Virus record (IMG/VR): IMGVR_UViG_3300042503_002645
Span: 1 to 64,000 of that record
From: a virus
Length of the DNA stretch: 64,000 nt
Direction: 5' to 3' (one strand)
Shown here one piece after another: positions 1-64,000 of this stretch. The translations under genes and the position numbers were made by a program. The notes below the pieces were generated by a model. It saw nothing but the letters and a program-made list of their open reading frames with translations, made no database searches and was not told the origin of the DNA. Each line of letters opens with the position of its first letter. Position 1 is the first letter of the stretch.

Positions 1-101
1 CCGCTGCAGCCGATTCCCTGGCCGAATACCAACCCGTGGACAGGCAAGCCGTGGACAAGCGTGCCCTCTAGTGAACTCACCGCTAACCCAAGGAACTAAA
101 C

Positions 102-533
102 ATGCCCGCACCGAACGCCCGTTTCATCATGAACGCCGAGCAGCGCGTCTACGTGGAGAAGTCCTGGGGCCACGAGGACTGGATCTACAACGGGCGCTAC
201 TGCGGCAAGAAGCTCCATGTCAAGAAGGGAAAATCCTGCTCTTTTCACCATCACCGGGTGAAGGACGAGGTGATGTACCTCGAGTCTGGTAAAATCGTCC
301 TGACCTACGGCTGGGACGAGGATCCCGCGCACGCGGCGCAGATCACCCTGACGCCCGACATGGCGTTTCACATCCCGCCCGGCATGTGGCACCAGTTCCA
401 GGGGCTCGAAGAATCGGTGATCACGGAGTTCAGCACGCACCACTCTGACAAGGACGTAGTGCGGGCGGGCAAGGACGGCACGGAGGTCGTCGGCGATGAA
501 GAGGAAGAAGAAGGCACAGACCAGCGCCGTTAG
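102..533 (+). CDS. Cupin-fold protein (mannose-6-phosphate/sugar isomerase-like)
   Basis: Motifs VEKSWGHE..YCGKKL..CSFHHHRVKDE and HIPPGMWHQF match the cupin metal-binding motifs; AAGGA RBS upstream. Confidence 0.8.
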   Translation: MPAPNARFIMNAEQRVYVEKSWGHEDWIYNGRYCGKKLHVKKGKSCSFHHHRVKDEVMYLESGKIVLTYGWDEDPAHAAQITLTPDMAFHIPPGMWHQFQGLEESVITEFSTHHSDKDVVRAGKDGTEVVGDEEEEEGTDQRR

Positions 534-2622
534 TCCGGCCCGCGCGTTTGCAATCAAGCTGGCTGTTTCGGACGAGACGCTGAGTTTCAAAGCGCCAAAG
601 CCTCCAGCCCCGGCAAAATTGCCCGCGTTGTCCAGTCCGGCTTCGGTTTCGGCGCCGAAGCCGCTCGCGGCTCCTCGGTCTTCAGTGCCGCCGCCCGCCG
701 ACTATCGCGGCAAGGGCGAGTTTGGCGCGCCGAAGTGGACGCCGACTCGCGCGCCGTTCATGAAGACCAAGGCGCAGCTCGATCAGGAGCAATCGCTCGA
801 TCCCAACAACACGACGCCGCGCTACGGACCCGTTAACAGTTTTTTCGCGGGGTTGAAAGGTGTGGGCGCTGCCGGAGGCGCGGCCGCGTTGAATCTTGGC
901 GGTACGGTTCTTGGCAAGCCGGTTGCCTGGGCCGTCGACAATGTTGGCGGGCTGGCTGGCAAGCAGCCTGGTTGGCAGGAGGGCCTCGACGACCATCTGG
1001 CCGTGCTGCAGGATTGGCGCGACCGCGGCGCTCACCAGTTCCTTCACAGCACGCGTTCACGCGCCCTGGATGATTCGCTGGCGGCGAACGCGTCACAGGT
1101 GGCGCAGCACGCCACGCCGAGCATGCAGAACGTCTACAACACGGCGAACACCGCGGGCGAGGTTCTTCCGCAGGCCGTGGGCTACGGTAAGGCGATGCGC
1201 CTGGCTGGACGCGGGGTGCAGGCGCTGAGCTCGCTGCCGATGATCGCCGAGAGCGCGCCGGTCGTAAGCATGGCCGCCCGCGTGCCGGAGCCGGTCAAGC
1301 AGCTCGCCTCGTACGGGCTGGGTGTGCCGTTGTCCAGCAACGTGAACCCGACAGCGCTCGCGGCGGCCAACTTTGCGCGGATGAACGGCCACGCATTTGC
1401 CCGCGGGTTCGACGGGGGCAACGCGCAACACAACAACCCGACCAATTTCCGCTATTTGTTCCCGACTGAGCAGGCCTACAGCGGGCTGTTCGATGCGGCG
1501 CGCAGCGTTGGTGACCCTGTGGCGGCGATGCAGGGCGCCACGGTCAGCGCGGACAACGGCCAGCTGGTTGTGACGACGCCGGGCGGGCAGGCGCGACCTT
1601 TCGACCAGCTTTCTCCCGACGCAGCTGACGCGGCGCTTCGCAATCCGCAGAACATCGACGCGTTGGCGCAGACAATCACTGAGCTGCCCAACAACCTGAA
1701 GACGCCCGAAGAGCGTGTGTTTTCAGGCACGCCGCAGGATCCGCTTGCCAAGACGGAAGCTCCGCAACCGGCGACGTTCAAGCTGCCTGACAGCGCGCCG
1801 CCGGAAGCGCACGCACAGGTCGAGGCGGGGACGAAGCAGGTCCAAGCGCTTCCCGACGAAGACAAAGCCACCGCGGTTGCGGCGGTGCAGAATCCAGCGG
1901 GGCCCGAGGCGGAAACGCTCAGGCAGCGAGGTGCACAGAACGCGTTGAACGAAGCCGCCAGTGACCCCCGTACTCCGCCGCCGAGTAATCCCGCGCAGTA
2001 CGGCGAGTGGGTCAACGGCGTCGTCGGGAACTTCCAGAAGATGGACGGCATGTCGCAGCTCGCCATGGGACTGGGACTGGGCGCAGGGCTGCTCGGCCTT
2101 CTCGGCGCGTTTGACGAAGAGGGCGGCGTTGGCGGCTTCTTGCTGGCCGCGCTCGGTCTGGGCGCCGCAGGCTTGGGCGCCGCGGGCTCCGGCATGCTCG
2201 GCAACGACGCGCAGCAAATGGTCGGCAGTGGCATGCGCAGCGTCGCGAACATGTTCGGCGCCAAGATGCCAGAACGCGCGAACCTGTCGCCGCTGCTGAG
2301 CAAAGACGTGATCGCTGACGTGAACAACCAGCTGGGCGGAGACGACTGGTTCAGCAAGATTCGCGCGGCGGCGGGCGCGGCCATGAACCCCGAAGAGGTC
2401 AAGGCGAAACTGAAACAGGTCGAGCAGGTCAAGCAGCTCACCAGCCTGCCGAGTTTTCTCGCCCTGCCGTTGCTGCGGTCGCTCGACCCTGAAAACATCA
2501 AGACGACAGAGCAGGCGCAGCAGGCTTACGACAACGCGATGCGCATCCGCCGTGCGCTCGACAACCCGAATTCGCCACTCGCCAAAGCGGTTGAAAGTGG
2601 ACAGGGTTGGTTTGGCGGGTGA
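496..2622 (+). CDS. Putative internal virion/ejection protein with glycine-zipper membrane segments
   Basis: 708 aa, Ala/Pro/Gly-rich, no Cys, N-terminal IKLA motif, hydrophobic GLGLGAGLLGLLG and LAALGLGAAGLG segments. Function is inferred. Confidence 0.5.
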   Translation: MKRKKKAQTSAVSPARAFAIKLAVSDETLSFKAPKPPAPAKLPALSSPASVSAPKPLAAPRSSVPPPADYRGKGEFGAPKWTPTRAPFMKTKAQLDQEQSLDPNNTTPRYGPVNSFFAGLKGVGAAGGAAALNLGGTVLGKPVAWAVDNVGGLAGKQPGWQEGLDDHLAVLQDWRDRGAHQFLHSTRSRALDDSLAANASQVAQHATPSMQNVYNTANTAGEVLPQAVGYGKAMRLAGRGVQALSSLPMIAESAPVVSMAARVPEPVKQLASYGLGVPLSSNVNPTALAAANFARMNGHAFARGFDGGNAQHNNPTNFRYLFPTEQAYSGLFDAARSVGDPVAAMQGATVSADNGQLVVTTPGGQARPFDQLSPDAADAALRNPQNIDALAQTITELPNNLKTPEERVFSGTPQDPLAKTEAPQPATFKLPDSAPPEAHAQVEAGTKQVQALPDEDKATAVAAVQNPAGPEAETLRQRGAQNALNEAASDPRTPPPSNPAQYGEWVNGVVGNFQKMDGMSQLAMGLGLGAGLLGLLGAFDEEGGVGGFLLAALGLGAAGLGAAGSGMLGNDAQQMVGSGMRSVANMFGAKMPERANLSPLLSKDVIADVNNQLGGDDWFSKIRAAAGAAMNPEEVKAKLKQVEQVKQLTSLPSFLALPLLRSLDPENIKTTEQAQQAYDNAMRIRRALDNPNSPLAKAVESGQGWFGG

Positions 2623-2657
2623 CTTGATAAACTGGACACATCAACGGAGGCTGACGC

Positions 2658-3227
2658 ATGAGCAACTTTTCTGAGTTTTACACCCGGCTAGCCGTCAAGC
2701 AGGCAAGCCTGGCGCAGATGATGAAGGCCGCGCGCTGCTGGTCGGGCTACGAGCCGGTCCCGGGCAAGGCGCCCTACAGCGAGGACTCCTGCCGCCCGGC
2801 TGGCAGCAAGAAGAAGAAAGACGCGGCCAAGGAGAAGAAGGCCGCGATGTCTTCTTTCACGGCAAGCAAGCGTCCGACCATGACTCAAATGGCGCCAAAG
2901 CCCGCCGAGCCGCCCGTGAAGCCGCGTGTGGCGCCCAAGGGCGCGCCGCCGTACGTCTCTCTCGGACAACGCGCTGCCGAAGAAGCCGCTGCCAAGCGGC
3001 CGCCCGATGTGGGCACGATGGTCAAAATGCAGTCGGCCGGGCTGTCGCCCGCGCAGGCGGCCAAGGCGGCAGCTAGCTCGGTCTACCGCTGCGCGACGAA
3101 GACTCCCGAGGCCGTTGTCGACAGCAAGAAGCCGACGAGCATCGGGCAAGAGCACAAAGTGACGCGCCCTGAACCAGCTCAGTCCGAAGATCTCCGACCC
3201 GAGGAAGTGCAGCCGAGCAAGTCGTAA
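2658..3227 (+). CDS. Basic putative head-core protein with CWxGY Cys motif
   Basis: ACGGAGG RBS; KQA/KAA motifs; RCWSGYEPVPGKAPYSEDSC resembles a small motif seen in large-phage virion proteins. Confidence 0.5.
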   Translation: MSNFSEFYTRLAVKQASLAQMMKAARCWSGYEPVPGKAPYSEDSCRPAGSKKKKDAAKEKKAAMSSFTASKRPTMTQMAPKPAEPPVKPRVAPKGAPPYVSLGQRAAEEAAAKRPPDVGTMVKMQSAGLSPAQAAKAAASSVYRCATKTPEAVVDSKKPTSIGQEHKVTRPEPAQSEDLRPEEVQPSKS

Positions 3228-3238
3228 TAGATATCTAT
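3227..3238. repeat. AT-rich palindrome copy ATAGATATCTAT (dispersed AAAGATATCTTT family)
   Basis: Perfect 12-bp palindrome in the intergenic gap before phoH. Confidence 0.75.
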
Positions 3239-3270
3239 CACGCCACGCCCTGAAAAGGACTCCCGGCGCT

Positions 3271-3987
3271 ATGCGGAAAAATACAGTGCGGGTCGCGGAG
3301 AAAAAAACCGCTGAAAAAGCCCGCCGACGGCAAGAGCGCCAGGAAGTCCGGGAACAAGTTGTCCGGCAGCCTCTGGAGCTCACCTGGAAGACCAAGGCGC
3401 AAGCCGACGCCTGGTCCACGCTCGATAAAAGCCTTATCACTTTTTTGCTCGGCTCTGCGGGCTCCGGCAAGACGTTTCTCGCGATGGCCTGCGCCATCAA
3501 TGCCGTGCTGACGGGGCAAGCTGAGAAGATTGTGCTGACCCGGCCGATCGTCGACGCGGGCGAGAAGCTGGGCTATTTGCCAGGCACCTTCAACGAGAAG
3601 GTCAACCCGTACATGCAGCCGCTGTACGACGCCATGGAGGTGCTGGTCGGCAAGCAGTCTGCCAAGCGCGAGATGATCAACAAGGCGGTGGTGTTGGCGC
3701 CGCTGTGCTACATGCGCGGACGGACGTTCACCAACTCGATCTGCGTGTTCGACGAAGCCCAGAACGCGACCTTTGCGCAGCTCAAGCTTTTCCTGACGCG
3801 TTTCGGCGAGAACAGCCGTTTTGTCATCACCGGCGATCCTGATCAGAGTGATCTGCCGTTCTCGCCGCCGCCGCTGCGCGAAGTCGTCAGCAAGCTTTCG
3901 GGCGCGAAGGGCATCGGCGTGGTGAAGTTCGGCGAGAACGACGTCGTGCGGCACCCGATTGTCAAGACCATTCTGGCGCGCCTCTGA
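3271..3987 (+). CDS. phoH: PhoH-family ATPase
   Basis: Walker A GSAGSGKT plus LTRP, LGYLPG, MRGRT, DEAQN and TGDPDQSDL, all PhoH signature motifs. Confidence 0.95.
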   Translation: MRKNTVRVAEKKTAEKARRRQERQEVREQVVRQPLELTWKTKAQADAWSTLDKSLITFLLGSAGSGKTFLAMACAINAVLTGQAEKIVLTRPIVDAGEKLGYLPGTFNEKVNPYMQPLYDAMEVLVGKQSAKREMINKAVVLAPLCYMRGRTFTNSICVFDEAQNATFAQLKLFLTRFGENSRFVITGDPDQSDLPFSPPPLREVVSKLSGAKGIGVVKFGENDVVRHPIVKTILARL

Positions 3988-3992
3988 CGAGC

Positions 3993-4020
3993 TTGACCAA
4001 CAACTGGAGCGCGCTAAACT
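3993..4020 (+). promoter_or_regulatory. Sigma70-like promoter candidate
   Basis: TTGACC (3993-3998), 16 nt spacer, TAAACT (4015-4020), directly upstream of the gene at 4066. Confidence 0.4.
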
Positions 4021-4065
4021 CTTCGGCACCGTGCTAGGGTTTTCACCCCCATTGCTGGAGAAGCC

Positions 4066-4587
4066 ATGTCGCTCGACATTGAACTCACGTTGGCAGAATT
4101 TGCGGTTGCTGTGCAGAGCACGATGACGCGCATGTTGGTGTCCGCCGGACAGCAACTCAATCACGCGTCGACCTACAAGCGCACCTATCTCGAGCGGCTG
4201 CACGAAGAGACGGTTGGCTGCTGCGCCGAAATGGCGATGGGCAAGCTCGTCAACCGGTATTTCATCCCGGAAGTCGGCACGTTTCACGAAAAGCCGGACT
4301 ACCTTCACGATATCGAGATCCGCGCCACCAGCCGCTTGGACGGGCGGTTGATTGTTCGTGACAACGACCACAACGATCGCCGCTATGTGTTCGCCACTGT
4401 AACGGGGCAGGTAGTTTCTTTTCACGGTTGGCTTTACGGCTACGAAGCCAAGAAGAACTCTTGGCTGACCAACCCCAACGACTACCGGCTTGCCTGGTTT
4501 GTGCCGCAAAGCGCTCTGCGTCCGATCGAGACGCTCGAGCTGCATGTTGATGCCGCGGCCGTTGCGCAGGTTGAACAGCCCGCGTAA
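4066..4587 (+). CDS. Hypothetical phage protein, possible PD-(D/E)XK-like nuclease fold
   Basis: GGAG RBS; G..AE.A helix followed by PD...DIEIRAT resembles a restriction-endonuclease-like core. Confidence 0.5.
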   Translation: MSLDIELTLAEFAVAVQSTMTRMLVSAGQQLNHASTYKRTYLERLHEETVGCCAEMAMGKLVNRYFIPEVGTFHEKPDYLHDIEIRATSRLDGRLIVRDNDHNDRRYVFATVTGQVVSFHGWLYGYEAKKNSWLTNPNDYRLAWFVPQSALRPIETLELHVDAAAVAQVEQPA

Positions 4588-4588
4588 A

Positions 4589-4885
4589 CTTCTTGGATCA
4601 CTCACCCCCTACGTAGGGTACATGCGGGAGTGTCGCAAGGGAGGCGGTTTGCTGCTGCGCGTTCGGCATGGCGGACGTAAGAGCGCAGACTTTTACCTGC
4701 GGAGTCAGCTGGGGCTGGCTTGCACCTTATCGGATAGCCGAGGTGCCGGGATGCGCGCAAAGATATCTTTGAGCGCTTAACGCTGGTTGCTGGGTTTTCA
4801 TGTAGTCCGAGCTTCCTTCGCCCTTACGCAACACGAGCACAAGCGGGACACGAGCGGTCCTGCTGCCAGCGCCCAGCCCGCGTTA
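4589..4885 (+). ncRNA. Possible structured non-coding element
   Basis: About 300 nt with no credible ORF and several stems (CACTC/GAGTG, CCCT/AGGG, CTGCGC/GCGCAG, GCACCTT/GAGGTGC, CGCTGG/CCAGCG). It contains the palindrome CAAAGATATCTTTG at 4758-4771. High GC makes chance stems possible. Confidence 0.3.
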
Positions 4886-4899
4886 TTCAGGAGTTCGCG

Positions 4900-5016
4900 A
4901 TGATCGAGTTCGCCCTTGCCGCGTTCGTCTTCAGCGCCGCGCTCTTTATCGCGGTCTGCGCGCTGGGCGCTGCCGCCTTCATCTACAAAGACGTGTGGCG
5001 CAACGACGAGAGGTGA
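4900..5016 (+). CDS. Small single-pass membrane protein (38 aa; not in ORF track)
   Basis: AGGAG RBS, then MIEFALAAFVFSAALFIAVCALGAAAFIYKDVWRNDER*. Confidence 0.6.
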   Translation: MIEFALAAFVFSAALFIAVCALGAAAFIYKDVWRNDER

Positions 5017-5025
5017 CTCTCGCGC

Positions 5026-5520
5026 ATGCGCCCGAGGGACTGGGCGCCGTCCCCGGGGCACGCGGTTATGGATCTTCCAGCGCGCACTTCTCAAATGGTG
5101 GGCCAGGCGGGTACGCACTACGCCGCCATGGAGCTTTTCAAGGTCGGAATCGCCACGGCGCACCCGACAGTCGACGTGGGCTACGACCTGATCACGGACG
5201 CCCACGGAATCTTGAAACGCTGCCAGGTGAAAGCCGAACTGGACGGCTCAGCCGAGCGGCAGCAGCTCCACCAACTGCGCTTCAACATGCGGCGCCGCAA
5301 GACTAAGCTTGTAGGCGATGGTGTGCGCGAGAACCGCGACCAGCAGTACACGACGTCGATGATTGACGTTATGATCTGCGTCACGATGAAGCACGACAAG
5401 ATCTTCATCGTTCCCGCCAGCGAGATCGACTTCTCCAAGGATTGGATCTACTACGCGCAGCTCGCGCCCTGGGAAAAAGCCTGGCACGTGCTTCTGACAC
5501 CCCACGAGGTTCCACGATGA
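5026..5520 (+). CDS. PD-(D/E)XK endonuclease-like protein
   Basis: G.AG...A..EL...G...YDLITD......RCQVKA pattern, with a QxK catalytic variant. Confidence 0.7.
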   Translation: MRPRDWAPSPGHAVMDLPARTSQMVGQAGTHYAAMELFKVGIATAHPTVDVGYDLITDAHGILKRCQVKAELDGSAERQQLHQLRFNMRRRKTKLVGDGVRENRDQQYTTSMIDVMICVTMKHDKIFIVPASEIDFSKDWIYYAQLAPWEKAWHVLLTPHEVPR

Positions 5521-5975
5521 CTCACGAAGAACTGGTGCGCGCGCTGAACGCCGACCTCCGCAACGAGCGGCAGCATCTGAACTTCTACCTGTACCACGCC
5601 AGCGCCGTTGCCGGTCTTCACGCTCACGAGTACCGCGAGTTTTTGCTGGAAGCGGCCAAAGGCGAGATGGAACACGTGCTGGCTTTCCAGGACCGCATTT
5701 TTGGGCTGCATCCGGAGCACCTGGCGGGCCACAACTCGCCTGGACTTAGCGCCAACGCGTTCAAATCCGAGCTCCTTACCGTCGCACCTGAAGCGATTCT
5801 CCGCGCCGCGCTCGAGATGGAAAACGAAGTCGTGCGCAACTACACCGAGCGGCTCGCGCAGCTCGAAAAGTCGGAGCACCCTGCCGCGGCCTACATGAAG
5901 ATCTTCTACGAGGACCAACTGCAGGACAGCTACGAGGACGCGGAGCGGCTGCGGCGGATTCTGGCGGGCGTTTGA
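5517..5975 (+). CDS. Ferritin-like diiron protein (bacterioferritin/Dps/rubrerythrin superfamily)
   Basis: LN.DL..E....FY..H, EMEH and LEME..V..Y four-helix pattern; ATGA overlap with the upstream gene. Confidence 0.8.
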   Translation: MTHEELVRALNADLRNERQHLNFYLYHASAVAGLHAHEYREFLLEAAKGEMEHVLAFQDRIFGLHPEHLAGHNSPGLSANAFKSELLTVAPEAILRAALEMENEVVRNYTERLAQLEKSEHPAAAYMKIFYEDQLQDSYEDAERLRRILAGV

Positions 5976-6006
5976 GCGCGACGGTTTACAGCCATTGGAG
6001 CGCGGC

Positions 6007-7107
6007 GTGTACGACTTCCTCATCGTCGGCAGTGGACTTTACGGCGCTGTGTTTGCGGAGCGTTGCCGGGCAGCGGGCAAACGCGCGCTCGTGATAGACC
6101 AACGCGCGCACATCGGCGGTAACTGCTACACAGAGAATCGAGACGGCATCGCGGTTCATGTCTATGGGCCGCACATCTTTCACACTAGCAACCGGCGGCT
6201 CTGGGACTACGTCCAGCGGTTCGGCCAGTTCAACAACTTCGTACTGCGCCCCAAAGTCCGTTACGGGGACGATCTCTATTCGTTCCCTATCAATCTTTTC
6301 ACGCTTTACCAGCTGTGGGGCGTTTCGACGCCCGGCGAGGCCCTGACTCGCCTGGAAGCCGAGCGCGTTCACGTTGCTGACCCGACGAACCTCGAGGACT
6401 GGGTCCTCAGCCAGGTGGGCCGCACCGTTTACGAGAAGTTCATTCAGGGCTATACCCAGAAGCAGTGGCAGCGTGATCCTCGGCAGCTGCCCGCCTCGAT
6501 CATCCGTCGCCTGCCGATTCGCACGACGTTCGACGACAACTACTTTATGGACGCCTATCAGGGCATCCCCGTCGACGGCTACACCGCCGTGATCGCCCGC
6601 ATGCTCGATGGGACTGAAGTCGTGCTGGGCGAGGACTATTTGGCGCGGCAGAGCTACTGGGACGCCAAGGCCGAGCGCGTCGTGTTCACCGGGTGCATCG
6701 ACGCCTTCTACCGATACTGCTACGGTGCACTGGAGTACCGGTCGCTGCGCTTCCGCCATCAGCGGCTGGAGGTCCCCGATTTCCAAGGCGTGGCCATGGT
6801 CAACTACACTTCAACGGCGGTCCCATTTACCCGCATCGTTGAACACAAGCACTTCACCGGCGTCCAGACGCCTTTCACCCACATCACGCGCGAGTACCCC
6901 GAGACTTGGAGCCGCGGTGATGTGCCATATTACCCCATCTGTGACGCGGAGAACCAGGCGCGCTACGAACAGTACGCGGCGCTGGGCCGCGCCTCGCCGC
7001 GCTACATTTTTGGCGGCCGACTGGCCGAGTACCGCTACTACGACATGCACCAGGTGATTGGCAGCGCGCTGCATCGGTGCGCAACACTTGGAATGGACTT
7101 AACATGA
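6007..7107 (+). CDS. glf: UDP-galactopyranose mutase
   Basis: YDFLIVGSGLYG FAD-binding start, HIGGNCY, HVYGPHIFHT, YQGIP, LEYRSL, PYYP, GRLAEYRYYDMHQ. GTG start at 6007 follows GGAG. Confidence 0.95.
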   Translation: MYDFLIVGSGLYGAVFAERCRAAGKRALVIDQRAHIGGNCYTENRDGIAVHVYGPHIFHTSNRRLWDYVQRFGQFNNFVLRPKVRYGDDLYSFPINLFTLYQLWGVSTPGEALTRLEAERVHVADPTNLEDWVLSQVGRTVYEKFIQGYTQKQWQRDPRQLPASIIRRLPIRTTFDDNYFMDAYQGIPVDGYTAVIARMLDGTEVVLGEDYLARQSYWDAKAERVVFTGCIDAFYRYCYGALEYRSLRFRHQRLEVPDFQGVAMVNYTSTAVPFTRIVEHKHFTGVQTPFTHITREYPETWSRGDVPYYPICDAENQARYEQYAALGRASPRYIFGGRLAEYRYYDMHQVIGSALHRCATLGMDLT

Positions 7108-7715
7108 AAACTCTTCAGCAGATCCTAGACTCCGTGTTGGTCGCCGGACTTTACGACGACGGCCGTGCAATCTACCCAGAACGTTTCCGGCCCTACTTTT
7201 CGAAAACCGGTAGCTGGCAGCAGCCTGAAGAGCTGGCCGCGTTGCTCCATTACTTGCAGGACTATCCAATCCAGTCGTTTCTGGAGATCGGCACGTTTCA
7301 GGGGCGCACGTTTAAGGTGATCGCCGACTTTCTTACGGAGCTAAATCCGCAGGTGCGTTGCTGCACAGTCGACCCCATCGTGCATTCTGACCGCCTCGAA
7401 GACCCGCGATACACTTACATCCTCGGCACGGCCGAAGCTGTCGCGCATGACTCGTTTGATTTGGTCCTCATTGACGGCGATCACGCGACTAACTCAGTCC
7501 GTTCCGATTTTGAGCGGGTGGGGCGGCAGGCAAAAATTTGCGTCTTTCACGACATTGAGGACCAGTTCATCGCGGCTGATTACCCAGGCGGCGGTGCGCC
7601 GCGCGTCTGGGCCGATTTACGCCGCGAGCTGGCGCAGACACACGCCGTAATCGAGTTCATTGCACCCGACAAGCCGACGCGTAACATGGGCATCGGTGTC
7701 CTGATCAAACTGTGA
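7104..7715 (+). CDS. Class I SAM-dependent methyltransferase (Methyltransf_24-like)
   Basis: FLEIGTFQG, FDLVLIDGDH and VFHDI motifs. Confidence 0.85.
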   Translation: MKTLQQILDSVLVAGLYDDGRAIYPERFRPYFSKTGSWQQPEELAALLHYLQDYPIQSFLEIGTFQGRTFKVIADFLTELNPQVRCCTVDPIVHSDRLEDPRYTYILGTAEAVAHDSFDLVLIDGDHATNSVRSDFERVGRQAKICVFHDIEDQFIAADYPGGGAPRVWADLRRELAQTHAVIEFIAPDKPTRNMGIGVLIKL

Positions 7716-8539
7716 GAAATGCTATGCGCAGAATCGTCGTCACTCCCGCGGGCCGATCGCGGTATTTGAGCCTGCTGGCGCGCCACCTCGCCGCGCAGCG
7801 CACGTCGTTCGATGAGTGGCACGTGTGGCTCAACACGGACGTACCTACCGATATCCAGCTGTGCCGCGACCTGGCGGCGCGCTACTCCTGGGTGAAGCTC
7901 ATCCCGCTGAACACCACGTTCAACCGCAACTTTTCAATCCACTCGTTCTTCAAGAATTGCGTCGACCCCTCCGCGATGTATTTGCGGTTGGATGACGACG
8001 TCGTGTGGCTCGAGCCTGAGTTCGCGGAGAAGATGTTCGCGTTCCGCGAGCGCCGCCCGGAGTTTTTCCTGGTCTACGGCAACATCATTAACAACGCCGT
8101 GATCTCCCACATTTACCAACGCTGCGGCCTGATCGACTACCGGTACGGCCGCTGCGGCTACGACTGTCTCGACGGCGTGGGCTGGGCCACGCCGAAGTTC
8201 ACACAGTATCTCCACGAGACGTTCCTGGTCGACCTGGCTGCGGGCGCGACCTCCCGTTGGCGTTGTTTTCCCGAATGGCAGCTGTATCTCTACGAGCGCG
8301 TGTCGATCAACGCCGTGGCGTTTCTGGGCTCGGACTTCGCGCGCTTCAAGGGGGCGGTCCCGCCCGATGAGGAGCCCTGGCTGGCGAGCATCTATCCGGC
8401 GGCCGAACAGAAGATGTGCGCCATCAACGGCTCGGCGCTGTGCGTCCATTTCGCGTTCGGCCCTCAGCGCGTCCTCCCCGCCTTCGACGAGGCGACGCTG
8501 CTGGCTCAGTACGAGAAGTTTGCGCCCGTTCTTGCATGA
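7712..8539 (+). CDS. Putative glycosyltransferase (GT-A fold)
   Basis: VVTPAGR start and YLRLDDDVVW DxD motif; lies in the glycan cluster. Confidence 0.65.
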   Translation: MRNAMRRIVVTPAGRSRYLSLLARHLAAQRTSFDEWHVWLNTDVPTDIQLCRDLAARYSWVKLIPLNTTFNRNFSIHSFFKNCVDPSAMYLRLDDDVVWLEPEFAEKMFAFRERRPEFFLVYGNIINNAVISHIYQRCGLIDYRYGRCGYDCLDGVGWATPKFTQYLHETFLVDLAAGATSRWRCFPEWQLYLYERVSINAVAFLGSDFARFKGAVPPDEEPWLASIYPAAEQKMCAINGSALCVHFAFGPQRVLPAFDEATLLAQYEKFAPVLA

Positions 8540-8548
8540 GGTCTGCGC

Positions 8549-9949
8549 ATGTCGTTGCCAGTGACTGCACATCAGCAGTTGGTCGTGATCCCTGACGCGG
8601 CGTTCTCGCCCTACATGGTGCCGGGTAATCCGCGGGCGCACACTTACCTGGAGTTTTATCCGGAGCGCCAGTACGCCCACACGATGGTGATCGCCCCGCA
8701 TCATCACGAAGCGTGGCTCAATACCCACCTGTTCAAGATCGCCCTGTTCTGCCGGGCCAACAACATCAAGTTGGTCTCGATCGGCCACGAGAACCAGCTG
8801 CCATTCTTCGGCATGTTCTCCGACGCGGTAATTCTCCAAAAAGGCAGCCTGCATGAGCTGTTCGGCTGGTTCTCCACCTTCTCGACCGACACGCGCAACT
8901 TTGACAAGATCCCGGGCTGGGTCGACGTCTACAAGCACGACGACTTGCCCTGGGACGCGCTGCCCGTGCCGGTCGAACAGACTGTCCCCGACGCGCGGGC
9001 GAAGTTCCGGTCGCCCTGGCGCGCTATCTACGGGCACTACCCGGCCGAACACGTAATCGCCGTCTTCAGCGATTGCCGGATTTTTATCCGCGAGGCCAGC
9101 AAGGCGACCTTCGACCGGCTTAACGACGAGAACAAGCTTCCACGTCAGGCGATCTGGTGCGAGGTCAAAGAAAAGTACGGCAAAATGAACGCGCGGCTCG
9201 AGAATCTTCGCGCTGCCGGGCTGCCGTTGGTGGGCGTCAACAAACAGCTGCAGCGGGATCTAGTCCGCGAGCACGGCGCGGACTTCATGACTCTGCAGAT
9301 CCTATGCTCGTTGCGCAACGAGTGCCGGATGCTGTTGGGGGCTGGGAGCGCGCACGTCTTCGCCGTTGCCCCGGCCAACCACGCGATGGCGTTGGCCCCC
9401 GCAGATCGGTTCTACGACGCCGAGACCGAATACATCGTGCGTAAGTTCAACCAGCACCGTTTCGGCGCCGTGCCCTACGTCGAGGAGGCCACGCTGACGT
9501 TTCTTTGCACGGAAGATCCACGGCAATACTCGCCGAAACGCGAGGATGAACATATCGCGCACTGGCAGCTAGATTACTTTCTGCCCGAGGAGGCACTGCG
9601 CGCCTATCTGGAGTGCGCGCTGGCGATCCCGCCGCGCACGAGCGTGGAGGAAGTGACCTGGGAGGCGTTTCGCGCCGAGCGCCGTTTTGATCCGTTCACC
9701 AGCGGCCGCCAAATTCGGTTTCAGCGCGGCAGCGGCGAACATTTGTCGGATGTAATTCTTGAGCCGGACGGTACACTGACCCCGCGCTCGACGAACGAGA
9801 CTTACTGGAGCCAGGTCGGCGACAGGCTAGCGTTCAAGATGCACCTCGGACAAACGGCTACAGTTTTTCGGCCTGAGAATGACTCGACGCTCAGCGGATG
9901 TTTTATTTACAACCAGCCCATCCTCCATCAACTGCTACTTATCCCGTGA
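8549..9949 (+). CDS. Hypothetical protein in glycan-modification cluster
   Basis: 466-aa ORF with native codon usage, coupled to its neighbours. No motif recognised. Confidence 0.6.
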   Translation: MSLPVTAHQQLVVIPDAAFSPYMVPGNPRAHTYLEFYPERQYAHTMVIAPHHHEAWLNTHLFKIALFCRANNIKLVSIGHENQLPFFGMFSDAVILQKGSLHELFGWFSTFSTDTRNFDKIPGWVDVYKHDDLPWDALPVPVEQTVPDARAKFRSPWRAIYGHYPAEHVIAVFSDCRIFIREASKATFDRLNDENKLPRQAIWCEVKEKYGKMNARLENLRAAGLPLVGVNKQLQRDLVREHGADFMTLQILCSLRNECRMLLGAGSAHVFAVAPANHAMALAPADRFYDAETEYIVRKFNQHRFGAVPYVEEATLTFLCTEDPRQYSPKREDEHIAHWQLDYFLPEEALRAYLECALAIPPRTSVEEVTWEAFRAERRFDPFTSGRQIRFQRGSGEHLSDVILEPDGTLTPRSTNETYWSQVGDRLAFKMHLGQTATVFRPENDSTLSGCFIYNQPILHQLLLIP

Positions 9950-10947
9950 GTAATTCATCGCCGACGACCGCGCCGCGCAAGATAATCTTTCGCAACTGGC
10001 AAAGCCCGGGCGACCTCGTGATGCTGCTGTTCGCCATCACGAGCCTGCACGAGTCGCATCCGGGCAAGTTCATCACGGACGTGGACTGCGGCGTCAAAGA
10101 TATCTTTGAGCACAATCCTCTGATTACGCCGCTGGACCGCGCGGATTCGGATGTCGAGGTGGTCCACGCCGAGTACCCGAGCATTCACCGCTCGAACACG
10201 CACTCGGTGCGGTTCGTCGAGGCTTTTGGCGAGTACCTGAGTGAGAAGCTGGGCGTGCCGATCAAGCCGACGCGCTTCCACAGCGTGCTGTACATCACGC
10301 CCGAGGAGCAGGGCTGGTTTTCGGGCGTCTACGAAAAACTCCAGAAAGACGTGCCGTACTGGGTCATCAACGCGGGGCACAAGTACGACTACACGGCCAA
10401 GGCCTGGAGCTTCGCGCGCTACCAGGAGCTGGTCGCCCGCTTCCCCGACGTCTGGTTCGTCCAGGTCGGCGCCAAGGAGCACAACCACCCCGAGCTGACC
10501 GGCCCCAACGTTCTGAACTTCATCGGGCAGACCACGATCCGGCAGATGATCCGTTTGGTCTACAACTCGTTCGGCGTGATCTCCGGCGTCAGCTTCCCCA
10601 TGCACCTGGCCTACGCTGTGCCGCCGCACCCGCGGTTCAATCGAAGTAGCCGCGCCAACATCACCATCGCAGGCGGTCGCGAGCCATCGCACTGGGAGGA
10701 GGGACCCAACCACCAGTTCCTCCATACGTGTGGTATGCTCCCCTGCTGCGACATGGGCGGCTGCTGGAAGAGCCGAGTGATCCCGCTGGGCGACAACGAC
10801 TACAAGGACAAGAACCTTTGCAGTCGCCCAGTGGTCATGGAAAACGGCCAGTGGATCGGCGAGTGCATGGCGATGATCAGCGTGGACGAAGTCGCCCGGC
10901 ACATTGAGCGGTACATGGCCTACTTGGATTACTCTCCTAAATTCTGA
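9946..10947 (+). CDS. Glycosyltransferase family 9-like (heptosyltransferase-like, GT-B)
   Basis: SPGDLVM, FEHNP, K.W....YQELV, FVQVG, GQTTIRQ, SFPMHLAYA and a C-terminal CM..I.V.EV pattern. Confidence 0.8.
   Translation: MSNSSPTTAPRKIIFRNWQSPGDLVMLLFAITSLHESHPGKFITDVDCGVKDIFEHNPLITPLDRADSDVEVVHAEYPSIHRSNTHSVRFVEAFGEYLSEKLGVPIKPTRFHSVLYITPEEQGWFSGVYEKLQKDVPYWVINAGHKYDYTAKAWSFARYQELVARFPDVWFVQVGAKEHNHPELTGPNVLNFIGQTTIRQMIRLVYNSFGVISGVSFPMHLAYAVPPHPRFNRSSRANITIAGGREPSHWEEGPNHQFLHTCGMLPCCDMGGCWKSRVIPLGDNDYKDKNLCSRPVVMENGQWIGECMAMISVDEVARHIERYMAYLDYSPKF
10094..10109. repeat. Perfect 16-bp palindrome TCAAAGATATCTTTGA
   Basis: Read directly; lies inside the GT9-like CDS. Confidence 0.8.
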
Positions 10948-10957
10948 AGGATCAGAG

Positions 10958-11482
10958 ATGCCCCACGAAGACGACATCGAGTGGCTGCGAACAGCGCTGG
11001 CACACGCGGCGGCCTATTCAGACGACCCGCGGACGCAGAACGGCGCGGTGATTGTGGCGCAGCCTGGCGGCTACCCCCTCGGCGAGCCGCATTTTGTCGT
11101 GGCCGCAAATTGTTTTCCTGTCGGCGGCATCGGCAGGATTCAGGTCACCGACGAGCGCCTGGACCCGGCCACGAAGCTAACGTACATGGAGCACGCTGAG
11201 CGTGGCGCGATCTACAGGGCCGCGGCGGACCGCGTCACGACCTGGGGCTCGACAATGTACTGCCCGTGGTTCGCCTGCGTGGATTGCGCCCGGGCGATTA
11301 TCTGTTCGGGCATCAAGCGTGTCGTCGGGCTCAAGAAGCCGCGGCTGCTTACTCCCGAGCGTTGGCGGGCGACGATCGAGCAGGCCGATGCGCTGCTGGC
11401 CGAGGCGCACGTTCGCGTCGACCTGCTCGAGGACGAGATCGGTGTCGAGATCCTGTTCAACGGCGAAAAGGTGGTGCTGTGA
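10958..11482 (+). CDS. dCMP deaminase
   Basis: S.DP.TQNGAVIV, HAE, and PWFACVDC Zn-binding motif followed by IICSGIKRVV. Confidence 0.9.
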   Translation: MPHEDDIEWLRTALAHAAAYSDDPRTQNGAVIVAQPGGYPLGEPHFVVAANCFPVGGIGRIQVTDERLDPATKLTYMEHAERGAIYRAAADRVTTWGSTMYCPWFACVDCARAIICSGIKRVVGLKKPRLLTPERWRATIEQADALLAEAHVRVDLLEDEIGVEILFNGEKVVL

Positions 11483-12012
11483 TGCTTTCTCGAGACGACC
11501 TTGGCCCGTGGATGACCGAGCGTGGCTACACCCGGGCCGCGGAGATCGGTGTCTGGAAGGGCGAGTTCTCGGCTCGGCTCCTGAGCACCTGGGACGGGAC
11601 GCTCCACATGATCGACGCCTGGCGGCACCTCGAGGGCTACCAGGACCAGTGCAACCTGCCGGACGAGGAGCACGAGCGTTGCCTCGAAAAAGCTCAGCTC
11701 GTTGCCAGCGCCTTTGCGCCGCGGGGGCTGATTCTGCGTGGATTGTCGCTGGACGTCGCGCCAATGCTTCCGGACGGCTACTTCGACTTGGTCTACCTGG
11801 ACGCCGACCACAGTTACGAAGCGGTCATGCAGGACCTGGCAGCCTGGCGGCCCAAGCTTCGCGCTGGCGGCACGCTCGGCGGGCATGATTACATCGACGG
11901 CGTCCGCGAAGAGGGCGTGTTCGGCGTCAAGACGGCCGTGCACGAGTTCTTTGGGCGCCCGCCTGAGATCATTACGAGCGACTACTACCCCAGCTGGTTC
12001 TACACCGTATGA
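11482..12012 (+). CDS. Class I SAM-dependent methyltransferase (Methyltransf_24-like)
   Basis: AEIGVWKG, FDLVYLDADHSYEAV..DL..W..KL..GG.L.GHDY. Confidence 0.9.
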   Translation: MLSRDDLGPWMTERGYTRAAEIGVWKGEFSARLLSTWDGTLHMIDAWRHLEGYQDQCNLPDEEHERCLEKAQLVASAFAPRGLILRGLSLDVAPMLPDGYFDLVYLDADHSYEAVMQDLAAWRPKLRAGGTLGGHDYIDGVREEGVFGVKTAVHEFFGRPPEIITSDYYPSWFYTV

Positions 12013-12419
12013 CCCCCTTTCGGCGTACGCACATCGCGCTGGACTTCGATCGCACGTTTACCAGCGACATTGAACTGTGGCGGCACCTGATTCGGCTGTT
12101 TGCGCAGCGCGGGCACCGGGTCTATCTGGTTACCGGTCGGCACGATCGTCCGGACAACCACGAGCTGGTGGAACGCGTCGTGGGTGCGCTGGCGTACAAG
12201 TTCCTGAGCGGCTGCGTCTTCTGCAACCACGCGCCCAAGCGCGACGTGATGGAGGCGCGCAGCATTATGATTGACATCTGGATTGACGATTTGCCAGAAA
12301 TGATCGGGCATAACGACCAAGCAGTGTTTCGCAAGCTTGAAGCGCAGCAGCACGTCACCGAGACGTTGCCGGTCTTCGAGCCGGGCGCCGTTGATCCGGC
12401 CGCTGTCTGGCCGTCTTAG
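12009..12419 (+). CDS. HAD-superfamily hydrolase-like protein
   Basis: IALDFDRT motif I, LVTGR, K, and WIDD motif IV. Confidence 0.75.
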   Translation: MTPFRRTHIALDFDRTFTSDIELWRHLIRLFAQRGHRVYLVTGRHDRPDNHELVERVVGALAYKFLSGCVFCNHAPKRDVMEARSIMIDIWIDDLPEMIGHNDQAVFRKLEAQQHVTETLPVFEPGAVDPAAVWPS

Positions 12420-12431
12420 TGAGAACACGTC

Positions 12432-13724
12432 ATGCGCTCGTGGGACTTTTTCGACACGCTTCTGGGGCGCGCTTGCGGCGAGCCATGGCGTGTGTTTGAA
12501 CTGATCGGCGGCGCGGAGTTCAAGCAGCTCCGGCAGCAAGCTGAGCAGAAGAGCGACAAGTCGTACGCGGGGATCTACGCGCAGCTCAAGACGATGACCG
12601 GCTGGTCGTCGGAGAAAGTCGCCGAGCTGGCCGAGCAAGAGCTGGACTGGGAGCGCCGCCTGGCATTTCCCATTCGTGAGAACGTGAGCCAGGTCGCACC
12701 CGGCGATTACGTGATCACCGACACGTATCTCGACGCGGCCCAGGTGCGCGAACTGGCCGACCGCGTCGGTGTGCCCGCCGTGCAGATCATCGCGACTTAC
12801 GGCGGCAAGCATCACGGGACTGTCTGGCGCGATCTGCAGAAACAGCGCGCGGCGATCGTGACCCACACCGGCGACAACCGGCACGCCGACTTCGACCAGG
12901 CGCGGCGGCATCAGTTTCAGTCCGTTCACTACCGGGGCGGCGAGCTAATTGGCATAGAGAAGACGTTTGTTGTCAGCGGGCACTGGGACGTTGCTGGGCT
13001 ATCCCGCTGCGTGCGGCTCCAGAATCCGTACGCGCGGCCCGATCCGCGCGCGGCCGCGTGGAATCAGCAGGCGAACTACAACATTCCGTTCTTGCTGTTT
13101 TGCGCGGCTGAGCTGCGCAATTACATCGGGCACCAGCGGCGGCGCAAAGTGTTCTTTCTGTCGCGCGACACCTGCCTGCTGCAGCGGGTGTTTCAGGCGC
13201 TCTATCCGGACATCCCCGCTGAGACGTTCTACGCCAGCCGTCAAACCTACACCCACCCAAGCGCGCACTTTATCGAGTACGCGAAGCGCGCCGCGGAAAC
13301 ACCGGGTGCGCTGTTCGTGGATCTGCAGGGCACCGGCAAGAGCGTCAACACGTTTTCGACTGCGCAGGGCGTGTCGTTGCCGTACTTGTACTGTGCCGCG
13401 CCCGCAAAGCTGCAACTGTACTGCCCGGCGCTCTACAGGCTTTCTTACGTCGGGACGGAGCTCGAGGTCTTCAACTACGACGTGCAGGGCCGCGTGATCG
13501 ACGTGGTGAACGGGCAGCCCGTCCGAGACAAGGTCGAGTACGATGTGACGTTGGTTGAGGCGGGGCACGCGGCGGTCGATTGCCTGTTGCGGTCTCTCTT
13601 CCGCGCGCCCCAGCAGGCTGACGAAAAGCTCACCAATATGCTGTTCGCCAAGATTCGGCACCACGCGCCGCGCGGGCTACTGCAGCAGCACCAGGTCTAT
13701 CACCCCATCGTCAAGCCGAAATAG
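12432..13724 (+). CDS. HAD-like hydrolase of glycan clusters
   Basis: SWDFFDTLL.R, ITDTYL, HTGDN.HAD, FLSRD, ASR and FVDL.GTG motifs. Confidence 0.75.
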   Translation: MRSWDFFDTLLGRACGEPWRVFELIGGAEFKQLRQQAEQKSDKSYAGIYAQLKTMTGWSSEKVAELAEQELDWERRLAFPIRENVSQVAPGDYVITDTYLDAAQVRELADRVGVPAVQIIATYGGKHHGTVWRDLQKQRAAIVTHTGDNRHADFDQARRHQFQSVHYRGGELIGIEKTFVVSGHWDVAGLSRCVRLQNPYARPDPRAAAWNQQANYNIPFLLFCAAELRNYIGHQRRRKVFFLSRDTCLLQRVFQALYPDIPAETFYASRQTYTHPSAHFIEYAKRAAETPGALFVDLQGTGKSVNTFSTAQGVSLPYLYCAAPAKLQLYCPALYRLSYVGTELEVFNYDVQGRVIDVVNGQPVRDKVEYDVTLVEAGHAAVDCLLRSLFRAPQQADEKLTNMLFAKIRHHAPRGLLQQHQVYHPIVKPK

Positions 13725-13726
13725 CC

Positions 13727-14353
13727 GTGTACGCCTCGATTCCGGCCTTCTGCATCAACCTTGATACCCGGCCGGATCGGTGGGCGCAGGCCGAGGCTGA
13801 GTTTCAGCGCGTGGCGTGGCCGGTCGAGCGCTGGCCCGCGATGCGCTACGCAACCTCGCCGGTTCCCGGACTTTCGGCAGGCGCGGCTGGCTGTCTGGAA
13901 AGCCATCGGCAGCTCTGGCGGCACTGCCTGGCTGCGGGTTTCTCCGTCATGGCTGTCTTCGAGGACGACGGCGTGCTGGCGCCGCGGTTCAAAGATATCT
14001 ATTCCAGCGTGGCGGCCCAGCTACCCGCGGACTGGGAAGTCTGGCACCTGCACAGCACCCACGCCCGGACAGCGCCCGTCAGCGAGGCCATCGTGGCGTA
14101 CCGGAGCAACGGCTGGGGCTCGCACGGCTACCTGATTCGACCCAGCGCCTGCGAGAAGCTCCTGCAGCTGGACAGCGCGCAGCCGGTCGACGCGCAGCTC
14201 ACCGGCGGCCTGCTCGCGTTGGGTGGACAACCCTATGGTACGGCGCTAGGCTGCGCCCTCTGTTTGCAACGCGGCGAAGATACGGACATCCCGGTGAACT
14301 CGCAGGTCGACTATTGGCGTCGGTTGCGCGGGCGCCTTTTTGAAGGACGTTAA
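13727..14353 (+). CDS. Glycosyltransferase family 25-like
   Basis: CINL..RPDRW, GCLESH..LW, VFEDD, HGYLI and PVD motifs. Confidence 0.85.
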   Translation: MYASIPAFCINLDTRPDRWAQAEAEFQRVAWPVERWPAMRYATSPVPGLSAGAAGCLESHRQLWRHCLAAGFSVMAVFEDDGVLAPRFKDIYSSVAAQLPADWEVWHLHSTHARTAPVSEAIVAYRSNGWGSHGYLIRPSACEKLLQLDSAQPVDAQLTGGLLALGGQPYGTALGCALCLQRGEDTDIPVNSQVDYWRRLRGRLFEGR

Positions 14354-14873
14354 CGTGGCCAGGCATGAAGAAGACAAGGCGCACCGCAAACTCGTCGACG
14401 ACTGGATCCGGGGGCCGCGAGAGAGCAGCGGCGACGCGTTGATCCTGATTGCGCACCTGGGCAACATCGATGGCCAGGACGTCGAGCTCCAGAACACCCC
14501 GGCGTATCTCCAGGCAGCGCTCGCGCAGGGCTGGCACGTCTGCTGCGATGTCGTCTCCCGGCACGGCGGCTTTGCGCTGCCGACCCAGCGCGGCCTGGCG
14601 CCGATGCCGTACTCAATGCTGTCTCACGCGCGGGTCTGGTGCCGCGCAGCCGACCCCGAAACGTTCGACGCCCTGGCACAGGTCGGCGCCCACATTGTCC
14701 TCCGCGACACGAACTCCTGGTCGCCCACCAATCACGGTTATCTCTGGACACACCCCGACGCGCCCCTGACGCCGCGCTCTATCGCGGCCTACCCCGAACT
14801 TGCGGCGCCAGATTGGTTGAAATCCCGCGAAATTGCGGGAATCTGCAGCAACGAAATCGCGCGCTATCTATAA
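14340..14873 (+). CDS. Degenerate glycerophosphodiester phosphodiesterase-like phage protein
   Basis: LIAHLGNIDG...NTP.Y...AL..G..V..DV and C-terminal GICS resemble a phage GDPD-like family. The true start may be TTG at 14439. Confidence 0.5.
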   Translation: MKDVNVARHEEDKAHRKLVDDWIRGPRESSGDALILIAHLGNIDGQDVELQNTPAYLQAALAQGWHVCCDVVSRHGGFALPTQRGLAPMPYSMLSHARVWCRAADPETFDALAQVGAHIVLRDTNSWSPTNHGYLWTHPDAPLTPRSIAAYPELAAPDWLKSREIAGICSNEIARYL

Positions 14874-14901
14874 TGCGGCAGTGCCGCTGTTCTTTGACAA
14901 C

Positions 14902-15206
14902 CTTTTTGCGCCCGTCTATTGAGACGTGATAAATTGGTGTTTGCGCGTGAAAACGTGCAAATGCTGCGAGTTAGTCGTGGTGGCCGACTGGTTAGGTGCT
15001 ATTTCGGCGGCATGGATGCTTTCGGGGTAGCGGGAACCGTGGTCAGATCATGACGTGAACACGGTCGGAGGCGCGGTGAATGCCACACGGGGCGAACATA
15101 TGCCTTTGTAAGTCACCGCATTACTTCAGCTTGCTGAAGTTGGACCTGGGGGTAGGGGATCCCAGGAGCTCGCGGCACAACAATCGATTTATTTACGCGC
15201 AGAGGG
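14902..15206 (+). ncRNA. Large multibranch structured RNA / 5' leader of the holin-like gene
   Basis: Nested long-range stems (14902-14911/15197-15206, 14925-14939/15183-15197, 14962-14972/15167-15177) enclose at least six hairpins, and a GAAA-capped hairpin lies at 14940-14961. TATAAT occurs at 14869-14874. Confidence 0.6.
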
Positions 15207-15214
15207 CTGATGGG

Positions 15215-15553
15215 ATGTTTTTAGACGCAACTCATCCGCTCTGGGTATTTCTCAGCGCGTTCGGGGTGTCGTCGTTTGCCGGGCTGGCCACGTATCTCCG
15301 TTTTTCGCGTAAAATGTCGCGGCTCGGCCTGCTTAGCGCTATGCTGAATGCGGGTTGTCTCGGGCTGGCGATTTCGCTGCTCTGGTACCGGCATTTCCGG
15401 GAATCGGAGAACATTTATGGCCTCATCGGAATCTGCGTGTTCGCAGGCATGAGCGGGTCGGCGGTCACCGACGTTGTGTGGTCGATTCTTTCTGGATCCG
15501 GAATCAAGGTAAACATTACCCACGAACACAACAGGAGCAACGAAGATGAGTGA
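15215..15553 (+). CDS. Putative holin (three TM segments)
   Basis: 112 aa with three hydrophobic helices, a G..G.SG motif in TM3 and a charged C-terminal tail, typical of class I (LydA-like) holins. Confidence 0.55.
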   Translation: MFLDATHPLWVFLSAFGVSSFAGLATYLRFSRKMSRLGLLSAMLNAGCLGLAISLLWYRHFRESENIYGLIGICVFAGMSGSAVTDVVWSILSGSGIKVNITHEHNRSNEDE

Positions 15554-15695
15554 CCGAAAACTTCGCGTGACTCTGAGCGCGGCGGCTTGGTGCGCCACGC
15601 TCTTGTGGGCCCTGGCGCTGCTTTCGTCCGCTTCAGCGGTCAGTAATAGCCGCGCGGTTATGGCGTCCGAAGCAACAAGAAGCGCGCGTCCATGA
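15546..15695 (+). CDS. Small signal-peptide/membrane protein (49 aa; not in ORF track)
   Basis: AGGAG RBS; MSDRKLRVTLSAAAWCATLLWALALLSSASAVSNSRAVMASEATRSARP*. Overlaps both neighbours. Confidence 0.55.
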   Translation: MSDRKLRVTLSAAAWCATLLWALALLSSASAVSNSRAVMASEATRSARP

Positions 15696-16252
15696 CTTTT
15701 CTCACAGCCATGATGCTTGAACAACCTGCTGGAAAACGGCGCAATTTCGCGACCTGGTGGGCGTTCGCCGCCTCGGTTGCGTGCGCACTGCTGCTTTGGC
15801 ACAACGTCGCGCAGATTAACGCGCGCCAAAGCGAGATCATGAAGATCATCAACTACTCGACGGACGGAATCGTCGTCTGCGACCGGAATGGCAAGGTGCT
15901 CTTTGCCAATGACGCGACGCAGACGATTACCGGATTCAGCGAGCGCGACCTGGTTGACTCTGGCCTGGCGCAAATCATCCCGAACTACCTGCACGACAAG
16001 CATCGCCAGGGCCTCGAGCGCGCCAAAGACAAGAGCGCGCGCGGCATCGAAGGCGTCTTCTATCGAAACATCTATCCGGTCACGCGCAAGGACGGCGAAA
16101 CGATTATTTGTCTGATCAGCGTCGGTAGCGTGCTTCACTTTGGCGGCCCGCAGTTCTTCGCTTACATCACACCCGTTGCCGAGCCGACGGAAAGAAAGTC
16201 TTCCGTCAAACCTGGCGCACTGTCCAGCGTTCCGTCCTCGAGCGCGAAGTGA
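15692..16252 (+). CDS. Membrane-anchored stand-alone PAS-domain protein
   Basis: N-terminal TM, then DGIVVCDRNGKVLFANDA...ITGFS..DL....L..IIP......H and RKDG PAS signature. No kinase or other output domain. Confidence 0.85.
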   Translation: MTFLTAMMLEQPAGKRRNFATWWAFAASVACALLLWHNVAQINARQSEIMKIINYSTDGIVVCDRNGKVLFANDATQTITGFSERDLVDSGLAQIIPNYLHDKHRQGLERAKDKSARGIEGVFYRNIYPVTRKDGETIICLISVGSVLHFGGPQFFAYITPVAEPTERKSSVKPGALSSVPSSSAK

Positions 16253-16262
16253 GGTGACGGCC

Positions 16263-17993
16263 ATGGACGGCTTTTCTGTGCTTGACCCGCTGGCGTGGGA
16301 TCCGTGCGCCATTAAGTTCCACCCGGCCTATCTTGCCGGTAATACGGCAGGTTGGCTGTCGAAGAGTGGCGCTGTTACTGGCACCGACCATTACCTATCC
16401 GGGCGGCTGTACGTCTCGAAGAGTGGCTACCTGCTCCTCTCGGTGCCCAATGCCCTGGTCCGCGGCGTGTTTGACGCCATGACGGCCCCGGGCGTCGAGC
16501 TGCCCACGATGAACGCCTTCAAGGGCGAGGCGGCTGACAAAGAACTGCTCAACGCTCACATCACAGTGATGACCGATGCCGAGGTCGATAAGATCGGCCC
16601 CGACAAGATCAACGAGCGCGGACATCACTTTCACTACGCCCTGGGCCCGGTCCGCGAGTTCTCGCCCAAGACCGAGAGCCTGAGCCGCGTGTGGGCGATC
16701 CAGGTCGCCAGCCCCGAGTTGGCTGCGCTGCGCAAGAGTTACGGCCTGTCGGCGCTGCCCAACGGCGACCACCAGTTTCACATCACGGTTGCCGTGCGCC
16801 GGAAGAACGTCCTGGGCGCTAACGAAGTCGCTAAGATCGACGGCAGCCGGGGCGAGCTCAAGGCGGCAGCCGATCACACGGTGACTTACGACTGCGGGTG
16901 CTCGGGGCCGTGTTCATGCCCTGATACCTGTATTTGCAAGCAAAGCGGCCGGTGTGGTGCGGCACACAAAGCAGCAGCGACTGAAAAGCTGCCCTGGCGC
17001 GAGCGCGCTGAGGTTTACGCGCGCGACCCGAACACTGGCAAGCTGTACGGCGGCAAGTGGGACAACGACGGCTCTTTTGCCCTTCCAGGTGGCGGCATCG
17101 ACCCTGGCGAGGATCCGGCAACGGCAGCGTTGCGCGAGCTGGAAGAAGAGACCGGTATCAAAGCCACCAACGCGCGCGTGTTGCCAATTCCGGCGGTGGA
17201 TTCGCCGTGGAGTGACGCCGTTCGCGCCGAAAAAGCTAAACAAGGGCGCGGTAACTTTGCCGGTTCGCGCACGCACTTTGTTGCTGCCGACATCGTGAAC
17301 CACCCCAAACGCGATGGTCTGGACTACTGGGCCGCGAAAGACAGGGGATACTACGACCCGGCCGACGCGCTAAAGATCATGCAGGGCGTAAAGAAGTTCA
17401 ACGTGCCTAGCATTGCCAACGCGCGGATGGCCGCCATCAACCATCTCATTGCTGAAGCGTCCAAAAAGCAAGCTGCCGCGGTCAAAGACGTCCTGTCCGG
17501 CGGCGAAGCGGATCACAAGCCCGATAGCGAGTTTCCCCAGGAGGCCTTGGCAGAAGGCAAAAAGCATGAGCGAGAACACACGGACAATGCAGAAGTCGCC
17601 GAAGAAATTGCCAAGGATCACCTGTCCGAAGACCCCGCGTACTACGAAAAAGCTAAAGCCCTAGAGAAGCTCTCGAACAGCGTTTACCTGAATCAGGCGT
17701 TTCAGGCGCTCAACCCGGCGACGATCGGCGGGCTCACCCCGTACGACCCGAGCAAACCGGTCTTCGAGAACATCCACCATCAGCTCGCCGAGGCCAAAAA
17801 CCGCGGCGACTTCATCCTGCAGTCGCAGCGCAACTACCAGATGTGGCGCGCGGCTCAGGACCCGCAGTATCGTTACCAGCTTGCCATGCAGGCCGTTCGC
17901 GGCGACATGCCTCAGCCCAGCGTGTTCGATCAGGCGATTGAGCGCTACGGCGACCAGGCGGCCGCGAGCCTTGGTTTTGGACCAGGGAGGTGA
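16263..17993 (+). CDS. Multidomain protein: 2H phosphoesterase + Cys-rich knot + Nudix hydrolase + DUF5661-like domain
   Basis: Two HITV motifs (~16557, ~16779); CGCSGPCSCPDTCICK; Nudix box GGGIDPGEDPATAALRELEEETG; EGKKHEREH...IAKDHLSEDPAYY. Confidence 0.8.
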   Translation: MDGFSVLDPLAWDPCAIKFHPAYLAGNTAGWLSKSGAVTGTDHYLSGRLYVSKSGYLLLSVPNALVRGVFDAMTAPGVELPTMNAFKGEAADKELLNAHITVMTDAEVDKIGPDKINERGHHFHYALGPVREFSPKTESLSRVWAIQVASPELAALRKSYGLSALPNGDHQFHITVAVRRKNVLGANEVAKIDGSRGELKAAADHTVTYDCGCSGPCSCPDTCICKQSGRCGAAHKAAATEKLPWRERAEVYARDPNTGKLYGGKWDNDGSFALPGGGIDPGEDPATAALRELEEETGIKATNARVLPIPAVDSPWSDAVRAEKAKQGRGNFAGSRTHFVAADIVNHPKRDGLDYWAAKDRGYYDPADALKIMQGVKKFNVPSIANARMAAINHLIAEASKKQAAAVKDVLSGGEADHKPDSEFPQEALAEGKKHEREHTDNAEVAEEIAKDHLSEDPAYYEKAKALEKLSNSVYLNQAFQALNPATIGGLTPYDPSKPVFENIHHQLAEAKNRGDFILQSQRNYQMWRAAQDPQYRYQLAMQAVRGDMPQPSVFDQAIERYGDQAAASLGFGPGR

Positions 17994-17995
17994 AC

Positions 17996-18265
17996 ATGCC
18001 GCTTTTCCCGTGGAGACCCAAGAACCCCGATACCCCTGCGCCGCTGCCCCCGGCGCCCTTGCCGACGCCCGACGACGTGGCCAACCCAGCCCGGGCGGCC
18101 TGGCTTAAGGCGCTGTATCTCCTGCGCCAAATCGACAAGCAGAAGCTGGGTGTGGCGGTATTTACGGTGCCGGTCATTGTGTTCCTGGCGCTGTCGGGTG
18201 TGGTACTTTGGGGTTATGTCCTGTGCCGCGGGGCCTGGAAGTTCGTCAAATCCGTTTTCGCGTGA
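17996..18265 (+). CDS. Small membrane protein
   Basis: GGGAGG RBS; one long hydrophobic segment. Confidence 0.6.
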   Translation: MPLFPWRPKNPDTPAPLPPAPLPTPDDVANPARAAWLKALYLLRQIDKQKLGVAVFTVPVIVFLALSGVVLWGYVLCRGAWKFVKSVFA

Positions 18266-18268
18266 ACC

Positions 18269-19297
18269 ATGTCCGCTGTCATTGATATCTTTGCCTGGCA
18301 GCAGGTCCCCGAGCGGGTCAGCCAGCTTCTTCCCGAAGCGGCCAAGGTTCGCGCTCTGCACGAAAAGGCCGCTCTGGCCGCGGACATCCTGCCGCTCACG
18401 ATGGCGACCTGGAATCCCGAGGTCAACGCGCTGCTGCTTTACAGCAAGACCGGGCTGGGCAAGCGCGCCTACGAGACCTACGAAAAGGCGATCTACGACG
18501 GATCGCGGAGTTTCGCAGCGCTGGTCGGCGCGGAGCCGAACTGGGACGAAGAGATTCTCGTCAAGCGTGGCAGCTCGGCGTTGATTCCGGGCTACGACAA
18601 GCTCTGGAACTACAGCAACGCAGCCCTGGGCGGCCCCAACCCGATGACCAACGGCATTGTCTCGGCGCTGGTGCTGGGCGGGCTGGGTTACGGCGGCGGC
18701 GCCCTGGCGGAGCGGTTGTTCCCCGAGCGCTATCTCGAGCGCGGCAAGCTCCGGAAGTCGCTCGCCACCGCTGGCGCTCTGGGCGGCCTGGGGTTTGGCG
18801 CCGCAAACGCCTACGCCAACTCCCGGGCGATGAACAAAAGTTATCTCGAGGGGTTGTTCACCAACAACCACACGATTCCGCCTTATCTTCAGGAAAAGGC
18901 CAGCGTCGACCTCGGCCCCAGCCCCCTGACGTCCATGGACAGCGGGCTGTATGCGCCGTCGATTCCCGTGCCGCAGTTCAACCGCGCGGCCTGGATGGAC
19001 GTCAACAAAGGCCTGTACAACCCGGGCGGTATGCACACCCCGCCCGCATACGCGGCTGTTACCACCGGCATGATGAGCGGCATCAGCGCCGGAACGGGCT
19101 CCCAGGTCATTCGGCCTGTGGACGTGGTCAAGGGCTTCATGTCAGCCGGTGTCGGCCTGGCGACGGCAAATATCGCCGGAAAGACGTTGTCGGCGCTGGC
19201 CGGGTTGACTCCCGAAGCCCAGAACAAACTCCAAGACATGGGCCTGTGGGCCGGTATGATGCACGCCGTCGTGCCGCCGTTGTTCGGGCGGCGCTAG
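18269..19297 (+). CDS. Putative internal virion protein with glycine zippers
   Basis: No Cys; KAA/KRA/KAS motifs; GGLGYGGGALA and GALGGLGFG segments. Confidence 0.5.
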   Translation: MSAVIDIFAWQQVPERVSQLLPEAAKVRALHEKAALAADILPLTMATWNPEVNALLLYSKTGLGKRAYETYEKAIYDGSRSFAALVGAEPNWDEEILVKRGSSALIPGYDKLWNYSNAALGGPNPMTNGIVSALVLGGLGYGGGALAERLFPERYLERGKLRKSLATAGALGGLGFGAANAYANSRAMNKSYLEGLFTNNHTIPPYLQEKASVDLGPSPLTSMDSGLYAPSIPVPQFNRAAWMDVNKGLYNPGGMHTPPAYAAVTTGMMSGISAGTGSQVIRPVDVVKGFMSAGVGLATANIAGKTLSALAGLTPEAQNKLQDMGLWAGMMHAVVPPLFGRR

Positions 19298-19363
19298 GAG
19301 TTGCGCAAAATGCAGTGTCTTGGCAGAATGGGCCGACCTCGTAGCACAGGGAGAAACACCGCT

Positions 19364-19735
19364 ATGGCGACAAAGAAGCCGATTTCGACGATGCGTGAAG
19401 AACTGCGCCAGCTGGGCGAGGCCGCCGACGAGGTGGCACCAGCTGGCTCGAATGACTGGTTCACCCCTGAGTTTTGGACGATGGTCGTGTCGGCCATCAC
19501 CAATCTCATCGCGGTGGGCGTGGTGCTAGGCTGGATCAGTTCCAGCGATGCCGAGACGATCAATCGGAGCCTGGCTGCGCTTCTCGGCGCCGCGCAGGTG
19601 ATCATCGTCAACGCGGCCATCGTATGGAAGTACATCTCGGCTCGCGTCGCTGTCAAGGAAGCGATGATCGACGCGCGCTATCGGTACATGGAAGCCATCG
19701 CTGTCGAGCGCATCCGCGCCGAGAGAACAACGTGA
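19364..19735 (+). CDS. Holin-like two-TM membrane protein
   Basis: WFTPEFW followed by two TM helices and YI..R...K, a pattern seen in small phage holin-like proteins. Lies near the peptidase gene. Confidence 0.5.
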   Translation: MATKKPISTMREELRQLGEAADEVAPAGSNDWFTPEFWTMVVSAITNLIAVGVVLGWISSSDAETINRSLAALLGAAQVIIVNAAIVWKYISARVAVKEAMIDARYRYMEAIAVERIRAERTT

Positions 19736-19736
19736 C

Positions 19737-20150
19737 ATGACACCAGAAGATCTCCAGGAACGGATCGAGGATTCCCCGGCGCTGGCGATTTTGCGAAACC
19801 GCCTTCAAGAAGAAATCGGTTTCCGCGCCGCACCGGGCTGCGAGTTCAGTCCGTTCCTGGTGATCTCGGTGATCTCGATCATTGTGCAGGTTGTAATTCA
19901 TTGTCGTGAGCAGCGCAGCGCCGAGGATTTGCGGCTCGACATGCGCGACCTGCGCAACCTCGGGCCAGTGAAGAACTACATGCTGCGCCGCCGCCTCAAC
20001 GCGCTCTGGCGAGACCATTGTCCGCCCGAGATGCTACAATCAGAGAATCCGCTGCTGGAGGCTGTTTACGATCTGAGCGACAGCGCCGATGACGAAATCA
20101 TCGACGAACTGTTGTGGCTAGGAGATCGATACAAACAGACCGGCGACTAA
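19737..20150 (+). CDS. Hypothetical protein with hydrophobic segment
   Basis: Coupled ORF containing FSPFLVISVISIIVQVVIHC. Confidence 0.6.
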   Translation: MTPEDLQERIEDSPALAILRNRLQEEIGFRAAPGCEFSPFLVISVISIIVQVVIHCREQRSAEDLRLDMRDLRNLGPVKNYMLRRRLNALWRDHCPPEMLQSENPLLEAVYDLSDSADDEIIDELLWLGDRYKQTGD

Positions 20151-20159
20151 CCGCATCTC

Positions 20160-20195
20160 TCGCAAGGACGCGAACTATCATGGCAAGGATGCCAT
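20160..20195 (+). promoter_or_regulatory. Tandem ANGGAN-hexaloop hairpins (CsrA/RsmA-like sites) flanking a start codon
   Basis: TCGC-AAGGAC-GCGA (20160-20173) and ATGGC-AAGGAT-GCCAT (20180-20195). Confidence 0.6.
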
Positions 20196-20989
20196 CAAAT
20201 CACGTTCTGCCGACCAACGAGATCTTGCGCAAGCTCTTCGTGTTCGGGTACTTCGGCACTAAGACTTGGGCGCAGGTTCGGCAGATCAAGGGCGCCGAGT
20301 TGGACCGCGCCGTCCGGGAATACCAGCGCTTTCACGGTCTGGACCCAGACGGCCGCGTTGACGAGCGCACGGCTCACGTGCTCGAGCGCCGCCGCTGCGG
20401 TCTGCCCGACTTTAACTTTTCGGCGAGTGACACGGAGTGCAAGTGGCCGCACAAGGCGATCACGTACCACCCCAAGCTGATCTTGCCTGGCGTGACAGCC
20501 GAGCAGGCCAAGCAGGCGTACGACATCGCTTTTGGCCAGTGGGCGCGCGTCTGCGACATTGAGCCGGAGCGCGTGGAAGACCCGACCAAGGCCAACATTT
20601 TGGCGCGCTCAGGCAAGGGAAAGAAGCACGGACTCGATGCCCGCGGCGGCACTCTTGCTTGGAGCGAGCTGCCTTGCGGCGTCCATGAAAAAATTCAACT
20701 CGATCAGATGTACGACGAGGCTGAGTCGTGGAGCTTCAACATGGCCGTCGCCGTGATCTGTCACGAGATCGGTCACGCTTTGGGCCTGCCGCACCTGGCC
20801 AACGGCAACCTGATGGCGCCCTACTACGACCCGAACGTCACCGAGCCCCAGGCAGGCGATGTGCGCGAAATTCAGGCTCTGTACGGCAAGCGGAAGCGCC
20901 CGTATTCGAAGTTGAAGGACGCGTCGGTTGAGCTCGGCGGGACGATCGTGATCAACGGCAAGCCGTACATCCTGGTCCCCAAAACTTGA
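20180..20989 (+). CDS. Matrixin/MMP-like M10 zinc metallopeptidase with PG-binding-like prodomain
   Basis: AVREYQRFHGL..DG (PG_binding_1-like), cysteine switch RRCGLPD, HEIGHALGLPH zinc motif, Met-turn LMAP. Confidence 0.9.
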   Translation: MARMPSNHVLPTNEILRKLFVFGYFGTKTWAQVRQIKGAELDRAVREYQRFHGLDPDGRVDERTAHVLERRRCGLPDFNFSASDTECKWPHKAITYHPKLILPGVTAEQAKQAYDIAFGQWARVCDIEPERVEDPTKANILARSGKGKKHGLDARGGTLAWSELPCGVHEKIQLDQMYDEAESWSFNMAVAVICHEIGHALGLPHLANGNLMAPYYDPNVTEPQAGDVREIQALYGKRKRPYSKLKDASVELGGTIVINGKPYILVPKT

Positions 20990-21017
20990 AAACTGCGATA
21001 GCCTGTAGGGAGGCGCT

Positions 21018-21302
21018 ATGACTACTTTTCAGCTGCTCTGTCTCGTGTTGTTCGCCGGGGTGGTCTTCGCCGCCTACGGCAAAGATATCTATGGCTGGCT
21101 CAAGGCTCGCCTGCCCAAGCCGCCCGAGCCGGTGGGCCCCGCTGCGCCGAACACACCGACCGGCGACATCCTCGTGGACGAGCTGCTCGACATCGCTGCG
21201 CTGCGCGAGTATTTCGAGCAGGCGGGCTGCGCTGAGGGCGTCGAGGCGTGCTCGCTCCTGCTCAGGATCCTGATCGACCACAAGCATCCGCACGCGGAGT
21301 GA
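21018..21302 (+). CDS. Small N-terminally anchored membrane protein
   Basis: GGGAGG RBS; N-terminal TM followed by a Pro-rich linker. Confidence 0.65.
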   Translation: MTTFQLLCLVLFAGVVFAAYGKDIYGWLKARLPKPPEPVGPAAPNTPTGDILVDELLDIAALREYFEQAGCAEGVEACSLLLRILIDHKHPHAE

Positions 21303-21307
21303 ACCCC

Positions 21308-21808
21308 ATGAAGAAGCTCGTCTGGCCCGCTGGGCTCCTGCTCGTTTTCGCGCTGCTGTTTCCCAACGGCCTGCACATCAAGCTCCCGACTGTTCCGCCG
21401 TCGCCTGTGGTGCCGGTGCCGCCTGCGCCCGTGGTCCCGGAACCTGTCGTCGTCAAGGATCCAAAGATCGCGGAACTGCTCGCGAACGCCTCTCCCGCGG
21501 ACAAGAGCCGCGTGCGCGGGATCTACTCGGGCATGGCCGTCATCATCAAGCGTGACAAGGGCCAGCTCATCAAGACGACCGAGCAGCTCGCGCTGTGGCA
21601 GGCCAACACGCTCAAGAACGCCGTCGACCCCGAGATGAAGGGAAAGTATCCCGGACTCGACGTGGCGATCGAGGCGGTGTTCGACCGGAAGATTCTCGAG
21701 CTGTACCCCGATGGCGATCACAACCCGAAGGAAGTGATCCCCGCGGACGAAGCGGTGCAAAAGAAGCTCATCGAGGCGTGCACGCTCATTGCAGACTCCG
21801 CGCTCTAA
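21308..21808 (+). CDS. Exported/anchored protein with Pro-rich linker
   Basis: Signal-like MKKLVWPAGLLLVFALLF, then PTVPPSPVVPVPP. Confidence 0.65.
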   Translation: MKKLVWPAGLLLVFALLFPNGLHIKLPTVPPSPVVPVPPAPVVPEPVVVKDPKIAELLANASPADKSRVRGIYSGMAVIIKRDKGQLIKTTEQLALWQANTLKNAVDPEMKGKYPGLDVAIEAVFDRKILELYPDGDHNPKEVIPADEAVQKKLIEACTLIADSAL

Positions 21809-21817
21809 GGAGACGCA

Positions 21818-22333
21818 ATGCTTGTCGCGCTGGTCATTACAATCGCACTGATTGTGGTAGTGTTAACCATCGTGTGGTGGTTGACGGGCGGTGTCGCGCC
21901 GCCCGAGGCGTTGGAAGTTCAGCAAACTGGGAGAGACCTTATGGCAGACGTGCTTGTGTACAAGGTGTCCGTGGGCCCCGTGGTCGACGCGGACGTGGTT
22001 GAGCGCCAGCTGGCGGTTGTTGTCGACGGCCTCGAGCAGCCGGAATCCCGCAAGGTGTTTCCGGCCTCGGCCACGGATCTCGGCGAGATTCGCGTGCCGC
22101 AGGACGCATCGGTCGAGCTGTCGCTGGTCGACGTGGACGATGCGGGCAACCGCTCGGAGCCCGCGGTGTTCGAGTTCGTGGCGGTTGACACGCTTCCCCC
22201 GGCCGCGCCCGGCGCGTTCGGCGTGACGCTGGTCGCCGAAGAGGAACAGGTTGTGGAGCCCGCCGCTCCGGAAGCCCCGGTCGAGCCGGAAGCCCCGGTC
22301 GTCGAGCCGGAAGCCCCGTCGGACGAGATCTGA
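21818..22333 (+). CDS. Acidic beta-sandwich (FN3-like) protein
   Basis: VDVDDAGNRSEP...DTLPPAAP resembles FN3/Ig-like ends; EPEAPV repeats at the C-terminus. An alternative start exists at 21941. Confidence 0.5.
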   Translation: MLVALVITIALIVVVLTIVWWLTGGVAPPEALEVQQTGRDLMADVLVYKVSVGPVVDADVVERQLAVVVDGLEQPESRKVFPASATDLGEIRVPQDASVELSLVDVDDAGNRSEPAVFEFVAVDTLPPAAPGAFGVTLVAEEEQVVEPAAPEAPVEPEAPVVEPEAPSDEI

Positions 22334-22352
22334 ATCAGATAGCGAGGTTGCC

Positions 22353-23378
22353 ATGGACGGCGAAGTTTTCTTTGAATCGGTTTTCGACGTACAGAAGGCC
22401 TACGAAGAGGGTTTCGTCGGCGCGATGTGTGACCCTGAGCGCACCGATGCGCTCAAGGCCGCCATTGCGGAGGCAGGTGGCATTCCCGAGGGCGCCGCGG
22501 CTTGTTCCGCGTACGGCCTCGAGGAAACTGGCAAGGGAAAGCTCAGCATCCCGTTCCTGGACGTTTTTTCGCTCTACCCGGACTGCCTCCCGGGTGGAGC
22601 CCAGGGGCGGGGTGACTGTGTTTCGTGGTCGACCCGTAACGCCGGGCTGATCACGATGTGCACTGACATCACCAGCGGACTGGCCGACGAGGAGACTGGT
22701 GTTGTCGAGGGCGCGCCGGAGATCTCCGACAAGGCCCGACTCGGCGGCGTGCTCAGCACTGAAGCGATTTACAATTGGCGCCGTCATGGCGGCGACGGGT
22801 GGTTTTGCAGCGACGCCGCCCAGGTCGTCATGAAGGAATCGGGGCTCTGGCTCCGCAAGGCGTATCCCGAGATCAAGGTCGATTTCGAGACTTACAGCTC
22901 GCGGAACGCCGGGATCTACGGCTCCTCGACGCCGCCCAAGTCCTGGCTCGATATCGGCCGCCAGCACCTGATCCGCACGACCACGGTGCTCAGCAGTTAC
23001 GAAGAGCTTCGTGACATGCTGGCCAACGGCTACGGCGTCAGCTCCTGCGGCGGCGAGTCGTTCTCCGAGCAGCGCGACGCAAACGGCGTGTCGGTCCGCA
23101 CCGCCAAGGGCTGGGCGCATGCCATGGCTTATATCGCGGCCGATGAGCGTCCCGAGGTTATCGCGCTCTACAAGGAGCCGCTAATCCTGGTCCAGAACAG
23201 CTGGGGAAACTGGAACGACGGTGGTCGCCGAATCCTGAACACGAACTTCCAGATTCCCATCGGGTCCTTCTGGGCACGCTGGAGCGCGCTGCGGAATCGC
23301 GACATGATCGCCTTCTCGAGCTTCAATGGCTGGCGGCGCAAGGCGCTGAAGAGCTGGGGCGCGATCGGCAACATCTGA
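22353..23378 (+). CDS. Papain-like (C1-family) cysteine peptidase
   Basis: QGRGDCVSW (oxyanion Gln and catalytic Cys), HAMAYI (His), VQNSWG (Asn). Confidence 0.85.
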   Translation: MDGEVFFESVFDVQKAYEEGFVGAMCDPERTDALKAAIAEAGGIPEGAAACSAYGLEETGKGKLSIPFLDVFSLYPDCLPGGAQGRGDCVSWSTRNAGLITMCTDITSGLADEETGVVEGAPEISDKARLGGVLSTEAIYNWRRHGGDGWFCSDAAQVVMKESGLWLRKAYPEIKVDFETYSSRNAGIYGSSTPPKSWLDIGRQHLIRTTTVLSSYEELRDMLANGYGVSSCGGESFSEQRDANGVSVRTAKGWAHAMAYIAADERPEVIALYKEPLILVQNSWGNWNDGGRRILNTNFQIPIGSFWARWSALRNRDMIAFSSFNGWRRKALKSWGAIGNI

Positions 23379-23395
23379 TACGAAAGGACCCGCAC

Positions 23396-23908
23396 ATGTT
23401 CGAATGGATCTTTCTGCTTTTCGCCCCGCCGGTGCCTTATGAAGCCCCGCCCGCCCCGCCTGCGCAGGACTATATCGGAATGGTCGCTGCAGAGGCTGCT
23501 TACACTACTCTGCTTCCTCGCGCGCCCGAGCCCGACAAGCCCAAGCCCCCGCCCGTCGACCCCGCCAACTGCCCGACCTGCAAGAACTCCGGCCGACCGG
23601 GCTGGGTGCGCACCGGCGACGGTCACGAATGGACGAAGTGCCCGACGTGTCAGCCGATCACGGCCCCCGCACCGGCGCCGGAAAAGCCAGCGCTGCCCAA
23701 GGCCAAGTCGACGCTTCCGCCTGGGCCGTTTCCCAAACCGCAGGTGAAAGCCCAGACTTCCGCGCTTCCGCCGCTAACGCCTGCTGTTACAGGCCCTTGC
23801 GCCACCGGAGTTTGTCCAGTAGAAAAAGCGGCGCCTGCGGCGCCGCTTTCTGGCTTTCCGATATTTCCGGTGCCGGTGTCGCCGCGGCGTCTCTTTCGTA
23901 GACGGTGA
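23396..23908 (+). CDS. Pro-rich protein with CxxC..CxxC zinc ribbon
   Basis: CPTCKNSG...GDGH..TKCPTC; short hydrophobic N-terminus. Confidence 0.6.
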   Translation: MFEWIFLLFAPPVPYEAPPAPPAQDYIGMVAAEAAYTTLLPRAPEPDKPKPPPVDPANCPTCKNSGRPGWVRTGDGHEWTKCPTCQPITAPAPAPEKPALPKAKSTLPPGPFPKPQVKAQTSALPPLTPAVTGPCATGVCPVEKAAPAAPLSGFPIFPVPVSPRRLFRRR

Positions 23909-23911
23909 GCC

Positions 23912-24400
23912 ATGCCTGTCGAAAACACGGTCGGTAAGTGCTACTCCTGGCGCGATCTGAAGTTTTACGCGAAGAACGGCTACATTTGCCTTCACGACGA
24001 GGAAGACGGCTCGTTTATCGTGCTCACCCGCAGGGAGTTTCTCGAGCGCGCCCAGGCGCTCTCTGACGAGGCCAAACGGCTCCGCCAGCAGGCTGTCGAT
24101 AATCCCGGCCGGGCCTGGATCGCGGCAGACCGTTTGGAGTTACAGCAGGCAATTGAGAACATGGTGGAGTGCTGCAAGGACGCGAAGGAACAGGGCGACC
24201 GGAACGATCCGGAAGTTGCCGAATGGTTCGCGCGACACCGGCCGCACGCGCGTGGTCGGGTGTCGATGGCAGGCACGGCGAATTTCTCCATGCCTACGCC
24301 CGGTGTGTTGCCCCGGGGTAAGAACACCGGAAAGCTCGTGACGCCGGACTTCGCGGTCAGCCCCAACCCGAAGAAGCTGATTCTGCCAGGAGAATTCTGA
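23912..24400 (+). CDS. Hypothetical protein
   Basis: Coupled ORF with native codon usage. Confidence 0.65.
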   Translation: MPVENTVGKCYSWRDLKFYAKNGYICLHDEEDGSFIVLTRREFLERAQALSDEAKRLRQQAVDNPGRAWIAADRLELQQAIENMVECCKDAKEQGDRNDPEVAEWFARHRPHARGRVSMAGTANFSMPTPGVLPRGKNTGKLVTPDFAVSPNPKKLILPGEF

Positions 24401-24732
24401 TGTCTGACGAAAACAGGGACGCGTTCAAGCTCGGTTTCCTCACCCGGTGCGCCGAAGAGGGGCTGACGGGCGAGGCGCTCGAGGCGCGGCTACGGCTGAC
24501 AGAAAAAGACGCCGTTGTGGGTGTTGCGGACGCTCTGGGCGCGACGGCGCTGTTGCCTGTTGGCGCGTCTCTGTTGGGCGGCGGCGCGCTGGGCTGGGGC
24601 GCCGCAAAGCTCATGGAACCAAAGCTCACCGAAGACGAAATCAAGGCCCAGGAACTCGCCAACACCTACAGGGTGTATGCTGACCGTCTGCGAGCCAAAC
24701 GGAAACTGAAGTCCTACCGTCCGGGTATGTAA
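24400..24732 (+). CDS. Putative internal virion protein (FKxGFL..CAE.G leader plus glycine zipper)
   Basis: AFKLGFLTRCAEEGL, EKDA, LLGGGALGWGAAKL. Confidence 0.5.
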   Translation: MSDENRDAFKLGFLTRCAEEGLTGEALEARLRLTEKDAVVGVADALGATALLPVGASLLGGGALGWGAAKLMEPKLTEDEIKAQELANTYRVYADRLRAKRKLKSYRPGM

Positions 24733-24744
24733 GGAGCGCTCCGC

Positions 24745-25095
24745 GTGAGCATGCGCAAGTTCCACAGCGAGATGGCCGGATCCCAGCACGGCGACGGGCT
24801 GCTCCACTGGCCAGGCACGCTTGACGGTTTTCCTGTTCTTGGCAGTCGGGGCCAGATGACCGACCTCAAGAAAGAGGAAATGGAGAACCTGGACCTCCGC
24901 TTCGACTTCAAGTCGAAGATGTTCGAGCTGTGGGAGCCGGACCAAAAAGCCGATTTCGACGACGTAAATGATAAGATAGTGAACGGTTGGTATCGGCTCG
25001 TGAAGCGGGCCGACAACTGGGACGAAGAGAAGAAACATTACCGCGTATGGATGGAATGGTTCCAGGTCTACGGAATGATTCCGCCGAGGCAGTAA
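24745..25095 (+). CDS. Hypothetical protein upstream of RNAP
   Basis: AAGGAG RBS; 116-aa globular-looking ORF. Confidence 0.65.
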   Translation: MSMRKFHSEMAGSQHGDGLLHWPGTLDGFPVLGSRGQMTDLKKEEMENLDLRFDFKSKMFELWEPDQKADFDDVNDKIVNGWYRLVKRADNWDEEKKHYRVWMEWFQVYGMIPPRQ

Positions 25096-25097
25096 AC

Positions 25098-25982
25098 ATG
25101 CAAAACGTCGAAAAGCGGGCCCTCACCGGCACGGAAATGTACAACCAGGCCGTGGCAGCGGGACAGCCAGCCGTCAATCAAATGCACGGCGAGAACATCC
25201 TCTCCGCGCTGGGAATGGGCGCCGGAGTCGGCGCGGGCGGCATGGCGTTGTATCACCTGCTCCGGGGCTTGAAGTCGCGCGGCGCGAAGGAAAAGCGCTA
25301 TCAAAACTACGGCTCTGATACGCCGATCGTGGCGCAGCAAAAGGTCGGCAACGACATTCTCGGCACGATTGTGAATGAAGTCGGCGCCATTCCGGGCAAG
25401 ATCACAAATTCGCTCCCCGAATCGCTGAAGAGCGTCTTCCAGAGCGTGGCGCCTCCCGCCAAAGCCGACCCCAACATGCTTAGTGGTGCGCTGGCCACGG
25501 CACTCACCGCGGGTGCGGGATTGGGCGGCCTGTACGGCGGCGGCAAGCTCGTCAATTCGCTCATGGAAGCCAAGCAAAAGCGCGACGCCAAAGACGACGT
25601 TGAAGAAGCCCGGCAGCGATACTACGCGATTCTCTCGGGCGCCGACAAGGCTGCCGAGTCACTGAACGCCGCGTACGATCGCTTGCAGAACAAGCAAGCC
25701 GACGCGCTCGATTCGATTCAGTCCGGCTTGAGCACCGTCGGTACCGCGGTCTTCGACACGCTTCCGCGCGGTTTGACCACGACGGGCTTGCTGGCGTCGC
25801 TCGCGGCGGGCGGGCTGGGCGCCAAGTTCATGTACGACCGCACGGCCGAGCGCACGCGCGGCGAGAACGCGGCCAGGGCGCAGGCGTCCCGTGCGCGGAT
25901 GAAGCCGCTACCGACCATGTGGATCGACCCCGAACAGCTTGCGCGGGCCAAGCAGCTCGCGGAACAGGGCAACAATGAGTAA
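25098..25982 (+). CDS. Putative internal virion/ejection protein with three glycine zippers
   Basis: No Cys; EKRA, DKAA, NKQA motifs; GMGAGVGAGG, GAGLGGLYGGG and LAAGGLGA segments. Immediately precedes RNAP. Confidence 0.55.
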   Translation: MQNVEKRALTGTEMYNQAVAAGQPAVNQMHGENILSALGMGAGVGAGGMALYHLLRGLKSRGAKEKRYQNYGSDTPIVAQQKVGNDILGTIVNEVGAIPGKITNSLPESLKSVFQSVAPPAKADPNMLSGALATALTAGAGLGGLYGGGKLVNSLMEAKQKRDAKDDVEEARQRYYAILSGADKAAESLNAAYDRLQNKQADALDSIQSGLSTVGTAVFDTLPRGLTTTGLLASLAAGGLGAKFMYDRTAERTRGENAARAQASRARMKPLPTMWIDPEQLARAKQLAEQGNNE

Positions 25983-25987
25983 CCGCG

Positions 25988-28900
25988 ATGCCAGACTCGA
26001 TTCTCTCTGGACCGCCGGTACAGCCGCCGACGCCGCGCGCGTTTGGTGACATTGGCGCACTGCGCACTGGCATCTTCGATCGCGCGCTGCAAAGCGCCTC
26101 GGCGTTGGAGCCCGTCAAGAACGACCTCCACACGCTGCAGCTTCACGACGTGAAGTACGCGGGGCCGGAGAAGTTCACAAAGGCGGACCAGAAACGCGCC
26201 ATTCTTACGGGCAACTCGCTGCACCGGCGGTTGACGGGGACCTGGTCCCTGCTCGACAACACCACGGGGCAGCCGATCGCGACTCGCCAGACCACGATCG
26301 CGCACGTGCCGTATCTCACGGATTCGGGCACGTTCGTGAATCGCGGCGTGGAGTACACCCTCGCGCACCAGATGCGGCTCAAGCCCGGCGTCTACACTCG
26401 CGAGAAGGACAACGGCGAGCTCGAGGCGCACGTGAACGTGCTCCCCGGCAAGGGCCGCATGCACCGGTACTTTCTGGATCCCAAAACCGGTGTGATGAAC
26501 ATCAACATCGGCCAGGCCAAGATCCCGCTGATGCCGCTGTTGAAGGCGATGGGCGCGAAGGATTCCGACATTCGCGCTGCGTGGGGCAACGAGATCACCG
26601 CCGTCAACATGGAGAAGGGCGACGCGGGCACACTCGACAAGCTGTACCAGCGGCTGGTCTACAAACAAGTTCCTGGTCTTGATGCGCCCGGCAAGCAACA
26701 GGCCATCGCCGCTGAGTTTGCGCGCATGGAGCTTGACCCGGACGTCACGCGGCGCACGCTGGGCAAAGACTACAAAAACCTCACGCCCGAGGCCATTCTC
26801 GACATCACCAAGAAACTGATCGCGCTGAACCGCAAAGAGGCCGACCCTGACGATCGCGACGCCATGGCGTACCAAAACGTCGTGGGCCCCGAGGACCTGA
26901 TCTCCGAGCGTTTCACGAAAGACCGCCAGTCGTTGCGCAAGCTGCTGTGGCGGGCAACGGCCAAGAAAAACCTCGACCACGTGCCGACGGGGGTGTTCAA
27001 CAAGGCAATCTCTGCGGCGCTGATCGGCTCGGGACTCGGCAGCTCGCTCGAGGAAATTAACCCGGCGGAAATCTTCGATCACCAGGCGCGCGTCACACGC
27101 ATGGGCGAGGGCGGCATCGGCTCGCTGGACGCTGTGCCCCAGGAATCGCGCTCCGTCCAGCCCAGTCACCTCGGCTTCGTCGATTTCTTGCGCACGCCGG
27201 AGTCGGGAAAAGTGGGCGTCGACATGCGCTTCGCTCGCGGCGCCATGAAAGGTGCTGACGGCAAAATCTACACGCCCGTCGTGAACATGAAGACCGGGCA
27301 GTCGGAGCTCAAGACGCCAGGCGAACTGGCCGACATGCCGCTGGCCTTCCCGGGCGAAGACAAGAGCGACATGCCGATGGTCGCGGCGCTCGTGGGCGGC
27401 AAGATGAAGTATGTCCCGCGCGAGGAAGTCCAGTTCTCGCTGCCGCACATGGACAACACGTTCTCGGGCCTGTCGAACATGGTTCCGATGAAGTCTTACA
27501 TGAAGGGCCACCGCGTGATCATGGCCAGCCGCATGTTCACGCAGGCGCTGCCACTGGTGGGCGCAGAGGCGCCGCTGGTGCAGTCGGCCATCGCCGACAA
27601 GGACGGTTCGAGCTACGAAGACGAGATGGGCGAGAAGCTCGGCGCCGTGCGCGCGCAGTTTCACGGTCAGGTGGTCTCGGCGGAGCCCGGAATGATCGTG
27701 GTACGCGATCGCGAGGGCAAGAAGCACGAGATTGACCTGTACAACGACATGCCCTTCAACCGGAAGACCTTTTGGCACCAGACGCCCGCCGTGCAGCCCG
27801 GCGACGTGTTCAAGCCCGGGCAACTCCTGGCGCACTCAAACTTCACGGACAAGCAGGGCACCGCGGCGCTGGGCAAGAATCTCCGCGTGGCCTATTTGCC
27901 GTTCCAGGGCAAGAACTACGAAGACGCCGTGGTGATTTCCGCGAGCGCTGCGAAGAAGCTCTCCAGTGAGCACATGTACCAGCACGAGGCCGAGTGGGAC
28001 GACAACTCCCGCATCGGCAAGAAGACGTTCGTCTCGCTCTTCCCGACCGAGTACGACAAGAAGACGCTCGAGAACTTTGATGACAAGGGCGCCATCCAGA
28101 AGGGCACCGTCGTCAACTACGGCGACCCGCTCATCCTGCAGGCCAAGACCAAAGAGACGACCTACGGCAAGGTCCACCGCGGCCGCGCAGGCAGCTTCTC
28201 CAATGAGACGGTCACTTGGGAGCACCACTCGCCGGGCGTTGTGACGGACGTCGAGCACACCGACAAGGGCGTGCAGGTCGTCGTGAAGACGCAGGCCGAG
28301 ATGCAGGTCGGCGACAAGCTGACCGGGCGTTACGGCGACAAGGGCGTGATTGCCGATGTCATTCCCGACCACCAGATGCCAAATGACAAGGACGGCAACC
28401 CGTTCGAGATCCTTGTCTCGCCGCTGGGCCTGATCTCCCGCGTCAATCCGGCGCAGATCGTGGAGGCGGCGCTTGGCAAGATCGCAGCGAAGACGGGAAA
28501 GCCCTTCAAAATGAAGGACTTCGACAGCACCGCGGATTACGTGGACTTCGCGCAGCAAGAGCTTGGGAAGCACGGCCTCTCCGATACTGAGGACGTTCTG
28601 GATCCTGAAACCGGTCGTAAGATCAAAGGCGTGCTGACCGGTAACAGGTTCTTCATGAAGCTCCATCACACGGCCGAGGCCAAGGGGCAGGGGCGCGCGA
28701 TGGGCAGCTACACGGCCGAGGGCACGCCCGCAAAGGGCGGCTCCGAGGGGGCCAAGCGCGTCGGCATGCTCGACCTGGGCGCGCTGCTCTCTCACGGCGC
28801 CGGAAAGGTCATCCGGGACGCGAAGATGGTGCGGGGCCAAGCCAACCCCGAATACTGGTCGCAGTTCATGGCCGGGTACACTCCGCCGCTGCCCAAGGTT

Positions 28901-30367
28901 CCCCACGTCTACGAGAAGTTCGTCAGCCAGCTCCGCGGCGCCGGGATCAACACCGTGCGCACCGGCACCAAGACGAACATCATGGCTATGACCGACAAGG
29001 ACGTCGATCAGCTGGCCGGTGACCGCGAGCTGCAGAACAGCGAGACGGTCGACTGGAAGGGCAAGCTGAAGCCGGTCAAAGGCGGCCTGTTCGACGAGCA
29101 GCTCACGGGCGGGCACAGCGGCAACCGCTGGAGCAAAATCACGCTCCACGAGCCGATGCCCAACCCGGTCATGGAAGAGCCGATTCGGCGCGTTCTCGGC
29201 CTGACCGAGAAGCAGTTCCGCGGCGTGCTGGCAGGCGAGGTCCATCTTTTCGATAAGACTGGCCCCGAGGCGCTCAAGGCGGCGCTGGGGCGGATCAACA
29301 TGCCCAAGGCCATCGAGCAGGCCCGGTTAGATATCAAATCGGGCCGCAAGGTGCTGCGCGACGCTGCCGTCCGGCGGCTGGGCTACCTGAAGGCCGCTGA
29401 GGCGCAGGGCGTGCATCCCGAGGACTGGATGCTCACGAAGATGCCGGTGCTTCCGCCGATGTTCCGGCCGGTGTCGCAGATGGGCGCCAGCAAGATGACG
29501 TTGGTTTCTGACGCGAACTACCTGTACAAGGAGCTGCTGGACAGCAACAACGCGCTCAAGGAAACGTCTGGCGCCTTCACCGAGTTCGGCGAAGAGCGGC
29601 TGGGTTTGTATGACGCCATGCGCGCCGTGACTGGGCTGGGTGACCCGACCCAGCCCAAGAACCAGGAACGCCGCGTCAAGGGGTTCCTCCAGCACATCTT
29701 CGGCAGCTCTCCCAAGTACGGCACGGTGCAGCGCAAGCTGCTCAGCACGACCGTTGACCTGGTTGGCCGCGCTGTAATTACGCCCAACCCCGACCTGAAC
29801 ATGGACGAGGTGGCGCTCCCCGAGGACAAGGCCTGGGACGTTTACAAGCCGTTCGTTGTGCGGGGCCTGGTGCGCCGCGGGATGCCGCGCATGAACGCAC
29901 TTGATGCCGTTGAAGGGCGCAACAAAGCGGCCATGGACGAGCTGCAGACGCAAATGTCGTCTCGGCCGATCGTTATCAACCGTGCGCCGGTGCTTCACCG
30001 ATACGGTATGATGGCCTTCTACCCGAAGCTCACCAAGAACAAGGTCATGGAGGTCAACCCGGTCATTACCAAGGGCTTTGGCGCCGATTTCGACGGTGAC
30101 GCGATGCAATATCACGTCCCCAGCACGGAAGAAGCCGCCAGGGAAGCCGCCGAAAAGATGTTGCCCAGCAAGAACCTCTTTTCGACGGCGAGCTTCAAGG
30201 CGCACTACGTTCCAAACAAGGACTATCAGGCTGGTGTGTATCTGGCCTCGAGTCGAGTCGACAAGCGGCAGAAGCCGCGGGTGTTCAAGTCCAGACAGGA
30301 CGCCATCAACGCGTATCACCGCGGCGACATTGACGTCGACACCCCGGTGCATATTGTCGATAGCTAA
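25988..30367 (+). CDS. DNA-directed RNA polymerase: beta subunit fused to the N-terminal half of beta'
   Basis: beta motifs RSVQPSHLG..TPE, LGKNLRVAY..NYEDAVVIS, GDKLTGRYGDKGVI and MKLHH. beta' motifs ETV...KP..GGLF, PVLPPMFRP, NRAPVLHR and catalytic GADFDGD (30080-30100). Confidence 0.95.
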   Translation: MPDSILSGPPVQPPTPRAFGDIGALRTGIFDRALQSASALEPVKNDLHTLQLHDVKYAGPEKFTKADQKRAILTGNSLHRRLTGTWSLLDNTTGQPIATRQTTIAHVPYLTDSGTFVNRGVEYTLAHQMRLKPGVYTREKDNGELEAHVNVLPGKGRMHRYFLDPKTGVMNINIGQAKIPLMPLLKAMGAKDSDIRAAWGNEITAVNMEKGDAGTLDKLYQRLVYKQVPGLDAPGKQQAIAAEFARMELDPDVTRRTLGKDYKNLTPEAILDITKKLIALNRKEADPDDRDAMAYQNVVGPEDLISERFTKDRQSLRKLLWRATAKKNLDHVPTGVFNKAISAALIGSGLGSSLEEINPAEIFDHQARVTRMGEGGIGSLDAVPQESRSVQPSHLGFVDFLRTPESGKVGVDMRFARGAMKGADGKIYTPVVNMKTGQSELKTPGELADMPLAFPGEDKSDMPMVAALVGGKMKYVPREEVQFSLPHMDNTFSGLSNMVPMKSYMKGHRVIMASRMFTQALPLVGAEAPLVQSAIADKDGSSYEDEMGEKLGAVRAQFHGQVVSAEPGMIVVRDREGKKHEIDLYNDMPFNRKTFWHQTPAVQPGDVFKPGQLLAHSNFTDKQGTAALGKNLRVAYLPFQGKNYEDAVVISASAAKKLSSEHMYQHEAEWDDNSRIGKKTFVSLFPTEYDKKTLENFDDKGAIQKGTVVNYGDPLILQAKTKETTYGKVHRGRAGSFSNETVTWEHHSPGVVTDVEHTDKGVQVVVKTQAEMQVGDKLTGRYGDKGVIADVIPDHQMPNDKDGNPFEILVSPLGLISRVNPAQIVEAALGKIAAKTGKPFKMKDFDSTADYVDFAQQELGKHGLSDTEDVLDPETGRKIKGVLTGNRFFMKLHHTAEAKGQGRAMGSYTAEGTPAKGGSEGAKRVGMLDLGALLSHGAGKVIRDAKMVRGQANPEYWSQFMAGYTPPLPKVPHVYEKFVSQLRGAGINTVRTGTKTNIMAMTDKDVDQLAGDRELQNSETVDWKGKLKPVKGGLFDEQLTGGHSGNRWSKITLHEPMPNPVMEEPIRRVLGLTEKQFRGVLAGEVHLFDKTGPEALKAALGRINMPKAIEQARLDIKSGRKVLRDAAVRRLGYLKAAEAQGVHPEDWMLTKMPVLPPMFRPVSQMGASKMTLVSDANYLYKELLDSNNALKETSGAFTEFGEERLGLYDAMRAVTGLGDPTQPKNQERRVKGFLQHIFGSSPKYGTVQRKLLSTTVDLVGRAVITPNPDLNMDEVALPEDKAWDVYKPFVVRGLVRRGMPRMNALDAVEGRNKAAMDELQTQMSSRPIVINRAPVLHRYGMMAFYPKLTKNKVMEVNPVITKGFGADFDGDAMQYHVPSTEEAAREAAEKMLPSKNLFSTASFKAHYVPNKDYQAGVYLASSRVDKRQKPRVFKSRQDAINAYHRGDIDVDTPVHIVDS

Positions 30368-30380
30368 ACACGGAGGTTTA
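30365..30380 (+). promoter_or_regulatory. ANGGAN-hexaloop hairpin over RBS
   Basis: TAAAC-ACGGAG-GTTTA immediately before ATG 30382. Confidence 0.6.
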
Positions 30381-30381
30381 C

Positions 30382-31110
30382 ATGTTCACGGTCAATCCCG
30401 AACTGATCGCGCTCGCCCGGCAGGCTTTTGAGAAGTCCGCCGTCGTGCCGTCGGATATGGCAATGATGGCAGCAGGCGGCGCGCCTCCGATGGGCGGCGA
30501 AGCCCCCGATCCGTCGATGCTGGGCGTCCAGGGCGCCGCGCAACCCGTGGACCCGGCCACCGCCGCGATGGGCGCTGCGCCGCCTCCCGGCAGTGATCCG
30601 ACCGGCGCGGCTACGGTCGCTGCGCCTCCGGCCCCAGCTCCGGCGCCGATGCCCCCGGCCACGCCGACCGGCGGCGCCCCAGGCCAGCAGAAGCTCAAGC
30701 CCGAGCAGATGATGCAGATGCTGGATTATCGGCTGTACAACATGCAACAGCAGCTCACCGCGATCATGAACGCGATGGGCGTCCAGGTCGCTCCCGAGTC
30801 GCTCGTCCTGCCTCCCGGCACGACCGGCGCGCCTCCGGCCGAAACGGCGCTGCCTGGCGGCCCGATGGCGCCGCCGCCCCAGGATCCAAACGCCCAGGCG
30901 GGTCCTGCAGCTCCCGGCGGTCCGCTTCCGCCGGGCGGGCCGATGGACCCCAGTCAGCCGCCCATGGATCCCAATGCCGCCAAGCAGGCGAATTGGTGGG
31001 ACCGCGTAGCCACGAAGTTCGACGAGCAGAATGGCGACGAGCCGACGGAGACGCAGATCAAGGCCGCAGCGATCGCCGCGTTGCTCCGGAGGCAAAACGG
31101 TGCGCGTTAG
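30382..31110 (+). CDS. Pro/Ala/Gly/Met-rich low-complexity virion protein inserted between the RNAP halves
   Basis: EKSA, AKQA and IKAA motifs; central helical segment QMMQMLDYRLYNMQQQL. Confidence 0.6.
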   Translation: MFTVNPELIALARQAFEKSAVVPSDMAMMAAGGAPPMGGEAPDPSMLGVQGAAQPVDPATAAMGAAPPPGSDPTGAATVAAPPAPAPAPMPPATPTGGAPGQQKLKPEQMMQMLDYRLYNMQQQLTAIMNAMGVQVAPESLVLPPGTTGAPPAETALPGGPMAPPPQDPNAQAGPAAPGGPLPPGGPMDPSQPPMDPNAAKQANWWDRVATKFDEQNGDEPTETQIKAAAIAALLRRQNGAR

Positions 31111-31339
31111 ACTTCAGCACAAACTTCAACCGCTTGAAACTGAAGCGGATAGCCTGGTGATTGAAGATCAGCAGGGAAATCCGATCTTTGTAGCGCTGCA
31201 GCTGCCAGAGGCGGTGATCTACGCCGACGCTGGCGAGCCTGATTTCCATTCGCTGCTGCAGCAGCTGGGGATCAAGAAGACCGTGGCGGTTACGGAAATC
31301 CGCCCGAAGCCTGTGCAGAACGTGATCTGGAAGCCCTAG
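31100..31339 (+). CDS. Small hypothetical protein
   Basis: GGAGG RBS, GTG start, 79 aa. Confidence 0.6.
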   Translation: MRVRLQHKLQPLETEADSLVIEDQQGNPIFVALQLPEAVIYADAGEPDFHSLLQQLGIKKTVAVTEIRPKPVQNVIWKP

Positions 31340-31341
31340 CC

Positions 31342-33222
31342 ATGCTCAAGACGACGGCGGGACAAATCCTGCTGAACGAGGCGCTCCCGGAAGACCTCCG
31401 GGACTACGAACGCGTCTTGACCAAAAAGGAAATGGGGAAGCTCGCCACTACGCTCGCGGAAAAGCACCCGGACAAGTACCGGGACGTGATGAAGCGGATT
31501 CACGACGTGGGCCGGTCCGCGGGGTTCACCACGAACGGCATGTCGTTCGGGCTGAAAGATATCAAACCCACGCTGGCCGCCCGAGACGCTCAGCTGCGCG
31601 TCCAGCGAGAGCTGCGCAGCATTCTTTCGGATCGCCAACTGAGCGAGCAGGAGCGGTCGCTGAAGATCCTCCGACTGGCCAGCCAGACGCAACGGGAGCT
31701 GGTCGAGAAGGTCTACGAAGAAGCCAAGGGCGCAGATAACCCGCTGGCGCATCAGGTGGCAGGCGCAGCCGTCGGCAACAAGTTTTCGCTGAACTCACTG
31801 ATCGGCGCCGACATGCAGTACGTCGATCACAAGAACGACCCGATCCCGATCCCGGTGCTGCGCGGCTACAGCCAGGGTTTGCGACCGGTGGAGTACTTTG
31901 CGGGCGCATTCGGCACCCGGAAGGGCGTGATGGACCTCAAGGCCGCCACGGCTGACGCGGGATTTTTCGCGAAGCAGCTCACCCAGATGACGCACAGGCT
32001 GCTCGTCACCGACGACGACGAGCGCGATCAGGACCGCCTTGCCGTCGCGCACGACCGCGGTTTCCCCACCGACGTCGACGACGTTGACAACGAAGGCGCA
32101 CTTCTCGCCCGGCCGGTGGGGCCGTACAAGCGCAACACGATTCTGACGCCGAAAATCTTGAAAGATATCAAAGAGCTCGGAATCAAAGACATTCTCGTGC
32201 GCAGCCCGATGGTCGGCGGCCCTGATGACGGCGGCGTCTATGCTAAGGACGTCGGCTACCGCGAAAAGGGCAGCTTGCCGCCAATTGGCGACTATGTCGG
32301 CATTGCCGCGGCCCAGGCGCTTTCTGAGCCGGTCACGCAGGCGCAGATCTCTTCGAAGCACTCGGGTGGCGTGGGCGGCGCCAGCGCCATCGGCGGCTTC
32401 AAGGCGATCAACGCGCTTGTTCAGGTGCCCAAGAAGTATCCGGACGGCGCGGCGCACGCACAGGTAGATGGGCGTGTCCAGGACATTCGCCCGGCACCCC
32501 AGGGCGGCCATTACGTTCAGATCAACGGCCAGGATCACTACGTGCCTGTTGATCGCGAGCTGTCGGTGACGCGCGGCCAGGAAATCGAGGCGGGTGACGT
32601 AATTTCCGATGGCATGCCCAATCCGGCCGAGGTCGTCAGGCACAAGGGCATCGGCGAGGGGCGGCGCTACTTTGTGCAGGCCATGCAGACTGTGTTCAAG
32701 AATTCAGGCGTGTCTGGCCACCGTCGCAACATCGAGTTGCTGTCCCGCGGACTTGTAAACCACGTGCGCATGACGGACGAGCATGGCGATTACAGCCCAG
32801 ACGACATTGTTCCTTATTCGATGCTCGAGCGCGCCTGGGAGCCCCGCACGGGCAGCGTGACGGGAGAGCCCAAAACCCTGATGGGGCACTATCTGGAGCG
32901 CCCGATCCTGCACTACTCGATCGGGACAAAGATCGGGAAAAACGTGGTTGGTACGCTGGGTAAGTACGGCATAAACAACATTGAGGCGCACCGCGAGCCG
33001 CCGCCATTCCAGCCCGAGATGATTCGAGGCATGTCCAATATCTCGAACGACCCAGACTGGATGACCCGTATGCTTGGCTCGTACCAGCAAAAGGGGCTGC
33101 TCAGCAGCGTGCATCGCGGCGGCACCAGTGACACGGCAGGTAGCAGCTTTGTGCCCGCTTTGTCGCGCGGCGAGACGTTCGGTGCGTCGGGCGCAACGAG
33201 CGGATGGCGCCCGCAAACGTGA
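31342..33222 (+). CDS. DNA-directed RNA polymerase beta' C-terminal half
   Basis: TTAGQILLNE; bridge helix GLRPVEYF...GTRKG..D....TADAG; trigger loop VGIAAAQALSEPVTQ....KHSGG; RRNIELLSR. Confidence 0.92.
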   Translation: MLKTTAGQILLNEALPEDLRDYERVLTKKEMGKLATTLAEKHPDKYRDVMKRIHDVGRSAGFTTNGMSFGLKDIKPTLAARDAQLRVQRELRSILSDRQLSEQERSLKILRLASQTQRELVEKVYEEAKGADNPLAHQVAGAAVGNKFSLNSLIGADMQYVDHKNDPIPIPVLRGYSQGLRPVEYFAGAFGTRKGVMDLKAATADAGFFAKQLTQMTHRLLVTDDDERDQDRLAVAHDRGFPTDVDDVDNEGALLARPVGPYKRNTILTPKILKDIKELGIKDILVRSPMVGGPDDGGVYAKDVGYREKGSLPPIGDYVGIAAAQALSEPVTQAQISSKHSGGVGGASAIGGFKAINALVQVPKKYPDGAAHAQVDGRVQDIRPAPQGGHYVQINGQDHYVPVDRELSVTRGQEIEAGDVISDGMPNPAEVVRHKGIGEGRRYFVQAMQTVFKNSGVSGHRRNIELLSRGLVNHVRMTDEHGDYSPDDIVPYSMLERAWEPRTGSVTGEPKTLMGHYLERPILHYSIGTKIGKNVVGTLGKYGINNIEAHREPPPFQPEMIRGMSNISNDPDWMTRMLGSYQQKGLLSSVHRGGTSDTAGSSFVPALSRGETFGASGATSGWRPQT

Positions 33223-33302
33223 TTCTGTAGGATGTAAGAGCTACGACACGGTAAATTGTTGCTTACGCGTGTCTTATGTCGTGCCGCACGGAGGTGGCTG
33301 CT

Positions 33303-35681
33303 GTGTACAACCGTAAGAAGACTGCGTCCTCGACGGCGCACTGGCTCAACGTGGTCCGCTCGCACAGTCGAGCCCAGACAAAGGCTGCCGCTGATTTCGG
33401 CGGCAAGGGCGACTCAACGTCCTTTGAGCAGGCTTTCAGCAACCTCGCCCACGCCTACCTCCGCGATTCCGCGCCCAAGCTTCTCGACCACGAGATTGGC
33501 TTCCAGCTTCTCGACCGTGACCGCGAGAACACCAAGGCGGTCGGCGTTTTCGCCTTCAAGGTCGGGTCGAACTGGCTTTACGCGCCAGTGTTCTTCCTGA
33601 ATGGCGATCTCAAAGGTCACGAGCTCCTGTACATCAAGAACCAGGACGTGTTCGTGCCGCTCAAGGAGAACTGGATCAACTATCTGGTCAACCGGAAGCC
33701 CAACATCCTGGGCAGCTCGGTTGAGCGGAATCTCAGCCAGCTCGGGCAGCGGCAGCCCGACTTCACCCAGCTTTCGCGATCCCCGGCCAAGTTCGGCTCG
33801 GCTAAGCCGACGCTCAGGGAGATGATGGCAGCGGTTTACGGTCCGTTCGCCAAGACCGCCACGATGAACACGGCGCTGGCGTTCCAGGAGGTCGGCCGCG
33901 CGCTGGACTTGCCGAAGTTCCTCAAGGAAGCGCGCCTCACCACGATCGACATGCTCGTGAAGACTTTCCAGGACGCTCCGGCCATGGCCAAGGCGTTCGA
34001 CGAGTTTCACGGCCTGGGCGTAATCAAGGAAGCCATCGCGCTGGCCAAGGAGCGGGAGAGCCGCCCGAAGATCGCCAGCGTGCTGTCGGAAGCCCCGGAA
34101 AAGAGCCCGGCTGCCGCCGGGCTCAAGATCATCAGCTACTCGGTGACGATGCAGACGAAGCTGCCGCCAGAGACGACCGAGGAAGACCAGGAGAAGCTTC
34201 TCCGCGACGGCGTGCTCATCCTCGACCAGCGCGACCGTGACAACGTCTCGATTCCTTACAACATTCAAGTCGACAAGAAGCTCTGGAACCCGACCGAGTC
34301 GGGCCTCTACGACATTCTCGTCAAGCCCGGCAACATCGAGCGGGTCTACATCGCCATGTTCCCGATGGGCGCGGCAAAGCGCTCCGATTTCGTGACCGTG
34401 GTTCGCACTGAGGGCAAGCCCGAGTGGATCAACACCCGGGCCGACCAGGTGTTCGTGGTGGCCTGCCCTACGGATGAAGAAAAGAAAGAGTGGTTCAACG
34501 GTCTGCCCGAGGCAAACAGCCTCCCCAGCAGCGGCCGATACATGCTGATCAGCGAACGCGGTGACGCCACCGTGCCGGTCCGCGTGATTCGCGAGTACGG
34601 CGAGAGCGAGTTCGGCGTGACGAGTTACGAAGTCCACATGGAGGACCACTCGAAGTTCCCGCCGAAGGGACACATCGGCCCGTGCTGCTACACAGACCCG
34701 CTGAACTACGACAAGTGGCGAGACGGCGTGCGCATCCATCTCAACGGCAAAAAGGGCTCCAGCCTGCGCAGCTCGATGGGCGACATCTTCGTTCCCGAGG
34801 GTTTCAAGCTCCTCAAGTGCGCCCCCGGCGAAGACGACGCCGAGACGGCCGAGGACCAGGGCGCATGCGGTTGCGGCTCGAGCGATATGCCGCCGCTGAT
34901 GCCTGGCAACCTGGCGGACGCCCAGCTCGAGCTGATGGGCAAGACGGCCAGCCTCGAGGTTTACCACAACGGCACCGAGGTGGTGATCAACAAGGAGGCA
35001 GCCCGCTCGCCCGTGGTGGCGCTGGTCACCCTCGTCGAGCACCATGGCCTGCGCGAGGACGCGGCACGCGAGATCCTCAAGCAGGCTGCGGCCAAGAGGA
35101 AGTTCGGCTGCCACGTGAAATACGCCGCGCCGTACGGCCCGCCGATGATGGTCAATCAAGGCCCAACGGCTCCGACTGACCCGGGTCCGGTGATGGGCGG
35201 CGAGACGATCATGGGCGCCGATGTTCCCACCCAGATGGGAATCGACATCGGCATGCCGGTGGCGGACATGTCAGCCAGCCTCACCGACCGGCAGATCTAC
35301 AACCCGAACACGCGCCTGGACAAGAAGGACATCAACAACGTCATGCAGGCGGCGCAGTCCGGGCAGAAGGAAGTGTTCGACACGGCGATGATCGGCAGCA
35401 TGCTCCGGGCTGTCCGGGACGACTCGATGGTCGACCGGTACATGGGCGAGCTGACCAACGGGCTCGACAAGCTTGGCCGCATTCTGTTCATGTTCTACTG
35501 GCACGGCGACAAGTTCGCGGACCGTTACGGTAAGTCGGACATGCCCGAGCTCGAGGACTCGCTGCGTAACGCCTTCGAAATGCTTGGGGACGTTATCCTG
35601 TTCCTCAAGCAGAAGACCATCGAGCCGTACCCGGAAGAGGCGGGGGCTGACGCCGACCTCTCCAGTGTGGCCAACGCATAA
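33303..35681 (+). CDS. Large putative head-core/structural protein
   Basis: GTG start after the GCCGC-ACGGAG-GTGGC hairpin; many KTA/KAA/KIA/KEA motifs; lies between RNAP and the prohead protease. Confidence 0.55.
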   Translation: MYNRKKTASSTAHWLNVVRSHSRAQTKAAADFGGKGDSTSFEQAFSNLAHAYLRDSAPKLLDHEIGFQLLDRDRENTKAVGVFAFKVGSNWLYAPVFFLNGDLKGHELLYIKNQDVFVPLKENWINYLVNRKPNILGSSVERNLSQLGQRQPDFTQLSRSPAKFGSAKPTLREMMAAVYGPFAKTATMNTALAFQEVGRALDLPKFLKEARLTTIDMLVKTFQDAPAMAKAFDEFHGLGVIKEAIALAKERESRPKIASVLSEAPEKSPAAAGLKIISYSVTMQTKLPPETTEEDQEKLLRDGVLILDQRDRDNVSIPYNIQVDKKLWNPTESGLYDILVKPGNIERVYIAMFPMGAAKRSDFVTVVRTEGKPEWINTRADQVFVVACPTDEEKKEWFNGLPEANSLPSSGRYMLISERGDATVPVRVIREYGESEFGVTSYEVHMEDHSKFPPKGHIGPCCYTDPLNYDKWRDGVRIHLNGKKGSSLRSSMGDIFVPEGFKLLKCAPGEDDAETAEDQGACGCGSSDMPPLMPGNLADAQLELMGKTASLEVYHNGTEVVINKEAARSPVVALVTLVEHHGLREDAAREILKQAAAKRKFGCHVKYAAPYGPPMMVNQGPTAPTDPGPVMGGETIMGADVPTQMGIDIGMPVADMSASLTDRQIYNPNTRLDKKDINNVMQAAQSGQKEVFDTAMIGSMLRAVRDDSMVDRYMGELTNGLDKLGRILFMFYWHGDKFADRYGKSDMPELEDSLRNAFEMLGDVILFLKQKTIEPYPEEAGADADLSSVANA

Positions 35682-35690
35682 AGGTGAAAC

Positions 35691-36089
35691 ATGGGACACA
35701 GCACGATTTGGTCCGGCGAGACGGTGTTCGAGGCGACCAGCGGCGCAGAGGCCGTCGTGGCGCTCAAGGTGCCGCATCGCGGCGTGATCCGCGGTTTCAG
35801 CCTGTCGCAAACCAGCGGCGCCAACGCGGGCGCGGCTGCGGCGATCTACACCAGCAAGCAAGACACCACGCCCAACAGCACGCTCCCTGCCGAGGCGTTT
35901 CACATCCTCGACATTACGCTCACGGCGGCGGCCAAGGTTGATAATCACAACCTGAACGTCGCGTACGTGAACCGAGACGGCACGCCGACGAATCCGCAAA
36001 GATATCTTTACTTGAAGATCACCCCTGCAGGTTCGGGCGCCAAGAACTTCGTGTTCTCGATCACCATTGAGACGCCATCGCTGCGCTAA
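35691..36089 (+). CDS. Hypothetical beta-rich protein
   Basis: AAGGTG RBS; coupled to the downstream gene. Confidence 0.65.
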   Translation: MGHSTIWSGETVFEATSGAEAVVALKVPHRGVIRGFSLSQTSGANAGAAAAIYTSKQDTTPNSTLPAEAFHILDITLTAAAKVDNHNLNVAYVNRDGTPTNPQRYLYLKITPAGSGAKNFVFSITIETPSLR

Positions 36090-37018
36090 TGCTCCAAGCA
36101 CTTCGAGATAACCCGCGGCGCGCCCCGAACTGGCGCTGGCTGCGGGCTGTGCATATTGACGGCGGCGGCCCCAAGGCCTCCCGCGCCATGGACGGCGAGG
36201 AGGGCTTTAGCTGGATCCGCCGCGCGTCTCGCATGAAGCGGCGGTACGAACGTGCAGGCGGCCGCCCGGACGTACTTTACCGGCTGATCCAGTACGACCG
36301 CGAAATGTTCTGGGCGCACTCGATTTGGCTTGATGACAAGGCGCCGACGCGTTGGGCGATTGAGGCCCGCATTTTGGCGGGCGAATCCAACGAGGGTATC
36401 GCGGAGCGCCTCGGCACGGCCCCCGAAATCATCGCCGCCTACGAGAGCGTCTTTTTCAATGTGCGCGACATGCTCGACCGCCGCGATTACATCGTCAACG
36501 TAGTTATGGGCGACGCCGTGACCCGCGGGCTTTCCGAGCGGCAATACGACTTGCTCTGGAAGCTTTTTGGCTACCACGGCGGCAGCCACGTCCTGGACGC
36601 GGTGATCTCGAAGTTCTCGCCGATTGCCAAGCCCGAGAAGTCGGACGACGTCGGCCAGTTCTTCCAGGACTTTGCGGTGAACACCGTGAAGCACAAGGCC
36701 GCGATTGCCACGCTGACGGTCCCAATCAACACGCACACCCAGCTGGCGATTATCGACTCGTTCGTTCAGTACGTGCAGATCGAGAAAAACAGCGAAAACT
36801 CCGGAAAAGCCCAGTCGACCATCGTCGAGAACATCGGGGCCATGCTTGGGGCGCTGCCTTTCCGAATCGGCACGAAACTGGAATCCAGAGCCGACAAAAT
36901 GTTACCTTACGATGACGGCGCGGCAGAGCTGCGCAACGATGAGTTGATGGTTGTCGCGACCGGCGGCACGATCATTGACCACAAAGAAATCCAGGACCTG
37001 CGGTTCCCGGGAGAATAA
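36089..37018 (+). CDS. Hypothetical protein with possible HTH
   Basis: IEARILAGESNEGIAERLGTAPEIIAAYESVFF resembles a helix-turn-helix. Confidence 0.55.
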   Translation: MLQALRDNPRRAPNWRWLRAVHIDGGGPKASRAMDGEEGFSWIRRASRMKRRYERAGGRPDVLYRLIQYDREMFWAHSIWLDDKAPTRWAIEARILAGESNEGIAERLGTAPEIIAAYESVFFNVRDMLDRRDYIVNVVMGDAVTRGLSERQYDLLWKLFGYHGGSHVLDAVISKFSPIAKPEKSDDVGQFFQDFAVNTVKHKAAIATLTVPINTHTQLAIIDSFVQYVQIEKNSENSGKAQSTIVENIGAMLGALPFRIGTKLESRADKMLPYDDGAAELRNDELMVVATGGTIIDHKEIQDLRFPGE

Positions 37019-37020
37019 AC

Positions 37021-38949
37021 ATGCAGCCTCTTTCGAAACAGGCCGAGGCCAAGCTGATCGCGGCTATCGAGCGCGCGGCTTCGTACGTGAACGACGGCCT
37101 TGCGCCGAACGACGCCATCATCAAGAGCGCCTCGGAGTCGAGCATTCCGTCAGGACACATCAACCTGATGGTTCACGCCTACAACACCGGGCGTACGACC
37201 AAGCAGCGCGAGCAGGGCAACGACACGCTCGAAAAGGCGGCCGATTTCCCGCTGGCTGACGGCACGACCGTCATGGACGCGCTGTTCCCCAAGGCTGTGA
37301 AGACCTCCGCAGAGATTTCACGCGCTCAAGTGGTTTCCGCTGAATACGCCGTCGACCCAGCTGGCATGCTGGCACGCCGTAAGGCCGCTCAGGCCAAGGA
37401 AGCCGCCGCAAAGATATCTTTGCCCGCGCCGACGTGGGTCCCTCCGCCGCGTGACGAGGAGGCGGCCGCCCGGCGCGCTGCCTCCGAGAAGCGCGCCGCA
37501 GAGTTGGCCCAGGAAGAGCTTCGACGCCAGGCTACGGTCGCCTACGCAAAGGCAGCCGCGGCCATGGAAGAGCTTGGCGATTATTTCCGTCGTCCGGGCA
37601 ACATGAGCTTTCAGGACGCCGTGCGCGAGACCGATCTGCGCTTCGGCGACGAGGGCGTGAGCGTGCTCAACAAGCTCGCGCAGGTCTACCCACACCTCAC
37701 CAAGCAGGCCGCCACAAAGGGGGTCGTTATTGGCGAGTGCCAGCCCTGCAAGCTGGCCGCGGCCGTGCTGACGGCGCTCGAGGCGTACAACGAGGCGCAG
37801 GCCAAGGTGCCGGTGAAGGAGGCTGCGTGTAAGAAAGACACGCCAGTCTTTCTTACAGGTTCCATTCTCTACAACCCCGCCGACGAGCCACTGACGCTGA
37901 AGAGCGCCATGGCCGTAGGTGACCGCTATGGGCTGCTCGACCAGCCGCGTACAGGGCAGGAAGGAGCGCCGCGACTCGGCAACAAAGGGGTCGAGGTCGA
38001 TCCTGCCGCGCATGCGGACTTCGTAGCGCGCCGTCCGGCGCCGGGCCCCAATTTTCGTCTGGTGATGCCAGACCGCAAGCTCGGCAATCCGATCTGGGCA
38101 GCTGACGAAGAGCTGATGGACGAGGCTGCCTTCGACGAGCAGAAGGCGCAGCAGCTGGCGCTTGAGGCAGCGCGGCGTGATGCGCGGCGGTCAACGAGCA
38201 GCAGCCCGCTGGTCAACGCGGTCGACAACATTCTTGGCGGGGCAGACGACGAGGCCGCAGATTTCATTCCCGACGATGAGCCGACCGATGCCGGTGGTGC
38301 CAGCGCCGCTGGCGGTGGCGGAAGTTCGGGTGGTGGCGGGGGTGGTATTCGCGGCAGTGGCGGCGGCGCTCCAGGTGGCCCCAGTGGTCGCGGCAACCGC
38401 GGCCCCCGAGGCGGCGGGGGCGGTCCGCCGCCACCACCTCCGGGCGGTCCTCCGGGTGGTCCTCCGGGAGGCGGCGGCCGACGCCAGGGCGGAAGCGGTT
38501 CCGGCAAAGACACGGAGCCGCAGTCGTCCTTCCCGCTCACGAAAGGCGTGCTCAACGTTGCCAAGCGGCTGGTCCAGGGCGGGCTGGCGATGCAAAAGGA
38601 TCCGCGTGATTTGACCCGCGGCGCTTACAACACGCTGACCGATCCAGAACACGAATCCGAGCTGCGCAACATTCGCGCAAACGGCGTGCTGCATGACCTG
38701 GTGCTTAATGACCCGGTCATCTCCGGACACGACCCGCACGAAGTCGCGTTGGCGTTCAATGATCTTGCGGAGGTTGCGCCCAATTTCGTCGACTCGCCTG
38801 CTACAATGCAGGCTCTGTTGCGAAAGCGCCTCGAGGCTGGCCATCTGGCTGATTTCGACATCAAGCAGCTCATCGACATGGAAAAGACCCGCGCCGATAC
38901 GGAGAAGGCGCGTGTCGATACGATGGCCGCGGAACGCCAGCTTATCTAA
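37021..38949 (+). CDS. Putative head-core protein with Gly/Pro-rich insertion
   Basis: About 10 K-x-A motifs; Gly/Pro low-complexity tract at ~38290-38505. Confidence 0.55.
   Translation: MQPLSKQAEAKLIAAIERAASYVNDGLAPNDAIIKSASESSIPSGHINLMVHAYNTGRTTKQREQGNDTLEKAADFPLADGTTVMDALFPKAVKTSAEISRAQVVSAEYAVDPAGMLARRKAAQAKEAAAKISLPAPTWVPPPRDEEAAARRAASEKRAAELAQEELRRQATVAYAKAAAAMEELGDYFRRPGNMSFQDAVRETDLRFGDEGVSVLNKLAQVYPHLTKQAATKGVVIGECQPCKLAAAVLTALEAYNEAQAKVPVKEAACKKDTPVFLTGSILYNPADEPLTLKSAMAVGDRYGLLDQPRTGQEGAPRLGNKGVEVDPAAHADFVARRPAPGPNFRLVMPDRKLGNPIWAADEELMDEAAFDEQKAQQLALEAARRDARRSTSSSPLVNAVDNILGGADDEAADFIPDDEPTDAGGASAAGGGGSSGGGGGGIRGSGGGAPGGPSGRGNRGPRGGGGGPPPPPPGGPPGGPPGGGGRRQGGSGSGKDTEPQSSFPLTKGVLNVAKRLVQGGLAMQKDPRDLTRGAYNTLTDPEHESELRNIRANGVLHDLVLNDPVISGHDPHEVALAFNDLAEVAPNFVDSPATMQALLRKRLEAGHLADFDIKQLIDMEKTRADTEKARVDTMAAERQLI
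37408..37423. repeat. Perfect 16-bp palindrome GCAAAGATATCTTTGC
   Basis: Read directly; forces AT-rich codons AAG ATA TCT TTG in a GC-rich gene. Confidence 0.8.
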
Positions 38950-38959
38950 GGGTCTAGGC

Positions 38960-39811
38960 ATGGATGCCAACACACTGAACGACCTTGCTAGCTCGTTGGC
39001 CGTGCTCTCGGTGACCGGCGATCGGGCGCCGCTGGAAAAGGCCGCCGCGGATTATCTCAAACAGGCCGACCTGATGCAGCAGCTGCAGGGTTACGGCAAC
39101 CAAGCAGCCGATTACGCCAAGGGGCTGTACGCACAGGCTCAGCCGCACTTGGCTGACCCTTACGTGCGGAATTCGCTCATCGGCCTCGGCGCCGGTGGAC
39201 TTGTCGGCATGATGCAGCCGAAGCGCAAGCTTCGTAGCGCGCTGACTTACGGCCTGGTAGGCGGCCTGGGCGGCCTGGGCCTGGCGCATGCGCTCAACGG
39301 CGGCCAGCTTCCCGCGGGCGGCGGCGGAAACGCTGCTGCGTCCGCCGATCGAGCCGCACGAGTGCAGGCGGCGAATACAGCAATCGTGGCCGAGGGCAAA
39401 AATCCAGGCGCGCGGCAACTTGCCGGGCAGGTCGCAGGCTTCGCGACAGCTGTACCCGCTTATGGTGTGATTCGTGATCGGCTCATTGCCCGAAACGGCA
39501 TGCGCAACCTGTACAACGTGCCGGAGACGGCCAGCCGCGCGACGCGCGAGATTGCGCAGCGCGTCCAGCCGCAGGGCGACAAGTTTGTGTTCACCGCCAA
39601 TGAGCCGTCCGAGCTTAAGCGACTGTCGGCAGCCAAGCTTGAAGCAAACAGGCTGGCAAAACCCACGCTTAGCCAGCGCACGCTCGCGGGCACGGGCGCG
39701 GGCGTTGTCGGTATTCTGTCTTCGCTCGGCATGGGGCGGCTCGGTGAGTGGGCGGCTAACTATTACAATAAGCCGCTGTACGACGCCAAAACTAGGGCGC
39801 AAGCACAATGA
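38960..39811 (+). CDS. Putative internal virion protein with glycine zippers
   Basis: EKAAADYLKQA; no Cys; GLGAGGLVG and GLVGGLGGLGLA. The start ATG sits in a GGC-ATGGAT-GCC hairpin. Confidence 0.55.
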   Translation: MDANTLNDLASSLAVLSVTGDRAPLEKAAADYLKQADLMQQLQGYGNQAADYAKGLYAQAQPHLADPYVRNSLIGLGAGGLVGMMQPKRKLRSALTYGLVGGLGGLGLAHALNGGQLPAGGGGNAAASADRAARVQAANTAIVAEGKNPGARQLAGQVAGFATAVPAYGVIRDRLIARNGMRNLYNVPETASRATREIAQRVQPQGDKFVFTANEPSELKRLSAAKLEANRLAKPTLSQRTLAGTGAGVVGILSSLGMGRLGEWAANYYNKPLYDAKTRAQAQ

Positions 39812-41283
39812 GCATGATCAAGGTCATCCAGCCGAACTCGCAGGACTTTAGCGAACCGGTTGCCGCGCTGGTGAAGCTGTCCAGCCGCGGACTGCTCGGC
39901 GCCGACCGGGTCGCGTTCATCAAGCGCGCGGGCGCCGACTTCGCCGAGAAGCTTAATCAGGTGAAGTTCGCGTCGGACGAGATTCCCGTTCACATGATCG
40001 CAATCGGCGCCACCGAGGATTACGGGCCGAACCGTAATGCCGACGGTTTCACGCGCGCCGCATGCCAGCAGCATCACAACACATTCGAGAAGTTCGCGAA
40101 GTTCTACCGTGATCATCTCAACAAGGATCCGGCCAAGAGTTACGGCGTCGTGAAGGTTGCAGCCTGGAACGAGCCGATGAAGCGCATCGAGCTGATCTGT
40201 GCGCTGAACGGCTCCAAGGAAGCAGCCGCGCGCAACGGAGGCCTGCTCGCCGACCGCGAGATGGAGAAGCTGGCTCGCGGCGAAGACATCGGCGTCTCGA
40301 TGGCCTGCAAGATTCCTTTCGACGTCTGCTCGAGCTGCGGAAACCATGCGCGCACCCGCGCCGAGTACTGCGACTCGGTTGAGAACGGCGGCATGTGCAA
40401 GGCGGGCGGCCTGAAACACAATCTCGGCCGCGTCCTGGAAAACGGCCACATCCTTCACGCTGACAACCCCGATCCCACGTTCTTCGACATCTCGCACGTC
40501 TTTCGCCCTGCCGATCGTATTGCATACATCTTCGGCAAGGTTGCGCACGACCTCGAGAAAGCTGCCAGCGCTGGCGTGCTGAGCGGCTCCGAACTGGCCG
40601 AACAGCTCGGTGTTTCTGCGCCCGCGGGTTTCGATCGCGATCTGCGCGGATCGTTGCTGTTGGCGCGGCAGCTCGACGCGCTCGAGAAGCTGGCTGCAGC
40701 GGAGATCGCTGCAGCCGCGGCCCCGCAGTCCTGGACGCAAGTAGCGTTATCGTCGGCAATCAGTGTGCAGCCGCCCATCAGTCTTGCCGACGCCGACAAC
40801 GTCAAACTAGCCGAGGCGCTGCGCGCGCTGGGCGACGCCGGTGTTGTGTTGCCTGTGCGCGACTTCTTGTCGCTGGTCGGCATCAAGCACGCTAGCGCAG
40901 ACCTCGTGCGCGCTGTGTCAGTCGAACTCGATGGCGTGTTCAGCAAACTTGCAAGCGACCCGGATATCACGCAGGCCCTTGAAAACAACGCGTTTTCTCC
41001 GGCAGGCACCGCGTCCGCCAAAGTTCGAATGTGGGCCGAAAAGGTGGCGCTCACACACAGTGTTCGTCCGCAGGCAGTCGAAAAGCGCGCGTATCAAGCC
41101 GTGCTTCGTGACGCGCGTGCGCCCGAACTTGTGCGCGAGAAGGGTGCAAGTTCGAGAGCGGCCGGGGCCCTTGCGCGGCAGTACGCTCTGTATAAGATTG
41201 CCGCCTGCGCGACCTTGAGTGAAAAAACTGAAGTTTGCTGGTTGACAGCAAACCATTGTGTTCTGCAGAATTACATTACGTGA
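39808..41283 (+). CDS. Prohead (capsid maturation) protease, HK97/herpes-like fold with Zn-ribbon insert
   Basis: N.N.DGF, YRDH (His), GVSMAC (Ser), CSSCG...YC, FFDISHVFRPAD; upstream of scaffold and capsid genes. Confidence 0.8.
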   Translation: MSMIKVIQPNSQDFSEPVAALVKLSSRGLLGADRVAFIKRAGADFAEKLNQVKFASDEIPVHMIAIGATEDYGPNRNADGFTRAACQQHHNTFEKFAKFYRDHLNKDPAKSYGVVKVAAWNEPMKRIELICALNGSKEAAARNGGLLADREMEKLARGEDIGVSMACKIPFDVCSSCGNHARTRAEYCDSVENGGMCKAGGLKHNLGRVLENGHILHADNPDPTFFDISHVFRPADRIAYIFGKVAHDLEKAASAGVLSGSELAEQLGVSAPAGFDRDLRGSLLLARQLDALEKLAAAEIAAAAAPQSWTQVALSSAISVQPPISLADADNVKLAEALRALGDAGVVLPVRDFLSLVGIKHASADLVRAVSVELDGVFSKLASDPDITQALENNAFSPAGTASAKVRMWAEKVALTHSVRPQAVEKRAYQAVLRDARAPELVREKGASSRAAGALARQYALYKIAACATLSEKTEVCWLTANHCVLQNYIT

Positions 41284-41328
41284 ACGGAATCCGCGCGCTA
41301 AAGCGTGTGGGGCCACAAGGAGATGACC

Positions 41329-42669
41329 ATGGCACGGATGCAACGATCGCTTTTTGCGCAGCTCAACGCTTTGGCCGAAGAGATTTCACAGGGCGCTGTG
41401 AAATCTGCCGCCGACAAGAAGGCGGAAGGCCCCACCCCTGCTGATCCCGGTACCTACACTGGCACTTCTTCGCACCCGACCGCCAACGTTGACAACAACG
41501 TGCAAAAGGCGGAGACCGGCGCGCGTGCTTCGGAGTACGAAGCCGACATCAAGAAGCAGCAAGGCGCGCTTGCTGTCGACAACACTCCCGAGATGTCGTA
41601 CGAGGGGCGCCAGGACGAGGTCCAGCAGAACATCGGCACCAACGTCGCCGCCACTGGCGAAGACCCGGCTGCCGAGCGCGACTTCAAGGGCGACAAGGAC
41701 GACCCGGGCACCACGCATCCCGCCAAGACCAACGACGGCGAGAAGTACAGCTCGGTGACGTTCAAGGAAGCCCGCGACCGCGCGGCTGCTCTCGGCAACG
41801 GTATCCTCGCCGAGCTTCTCAACGCCAGCACCAAGCAGGCCGAGATGCCCGCCTTCTTGAAGGACAAGAAGAAGGAAGCTCCGGCCAAGGGTGGGCTCAA
41901 GGGCGACCAGCACAAGCTGGACGTCGATAACGACGGCAAGATCGAGGGCTCCGACCTCAAATCGCTCCGCGCTGGTAAGGAAGCATCCTTCAAGGCTGGG
42001 TATGAGCTCGCTGCGCAGCTCGGTCTGTCGAAGGAAGCCGCCGAGGCGTCTGTCCGCGAGATCTGCGCGAACACGCTCCGCGAGACTGACGAAATGGCCG
42101 ACCTTTTCATCGGTTTTGTCAGCGGCAAGTCAGCAGCGGCTGATCCGGCCGACGAGGCCGAGGAAGGCGAAGACCACTCGGCACCCGGCGATGATGCGTC
42201 CGGCGCGAGCCAGGCGGACGGCGCCGGTGGCGCTCCGGCTGACCTCGCTGGCATGATGGGCGGCGAAAGCGCACCGCCCATGGACGCCGGTGCTGAAGGC
42301 GGCGCGCCTGGCGGCGCATCGGAAGACGAAGCCATGCAAGAACTCGCCATGGCGCTTGAAGAGCTCGGCATTCCGCCCGAAGCGCTTCTCCAGGCTGTGG
42401 CTGGCGGCGCCGGTGGCGCTCCGGCTGATGCTGGCATGGGCGGCATGGGTGGCATGGGTGGCATGGGTGGCGCCCCCGCGGGTCCCGAGATGGCGCCCGA
42501 GATGGCTCCCAAGATGGCCGCGGCAAACGACCTGCGCACGATCGGCACGGCAGTCGTGAATTTCAAGCGCTCCGGCAAGTTCCAGGTCAAGGAAGCTCGC
42601 ACGAAGCGGTCGCGTCAGTTGCGCGACTTCATGAAGCAGCATGTTCTGGAACTCACTCGTTCCCGTTAA
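41329..42669 (+). CDS. Putative capsid scaffolding/core protein
   Basis: Acidic and low complexity, between protease and MCP; many K-x-A motifs; EF-hand-like LDVDNDGKIEGSDL; GGM repeats. Confidence 0.6.
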   Translation: MARMQRSLFAQLNALAEEISQGAVKSAADKKAEGPTPADPGTYTGTSSHPTANVDNNVQKAETGARASEYEADIKKQQGALAVDNTPEMSYEGRQDEVQQNIGTNVAATGEDPAAERDFKGDKDDPGTTHPAKTNDGEKYSSVTFKEARDRAAALGNGILAELLNASTKQAEMPAFLKDKKKEAPAKGGLKGDQHKLDVDNDGKIEGSDLKSLRAGKEASFKAGYELAAQLGLSKEAAEASVREICANTLRETDEMADLFIGFVSGKSAAADPADEAEEGEDHSAPGDDASGASQADGAGGAPADLAGMMGGESAPPMDAGAEGGAPGGASEDEAMQELAMALEELGIPPEALLQAVAGGAGGAPADAGMGGMGGMGGMGGAPAGPEMAPEMAPKMAAANDLRTIGTAVVNFKRSGKFQVKEARTKRSRQLRDFMKQHVLELTRSR

Positions 42670-42690
42670 TTCACACGGAGGTTTGAAATC

Positions 42691-43116
42691 ATGCCCGATA
42701 CCAGCAATTCGCTCGTCAAGAACATGATCGACTACATCGGTTATTCCGATGCAGCGATGACCAAGGCAGCGTCGGTTCTCAAGGAACGGGAAGAGCAAGC
42801 TGAGAAGCTGGCTCACCTAATTCCCGAGGCCGTCAAGGTCTGTCTCGAAAACGAGCGAATCGAGCCGCAGCAAAAGGAGGCCCTTGCGAAGGCCCTCGAA
42901 AACCCGGTGCGCGCGGTGGAACTCGTGATCAAGCTCGCGGCGCATCGCAACGCCGCTGAGATGGCACGCCTGGGTACGCCGGTGGCTTCCAAGTCCGCCA
43001 GCTACGACCCGTCGAACAGCCTGACGAGCGGGTATGTGGGCGCTCGTGACGGCAAGCTCAAGGCCTCGGACGCAGCGTTGTTCCGCGGCCTTGGGCTGAA
43101 TGTGCCCACTACCTGA
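42691..43116 (+). CDS. Helical head-assembly protein
   Basis: ACGGAGG RBS; KAA/KLA/KSA motifs; precedes the decoration and MCP genes. Confidence 0.55.
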   Translation: MPDTSNSLVKNMIDYIGYSDAAMTKAASVLKEREEQAEKLAHLIPEAVKVCLENERIEPQQKEALAKALENPVRAVELVIKLAAHRNAAEMARLGTPVASKSASYDPSNSLTSGYVGARDGKLKASDAALFRGLGLNVPTT

Positions 43117-43145
43117 TTTCACTCGGTCCTGTGATTCCAACGAAA

Positions 43146-43161
43146 AAGACATGGAGGTCTT
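43146..43161 (+). promoter_or_regulatory. ANGGAN-hexaloop hairpin over RBS
   Basis: AAGAC-ATGGAG-GTCTT before ATG 43165. Confidence 0.6.
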
Positions 43162-43164
43162 AAC

Positions 43165-43713
43165 ATGGCAACTGCTCCCAATCTGATCACCGAGAAGGGG
43201 CTCGACGTCAAGAAGGGCTGGTTCCAGATGGCCGCCCTCGACTATGACGCCAAGCTCAGCTCGGCTGTCACTTTCGACGTGCCGCGCGGTCGCGTGGTCC
43301 ACGTCGATTCTTCGGGTGATTTCCGGCCCGGTGCACACAACACCGGCGTGGCGATCTTCTTGCTCAACGGCTCCGCCGAAGCGGACGTCAGCAACCCCGG
43401 CACCACGGCTTCTGGCAACTTCATGCACCGGGCCATCGCCCCGACCGGCAAGATGAGCGGCCTCGTGGCGACTGGCGGTTACGAGATTGCGTCGACCGAG
43501 TTCGACTCGGCGCGCAGCTACACCCCGGGTGATCTTCTCACCGCCGTGGCTTCGAATTCGAACGCCACGACCGGTGGTCGACTCACGAACGAGTCGGTCG
43601 AGCAGTTTGTGACGCCGGTGGTCGGTGTCGTGTCGTCCGGTAAGGCCAAGAACCACAACGGGGTCTACGCGCTGTCCTTCTGGACGGCGTGGCTCCCGGG
43701 CGCGGCCGCCTGA
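43165..43713 (+). CDS. Capsid decoration/cement protein
   Basis: Gly-rich beta protein with Y.PGD.LT....G.LT....VVGVV, directly upstream of the MCP. Confidence 0.65.
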   Translation: MATAPNLITEKGLDVKKGWFQMAALDYDAKLSSAVTFDVPRGRVVHVDSSGDFRPGAHNTGVAIFLLNGSAEADVSNPGTTASGNFMHRAIAPTGKMSGLVATGGYEIASTEFDSARSYTPGDLLTAVASNSNATTGGRLTNESVEQFVTPVVGVVSSGKAKNHNGVYALSFWTAWLPGAAA

Positions 43714-43733
43714 GTCATTTTCTAGTCACACCC

Positions 43734-43749
43734 GGAACATGGAGGTTCC
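43734..43749 (+). promoter_or_regulatory. ANGGAN-hexaloop hairpin over MCP RBS
   Basis: GGAAC-ATGGAG-GTTCC before ATG 43754. Confidence 0.6.
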
Positions 43750-43753
43750 ATAA

Positions 43754-44680
43754 ATGCCCACTCAGCAAGAAATCCAGCTGCTCAACGAGACTCTCTTCGA
43801 GCAGCTCGATACCCCCGGCATGCAGAAGCAGGCCGTTGATGCAGTGAACGACTTCACGCGCACCAAGATGCGTGAAGACGGGTTCTACCGGCGGATCATG
43901 CCGCCGCTCACCATCACCAATGACGAGCTCGACCGCCAGGTCGATACCGACAAGCCGGTGAAGGTGGTCGACAAGGAACCCGATTCTCCGGCGGCCGTGT
44001 CGCTTCCGTTTGCGACGCTCCCGATCAACTTCTACATCCGTGGCCCGCGCTACCGCGTCATGTTTGACCGGATCGTGTCGCCCCGCGCTGTGAAGGACGT
44101 CGACGAGCTCCGCACCTACGTGATCGACATCCGGCAGGTCCTTTCCGACAACATGATCAAGGACATGTTGGCGGAAGAGGACTCCAAGTTCATCGCCGCA
44201 TTCAACGCCGTCCTCCCGACTCCGGGTGTGGCGAACGTTGCGTCGGGCGAAGTTCAGTACGAGGAGATCCACGGCGGCATCACGCGTGAGACGATCGTCG
44301 ACGCGCTGAAGGTCATGCCGCGGACGCCCTCGCACTTCGAGGTCGAGACCTGCCTGGTGAACAACATCACCATCAAGGAGCTGCTGAAGTTCGGCCGCGA
44401 CGAGATGGGCGGTGACTTCTCCCAGGACATCATCAAGAACGGCTGGGCGGAGACCAACTTCCTCAACTGCCGCTGGATTGTCACGATCAAGCGGAACTTG
44501 GTCCCCGACGATTCGATGTTCATGTTCGCGTCGCCGAAGTTCATCGGCAAGAACTACGAGCTCGAACCGACCACGATGTACATCCGTCGTGAGGCGTTCA
44601 TGCTCGAGTACTTCGCGTACAACACGCAGGGTGGCTCGTTCGGTCACACGAACGGTCTCGCCCGCGTCGATTTCAAGTGA
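43754..44680 (+). CDS. Major capsid protein (HK97 fold)
   Basis: 308 aa with strongly biased codon usage; R.K.RE.GF.RRI, backbone helix ending AEEDSKFI; position after protease, scaffold and decoration genes, followed by a strong hairpin. Confidence 0.75.
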   Translation: MPTQQEIQLLNETLFEQLDTPGMQKQAVDAVNDFTRTKMREDGFYRRIMPPLTITNDELDRQVDTDKPVKVVDKEPDSPAAVSLPFATLPINFYIRGPRYRVMFDRIVSPRAVKDVDELRTYVIDIRQVLSDNMIKDMLAEEDSKFIAAFNAVLPTPGVANVASGEVQYEEIHGGITRETIVDALKVMPRTPSHFEVETCLVNNITIKELLKFGRDEMGGDFSQDIIKNGWAETNFLNCRWIVTIKRNLVPDDSMFMFASPKFIGKNYELEPTTMYIRREAFMLEYFAYNTQGGSFGHTNGLARVDFK

Positions 44681-44698
44681 TGATGTGAAACTTGGGAC

Positions 44699-44731
44699 GG
44701 GAGGCGGGCGCGTTGTAAACGCCCGCCTCCC
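44699..44731 (+). terminator. Strong stem-loop after MCP (terminator or mRNA stabiliser)
   Basis: GGGAGGCGGGCG/CGCCCGCCTCCC 12-bp stem; no U-tract. Confidence 0.55.
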
Positions 44732-44754
44732 AACCCATCAAGAGGAGAGCACTC

Positions 44755-45150
44755 ATGGATCAGGTTAAGGTTGCGGCGGATCAGGCTTACGGGACGATCG
44801 TTTCGGAGCTTGCCGCGCCGTATTTCTTCGAGAAGCTCGCTGCCCACGGCATTCAGCCGCGGTCCGAGAAGGAAGCCGCTGACATGTGGGCTGCTGCCAC
44901 GAAGCTCCACGTGCTCTTTGCAGCGGAACAGGAAAAGGTCGCGGCTGCAAGCGCTACGAACATGGCGGCTGTTAACAGCCGTCTGGACGAGATGCTCGCT
45001 GCCGCTGGTTACGGCGAAGCTCCCGGAGCCGAAAAGTCGGCATCCGCGTTCGTCCACGCCGGAAACATCGCTGCCGAACAGCCCGAAATCGCCAAGGCCG
45101 TTCTGACGCTGCAGGCTGCTGCGGCGGCGGCGATGCAGAACGCCGAGTGA
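44755..45150 (+). CDS. Ala-rich head protein
   Basis: GAGGAG RBS; five K-x-A motifs (KVA, KLA, KEA, KVA, KSA). Confidence 0.6.
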   Translation: MDQVKVAADQAYGTIVSELAAPYFFEKLAAHGIQPRSEKEAADMWAAATKLHVLFAAEQEKVAAASATNMAAVNSRLDEMLAAAGYGEAPGAEKSASAFVHAGNIAAEQPEIAKAVLTLQAAAAAAMQNAE

Positions 45151-45168
45151 ACAGAAAGAGAGTGAAAC

Positions 45169-45534
45169 ATGCCATACGCCCCTGTGACCACCGGCCTCTA
45201 TACGACGGTTGAAAACACCTCCGGCTCTGACAAGGTGTTCGGCTTTCTCGGCACGCACGGCAAGCGACTCGAGGCCAATGAGACCTACACGGTCCCTGGC
45301 GACCTCGTTTCGAAGCTCGGCGCGCAGCGGAGCCAGCGAAAGTTCAAGGCGTTGGAGTCGGCGCTGCAGACTGGCGATCTCAAGATCGTCAGCTCGCCCG
45401 CCGTCTACCTCTACGACGCAACGGACGAAGTGACCCGCGAACTCAGCATCGACAACGGCGTGATCGGCACGGTCGACCCCCAGTGGGATCCGACCGGCAC
45501 CGGCACGAGCGACTTCGTCGACAACGACGGCTGA
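45169..45534 (+). CDS. Hypothetical virion protein
   Basis: Native codon usage; lies between the head and neck modules. Confidence 0.6.
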   Translation: MPYAPVTTGLYTTVENTSGSDKVFGFLGTHGKRLEANETYTVPGDLVSKLGAQRSQRKFKALESALQTGDLKIVSSPAVYLYDATDEVTRELSIDNGVIGTVDPQWDPTGTGTSDFVDNDG

Positions 45535-45563
45535 TCGCGCGTTTCAACCATCGGGACGTTCCA

Positions 45564-45599
45564 GAGGAAGGCTGGCTGCGCAAGCGGCCAGCCTTCTTC
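45564..45599 (+). terminator. Stem-loop with GCAA tetraloop
   Basis: GAGGAAGGCTGGCTGC-GCAA-GCGGCCAGCCTTCTTC. Confidence 0.55.
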
Positions 45600-45615
45600 G
45601 CTATGAGGACCGAAA

Positions 45616-45672
45616 ATGCGCACGCTCATCACCCTTGTCGTTTTCCTGTACGCCGCCTTCTACGCGAGGTGA
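45616..45672 (+). CDS. Possible 18-aa hydrophobic micropeptide
   Basis: GAGGA RBS; MRTLITLVVFLYAAFYAR*. Confidence 0.3.
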   Translation: MRTLITLVVFLYAAFYAR

Positions 45673-45675
45673 GTC

Positions 45676-46692
45676 ATGGTCGTCATCGCCACGCCGAGCC
45701 CGTATCCGCAGGTACCGGTCCCGGACCCGCAGATCTCCAACGGGCAGCTTAACCCGGTTCCTTGCGCCACGCAGAACGTCATCAGCGCGCCCGTGTCGAC
45801 AGTGAACGGCGCCCCAGTCTACGGCCGGATGCGCGCCGTCACGTTCACGCAAGGCCAGTGCGGCGTCGTCGAGTGGCAGCTACACGACAAGGACGGGCAT
45901 CCGGTCAACCTGGAAAGCTGCGGGCTCACTGACGGCTCGCTGAGCGTGCCGGACGCGGAGTTTAGGGTCGTGCTGCGCCTCAAAGAGCAGCTCAGCATCG
46001 GAAACGCCAGGCGACCCATTGAAGTCGAGGCGCAGGTCATAGACGCGTCCGAGGGGCGTGTACAGGCCGAGATCACCAAGGGAATGACCGACCTGCCGGG
46101 TGTCTATTACGGCGAAATGGCCCTGGTGAGCGCCCAGGCCGAGGCAGCCGGACAGCCCTGTGTGATCTTCGGCAACACCTTTTCGGTGATCGTCAACCGC
46201 GGCACCTTCGGCCCGCTGGGGCAGGAAGGTGGTCCGCCGTCGATCGCCGAGATCCGCCTCCATCTTCGCGACAGCGCGCCCGGGGAGAGCTTCCTGCTCG
46301 ACAACCTGATGTTCGACGACGCGGAGATCGCGCTGGCCATCGCGCGGCCGATCATGTACTGGAACGAAACCCCGCCGCCGCTCGACGAGGTGTACAACAC
46401 CCAGAACTTCCCCTTCCGGTACCACTGGCTTGAGGGAATCTGCGCAAACTTGTTCCTGATGGTCGCCGAGCAGTTCCGCCGCAACGATTTCCAGTATTCG
46501 GCTGCGGGCCTGCAGATCAATGACCAGAACAAGGCCCAGGCCTACGAGCAGGCCGGGCAGACGCGTTGGCAGGCTTACCGGGAGTGGGTTCGGGCCACCA
46601 AGGCCACGATCAACCTCGAGAGTTGCTACGGCGAGGTCACGAGTACCTACAAGTACTCGGCCTACACCAGCGGCGCCCGGATGCGCTACTAA
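45676..46692 (+). CDS. Putative head-tail adaptor (neck) with N-terminal BppU/Ig-like domain
   Basis: D.DGHPVNL...DASEGRV....T...T.LPGVYYGE Ig-like domain, then a helical part with EIRLHLRD...FDDAEI..AI. Confidence 0.55.
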   Translation: MVVIATPSPYPQVPVPDPQISNGQLNPVPCATQNVISAPVSTVNGAPVYGRMRAVTFTQGQCGVVEWQLHDKDGHPVNLESCGLTDGSLSVPDAEFRVVLRLKEQLSIGNARRPIEVEAQVIDASEGRVQAEITKGMTDLPGVYYGEMALVSAQAEAAGQPCVIFGNTFSVIVNRGTFGPLGQEGGPPSIAEIRLHLRDSAPGESFLLDNLMFDDAEIALAIARPIMYWNETPPPLDEVYNTQNFPFRYHWLEGICANLFLMVAEQFRRNDFQYSAAGLQINDQNKAQAYEQAGQTRWQAYREWVRATKATINLESCYGEVTSTYKYSAYTSGARMRY

Positions 46693-46872
46693 AAAGTGCC
46701 AGAAACGCGGGCATATTAAGTGCCCACTGTTTTACCGTCAGGGGCCTTCCGCTTCGCATTTTGGCGCGTTAGATTCACGCCATTCTGTGAAATCGGAGGT
46801 TAGATATCTTTGACGCTCCGTGGTAGGCGTCGCGCGCTGGGCGCTCCCCAGCCCCCTGTGAAGGAGGCATCC

Positions 46873-47157
46873 GTGCCTGCGGTGCTCATAAACAAGGAGA
46901 CTGCGCTGGCCGTCAAGGCGGCGCGGCGCATCAACGAGTCGACAAAAGGCGAACTCGTGACGATAGCTCGACAAAAGGCCGCGACCGACACGCTCGAGGA
47001 GGTAGGCGCGGGTCTGGCGGGCGCCATTCGCCTCGTTTACGCGCCAGCGGTCGTGCTCGCCCCGCCGCCGATCGTGACGATGCTGAATGCGTTCATGGCA
47101 AAAGTCGATTGGGAGATTGTCGCCGAGAAGCTCGTCATTCGCCCGGAGGACAACTGA
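46873..47157 (+). CDS. Small hypothetical protein (C-terminal VDW motif)
   Basis: AAGGAGG RBS, GTG start; ends KVDWEIVAEKL. Confidence 0.6.
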   Translation: MPAVLINKETALAVKAARRINESTKGELVTIARQKAATDTLEEVGAGLAGAIRLVYAPAVVLAPPPIVTMLNAFMAKVDWEIVAEKLVIRPEDN

Positions 47158-47435
47158 TGGCCGCAGCTAAGCTAAACGAGATGTCGATGATTGTCCTGAA
47201 CTGGATCCGCGAGATGGACGAGGAGCCGGGCGGCACACTCCGCGAGATCGCTGAAAGCGCGGGCGTGACCGAAGACCCCGAACGGCTGGGGCAAAGAATG
47301 AAAGAAGCCCTCATGCTGTTCAATTTGCCGTTTCAGGCGATTGCCCCGGCGTTTCTCAAAGACGCCACCGCGTACTGCCTTGAGCAGGTCGATTGGACGG
47401 GCGTGGCGCGCCAGCGCATGGCGGAGACCGCCTGA
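47157..47435 (+). CDS. Small hypothetical protein (C-terminal VDW motif)
   Basis: GGAGG RBS, TGATG overlap; ends QVDWTGVARQRM. Confidence 0.6.
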   Translation: MAAAKLNEMSMIVLNWIREMDEEPGGTLREIAESAGVTEDPERLGQRMKEALMLFNLPFQAIAPAFLKDATAYCLEQVDWTGVARQRMAETA

Positions 47436-47457
47436 TTGCTCGCCCTATCACGGAAAG

Positions 47458-47497
47458 CGCTGGCGCCGCCCTTCGGGGCGGTGTCAGCGTCTTTCTT
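47458..47497 (+). terminator. Intrinsic terminator
   Basis: CGCTGGCGCCGCCC-TTCG-GGGCGGTGTCAGCG followed by TCTTTCTT. Confidence 0.75.
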
Positions 47498-47529
47498 AGA
47501 TATCAGCGCTCCCCGGATACAATAATGCT

Positions 47530-48786
47530 ATGTCGAGCTTCAAGCGCCTATTCCCGTTCCGCCAGGTTTCCGTGGACCACATGGTTCGCGGCGTGACCCG
47601 CGTCTGGTGGCAGCTCGAGCCCGCTTTCAATGACCCGGGGCCGCACGTCTTTCAGCTCCAGTACGGCAACACCCCGCTGAACGACACGACTGATTGGCGC
47701 AATGTCGGCAGCCCGATCACCGACGGCTATGTGGCCTACGACGACGTCTGGCGCGCCGCAGGGGGCGATCTGGTAACGCATTACCGGCTGACCCTGACAA
47801 CCCCCAAGGACGTCTACATCAGCGCGCCGGTGAACTGCTTTGGCGAGCTGGCCGAGCGCGACTGGAACATTGCCCGGGAGATCATCCGCAAGGAACAGCT
47901 CCGTCACCGGTACGTCTCAGTTTCGGGCTACCTGATCAAGCCGTATCGTTTCGGCCGCCCCTGTACGCGCTGCCGCGATCAGCTGACCGGCGAAGTTCTG
48001 GATTCGAACTGCCCGGTCTGCTCGGGCACCGGCTTCGAAGTGGGTTATCACCCGGCGCTGCCACTCCAGTGCTGGGACGTCGAGCCGTACACCATCGAGG
48101 AAGACCAGGACGTTAACGCCCTGGGCACAACCCGGTCGAAGCACATGACCAAGGCCCGGGTGGTCGGCTTTCCGACGCTCAACACCAACGACATCTGGGT
48201 CAACGGCACAAGCGACGAGCGCTGGATTATTCACTCGATCAAGGTGGCTGCGGCGATCCGGGGCGTGCCGCTGATTTATGAAGTCGAGATGGGCTTGGTG
48301 CCGCTGACCAACGCTATCTACGCCCTCGAGGTCGGCGGCGAGCCCCCGGAACGACCGGGCCCCACGCTGCCAATCGTCGGCTGCGGCTCGGTGACCATCG
48401 ACCACAATTACGGCGGCGTTGATAACCTGGCCTACCTCGACGCTACCGGGTATCCCGTGGTGGGCGCCGCGGTGTACCTGTTTCCCAAAGATATCTTTGA
48501 GGCCGCCACGCCTGCGCTGCCTAACCGCGAGCTTGCCGTTGCCGGAACGTTTACACGCACCAATGGGCGCTGGCAGGACGCCGTGCGTGTGCCGCCTGGC
48601 GAATATGTTGTGCTGTACGAATACCCCGGCGCATGGGGCCCGGACCACGAGCACATTACAGCCGTCGAATCTGATGAGGGCAGTTCACAAGCCTGGCTGC
48701 CGATGATGGCCCCGCCGCCGGTGTCGCGGTGCAAACCCCGTAACACCGCCTCCCAGCGCTCCGACAATGATTTTTGGAACTTCTAG
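47530..48786 (+). CDS. Putative head-closure/neck protein with zinc finger
   Basis: CTRC......NCPVCSGTGF.VGY motif and beta-rich core; position between adaptor and tail terminator. Confidence 0.55.
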   Translation: MSSFKRLFPFRQVSVDHMVRGVTRVWWQLEPAFNDPGPHVFQLQYGNTPLNDTTDWRNVGSPITDGYVAYDDVWRAAGGDLVTHYRLTLTTPKDVYISAPVNCFGELAERDWNIAREIIRKEQLRHRYVSVSGYLIKPYRFGRPCTRCRDQLTGEVLDSNCPVCSGTGFEVGYHPALPLQCWDVEPYTIEEDQDVNALGTTRSKHMTKARVVGFPTLNTNDIWVNGTSDERWIIHSIKVAAAIRGVPLIYEVEMGLVPLTNAIYALEVGGEPPERPGPTLPIVGCGSVTIDHNYGGVDNLAYLDATGYPVVGAAVYLFPKDIFEAATPALPNRELAVAGTFTRTNGRWQDAVRVPPGEYVVLYEYPGAWGPDHEHITAVESDEGSSQAWLPMMAPPPVSRCKPRNTASQRSDNDFWNF

Positions 48787-48940
48787 CGCCGCCCGATAGC
48801 GCCTGCCGAGTTAACCGGGTATCGTATGGATAAAGACAAAGCGAAAAAGCTCCGCCTGCAGCCGCCACGGATGGCGATGCACCATAAGCCGATACGCATG
48901 CTTCCGGTCATGAAGTTGCCGGAACCCGACGCAGCAAAGG

Positions 48941-49663
48941 ATGGCTTGCGTGAGTACTTGCGACGACACGCCAAACCCGCCGGAAATTGAGGCGCTGTAC
49001 CCTGAAGGGAGCACGCCGGAGCCGCGCCTGGACAAGGTGAGCGCGCTGTGCTCCTACGGCATGCGGCCGCACGTTATGACCGGCCTGCTGCGGCAGCTGT
49101 TGCTGGCGCATTTCTCCGACCCGGAGAACATCGAGGAACCGCGTGTGCGCCGCCAGCTCGAGCAGATCGGCATGTGGCGCCCCAGCGATAACGGTTTGAA
49201 CGCCGGTGGTATTTTGATAGAAAGTATCACACGCTGGCAGCCCGCAACTGCCGATAAGCGCCCGGCCATTCTGCTCCGCAGAAACGGCTGGCGCTGGCAG
49301 CGGCAAGGTATCGGCGACAAGGCACAAACGAACGCGTACGAGGGGTCGACGCACTACGCCGGGTTGTGGGAAGGCAGCCATACGCTGTTCTGCCTGTGCC
49401 CCAGCGGCGCCGAAACTGAGTTGCTGGCCACGGAGGTCGTTAAGTTTTTACACTCCTTCGCGCCCTGGATTCGCGAGCAAATGAACCTTTTCCGGTTCTT
49501 TGTCAGCGAAGTTGGCGGGGTCAGCGAAGTTCAAGAAGCGTTGCAGGGCTACGCCGTACCTGTAACCGTTGCATACATGGCCGAGGAAGCCTGGCAGCTC
49601 CAGCCGTATGCGCCGCGCCTCAAGCGGATTGTCTTTAAGGCGACTGACCTGTTGTCGTACTAA
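48941..49663 (+). CDS. Putative tail terminator/tail completion protein
   Basis: RPAILLRR and C....AETE.LA.EV; directly precedes the sheath. Start may be GTG 48950. Confidence 0.55.
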   Translation: MACVSTCDDTPNPPEIEALYPEGSTPEPRLDKVSALCSYGMRPHVMTGLLRQLLLAHFSDPENIEEPRVRRQLEQIGMWRPSDNGLNAGGILIESITRWQPATADKRPAILLRRNGWRWQRQGIGDKAQTNAYEGSTHYAGLWEGSHTLFCLCPSGAETELLATEVVKFLHSFAPWIREQMNLFRFFVSEVGGVSEVQEALQGYAVPVTVAYMAEEAWQLQPYAPRLKRIVFKATDLLSY

Positions 49664-49753
49664 GGAAAATTCACACACCGTGTCGTGACAACTGATTTTT
49701 TTTGATCACGTTGCGTGGGTTATACTGAGCCCGTCGCACCGTTCACGACATTT

Positions 49754-49767
49754 AGGCATGGAGGCCT
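49754..49767 (+). promoter_or_regulatory. ANGGAN-hexaloop hairpin over sheath RBS
   Basis: AGGC-ATGGAG-GCCT before ATG 49773; AT-rich upstream region with TATACT at 49721-49726. Confidence 0.55.
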
Positions 49768-49772
49768 GACGC

Positions 49773-52595
49773 ATGTCGAGCTACGTCAAACCACAAGTTC
49801 TCGTTTTCCAGGAATTCACGATCGTCCCGACGGAGATCACTGAGCCGCTGCGCGCTCACATCTCCGGCCCGCACGCGGTCCTCCATCGCTACAGCGATGC
49901 TGACGAGAAGCCGCTGTGCCGTCTCGGTGCCTACGACTACCTGAGCGATACCTGCTATCCGTGGCCCGGGCGCCTGGCAGGTTCTCGTATCGACCAGAGC
50001 TACACGAAGCTCTACGTCGACAACGCGCTGCTTCGCTACTACGAGCACACGATCGGCCAGGTCGCCACCACGGTTACGGCCGTCGAGGGCCGCTCGAACT
50101 GGATCTACGCCGACGGCCTCGCGTTCAAGAGCAACGGCTCGGCTTACTCGCGCAGCGCCGTCTTCAACGACCGCGACGTTCAGCTGGGCGACGTGGTCCA
50201 CCTCCGCACGGTGAGCCAGGACGACGACTGCGCCGAGGTCACCCTCGAAACGATCGTGACGGGTTTTGCGAGCGAGACGGTCGCCGCCACGGTTGGCACC
50301 GCTCGTGTTGACGACAGCAACGAAGCAACCAATGCGTCGACGACGGCCACGATCAACAAGATCGCCGGGCCCGACAACTGCATCGTCGCTTCGGTCGACG
50401 CGTCGGGTTACGACGGTCTCGCCGACGGCGACATCGAAGAAGAGTACACGATCGAGGTCATCAAGAGCTCGGTGCCCGGCTGCCCCGGCGCGCGCCTGCG
50501 CGTCACTTCGGCCAGCGGCAACGACGACGTGGCCGAGGTTACGCCCGGCGATTGGGAAGAGCCCACCGCGATCGGCACCCGCGGCCTCGAGGTGACGTTC
50601 GAGTACGACCCCGATCTCACCTGCTCGACTGATGCCAGCACCGACGGCGTGGAGCCCGACGTGCTTGCAGTCGGCCAGAAGTGGGTGGTCACGGTGAGCC
50701 AGCAGTTCACCGCGGTCAAGGCGACCTCGGGCGGCACTTACGCGGGTGACAAGAACGACGTTTACGTCGTGGAATGCACCAAGGGCGGCCTGTGGGCTGA
50801 TCTCCCCGAGATCACTGTTCGCACCGTCAAGGGCCTCGACTTCTCCGGCCCGACCGAGGTGACCAACCACAACGTGTTCATCGACGTCGGTTCGAACAAC
50901 GTGGAGATCAAGTTCCACGGCAACACGGTCGGTTCGTCGGTCGGCGGTCTGCGCAAGGGCGACAAGTGGTACATCACGGTCACGTCGAGCCAGGCAGGCG
51001 CTGTCCGCAAGCTCATCCTCCGCGATGACCTTCCGGCCGAGATGCAGTCTGCGTCCGACATGGATCTGCGGCTCTACATCAAGGACAACATCCAGGTGTC
51101 GCTGAATCGGGTTGGGTACGCTCCGGCGACCAACTACGCGCAGGAAGCCACCCAGATCTGCGTCCACGAGGGCATCGTCGCCTACCACCCCGAGTGGACC
51201 GACGGCGGCGCCGAGCAGCCCCTCGAAGTGCGAGCTGGTGATTTGTACGTCGAGTATCGCGAATGGCTCAGCGAGCTGGCCGACGAGGTCAACTCGATCA
51301 GCGACGTGGCGGACCTCGACCAGATCAAGGGCCAGATTCACCCCGACAACCCGCTGAAGTACGGCGTCTTCAAGGCGCTGGCCAACAGCAACGGCACCGT
51401 GGTGAAGTACACCGCTGTGGCAAACCCCGATGACCTCAACAGCTGGGTCCAGGTGCTCGAGCGGATCAAGGGTCGCGACGACATGTACAACCTTGTCCCG
51501 CTGACCTTCGACCGTCGCGTTCACAACCTGTACGCGGCACACATCGGCGCCGAGAGCAACGAGATCTCCAACAACTGGAAGAGCGGATTCTTCTCTCTCC
51601 AGGCTGTGTCGCGAAAGAAGGTCGTCGGCGAGGGCGCGGCGATCGCGGGCGTTTCGGGTAGCACGATCACCGACCCGGTGCTCGCGACGCTCGCAGACGA
51701 CCCGAACGCCACGGGTGACAACCAGTTCACGCTTCTGCAGGTGTCCGACGGATCGGGTTACTTCGTCACCAACGGCGTTCAGCCCGGCGACGTGGTCCGG
51801 TACCTCTACACCGTGGACGGTTTCGGCGAAGAGCAGTACCAGGAGTTCGTGGTCGACTCGGTGATTTCCGAGAACTCGCTCCTGCTCTACTCCGGCGCCG
51901 ACGCCGCAGTCACCGAGCCGCAGCGGGTCGAGATCTACCACAACCTCAACCGCAACGAGATCGCGGATGACATCGCCACGCAGGCCGGTTCGCTTTCGAA
52001 CCGCCGGGTGTGCGCGGTGTGGCCGGATCAGGTGGGCGAGGCGGGCACGCTCGTGGCGGGTTATTACCTGGCTTCGGCGCTCGCGGGCCTGGCCTCGGGC
52101 GTGGTCCCGCAGCAGGGGCTCACGAACGTGGAAGTGGCGGGCTTCGACGACTTCACTCGCAGCTACAAGTTCTTCAACGAGACCCAGCTGAACCGCATGG
52201 CGGAAGCAGGAGTGTGGATCGTGACGGAGGATCGGGACGGCACGCCGCACTCGCGGCACGCGTTGACGACGGACAACCTCGACCTGAACCGTCGGGAAGA
52301 GATGATTCGTCGCAACGTGGACTCGATCTCGTACCTCTTCCTGCGGCGTCTGCGCCCGTACATCGGTCGCACCAACGCCACGCCAGCGATGGTCAGCCTG
52401 CTCGAGGATGAGGTCACGGCACTGATCGACTTCTTCAAGACCAACGGAGCGACGGCCGAACTCGGCGCGCAGCTCATCGACGGTTCGATTCGCATCCTGC
52501 GCATCCACCCGTTGCTCAGCGATCGGATCGAGATCGTGCTCGATCTGACGGTCCCGGCACCGCTCAACAACATCGAACTCCACCTTGTTGTCTGA
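49773..52595 (+). CDS. Contractile tail sheath protein
   Basis: N-terminal YVKPQVLVFQE; C-terminal sheath core with GLTN..V.GF, REE...RNVD.I, YIGR.N and V..PLNNIELHLVV. Confidence 0.85.
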   Translation: MSSYVKPQVLVFQEFTIVPTEITEPLRAHISGPHAVLHRYSDADEKPLCRLGAYDYLSDTCYPWPGRLAGSRIDQSYTKLYVDNALLRYYEHTIGQVATTVTAVEGRSNWIYADGLAFKSNGSAYSRSAVFNDRDVQLGDVVHLRTVSQDDDCAEVTLETIVTGFASETVAATVGTARVDDSNEATNASTTATINKIAGPDNCIVASVDASGYDGLADGDIEEEYTIEVIKSSVPGCPGARLRVTSASGNDDVAEVTPGDWEEPTAIGTRGLEVTFEYDPDLTCSTDASTDGVEPDVLAVGQKWVVTVSQQFTAVKATSGGTYAGDKNDVYVVECTKGGLWADLPEITVRTVKGLDFSGPTEVTNHNVFIDVGSNNVEIKFHGNTVGSSVGGLRKGDKWYITVTSSQAGAVRKLILRDDLPAEMQSASDMDLRLYIKDNIQVSLNRVGYAPATNYAQEATQICVHEGIVAYHPEWTDGGAEQPLEVRAGDLYVEYREWLSELADEVNSISDVADLDQIKGQIHPDNPLKYGVFKALANSNGTVVKYTAVANPDDLNSWVQVLERIKGRDDMYNLVPLTFDRRVHNLYAAHIGAESNEISNNWKSGFFSLQAVSRKKVVGEGAAIAGVSGSTITDPVLATLADDPNATGDNQFTLLQVSDGSGYFVTNGVQPGDVVRYLYTVDGFGEEQYQEFVVDSVISENSLLLYSGADAAVTEPQRVEIYHNLNRNEIADDIATQAGSLSNRRVCAVWPDQVGEAGTLVAGYYLASALAGLASGVVPQQGLTNVEVAGFDDFTRSYKFFNETQLNRMAEAGVWIVTEDRDGTPHSRHALTTDNLDLNRREEMIRRNVDSISYLFLRRLRPYIGRTNATPAMVSLLEDEVTALIDFFKTNGATAELGAQLIDGSIRILRIHPLLSDRIEIVLDLTVPAPLNNIELHLVV

Positions 52596-52616
52596 GAATT
52601 TTAGGAGAACACACAC

Positions 52617-53090
52617 ATGGCTTTGAGTGCATTCGCGGCAGGCAACGGCAAGGACCAGTTCTTCAACGGGGCCTTCCGCGCCGACGATGTCCGGCTGAAC
52701 TGGCTGGGCAGCGGGGCCAAGGAAGGGGCGCTGGTGCAGAGCGCGCAGTGGCAGTGCCAGCGGACCGTGAACTTCCTTTACGAGATCGGTTCGACGGCGG
52801 TCTATTACGTCGGCAATCGTCGCCAGGGCAACGCGAATTTCACGCGCGTTGTGGCTGGCAGCGCGACGTTCAAGAACATGGTCAAGAAGTTTGGCAACCT
52901 CTGCGCGCCGGACAACTTGATCCTCGACGCGAAGCAGGCGGCCTGCAAGGGCGGCGCTGTTTCGGGCGGCGGCGTGAAGTACACGCTCGTCAGCGCCACG
53001 CTGACGACTGTGGGCGGAAGCGTTACCGCGCAGGACATCGTGATCAACGAACAGCTCGGATTTATGTTCGTCGACCTCTACTACGTGTAA
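52617..53090 (+). CDS. Tail tube protein
   Basis: 157 aa directly after the sheath; LVQ......R.V..LYEIGS...YYV and INE...FMF pattern. Confidence 0.8.
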   Translation: MALSAFAAGNGKDQFFNGAFRADDVRLNWLGSGAKEGALVQSAQWQCQRTVNFLYEIGSTAVYYVGNRRQGNANFTRVVAGSATFKNMVKKFGNLCAPDNLILDAKQAACKGGAVSGGGVKYTLVSATLTTVGGSVTAQDIVINEQLGFMFVDLYYV

Positions 53091-53125
53091 GCGTAGCGGG
53101 CGGCGAGCTGGCAAGCTGAACCACG

Positions 53126-53157
53126 AACGGCGGTTGCGCTTTGCGCAGCCGCCGTTT
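53126..53157 (+). terminator. Stem-loop after tail tube
   Basis: AACGGCGGTTGCGC-TTT-GCGCAGCCGCCGTT with a short T tail. Confidence 0.55.
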
Positions 53158-53224
53158 ACGGTATTAGGCGTCGCTATGGCGCCTGGGGCCTTCGGGCCCG
53201 TAACCACACCATTTGGTGGACAAT

Positions 53225-56113
53225 ATGAGCGGATCATCGGCTCCCAAGCCCGTGGGGCAGACTCCACAAACTAGCCAGGCGACGGCCTACGACCCGACCC
53301 GGCAGGCCCGGCAAGTGCAGGCGGCAACGCAGTACGGCAGCCGCAACGCCACTTCTGCCCTCGGCGCCCAGCTCAGCGCCGTTGCCGACCCTAACTGCAA
53401 GCACGTCGGCTACAAGCTCGGGTTTCAGGACACCGGGCGCCTCTGCCTCGGCTGGATCGTCGACGGCACGGCGATCGCCAACTGTTACCGCGTCCAGGTC
53501 GAAAAGGGCCGGGCGCCCCTGATGGCCGCCACGCTGTCCGGCACCAGCCAGGCCTGTTTCGGGGCGTCGGAGATCAACACCTATACGCCGGGCACGCCCG
53601 TCGTGTTGATGATCCACGACAAGGTTGACCTGGCGTACATTCTCGGCGCCGCGCCCAGCGTCCTCGACGTGGCTTACCGGGGCTATCACGACTACATCTC
53701 GCAGATGTCGCGGAAGCGAGTCGACGACTGCCACAAGAAGTACCTCAAGATGCCGATGAGCGGCGAGGTGAGCGACCTGAGCGCCTGGCGTCCGGTCGAT
53801 GCCACGCTGGCCAGCGAGTGGGGCGCCGTCAGCACTACCGGCCTGCGCGTTACGCTCGACGACTTCATGGCGCAGCTGTCCGTGAACGAGTTTACGGGCG
53901 TGTTCGGCTTCTACCACGATTCGCTGCTGCGTGTGGCGGGCTACAACATGCAGACCTGGACCGGCGGCGCGGAGCGCGACGCTTTCGTGGACCAGGGCGA
54001 GTACAACGACTACCAGGGGTACTCGCCGTACCCGTGGGAGGCGATGGGGCTGCTCGAGACCGGCACCGAGAACATCCAGGAGTACGGACCGCTTTCGTAC
54101 CTCTGCCCGCAAGGCAGGCCGTACTACGCCCACTTCGAGAACAAGCACGAGTACCAGCAGCCGTTCCACCGGACGCAGGTGTTTCAGGGCTATCTGGGTC
54201 AGGGGCAGCGCACGCTCGTGCAGGCGCCGCCGCAGGGCGTGGACCGCTGGACGTACAAGCCCGGTGATCAGGGCCCGCAGGGCGGCGTTTACGACTCAAA
54301 CGTCGAGGCGGAAAACACAGAGCCGCCGCAGTGCGAACAGGGCCCGGCCAAACTGCGCGACTTCCCCAACGAAAACACGCCCGCCATCGGCCTGCATGAA
54401 GACAACATCGCGGCGGACGGTCGGCGTTTCATGGCCAGCGCCAAGGGCATTATCATCGCCAAGCGCATGATGATTCCGGCCCCGGCGCGCCTGAAGCGCC
54501 CGGAAGCGGGAGACGGCGACGACGCGGAGAAAGACTACAAGGCCGCGGGGAAGTTCGGCTCCGGGCCCGAGCATACGATCACCGGCGACATCCAGGCCGA
54601 GGGCGATTTTCCAAACCTGCAGCGCGCTAGCGGCGTTATGGACCTGCACGCCTACCTGTTCAACTACGCCGGGATCCACCCATTCTTCTGGCACACAAAA
54701 GACTTCAAAACCTGGGAACACAGCGAGCTCGAGTACGCCGACGCAAACCAGGTCGTGCCCGACTTTACGTCGCTCAAGGGTTCGATGTATCTCGAGGCGC
54801 CGCAGCCCAAGCAGCTGTACGTCGACCACCGCTACAAGCAGCAAGACTTCTACGAGACCACGTCGCACGTTTCACTGCTTGATGACGGCAGCGTGGTGAT
54901 CGGTGACGGTTACGGCGCCGAGATCCGAATGAGCGCGGGGACTGTTACCATTTCGGCGCCGGGCGACGTCTGGCTCAAGAGCGGCCGCCACGCGCAGGTC
55001 TGGTCCGGCGGCGACACGATCGTCCGCGCGGCTGGCAACGTCGACGTTTCGACCACCGAAAAGAGCATCCGGCTCAAGAGCGAGAAGGACGTCATGGTCC
55101 TCGCCGGAAACGAGGGCGGCGCGGGCGGCGTGCTCATCGAGAGCCGGTCCAAGCTTCAGACCTACGACTTTGAGAAGGGCGGCGAAGAAGTACAGTTTGG
55201 CGGCGTCGTGCTGCGTTCGCCACACTCCAGCGTTGTGAACCTCGCGCACCAGATCTACCTGCGCACGGGCGGCGGCGGGAGCGAGATTCAGCCCGGAAAC
55301 ATCACCATCGACGCGGGCAAGGGCGAAGCTGACCTGGTGACCAAGAGCAGCCAGCTCTTTCATTACGTCGGCCAGAGCGGGCAGATTTGCCACTTCTTCC
55401 GCGGCAGCGCAGACGACGCCACGCAGAAGGCCAACTACTTCAGCAGCAATTTCACGCTGCTCACCGGGCCGCTTGGTGTGGACGGACCGGCGATTGTTGC
55501 CGGGCCGGTGCTGGCCAACGGCAGTATCTACACGAACAGCGGCCATATCTACACACAGCAGGCGGCCTCCGGCAGCGTGTTCGTGCTCCCATGCGACGGC
55601 AACTGCGCGGGCCAGATTGAAGAAGCGATTCAGAAAGTTCGCGAGTACGTCGAGCAGATCTTGCCCGACACCGGCGACAACGTGGACGCGTCCTACCTCG
55701 AAGGCCTCTGGTACGAGGCCAAGCAGGCTGGCAACGCTGATGTCATGGACAGCATGGAGTTCAGCTTCCGCACCGACGACCAGTACAACATTCCCGATTT
55801 TGTGCTGTTCGAGGACCGGTGGCAGCAGATGGCGCGGCTGGCGAACAATGTGCCGGAGCGCTGGACGGAGCGCGCGGTCACATCCAAGAAAGCGGGCGAG
55901 ACGTACCCGTTCCCCGGCAAGAAGTGGCTGGCCGAGTCCGACGCGTTCCTGACGCAAGATTTCAGTCTGGTGGACTTCAACGGCGACGGCCTGGTCGACA
56001 AGCCGCGCGGCAGCGACGGCGATCTCGCCAGTGAGTACGCCGAGCCCCGCTTCTCGAGCGAGCAGAGAACGAAGATTAACGGGCAGTACCCGATTGTTGG
56101 CGTTGTCAAGTAA
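53225..56113 (+). CDS. Baseplate central spike (gp5/VgrG/gpV-like)
   Basis: N-terminal OB-fold-like region (GWIVD...YRVQV...YTPGTPVV) and beta-helix repeats SHVSLLDDGSVVIGDGYGAEIRMSAGTVTISAPGDVWL. Confidence 0.65.
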   Translation: MSGSSAPKPVGQTPQTSQATAYDPTRQARQVQAATQYGSRNATSALGAQLSAVADPNCKHVGYKLGFQDTGRLCLGWIVDGTAIANCYRVQVEKGRAPLMAATLSGTSQACFGASEINTYTPGTPVVLMIHDKVDLAYILGAAPSVLDVAYRGYHDYISQMSRKRVDDCHKKYLKMPMSGEVSDLSAWRPVDATLASEWGAVSTTGLRVTLDDFMAQLSVNEFTGVFGFYHDSLLRVAGYNMQTWTGGAERDAFVDQGEYNDYQGYSPYPWEAMGLLETGTENIQEYGPLSYLCPQGRPYYAHFENKHEYQQPFHRTQVFQGYLGQGQRTLVQAPPQGVDRWTYKPGDQGPQGGVYDSNVEAENTEPPQCEQGPAKLRDFPNENTPAIGLHEDNIAADGRRFMASAKGIIIAKRMMIPAPARLKRPEAGDGDDAEKDYKAAGKFGSGPEHTITGDIQAEGDFPNLQRASGVMDLHAYLFNYAGIHPFFWHTKDFKTWEHSELEYADANQVVPDFTSLKGSMYLEAPQPKQLYVDHRYKQQDFYETTSHVSLLDDGSVVIGDGYGAEIRMSAGTVTISAPGDVWLKSGRHAQVWSGGDTIVRAAGNVDVSTTEKSIRLKSEKDVMVLAGNEGGAGGVLIESRSKLQTYDFEKGGEEVQFGGVVLRSPHSSVVNLAHQIYLRTGGGGSEIQPGNITIDAGKGEADLVTKSSQLFHYVGQSGQICHFFRGSADDATQKANYFSSNFTLLTGPLGVDGPAIVAGPVLANGSIYTNSGHIYTQQAASGSVFVLPCDGNCAGQIEEAIQKVREYVEQILPDTGDNVDASYLEGLWYEAKQAGNADVMDSMEFSFRTDDQYNIPDFVLFEDRWQQMARLANNVPERWTERAVTSKKAGETYPFPGKKWLAESDAFLTQDFSLVDFNGDGLVDKPRGSDGDLASEYAEPRFSSEQRTKINGQYPIVGVVK

Positions 56114-56123
56114 GGAGGCACGT

Positions 56124-57110
56124 GTGGAACTGGTAGAGAACCCGTACGTTTCTGATTTCACCAAGGCGACGCTCGAGCAGTTTGGCTGGAAGGTCGGCGA
56201 CGCCTTTCCAGCAACGCTCGGCGCGCTGCTGCTGCAGTTCAAGGAAACGGCGGCGCCCTCGTCGCGCACCGACGTGCTGGTGGACAGCGCGGGCCTCAGT
56301 CCGGCGCAGATTGCGGAGGTGCGCGCACTGCTGGCCGAGGCCAAACGGGTGGCGGCCAACCGCGATAAGACGGAAGCGGTCGAAGCGGAAACGCAGAACA
56401 TGTCTCCGGAAGTCGCGGCGCTCTACAAGACGCTTGAGGATGCCGGGCCGGAGATCGTCGACGACCGGGAAGCCCCGCCGCCCCCGCCGCCTGCTGCGCC
56501 CCAGACTCCCGCGCCGCCTGCCCCTGAACCCGCGCCTGCGGATGCCCCGGCAACCTCGGCGCCCATGGTGATCCTGCCGTTCTGCCCGCGCTGCGGCTGG
56601 GACATGCGGCAGAAGTTCGAGGTCGAGGTCACCGACAACGACAAGCAGGAGTTTCTGGCGTCGACCCTCGGTGGCCGCCGGTTCCAGCGCCGGTTTGATA
56701 TCTTTGGCGGCAAGCTGGTGCTGGTCTTCCGGTCGATGCTGGCCGAAGAAAACCGTCTGATCATGCGGCAGCTCGTGCTCGACCAGGCCTCGCAGGACAT
56801 CGTCACCGAGGACGAGTGGTTTCTTCGTCTCATGGAGTACCGCCTGGCTTGCTCGCTGGAACTCATGCTTGACGGAAACGGCAAGCCGCTGCATACCGTT
56901 CCGGAGCTGTCGCAGTTCCCGCACTCGCCGCCGCCGGACAAGCCACTGCAAACAGCCCTGGTGGGCCTGCGCGAGTTCGTGAACAACACGATCTTGCCGC
57001 ACGAGGTGACCCGGCGCATGGTTGGGCAGCAGCTGCGGTATTTCCAGCGGCTCGTTGAAGCCATTGAGGCTATGGCGCTCGAACCAAGTTTTTGGCACGG
57101 GATCGGGTAG
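56124..57110 (+). CDS. Putative tail assembly chaperone (with CPRCG knuckle)
   Basis: AAGGAGG RBS, GTG start; upstream of the tape measure gene; ends ..EPSFW. Confidence 0.55.
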   Translation: MELVENPYVSDFTKATLEQFGWKVGDAFPATLGALLLQFKETAAPSSRTDVLVDSAGLSPAQIAEVRALLAEAKRVAANRDKTEAVEAETQNMSPEVAALYKTLEDAGPEIVDDREAPPPPPPAAPQTPAPPAPEPAPADAPATSAPMVILPFCPRCGWDMRQKFEVEVTDNDKQEFLASTLGGRRFQRRFDIFGGKLVLVFRSMLAEENRLIMRQLVLDQASQDIVTEDEWFLRLMEYRLACSLELMLDGNGKPLHTVPELSQFPHSPPPDKPLQTALVGLREFVNNTILPHEVTRRMVGQQLRYFQRLVEAIEAMALEPSFWHGIG

Positions 57111-57499
57111 CAGCACTGATGGTGCGGGCTGCTGCGGCGGGAGTGGTCGACTACTCCCGCGCCGATCCCCAAGACGGTAAGTGGAGAATCAAGCACCGGC
57201 TGCTGCTGCAAGAACTCGAGCGGCAGGAGAACTACAAGCTGCTCGACGCGGTCCACCGGCAGTGGCTCAGCCATGTGTCGCACGGGCACCTTGTCGACGA
57301 GAGCTACCAGAACGTTAAAACGCACGCAAACGAAACGCTAGAGGCCCTGGAAGCCAACCTTTTCCCGTGGGCCGTGATCCCAAAACCCCAGGGTGAAAAA
57401 GATACAATAAGTCCCGACGCACAAATCGCGATCGAGAAGTACAAGCAGTATCGAGCCAGCTTGCAAAACGGCGAAGACAGCGATGCCCAACCCACTTGA
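57092..57499 (+). CDS. Putative second tail chaperone ORF (-1 frame extension)
   Basis: Overlaps the upstream ORF in the -1 frame across GTTTTTG, lacks a good RBS, and abuts the tape measure gene. Confidence 0.5.
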   Translation: MARDRVAALMVRAAAAGVVDYSRADPQDGKWRIKHRLLLQELERQENYKLLDAVHRQWLSHVSHGHLVDESYQNVKTHANETLEALEANLFPWAVIPKPQGEKDTISPDAQIAIEKYKQYRASLQNGEDSDAQPT

Positions 57500-60400
57500 T
57501 CCATTTTCCGGGGGTATGTTTCGGGTGCCGCACTACGGCCCGGGCCAGTCTGCGTCGATGATGCAGGACCCCATGTCGACAATGATCATGTTGTTCGGCA
57601 TGCCGATTCTGCAGCAGCAGCTGGGCGGGCGCGACAAGTTCTTGCCGCACCTCACGCCTAACCAGGCGTTGATGGACCAGTTCATGGCCTCGCAGTACCA
57701 GCGAGCAAACATGAACGCCACTCTTGCCGCGTCCCAGGCCGGGCAGGCGGCGGTGAGCAACCGGGTCGCCGGGCTTATGTCCATGATGACCGGGCAGCCC
57801 GTAACGCCCCTCAACCGGGAGCAGTCGGACAACATCGCCGGGGTCATTAACAACCCTGTCGTAAAGATGGTCTTGGGTCAGATGATCGGCCCGGACAACC
57901 TCGAAGCGGTCATGTTCGGCCGCCACGGCGACCCGAGCGCGCTGGCCGGTGCTGTGGGCCGGACGGGCTTCTTCCGCCAGGACCCCATGGGCGGGCAGCG
58001 GATGACGGCGAAATCCCTGGAAGAGTTCACAAAGTCGATTCACGCCAACCTGTACGGCGAGGGCGCCGACGTCGATCAGATGCGCGGCTTTATGGCCGGG
58101 CAGGCCGGGCAGATGTTCGAGAATCTGTTCCAGCGCGGCATGCTCCCCCAGAGCATCGGCGCCCTGACGCCTGCGGAGCGAGTGCGCGCCATCGGCGACG
58201 AGGCCCGGCGAGATGACGCCACGATGAACCGGCTGGCCGAGGAAATGGCGCGCACCGAGCTGATGCAAAGCACGGAACTGTTTGACGGCCGTCGCTTCGA
58301 CGAAGTCACCGAGCAAGAGCGCAAAACTATCCTCGAAGGGCGGCTGCCGACGTACCGCGGCCGCGTCGATGACACGATGCGGAAGATTGACGAATTCCGC
58401 AACAACGACCCACGCGCGTCGTCCGTCGAGGACATCGAGAAAAGCGCCGGGTTTGACTCCCTGGCGCGGAACGTTGACGGCGTGAAGGCCGCGAACAAGG
58501 TGAAAGAGTTCGCGGGCGCCGTGTCCGCCGTGCGCGAGATCTTCGGCGACAACGGCAATCCGAACGCCCCAATGCCTGCGCTGTTGGCAGCCCTGGACCA
58601 GCTCACGCAGGGCACGATGGCGCAGATGAGCACCGGCAAGGTTGAGAACACGCTGCGCCAGATGCGGCTGGCTGCTAAGGATGCCGGAATCGGCATGGAG
58701 CAGCTCATGGGCATGTCGGGCGAGATTAGCGCCTACGGCGACACGCTTGGCATTGCGCGCCCGATCTCGCTGCAGAACACGGTGAACGCCGCGTTGATGA
58801 CGCAGGCGATGCGGCAGGCCGGAAGCTTTGACAAGCCCGTCTTCGGCCGCATGGACCAGGCCACGGCGTCGCGCGAAGCGGCCATGCGTATCCAGCAGGG
58901 AGACGCGTCGGGCGTGGGCAAGACGCTGGCATCCATGGCCCGTGCCGTCGCAGAGAACCCGACGCAGTACGCGGGCACCGAGGTCGAGGCGCTTGTAAGC
59001 GCGTACAACAACGGTCAGGAAACGTACAACTTCGACGGCAAGACCGTGAACCTGGCGCAGCTGGCGGGCGTGGGCGGCGCTCCGGCGCTGGCCGAGTTGT
59101 TCACGCGGCCTGAGAACAAGGGCAACATGGCCACGCTGGAGATGTTCTCCTACGACCAGACGACGCAGCGCTACATGAAGCCAGGGTATGCGGTGCTGGC
59201 GCAGCGTTTTCAGCTCCAGCGCGACATGGCCAATTCGAATTTGGGCGGCGCGATCATGGACCTGGTCGACGCCAAGGGTTTCGAGAACGTGGCGGCCGGA
59301 CTGGGCATTCCGCTAACCGATCCGGACGCCGAGCGCTTCGGTTTCGGCAAGATGTTCGCAAGCGGCCTGGCCGACGTGATCCTCAGCGAAACGGGAAACA
59401 TGAACCCGGAGGAGCGCGTCGACTACCTGATGAAGGACAACCGGGTCGGGCGCATGCTCGAGCAGCAGTTCGTCGCGGCGGGGTACACCCCAGACGAAGC
59501 CAAGCGGCGGGCAGAGGCGTCAATGCCGCTGGTGATCGGAAACACGCCCGAGGAGCAGCGGGACCGGCTGGGGCGGTTCCTGTCGGCTGCAGACGTGGAC
59601 GCCCAAGCTATTACCGGTCGTTCGCTGGCGGCCAACGCTCAAATGCAAAGTCCAGCTGTCCAGGCGAATTACGTGCGAAACCAGCAGCGCTCAGAAGCGC
59701 GGTCGGAGCGTTACCGGGCCATGGCCATGGGCAACGAATCCAGTCTGCTCCAGCGCGTTTTCGAGGAGGTCGACAAAGTCTCCCAGGGCGAGACGTTTAG
59801 CCTGGAGCGCGTGGCCAACGTGCTCAGCGTTGCGGGCATGGAGCAAAAGTACGCCGCGGGCATTGCCGCGGGGCTCGAGTCGGCCTACGGCGAACGGGCC
59901 AAATTGTTTGTCTCTAAGCCTGAAGTGGATGACCTCAAGGCGCGCGCCGAGAAGGGCGACCAGGCGGCGATCAAGCAGCTCAAGTTCATGACCGGCGTTA
60001 AGGACGGCACCGAGGTCGTCTCGGCGGACGACATCAGCACCAAGCTCGGCCTTAAGTCGAACGAAGAAATCAACGACATCTACAAACGGCTCGTTGACGC
60101 GGGCGAAACAGACACGGCCAAGCAAATCACGGCGCTCTCCACCGCGGCGGGCATCGAGAACGTGGCGGGCGTGCTCGACCCGGACAAGGATCAGATCACG
60201 CAGGCGCAGCTTTCCAATCTGGCCGAAGGTACAGTTGGCCGGGTGTTCAAGGGGAGCACCGTCGAAGAGCAACGAGCCAGCCGAGACCGCGCCCGCGAAA
60301 TCGAAACTTACACGAACGCGGTCTACAACGCGGCCGGGCTCGAGACCGCCGCTGGCAGCCTGGCGACGGAGGCCGCGTCTGCGCGCAAGCTATCCGAGCC

Positions 60401-61001
60401 GCAAACAAAGGAGCTCCGCGAGCAGTACGCCAAGGCGCTGCAAGGGGACGCAGCGGCGTTGACCGCGCTCGAGAAAACCGAGTCCACAGATTCGATCACG
60501 CGGCTCAAGTCGCTGATCTCGGCGAAGACGGAAGCGGTCAAGGGCAACATCATGGCCGACGCGGGATTCCAGACCCGCTTCAGCACCGCCGACGACGCGC
60601 TCCAGCAACAGGAAGTCCAGAAGCGCGCCGAAGAGGTCACCAAGCAGAACAACGAGATCAAAGCGCGGGCCGCTGGCCGGGACCCCGCCGACGCAGCGCA
60701 GAAAGACACACCCGTTCCCGACGCCACGCAGCAGCTCGCCTCAGCGACACTGCAGGCCAGCACGGTGCAGCTCACGGCCCAGGCGGTCAACATGAACGCC
60801 GCCCCCGCCGTCGACGATGTCGCGTCTGGAACGCGGTCGCTCACGCCGTTGTCCGCCGTGGGTTCAGACGGGAACCAGCTCGTTGTGAACGGCACACTGA
60901 CCCTGGACAACATGCACCGAGCCGTGCTCGAGGTGGTGGGCGACAAGCCGCTGGAGACGCCGGACGGTCCGCCGATCATGAACGCACACGTTTACGGTTG
61001 A
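57483..61001 (+). CDS. Tape measure protein
   Basis: 1172 aa, helical, Ala/Met/Gln-rich, no Cys or Trp seen; canonical position after the chaperones. Confidence 0.75.
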   Translation: MPNPLDPFSGGMFRVPHYGPGQSASMMQDPMSTMIMLFGMPILQQQLGGRDKFLPHLTPNQALMDQFMASQYQRANMNATLAASQAGQAAVSNRVAGLMSMMTGQPVTPLNREQSDNIAGVINNPVVKMVLGQMIGPDNLEAVMFGRHGDPSALAGAVGRTGFFRQDPMGGQRMTAKSLEEFTKSIHANLYGEGADVDQMRGFMAGQAGQMFENLFQRGMLPQSIGALTPAERVRAIGDEARRDDATMNRLAEEMARTELMQSTELFDGRRFDEVTEQERKTILEGRLPTYRGRVDDTMRKIDEFRNNDPRASSVEDIEKSAGFDSLARNVDGVKAANKVKEFAGAVSAVREIFGDNGNPNAPMPALLAALDQLTQGTMAQMSTGKVENTLRQMRLAAKDAGIGMEQLMGMSGEISAYGDTLGIARPISLQNTVNAALMTQAMRQAGSFDKPVFGRMDQATASREAAMRIQQGDASGVGKTLASMARAVAENPTQYAGTEVEALVSAYNNGQETYNFDGKTVNLAQLAGVGGAPALAELFTRPENKGNMATLEMFSYDQTTQRYMKPGYAVLAQRFQLQRDMANSNLGGAIMDLVDAKGFENVAAGLGIPLTDPDAERFGFGKMFASGLADVILSETGNMNPEERVDYLMKDNRVGRMLEQQFVAAGYTPDEAKRRAEASMPLVIGNTPEEQRDRLGRFLSAADVDAQAITGRSLAANAQMQSPAVQANYVRNQQRSEARSERYRAMAMGNESSLLQRVFEEVDKVSQGETFSLERVANVLSVAGMEQKYAAGIAAGLESAYGERAKLFVSKPEVDDLKARAEKGDQAAIKQLKFMTGVKDGTEVVSADDISTKLGLKSNEEINDIYKRLVDAGETDTAKQITALSTAAGIENVAGVLDPDKDQITQAQLSNLAEGTVGRVFKGSTVEEQRASRDRAREIETYTNAVYNAAGLETAAGSLATEAASARKLSEPQTKELREQYAKALQGDAAALTALEKTESTDSITRLKSLISAKTEAVKGNIMADAGFQTRFSTADDALQQQEVQKRAEEVTKQNNEIKARAAGRDPADAAQKDTPVPDATQQLASATLQASTVQLTAQAVNMNAAPAVDDVASGTRSLTPLSAVGSDGNQLVVNGTLTLDNMHRAVLEVVGDKPLETPDGPPIMNAHVYG

Positions 61002-61018
61002 CCGGGGAGTAAATCTAC

Positions 61019-61570
61019 ATGGCTACTAGCGTATTCTCTCCGCGCACCGGCGCCGTCGTGAAGGTGAAGCCGGACGCGTCGACCACGGGGGTCTTCACGA
61101 TCACCGTGAACGGCGCCCCGCTCACGCTGCCGGTTACGGGCTTCGCGCTCGACATGAACACCAACCACCAGTTCCTGCACACGCTCAACGACTTCATTTA
61201 CGTTCATGTGTTCGGCGAGCGAATCGGGGAGCTGACCGTGTCGGGCATGTGCTTCATGGGCGACACCTGCAACAACCCCGAGCTGTCGGTGAAGAGCGCG
61301 CTGACGCAGTACAACCAGTACCGGCTCTCGAAGACCAAGCGCGGCTATCCGATCGCGCTCTCTGACGCGGGCACGTTTTGGGGCTTTCTGACCGGCATGC
61401 GCATCGACTCGGCTCGGCCCGACCTGATGATGGCGCAGTGGTCCATGCGGTTCCACGTCATCCAGAACAACAGCGGACCTATTTCCAGCCTCAACATGTG
61501 GCGCCCGCCGTCTTCAAACTACATGAACACGTTCCCGGGCGGCTTCCTGGACGGCCCCGTGCTTACCTAG
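61019..61570 (+). CDS. Tail tube initiator/baseplate protein (tube-like fold)
   Basis: N.QF..TL...IYV..FGERIG.L.VSG pattern; follows the tape measure gene. Confidence 0.6.
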   Translation: MATSVFSPRTGAVVKVKPDASTTGVFTITVNGAPLTLPVTGFALDMNTNHQFLHTLNDFIYVHVFGERIGELTVSGMCFMGDTCNNPELSVKSALTQYNQYRLSKTKRGYPIALSDAGTFWGFLTGMRIDSARPDLMMAQWSMRFHVIQNNSGPISSLNMWRPPSSNYMNTFPGGFLDGPVLT

Positions 61571-61583
61571 TCGGATTGCTGCC

Positions 61584-62387
61584 ATGATCAACCACGCACG
61601 CACCCTGTTGCTGAACGTACCCGGCGCGACGAGCAGCCACGCTGCCGTCGGCGAGGAGTACATTCCGCCGACGTACGCGCCGCTCCAGGAGCCGTCCTAC
61701 ACCCAGGCCGTGCGCCGCACGCTGCTTGGGACGTCGCCGGACCGGTACTTCCTGAACTTCCGTGCGCGGGAGCTGATGCATAACATTCACCAGACGGAGC
61801 TGGCCGAGTACGTCTACGCGCTGGACCCACGGGTGACGTACTGGCCGGAGGTGGACACGCCTTTCCTGGGCGCCGGGTCAAAGATATCTATTGCACGCGT
61901 CGCCGGGGCAGGCAACAGCCGCTTGGTCGTCGTGGGCCAGCCAGTTGCCGACAACGGCCGCGGTCGGGCGCTGCGCGAGTACGATGTCGAGGTAGACGCG
62001 ACCAACCTGACTGTCTCGGCGGTGCTCCTCCGCGGCGAGCCACGCGCGGCTGAAACCGCGCCGCTGGCCACGGTCGACGGTATGTCGGCGCCGGTGCGCG
62101 CACCGCGCAGCCAGCTTTCCGTTAAAGTGGCATTGCCCGAGACTGGCGACCGCTGGCGGTTGACTGCGCTGGCCCGGCCCGAGCCCGCGATCACCACGCT
62201 ACTACCGATCCTGGAAATTCTGGGCGAATCGGTGTTTCTTGGGTTGTTCGGCGTCGGTAACGCTGAGCCGTACAACACCTTCAAAAACCTGTGGCTCGAC
62301 CACCCCGATCCAGCGTACCGGTTGGGCGGTCTGACCATGGCGTTGATTTACCGCACGAACGACATCAGGAACGGTATCAATGTCTAG
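61584..62387 (+). CDS. Hypothetical baseplate-region protein
   Basis: Coupled ORF with native codon usage. Confidence 0.6.
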   Translation: MINHARTLLLNVPGATSSHAAVGEEYIPPTYAPLQEPSYTQAVRRTLLGTSPDRYFLNFRARELMHNIHQTELAEYVYALDPRVTYWPEVDTPFLGAGSKISIARVAGAGNSRLVVVGQPVADNGRGRALREYDVEVDATNLTVSAVLLRGEPRAAETAPLATVDGMSAPVRAPRSQLSVKVALPETGDRWRLTALARPEPAITTLLPILEILGESVFLGLFGVGNAEPYNTFKNLWLDHPDPAYRLGGLTMALIYRTNDIRNGINV

Positions 62388-64000
62388 CCCGCCGTATGTC
62401 ACCAGTAGCTTCGCGATCAAGGCCGAGTTCACCACCGAAAGCGGCGTGGTTGAGTTTCGGGACATCCTCTCGTTCTCGGGCTCGTATGGCTTGAACACCG
62501 TGCCCGTCGCCACCCTGGTTGTCGCGACCGGCCGCGAGGCCAAGCAGAGCGGCAAGCTGGCCACGATTCACACGGCGCGCGACCAGCTGCGCCCGGGCGA
62601 CGAGGTCAAGGTCACGCTGACGATCACCGAGCACGACGGCCAGACTGGGCGCATGGACCAGGGCACGTACGTGATCTTCGAGGGCAAGTACGCCGGGATA
62701 GGCTACCAGCGGAGCTACAACCACGCGAACTACGTGCTGCACCTGGTTCACTGGCTCGACAACCTCAACCAGGGGTCGATGATCAACGGCAACTGGTTTC
62801 CCGGCGCGCCGTATGACATGGCTCAGAACGGCCTGTACATCGGCCTGGGACCGGTGCGCGAAGGCGCGGCGGGAGCTGAAAAGGGGCACCCGGTTCCGAA
62901 GATCGACACTGAGGGCAAGCTGATCAACCTCACAACGGTGCAGGAAGACCTGTGGGGCCAGGCTCTGCGGCCTGTGTTTGAGAAAATCGCCAAATGGCCG
63001 ACGCCGCGCTATCAGGATTCCGAACGCACGCAGAACGAGGAAGACAACAAGTATGTGCTGGCCGCGTTGAGCCGGATGCCGGGCAAGGGAGCGCAGTACT
63101 ACACGCCGTTGAAGCTCGATCTGTCGGGCATCCGATCCAAGAACACCGTAGAGGCCATCAAGTCCGCGCTGACCAAAGACGCGCTGGACTCGTTCGCCTA
63201 CACCACGTTTTGGAACAAGCTCGTCGGTGACTACGCGCCGCAGTTCTACTTTGCCATTTCACCGGCGGCCGAGTTCGCGCTCCCCGTGCCGTTCTTCGCT
63301 GGCCTTAAGACGCCCTACAAGACCATCAAGGCAAGCGAGTACAGTTACTCGAATTTTAATGCCAGCCAGGTCAGCGTGCTGGAGTCAGTGGATATCTTCT
63401 ACTCCGTTAACGGTGACACAGGACTCTTCGCAGGTGCCCCGCTGCCCGGCGCCCAGCAGCCGTCGTACAAACTCGTTCCGGGCTTTTATCCGCCGCGCGA
63501 TTTGCAGAAGAAGAACAAGCGCCGCGGCCTTAAGCTCATCAAAGAGCCGCCCACGTGGATGACAAACCTTTTGGCGGGCCCGGCCTTCGCCGGGCGCGCG
63601 AGCGGTGTTGGCGCGCCGGGCAAGTGCGTCTGCTCGCCAGCCGCGGGCAACACACAAATGCCCGCAGGGTTTGTCGGCGCAGGCGCGGTGCAGGTCGAAG
63701 TGCAGCAAAGCCAGGCCCTCACCCGGTTTGCCGAGCACTGGTACAAGACCGAGGTCCTATACCAGCGCCAGGGTGAGATGTCCGGCAAGCTGCGGTTCGA
63801 CATCGCGCCAGGCAGCGTCGTCGGCATCGAAACCGCCGACTACGACCTCGGCATGTACGACACGCTTTTCGCCACCGTGACGCAGGTTTCATACGCGATC
63901 AACGCCGAGCAAGCGACAGCGGGTACGAGCTTTTCTCTGGCGCACATCCGCTCGAGCAAAGAAAACGAAGAAGAGACGCTTGTTTCAGACCGCCCGCCCA
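62380..64000 (+). CDS. Baseplate hub protein (gp27/gpD-like), truncated by window end; absent from ORF track
   Basis: Open from ATG 62380 (MSSPPYVTSS...) to the end of the window. IFEG..AG and G.LRFDIAPGSVV.I...FATVTQVSYAI....T.F.L are typical of hub proteins. Confidence 0.65.
   Translation, partial: MSSPPYVTSSFAIKAEFTTESGVVEFRDILSFSGSYGLNTVPVATLVVATGREAKQSGKLATIHTARDQLRPGDEVKVTLTITEHDGQTGRMDQGTYVIFEGKYAGIGYQRSYNHANYVLHLVHWLDNLNQGSMINGNWFPGAPYDMAQNGLYIGLGPVREGAAGAEKGHPVPKIDTEGKLINLTTVQEDLWGQALRPVFEKIAKWPTPRYQDSERTQNEEDNKYVLAALSRMPGKGAQYYTPLKLDLSGIRSKNTVEAIKSALTKDALDSFAYTTFWNKLVGDYAPQFYFAISPAAEFALPVPFFAGLKTPYKTIKASEYSYSNFNASQVSVLESVDIFYSVNGDTGLFAGAPLPGAQQPSYKLVPGFYPPRDLQKKNKRRGLKLIKEPPTWMTNLLAGPAFAGRASGVGAPGKCVCSPAAGNTQMPAGFVGAGAVQVEVQQSQALTRFAEHWYKTEVLYQRQGEMSGKLRFDIAPGSVVGIETADYDLGMYDTLFATVTQVSYAINAEQATAGTSFSLAHIRSSKENEEETLVSDRPP

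Follow-up and report, generated by a model that had tools for sequence, protein, structure and literature searches.

Does the gene at 16263..17993 make one multidomain enzyme, or a chain of enzymes that goes into the virus particle and is cut apart? The gene lies in a window of 64,000 nt, by which we mean the whole stretch of DNA analysed. The window belongs to a ~200 kb jumbo phage seen only in metagenomes. Its record is 119 kb long with a proteome of 129 ORFs, and the phage clade consists of ~200 kb jumbo phages with fused RNA polymerase beta and beta-prime and a GC content of 62%. A tblastn search with the 2H domain gave no match in 50,697 GenBank phage records, and a cultured relative was not found. 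Our analysis suggests an enzyme chain that is loaded into the particle and cut into separate enzymes; we infer the packaging, the cleavage, the protease and the substrates. In the reading that we prefer, with a probability of roughly 0.4, the protein is a polyvalent effector whose modules are joined by disordered K-x-A linkers, and it would be packaged in the prohead, cut by a head-maturation protease and injected.

Domains of the 576-residue protein

The listed ORF covers 16140-17993 and begins at TTG. The homologues all begin at the ATG at 16263 (MDGFS...), and from this codon the gene encodes 576 aa plus stop on the plus strand, as do all features of the gene given below. The first-pass annotation had used the same coordinates and frame, which proved correct. 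Its domain order (2H phosphoesterase, K200-AAA, Cys knot, K236-AAA, Nudix, K402-QAAA, DUF5661, tail) agrees with both Pfam and the motifs. The protein starts with a leader, residues 1-44 (16263..16394), in which residues 21-35 form a helix. Many homologues close the leader with K-x-[A/G]-[A/G/S] at about residue 33-37, and this protein reads K-S-G-A.

The 2H phosphoesterase core covers residues 45-185 (16395..16817), as assigned by Pfam and a structure model. Pfam 2H-SAK (PF22547) matched residues 88-182 with an E-value of 5.7e-12 and 46.4 bits against a curated cut-off of 27. The two H-x-T motifs are H99-I-T (16557-16565) and H173-I-T (16779-16787), and both histidines were invariant in two alignments, one of 26 close and one of 24 distant homologues. 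The catalytic motifs are intact.

The structure model of the 2H domain had a pLDDT of 82.6. When it was searched with VIA-align, ranks 1-21 were all 2H enzymes, with Z from 6.6 to 3.6, which confirms the 2H fold. The top match was 7t27_A (Z 6.6, rmsd 3.3, 105 aligned), the phage anti-CBASS 2H nuclease Acb1. The biology of Acb1 in this role was reportedly described by Hobbs et al. in 2022. The first-pass annotation had likened the domain to Acb1, and this stands as far as the best fold match goes, but CPDase (6.0), Usb1 (6.0), 1vgj (5.8) and LigT-like enzymes were tied with Acb1 within 1 Z unit. In a Foldseek search against the PDB, most of the top 15 rows were of 2H type at weak E-values (best 0.037), and BFVD matches included two entries named Acb1 (E 0.024 and 0.34). 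A profile of the 2H sequence found nothing in the PDB up to E 10. Acb1 and the domain share the 2H fold and two H-x-T/S motifs, but they are only 12% identical and Pfam puts the domain here in 2H-SAK. Acb1 is also a free-standing protein, and the domain here has an extra 44-residue leader.

Linker 1, residues 186-204 (16818..16874), follows the 2H domain and contains K200-A-A-A at 16860-16871. Residues 187-209 had a pLDDT below 50, and this low model confidence is consistent with disorder. The next module is the Cys-rich knot, C211-C231 (16893..16955), with seven cysteines in the pattern C-x-C-x3-C-x-C-x3-C-x-C-x5-C; no family matched it. Linker 2 is K236-A-A-A (16968..16979).

The Nudix hydrolase module covers residues 241-398 (16983..17456). 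Its Nudix box, residues 277-299 (17091-17159), is an exact match to G-x5-E-x7-R-E-U-x-E-E-x-G-U, and Pfam NUDIX matched residues 266-308 with an E-value of 2.7e-12 and 47.3 bits against a cut-off of 21.1. Matches in the PDB were limited to the box region, the best being Ap4A hydrolase 1f3y (E 5.5e-6). RppH, MutT, ADP-ribose, DIPP and Ap4A enzymes matched over ~40 residues only and below the NCBIfam cut-offs.

After linker 3, K402-Q-A-A-A (17466..17480), comes DUF5661, residues 408-470 (17484..17672), with the pattern L-x-G-G-x-A-D ... E-x-E-H-T ... D-H-L-x-E-D-P-x-Y-Y. Pfam DUF5661 (PF18905) matched residues 430-469 with an E-value of 9.4e-8 and 32.7 bits, above the cut-off of 27. The first-pass annotation had described a DUF5661 domain with HExEH and DHL, which are HEREH at residues 435-439 and DHL at 452-454. 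The family assignment and DHL held, but many close homologues have D in place of the first His, and distant ones have V or D. The conserved motif is E-x-E-H-T ... D-H-L-x-E-D-P-x-Y-Y, and a reading of HExxH as a zincin was ruled out since the first His is not conserved.

DUF5661 modelled alone gave low confidence (pLDDT 40-55). It is followed by a conserved helical C-terminal tail, residues 471-576 (17673..17990), with helices at pLDDT 75-92; the model of both together was again of low confidence (pLDDT 62.5). VIA-align of this model returned generic helical bundles only (best Z 6.4; 47 chains with Z of at least 5). A likeness to Acb2/Vs.4 was considered and dropped: their Z of 5.0-5.1, at ranks 33 and 45, did not stand out. 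A sequence profile of DUF5661 plus tail found nothing in the PDB below E 1. The predicted complex of the 2H domain and DUF5661 as separate chains scored 0.12 against a mark of 0.32, which speaks neither for nor against it. In other phages DUF5661 occurs on either side of 2H domains. No paper in the collection searched names 2H-SAK or DUF5661.

Modules change between K-x-A junctions

We sorted 120 homologues by regular expressions into 26 architectures. The 2H head and DUF5661/tail were constant. The variable parts were the Cys knot, three Nudix types, a P-loop kinase, GNAT and one extra module. In the alignments, modules were gained or lost exactly between K-A-A junctions; the Cys-knot anchor, for example, was found 61 times in the 120 homologues, and its module is inserted or deleted between two such junctions.

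The junctions were counted by anchors, with K-x-A scored up to 20 residues upstream of module starts and up to 40 residues after the 2H end. In the close family, K-x-A stood upstream of DUF5661 in 97/113 cases, Nudix-A in 58/62, Nudix-B in 10/10 and the Cys knot in 60/61, and it followed the 2H end anchor in 107/107. These module starts give 86-100%, compared with 15.8% of random 21-aa windows in the same family. In more distant proteins the counts were DUF5661 25/30, Nudix-A 4/6, Nudix-B 2/2, Cys knot 9/9 and after 2H 75/85, against 17.3% of random windows. The anchor count took the place of a pairwise indel-boundary test, in which K.A was present at 113/237 left and 103/237 right edges versus 10.8% of random windows. 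That test was noisy because long inserts were split. Whether homologues shuffle modules at K-x-A boundaries had been set as a check in the first-pass annotation, and both the alignments and the anchor counts say that they do.

The best of the alternatives to our preferred reading, although we consider it unlikely, is an uncut cytoplasmic multidomain enzyme. In such a protein K-x-A-A would merely be the flexible or helix-capping, Ala-rich linker of this lineage, and its abundance in head proteins would come from Ala-rich helices. Against it, K-x-A recurs with each new cassette, kinase and second-Nudix inserts among them, and does so in distant lineages too.

The junction motif in the head block

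Across the 129 ORFs of the 119 kb record there were 52 occurrences of K.AA, where shuffling each protein gave 20.1 +/- 4.9 (z 6.6). R.AA was observed 28 times against 28.8 expected in the same shuffles; as R would serve a helix or linker equally well, this speaks against a mere Ala-rich linker. By summed per-protein counts, 35 of the 52 K.AA sites fall in 8 proteins including the 576-aa protein, and proteins of the capsid-gene block are where the sites cluster.

We compared the head block with 5 relatives. K.A[AGS] was the commonest X.A[AGS] motif, with 38 sites, and 21 of these were kept in all but one relative. Sites with the 19 other first residues were kept in 33/138 cases, and those with R in 1/9 (summed rows). 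The first-pass annotation had stated that the linkers and the head proteins share K-x-A, and the motif is indeed both enriched and positionally conserved around the major capsid gene. At the head-block sites K is kept while the flanks drift, again at odds with an uncut enzyme. Four conserved sites lie near N-termini, at residue 33 (6/6), ~25 (6/6), 5 (5/5) and 35 (5/6). Their positions are propeptide-like, which counts against a simple linker. We infer that K-x-A-[A/S/G] is the site of a head-maturation protease because the same motif is conserved in capsid-block proteins, including within their first 5-35 residues.

Other features of the motif favour the uncut enzyme. Several K.AA sites fall within stretches that are conserved throughout and probably helical, for example in the 413-aa protein at 89211-90452, and these may simply be helices. 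Junction sites and head-protein sites also had no clear common preference, and no common logo, outside the K-x-A-[AGS] core.

The gene at 43754..44680 (plus strand) encodes a probable major capsid protein of 308 aa. It matched ESM Atlas clusters named major capsid protein with a score of 0.98 and an NCBIfam HK97-fold MCP model at E 6.4e-5, which is below cut-off, so the assignment comes from a language-model match and a sub-threshold HMM. PF25209, T4 Gp23 and Phage_capsid_4 gave no match. The protein is 90-98% identical in 4 relatives, is the most conserved of the block and has no K-x-A-[AGS] site itself. Conserved K-x-A-[AGS] sites are abundant in four consecutive head-module proteins (37021-38949, 39808-41283, 41305-42669 and 42691-43116, plus strand), which are candidate scaffold, internal or ejection proteins. 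Directly after the capsid gene, a 131-aa Ala-rich protein (44755..45150, plus strand) has 4 K.AA sites and is a candidate scaffold. The head block spans 33276-49663. The 801-aa protein at its start (33276..35681, plus strand) is 72-89% identical in 5 relatives and has K-A-A-A-D at residue 36-40, with K-x-A kept in 5/6 genomes; it had no match in the phage databases or the Atlas. Annotation of the head block with PHROGs and Pfam recognised only a tail sheath at 49773-52595, and 36089-37018 and 43165-43713 had no informative PDB or Pfam match.

A protease was searched for in the same genomes. Pfam S77 and S78 had no match in this phage's record (G000), and S77 had none in three complete relatives. 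The protein at 39808-41283 was considered as an HK97-type protease from its N-terminus by eye and was dropped, as hhalign against HK97 gp4 gave 0.2%; this is a weak test, with a single-sequence target and a query Neff of 1.45. The same protein matched nothing in the PDB (phmmer), Pfam or NCBIfam, and its 863 homologues had neither a name nor a Pfam domain. Both the S77/S78 searches and the hhalign comparison count in favour of an uncut enzyme.

The proposed cleavage resembles known prohead processing in some respects. The substrates of prohead proteases (T4 Alt and internal proteins, ejection proteins of phiKZ and SPN3US) also have a short motif of three or four residues repeated in head-internal proteins. 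The phiKZ/SPN3US ejection proteins and T4 internal proteins likewise have N-terminal propeptides and several cuts per substrate. The motif itself is different. The T4 head protease cuts at L/I-x-E, and the known motifs end in Glu, (A/S/G)-x-E, whereas the core here is K-x-A-[A/S/G]. Known prohead substrates lose propeptides, whereas the putative cuts here would free several enzymes, as in a true polyprotein. As a precedent, the SPN3US prohead protease has a 3-residue cut motif and removes N-terminal propeptides from ejection proteins (PMC10052503).

A proposed packaged enzyme chain and its alternatives

In our preferred reading the protein would be made late and directed into the prohead by the conserved leader, the DUF5661-tail or both. 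The phage's own head-maturation protease would cleave the linkers, and the small enzymes so separated would enter the host along with the DNA. There the 2H enzyme would act on phosphodiester bonds, opening cyclic, 2'-5' or 3'-5' ones, while the Nudix enzyme would split nucleoside-diphosphate-X compounds. Likely targets would be defence second messengers or their ADP-ribose-type products, or else damaged or capped RNA ends. The Cys knot would be a small metal-binding-like module.

A packaged, cleaved polyprotein had been the core of the first-pass annotation, and the outcome for it is mixed. Cassette shuffling at K-x-A, the motif in the head block and a portal fusion are in its favour. In the last, the 2H domain of P0400, a protein of another phage, is 52% identical to the one here and lies behind a Mu-type portal (Portal_Mu, E 5.3e-32), which also counts against an uncut cytoplasmic enzyme. 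Against the mechanism, the protease was not found (S77, S78 and hhalign searches), and the gene is outside the head module, with the head block 15 kb downstream of it, which favours an uncut enzyme. In a distant phage, a DUF5661 protein is located 2.3 kb from a capsid homologue.

A broader claim, which we put forward only tentatively, is that of a true polyprotein strategy. The head-maturation protease would also free a phosphodiesterase, Nudix enzyme, kinase, acetyltransferase and Cys-rich peptide loaded in the capsid, with the cassettes swapped between K-x-A-[A/S/G] sites. If so, K-x-A-[A/S/G] would be a portable 'package and release' grammar of hundreds of uncultured ~200 kb phages. The 2H domain of P0400 has P-A-R-F-A-[K/R] before and after it, which would be the same grammar with the motif of another protease.

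Another explanation, and a rather improbable one, is a nucleic-acid end-healing enzyme, packaged or not. Its 2H domain would open 2',3'-cyclic phosphate ends left by anticodon nucleases of the host or other metal-independent nucleases, and its Nudix domain would trim 5' caps or pyrophosphates. The Pfam family 2H-SAK is named after Swiss-army-knife RNA-repair proteins (Burroughs and Aravind 2016, via PMC9503650). No paper in the collection searched joins Swiss army knife, RNA repair and 2H phosphoesterase. Among NCBIfam models the Nudix box came closest to RppH RNA pyrophosphohydrolases (E 1.2e-7, far below cut-offs), and P0179 joins a homologous Nudix module to a fragment of RNA polymerase beta-prime; both fit end healing. 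We also scanned 50 long relatives, which had 2H-SAK in 45, Nudix in 12, InPase in 9, LigD_N in 8 and ATP-dependent ligase in 3; SNF2, SET, peptidase C39 and kinase occurred in the same 50, and GNAT in other homologues. The P-loop kinase, the LigD_N 3'-phosphoesterase and the ligase point the same way, and P0397 has the full set of 2H, kinase, LigD_N, ATP-dependent ligase and OB, so that these relatives fit nucleic-acid repair.

The genome argues the other way. RtcB and Rnl2-type ligase were not found in this phage's record or three complete relatives, and the 64,000-nt window has no tRNA genes. According to Iyer et al. 2017 (PMC5512222), 2H domains in polyvalent proteins are never coupled to RNA ligases. 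Swiss-army-knife and Pnkp-type end-healing enzymes also combine a 2H cyclic phosphodiesterase with phosphatase or kinase modules. The 576-aa protein, however, had no HAD phosphatase in the Pfam scan, the searches for RtcB and Rnl2-type ligase gave no RNA ligase in the genome, and Nudix, the Cys knot and DUF5661 are not known from those systems.

The neighbourhood of the gene offers a candidate protease. A PAS-domain gene lies 10 nt upstream. In 15/17 related loci, genes for small membrane proteins come next, along with one for an M10 peptidase that has a peptidoglycan-binding domain. The gene opens a conserved block leading into a probable lysis region. The M10 metzincin is 2 kb downstream (20114-20989, HEIGHALGLPH). 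Promoter prediction found no sigma-70-type promoter near the gene; a candidate seen by eye, TTGACA-17-TATTGA just 3' of a terminator-like hairpin at 14875-14887, is too weak for timing the gene. Processing outside the head, in the cytoplasm or periplasm, by this metzincin, a host protease or DUF5661 itself is very improbable: the M10 protein is 62-90% identical in relatives and in the gene's own conserved block, and E, H and D residues of DUF5661 are conserved, but the peptidoglycan-binding domain and the small membrane-protein neighbours of M10 fit lysis, the apparent HExxH of DUF5661 is not conserved, and the motif is concentrated in head-module proteins.

That phages inject polyvalent proteins whose 2H domain degrades defence nucleotides has been published before (PMC5512222), which limits the claim of the first-pass annotation. 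In that paper, Iyer, Burroughs, Anand, de Souza and Aravind (2017) predicted injected 2H-bearing polyvalent proteins that degrade defence nucleotides or act as RNase, and proposed self-processing by zincin-like peptidase domains. The proteins described there (PMC5512222) are, like ours, large, fast-varying multidomain phage proteins with 2H, Nudix-associated InPase, GNAT, kinase and SNF2 modules. Their 2H domain is at times fused to portal or MuF (PMC5512222), and P0400 has such a portal fusion. The domain repertoire of the 50 long relatives matches theirs, in favour of our preferred reading. Unlike them, the protein here has no zincin-like domain, and every junction has a motif shared by head-module proteins. 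Its family also keeps a fixed frame, leader-2H ... DUF5661-tail, inside which cassettes are exchanged, and belongs to a ~200 kb jumbo-phage clade.

Should the linkers prove to be genuine maturation sites, one gene would suffice to deliver counter-defence or repair enzymes in a set that can change. K-x-A-[A/S/G] would then be a new protease specificity, and the packaged proteome of an uncultured jumbo-phage clade could be predicted by sequence. If they are uncut, this is a well-documented new family within the already described polyvalent proteins. The family offers candidates for nucleotide-signal-destroying enzymes in its three Nudix types, its 2H clade and the uncharacterised DUF5661. The 2H clade has more than 4,600 representative sequences.

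Domain organization and predicted structure

The gene at 16263-17993 (+) encodes a protein of 576 aa. Pfam placed three domains above curated cut-offs: 2H-SAK (residues 88-182), NUDIX (266-308) and DUF5661 (430-469). The catalytic H-x-T pair of the 2H domain, H99 and H173, is invariant in alignments of close and distant homologues, and the Nudix box (277-299) fits the consensus exactly. The linkers carry K200-AAA, K236-AAA and K402-QAAA. The first-pass annotation had described these domains, the two H-x-T motifs, the Nudix box and the three K-x-A linkers correctly. Its "HExEH" motif in DUF5661 did not hold up: the first His varies among homologues, so DUF5661 is not a zincin. Nudix matches in PDB and NCBIfam were confined to the box region of ~40 residues, so the Nudix substrate is not readable from sequence. 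A cassette of seven cysteines (16893-16955; C-x-C-x3-C-x-C-x3-C-x-C-x5-C) matched no family; we take it to be metallothionein-like in look.

The 2H part (residues 1-209) was modelled well (pLDDT 82.6, pTM 0.76), with a 44-residue leader ahead of the 2H core and a linker at 187-209 of pLDDT <50. When this model was compared with 48,161 PDB representatives by VIA-align, ranks 1-21 were all 2H enzymes. The top match was Acb1 of phage FBB1 (7t27_A, Z 6.6, rmsd 3.3 A over 105 residues), but Deinococcus CPDase, Usb1 and a LigT-like protein score within 1 Z unit of it and are effectively tied. Z 5.6 was obtained for a phosphodiesterase of a Burkholderia phage. Foldseek returned the same superfamily with weak E-values (best 0.037). 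In a viral structure library the matches were to giant-virus proteins (E 2.5e-6), with weak ones to entries named Acb1 and "Swiss Army Knife 2H". These matches settle the 2H fold but not the clade. In the comparison with Acb1 and LigT structures that had been proposed, the likeness holds for the fold, with Acb1 ranked first, but does not separate Acb1 from CPDase, Usb1 or LigT-like enzymes.

The C-terminal 177 residues were modelled poorly (pLDDT 62.5). In DUF5661 coil predominates, interrupted by short helices (pLDDT 40-55), and the final ~75 residues form helices (pLDDT 75-92) with structural matches only to generic bundles. For this helical tail (17748-17990, residues 496-576), VIA-align also listed the cGAMP sponge Acb2/Vs.4 (7uq2_A, Z 5.1; 8h2j_A, Z 5.0). 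Because 47 generic helical chains reach Z 5 or above, these model-based matches are not significant and may serve as a lead only.

Cassettes and K-x-A junctions in the family

Of the 8,000 candidates scored in a word-indexed search, 439 reached E 0.001 or better; many of these lie on contigs of about 200 kb. When cluster representatives were searched exhaustively, 4,618 passed the same threshold. Most of these have only the N-terminal 2H domain in common, with an identity of 45-60%, and their lengths range from 180 to 2,913 aa.

The 120 closest homologues, sorted by simple sequence anchors, comprise 26 architectures. The fixed parts are the leader-2H head and the DUF5661(-tail) end, which alone make up the shortest form (~370 aa). 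Between these two lie, in many combinations, the Cys knot, Nudix modules of three kinds, a P-loop kinase, GNAT and an "SDNKRY" module. The 7-Cys anchor occurs 61 times, always as a separate unit between two junctions. Domain shuffling at K-x-A boundaries, which had been proposed as a check, was seen in the alignment: inserts are placed exactly between K-A-A junctions. Judged from its sequences, the family is a cassette system.

A junction was counted when K-x-A lay ≤20 residues upstream of a module start or ≤40 residues after the 2H end. In the close family, K-x-A was present at 97 of 113 DUF5661 starts, 58 of 62 Nudix-A starts, 10 of 10 Nudix-B starts and 60 of 61 Cys knot starts, and after 107 of 107 2H end anchors. 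The corresponding counts in the distant set were 25/30, 4/6, 2/2, 9/9 and 75/85. Random 21-residue windows contained K-x-A in 15.8% (close family) and 17.3% (distant set) of cases. Because many junctions are inherited, the counts do not represent independent events, but K-x-A also flanks newly acquired cassettes, as well as Nudix modules that sit in unrelated architectures. The string of modules and K-x-A junctions is confirmed as far beyond chance. Many of the distant proteins also have K-x-[A/G]-[A/G/S] at the end of the leader, around residue 33-37.

A stand-alone Nudix homologue of 285 aa (P0151) has K-Q-A-A on both sides of its module: at the end of the 16-residue leader that immediately precedes it, and again behind it. 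The flanking grammar is therefore also found on a single-module gene.

Head-block proteins and possible links to the virion

Motifs were counted in the 129 ORFs called on the 119 kb record, with expectations from per-protein shuffles. K.AA was observed 52 times against 20.1 +/- 4.9 expected, whereas R.AA was at expectation (28 against 28.8). The excess is concentrated in few proteins: 89211-90452 (seven sites), 37021-38949 (six), 33276-35681, 39808-41283, 41305-42669 and 44755-45150 (four each), and 2658-3227 and the 2H-Nudix protein (three each). Most of them lie in one block that also contains the probable major capsid gene, 43754-44680. This gene was so identified because it scores 0.98 to ESM Atlas clusters named major capsid protein, has a sub-threshold NCBIfam HK97-fold capsid match (E 6.4e-5) and is conserved more strongly (90-98%) than any other gene of the block. 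A tail sheath gene (49773-52595) lies downstream.

Head-block orthologues from five relatives were aligned. Among X.A[AGS] motifs, K is the most frequent first residue, and 21 of the 38 K.A[AGS] sites are kept in all but one relative, compared with 33 of 138 for other first residues and 1 of 9 for R (summed from per-residue rows). At many sites the neighbours vary around an unchanged K and two unchanged small residues. Sites near the N-terminus are found at residue 33 of 41305-42669 and about residue 25 of 42691-43116 (both kept 6/6), residue 5 of 44755-45150 (5/5) and residue 35 of 37021-38949 (5/6). The claim that linkers and head proteins have the motif in common was thus borne out, as it is enriched and conserved in the capsid-gene block. 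The pattern is that of known prohead-protease substrates in T4-like and phiKZ-like phages; SPN3US gp245 is described as cleaving after a three-residue motif and stripping N-terminal propeptides from ejection proteins, sometimes at several sites (PMC10052503). The K.AA sites of 89211-90452 lie within stretches conserved throughout and may simply be helices, and the junction and head-protein logos have little in common beyond the core. Two K-x-A-rich head-module proteins, 37021-38949 and 41305-42669, contain long Gly/Pro-rich low-complexity tracts (GGGGSSGGGGGG...PPPPPPGGPPGGPPGGGG at about residues 420-495; GMGGMGGMGGMGG run).

A protein of 1,249 aa found on 7 contigs (P0400) joins a Mu-type portal (Portal_Mu, E 5.3e-32) to a following 2H domain 52% identical to ours, the sole portal fusion among 21 long 2H relatives. 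P-A-R-F-A-[K/R] flanks this domain on both sides and is possibly that phage's own processing motif. The domain set known from injected polyvalent proteins recurs in the 50 longest relatives of the representative search: Nudix in 12, InPase in 9, LigD_N in 8, DUF5661 in 5, ligase in 3, peptidase C39 in 2, and SNF2, SET and kinase in one each. Iyer et al. 2017 (PMC5512222) report 2H domains in such proteins, with fusions to portal or MuF and without linkage to RNA ligases, and propose that they are RNases or degraders of defence nucleotides. Neither RtcB nor an Rnl2-type ligase was found in the record or three complete relatives, in agreement with that description. The 2H domain had no match in GenBank phage records. 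In a distant phage locus (L020), a 377-aa protein opening with DUF5661 (10004-11137) lies 2.3 kb downstream of a capsid homologue, in the vicinity of a homologue of 39808-41283, and has no K-x-A-[AGS] site.

Possible functions and gene neighbourhood

We give a probability of about 40% to the reading that the protein is a polyvalent effector, which would be loaded into the virus particle and cut by the head protease at K-x-A-[A/S/G] into separate enzymes. Junction shuffling, the motif in head proteins and the portal-2H relative support this proposal of the first-pass annotation. Counted against it, the gene lies outside the head module, some relatives have a full end-healing and sealing set (2H, kinase, LigD_N and ATP-dependent ligase), and no maturation protease was identified with Pfam S77 and S78 on the record or S77 on three complete relatives. 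A protease candidate picked by eye, 39808-41283, failed an hhalign comparison with HK97 gp4, a weak test with a single-sequence target. The main rival, which we hold less likely, is a multidomain enzyme that stays uncut in the cytoplasm and whose linkers are idiomatic.

In another phage, a 2,577-aa protein (P0179) carries a homologue of residues 233-406 (Nudix) behind an RNA polymerase beta-prime fragment with Hint/intein domains. This fusion hints that transcripts, or nucleotides of the polymerase, might be what the Nudix cassette acts on. Together with the end-healing and sealing sets, it keeps an RNA-end function in play; the enzymes would act on either defence signals or RNA ends. Injected 2H polyvalent proteins as a general concept are already in print. 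In the literature searched we did not find this clade, its design of cassettes within a fixed frame, or a junction grammar in common with head proteins.

The window covers the first 64 kb of a jumbo-phage record in IMG/VR (119,044 bp, estimated completeness 58%); nearly all genes are on the + strand. RNA polymerase beta and the N-terminal half of beta-prime are fused in one gene (25988-30367, 1,459 aa), and the remainder of beta-prime (626 aa) is on a second (31342-33222). Complete relatives have genomes of 198-205 kb, one with terminal repeats. No close cultured phage was found: those nearest in RNA polymerase, Salmonella phage Arash and Vibrio phages D69, D181 and D148, reach only 33% identity, and megablast with 20 kb of the window gave no match.

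A homologue of 18269-19297 follows the gene in 15 of 17 related loci with a full-length relative; the other two stop at the gene. Most of the 15 also encode three small proteins, one of them a membrane protein, and a metzincin of the M10 family that carries a peptidoglycan-binding domain. Here small membrane proteins (17990-18265, 18269-19297 and 19301-19735) precede the matrixin-type M10 peptidase (20114-20989; HEIGHALGLPH; N-terminal peptidoglycan-binding domain; 62-90% identity in relatives), which makes this a probable lysis cassette.

Upstream lie PhoH (3271-3987, E 2.2e-69), UDP-galactopyranose mutase (5995-7107, E 4.1e-76), a GT9-like gene (9898-10947; weak match below the Pfam cut-off) and a GT25 glycosyltransferase (13727-14353). 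These accessory genes suggest that sugars are used to modify the host surface or components of the phage. A PAS-domain protein (15692-16252, E 7.8e-11), unusual for a phage, ends 10 nt before the gene. A terminator-like hairpin (14875-14887) is followed by TTGACA-17-TATTGA, recognized by eye and not called by the promoter scanner; this region (14875-14930) may be the start of the transcription unit containing the gene.
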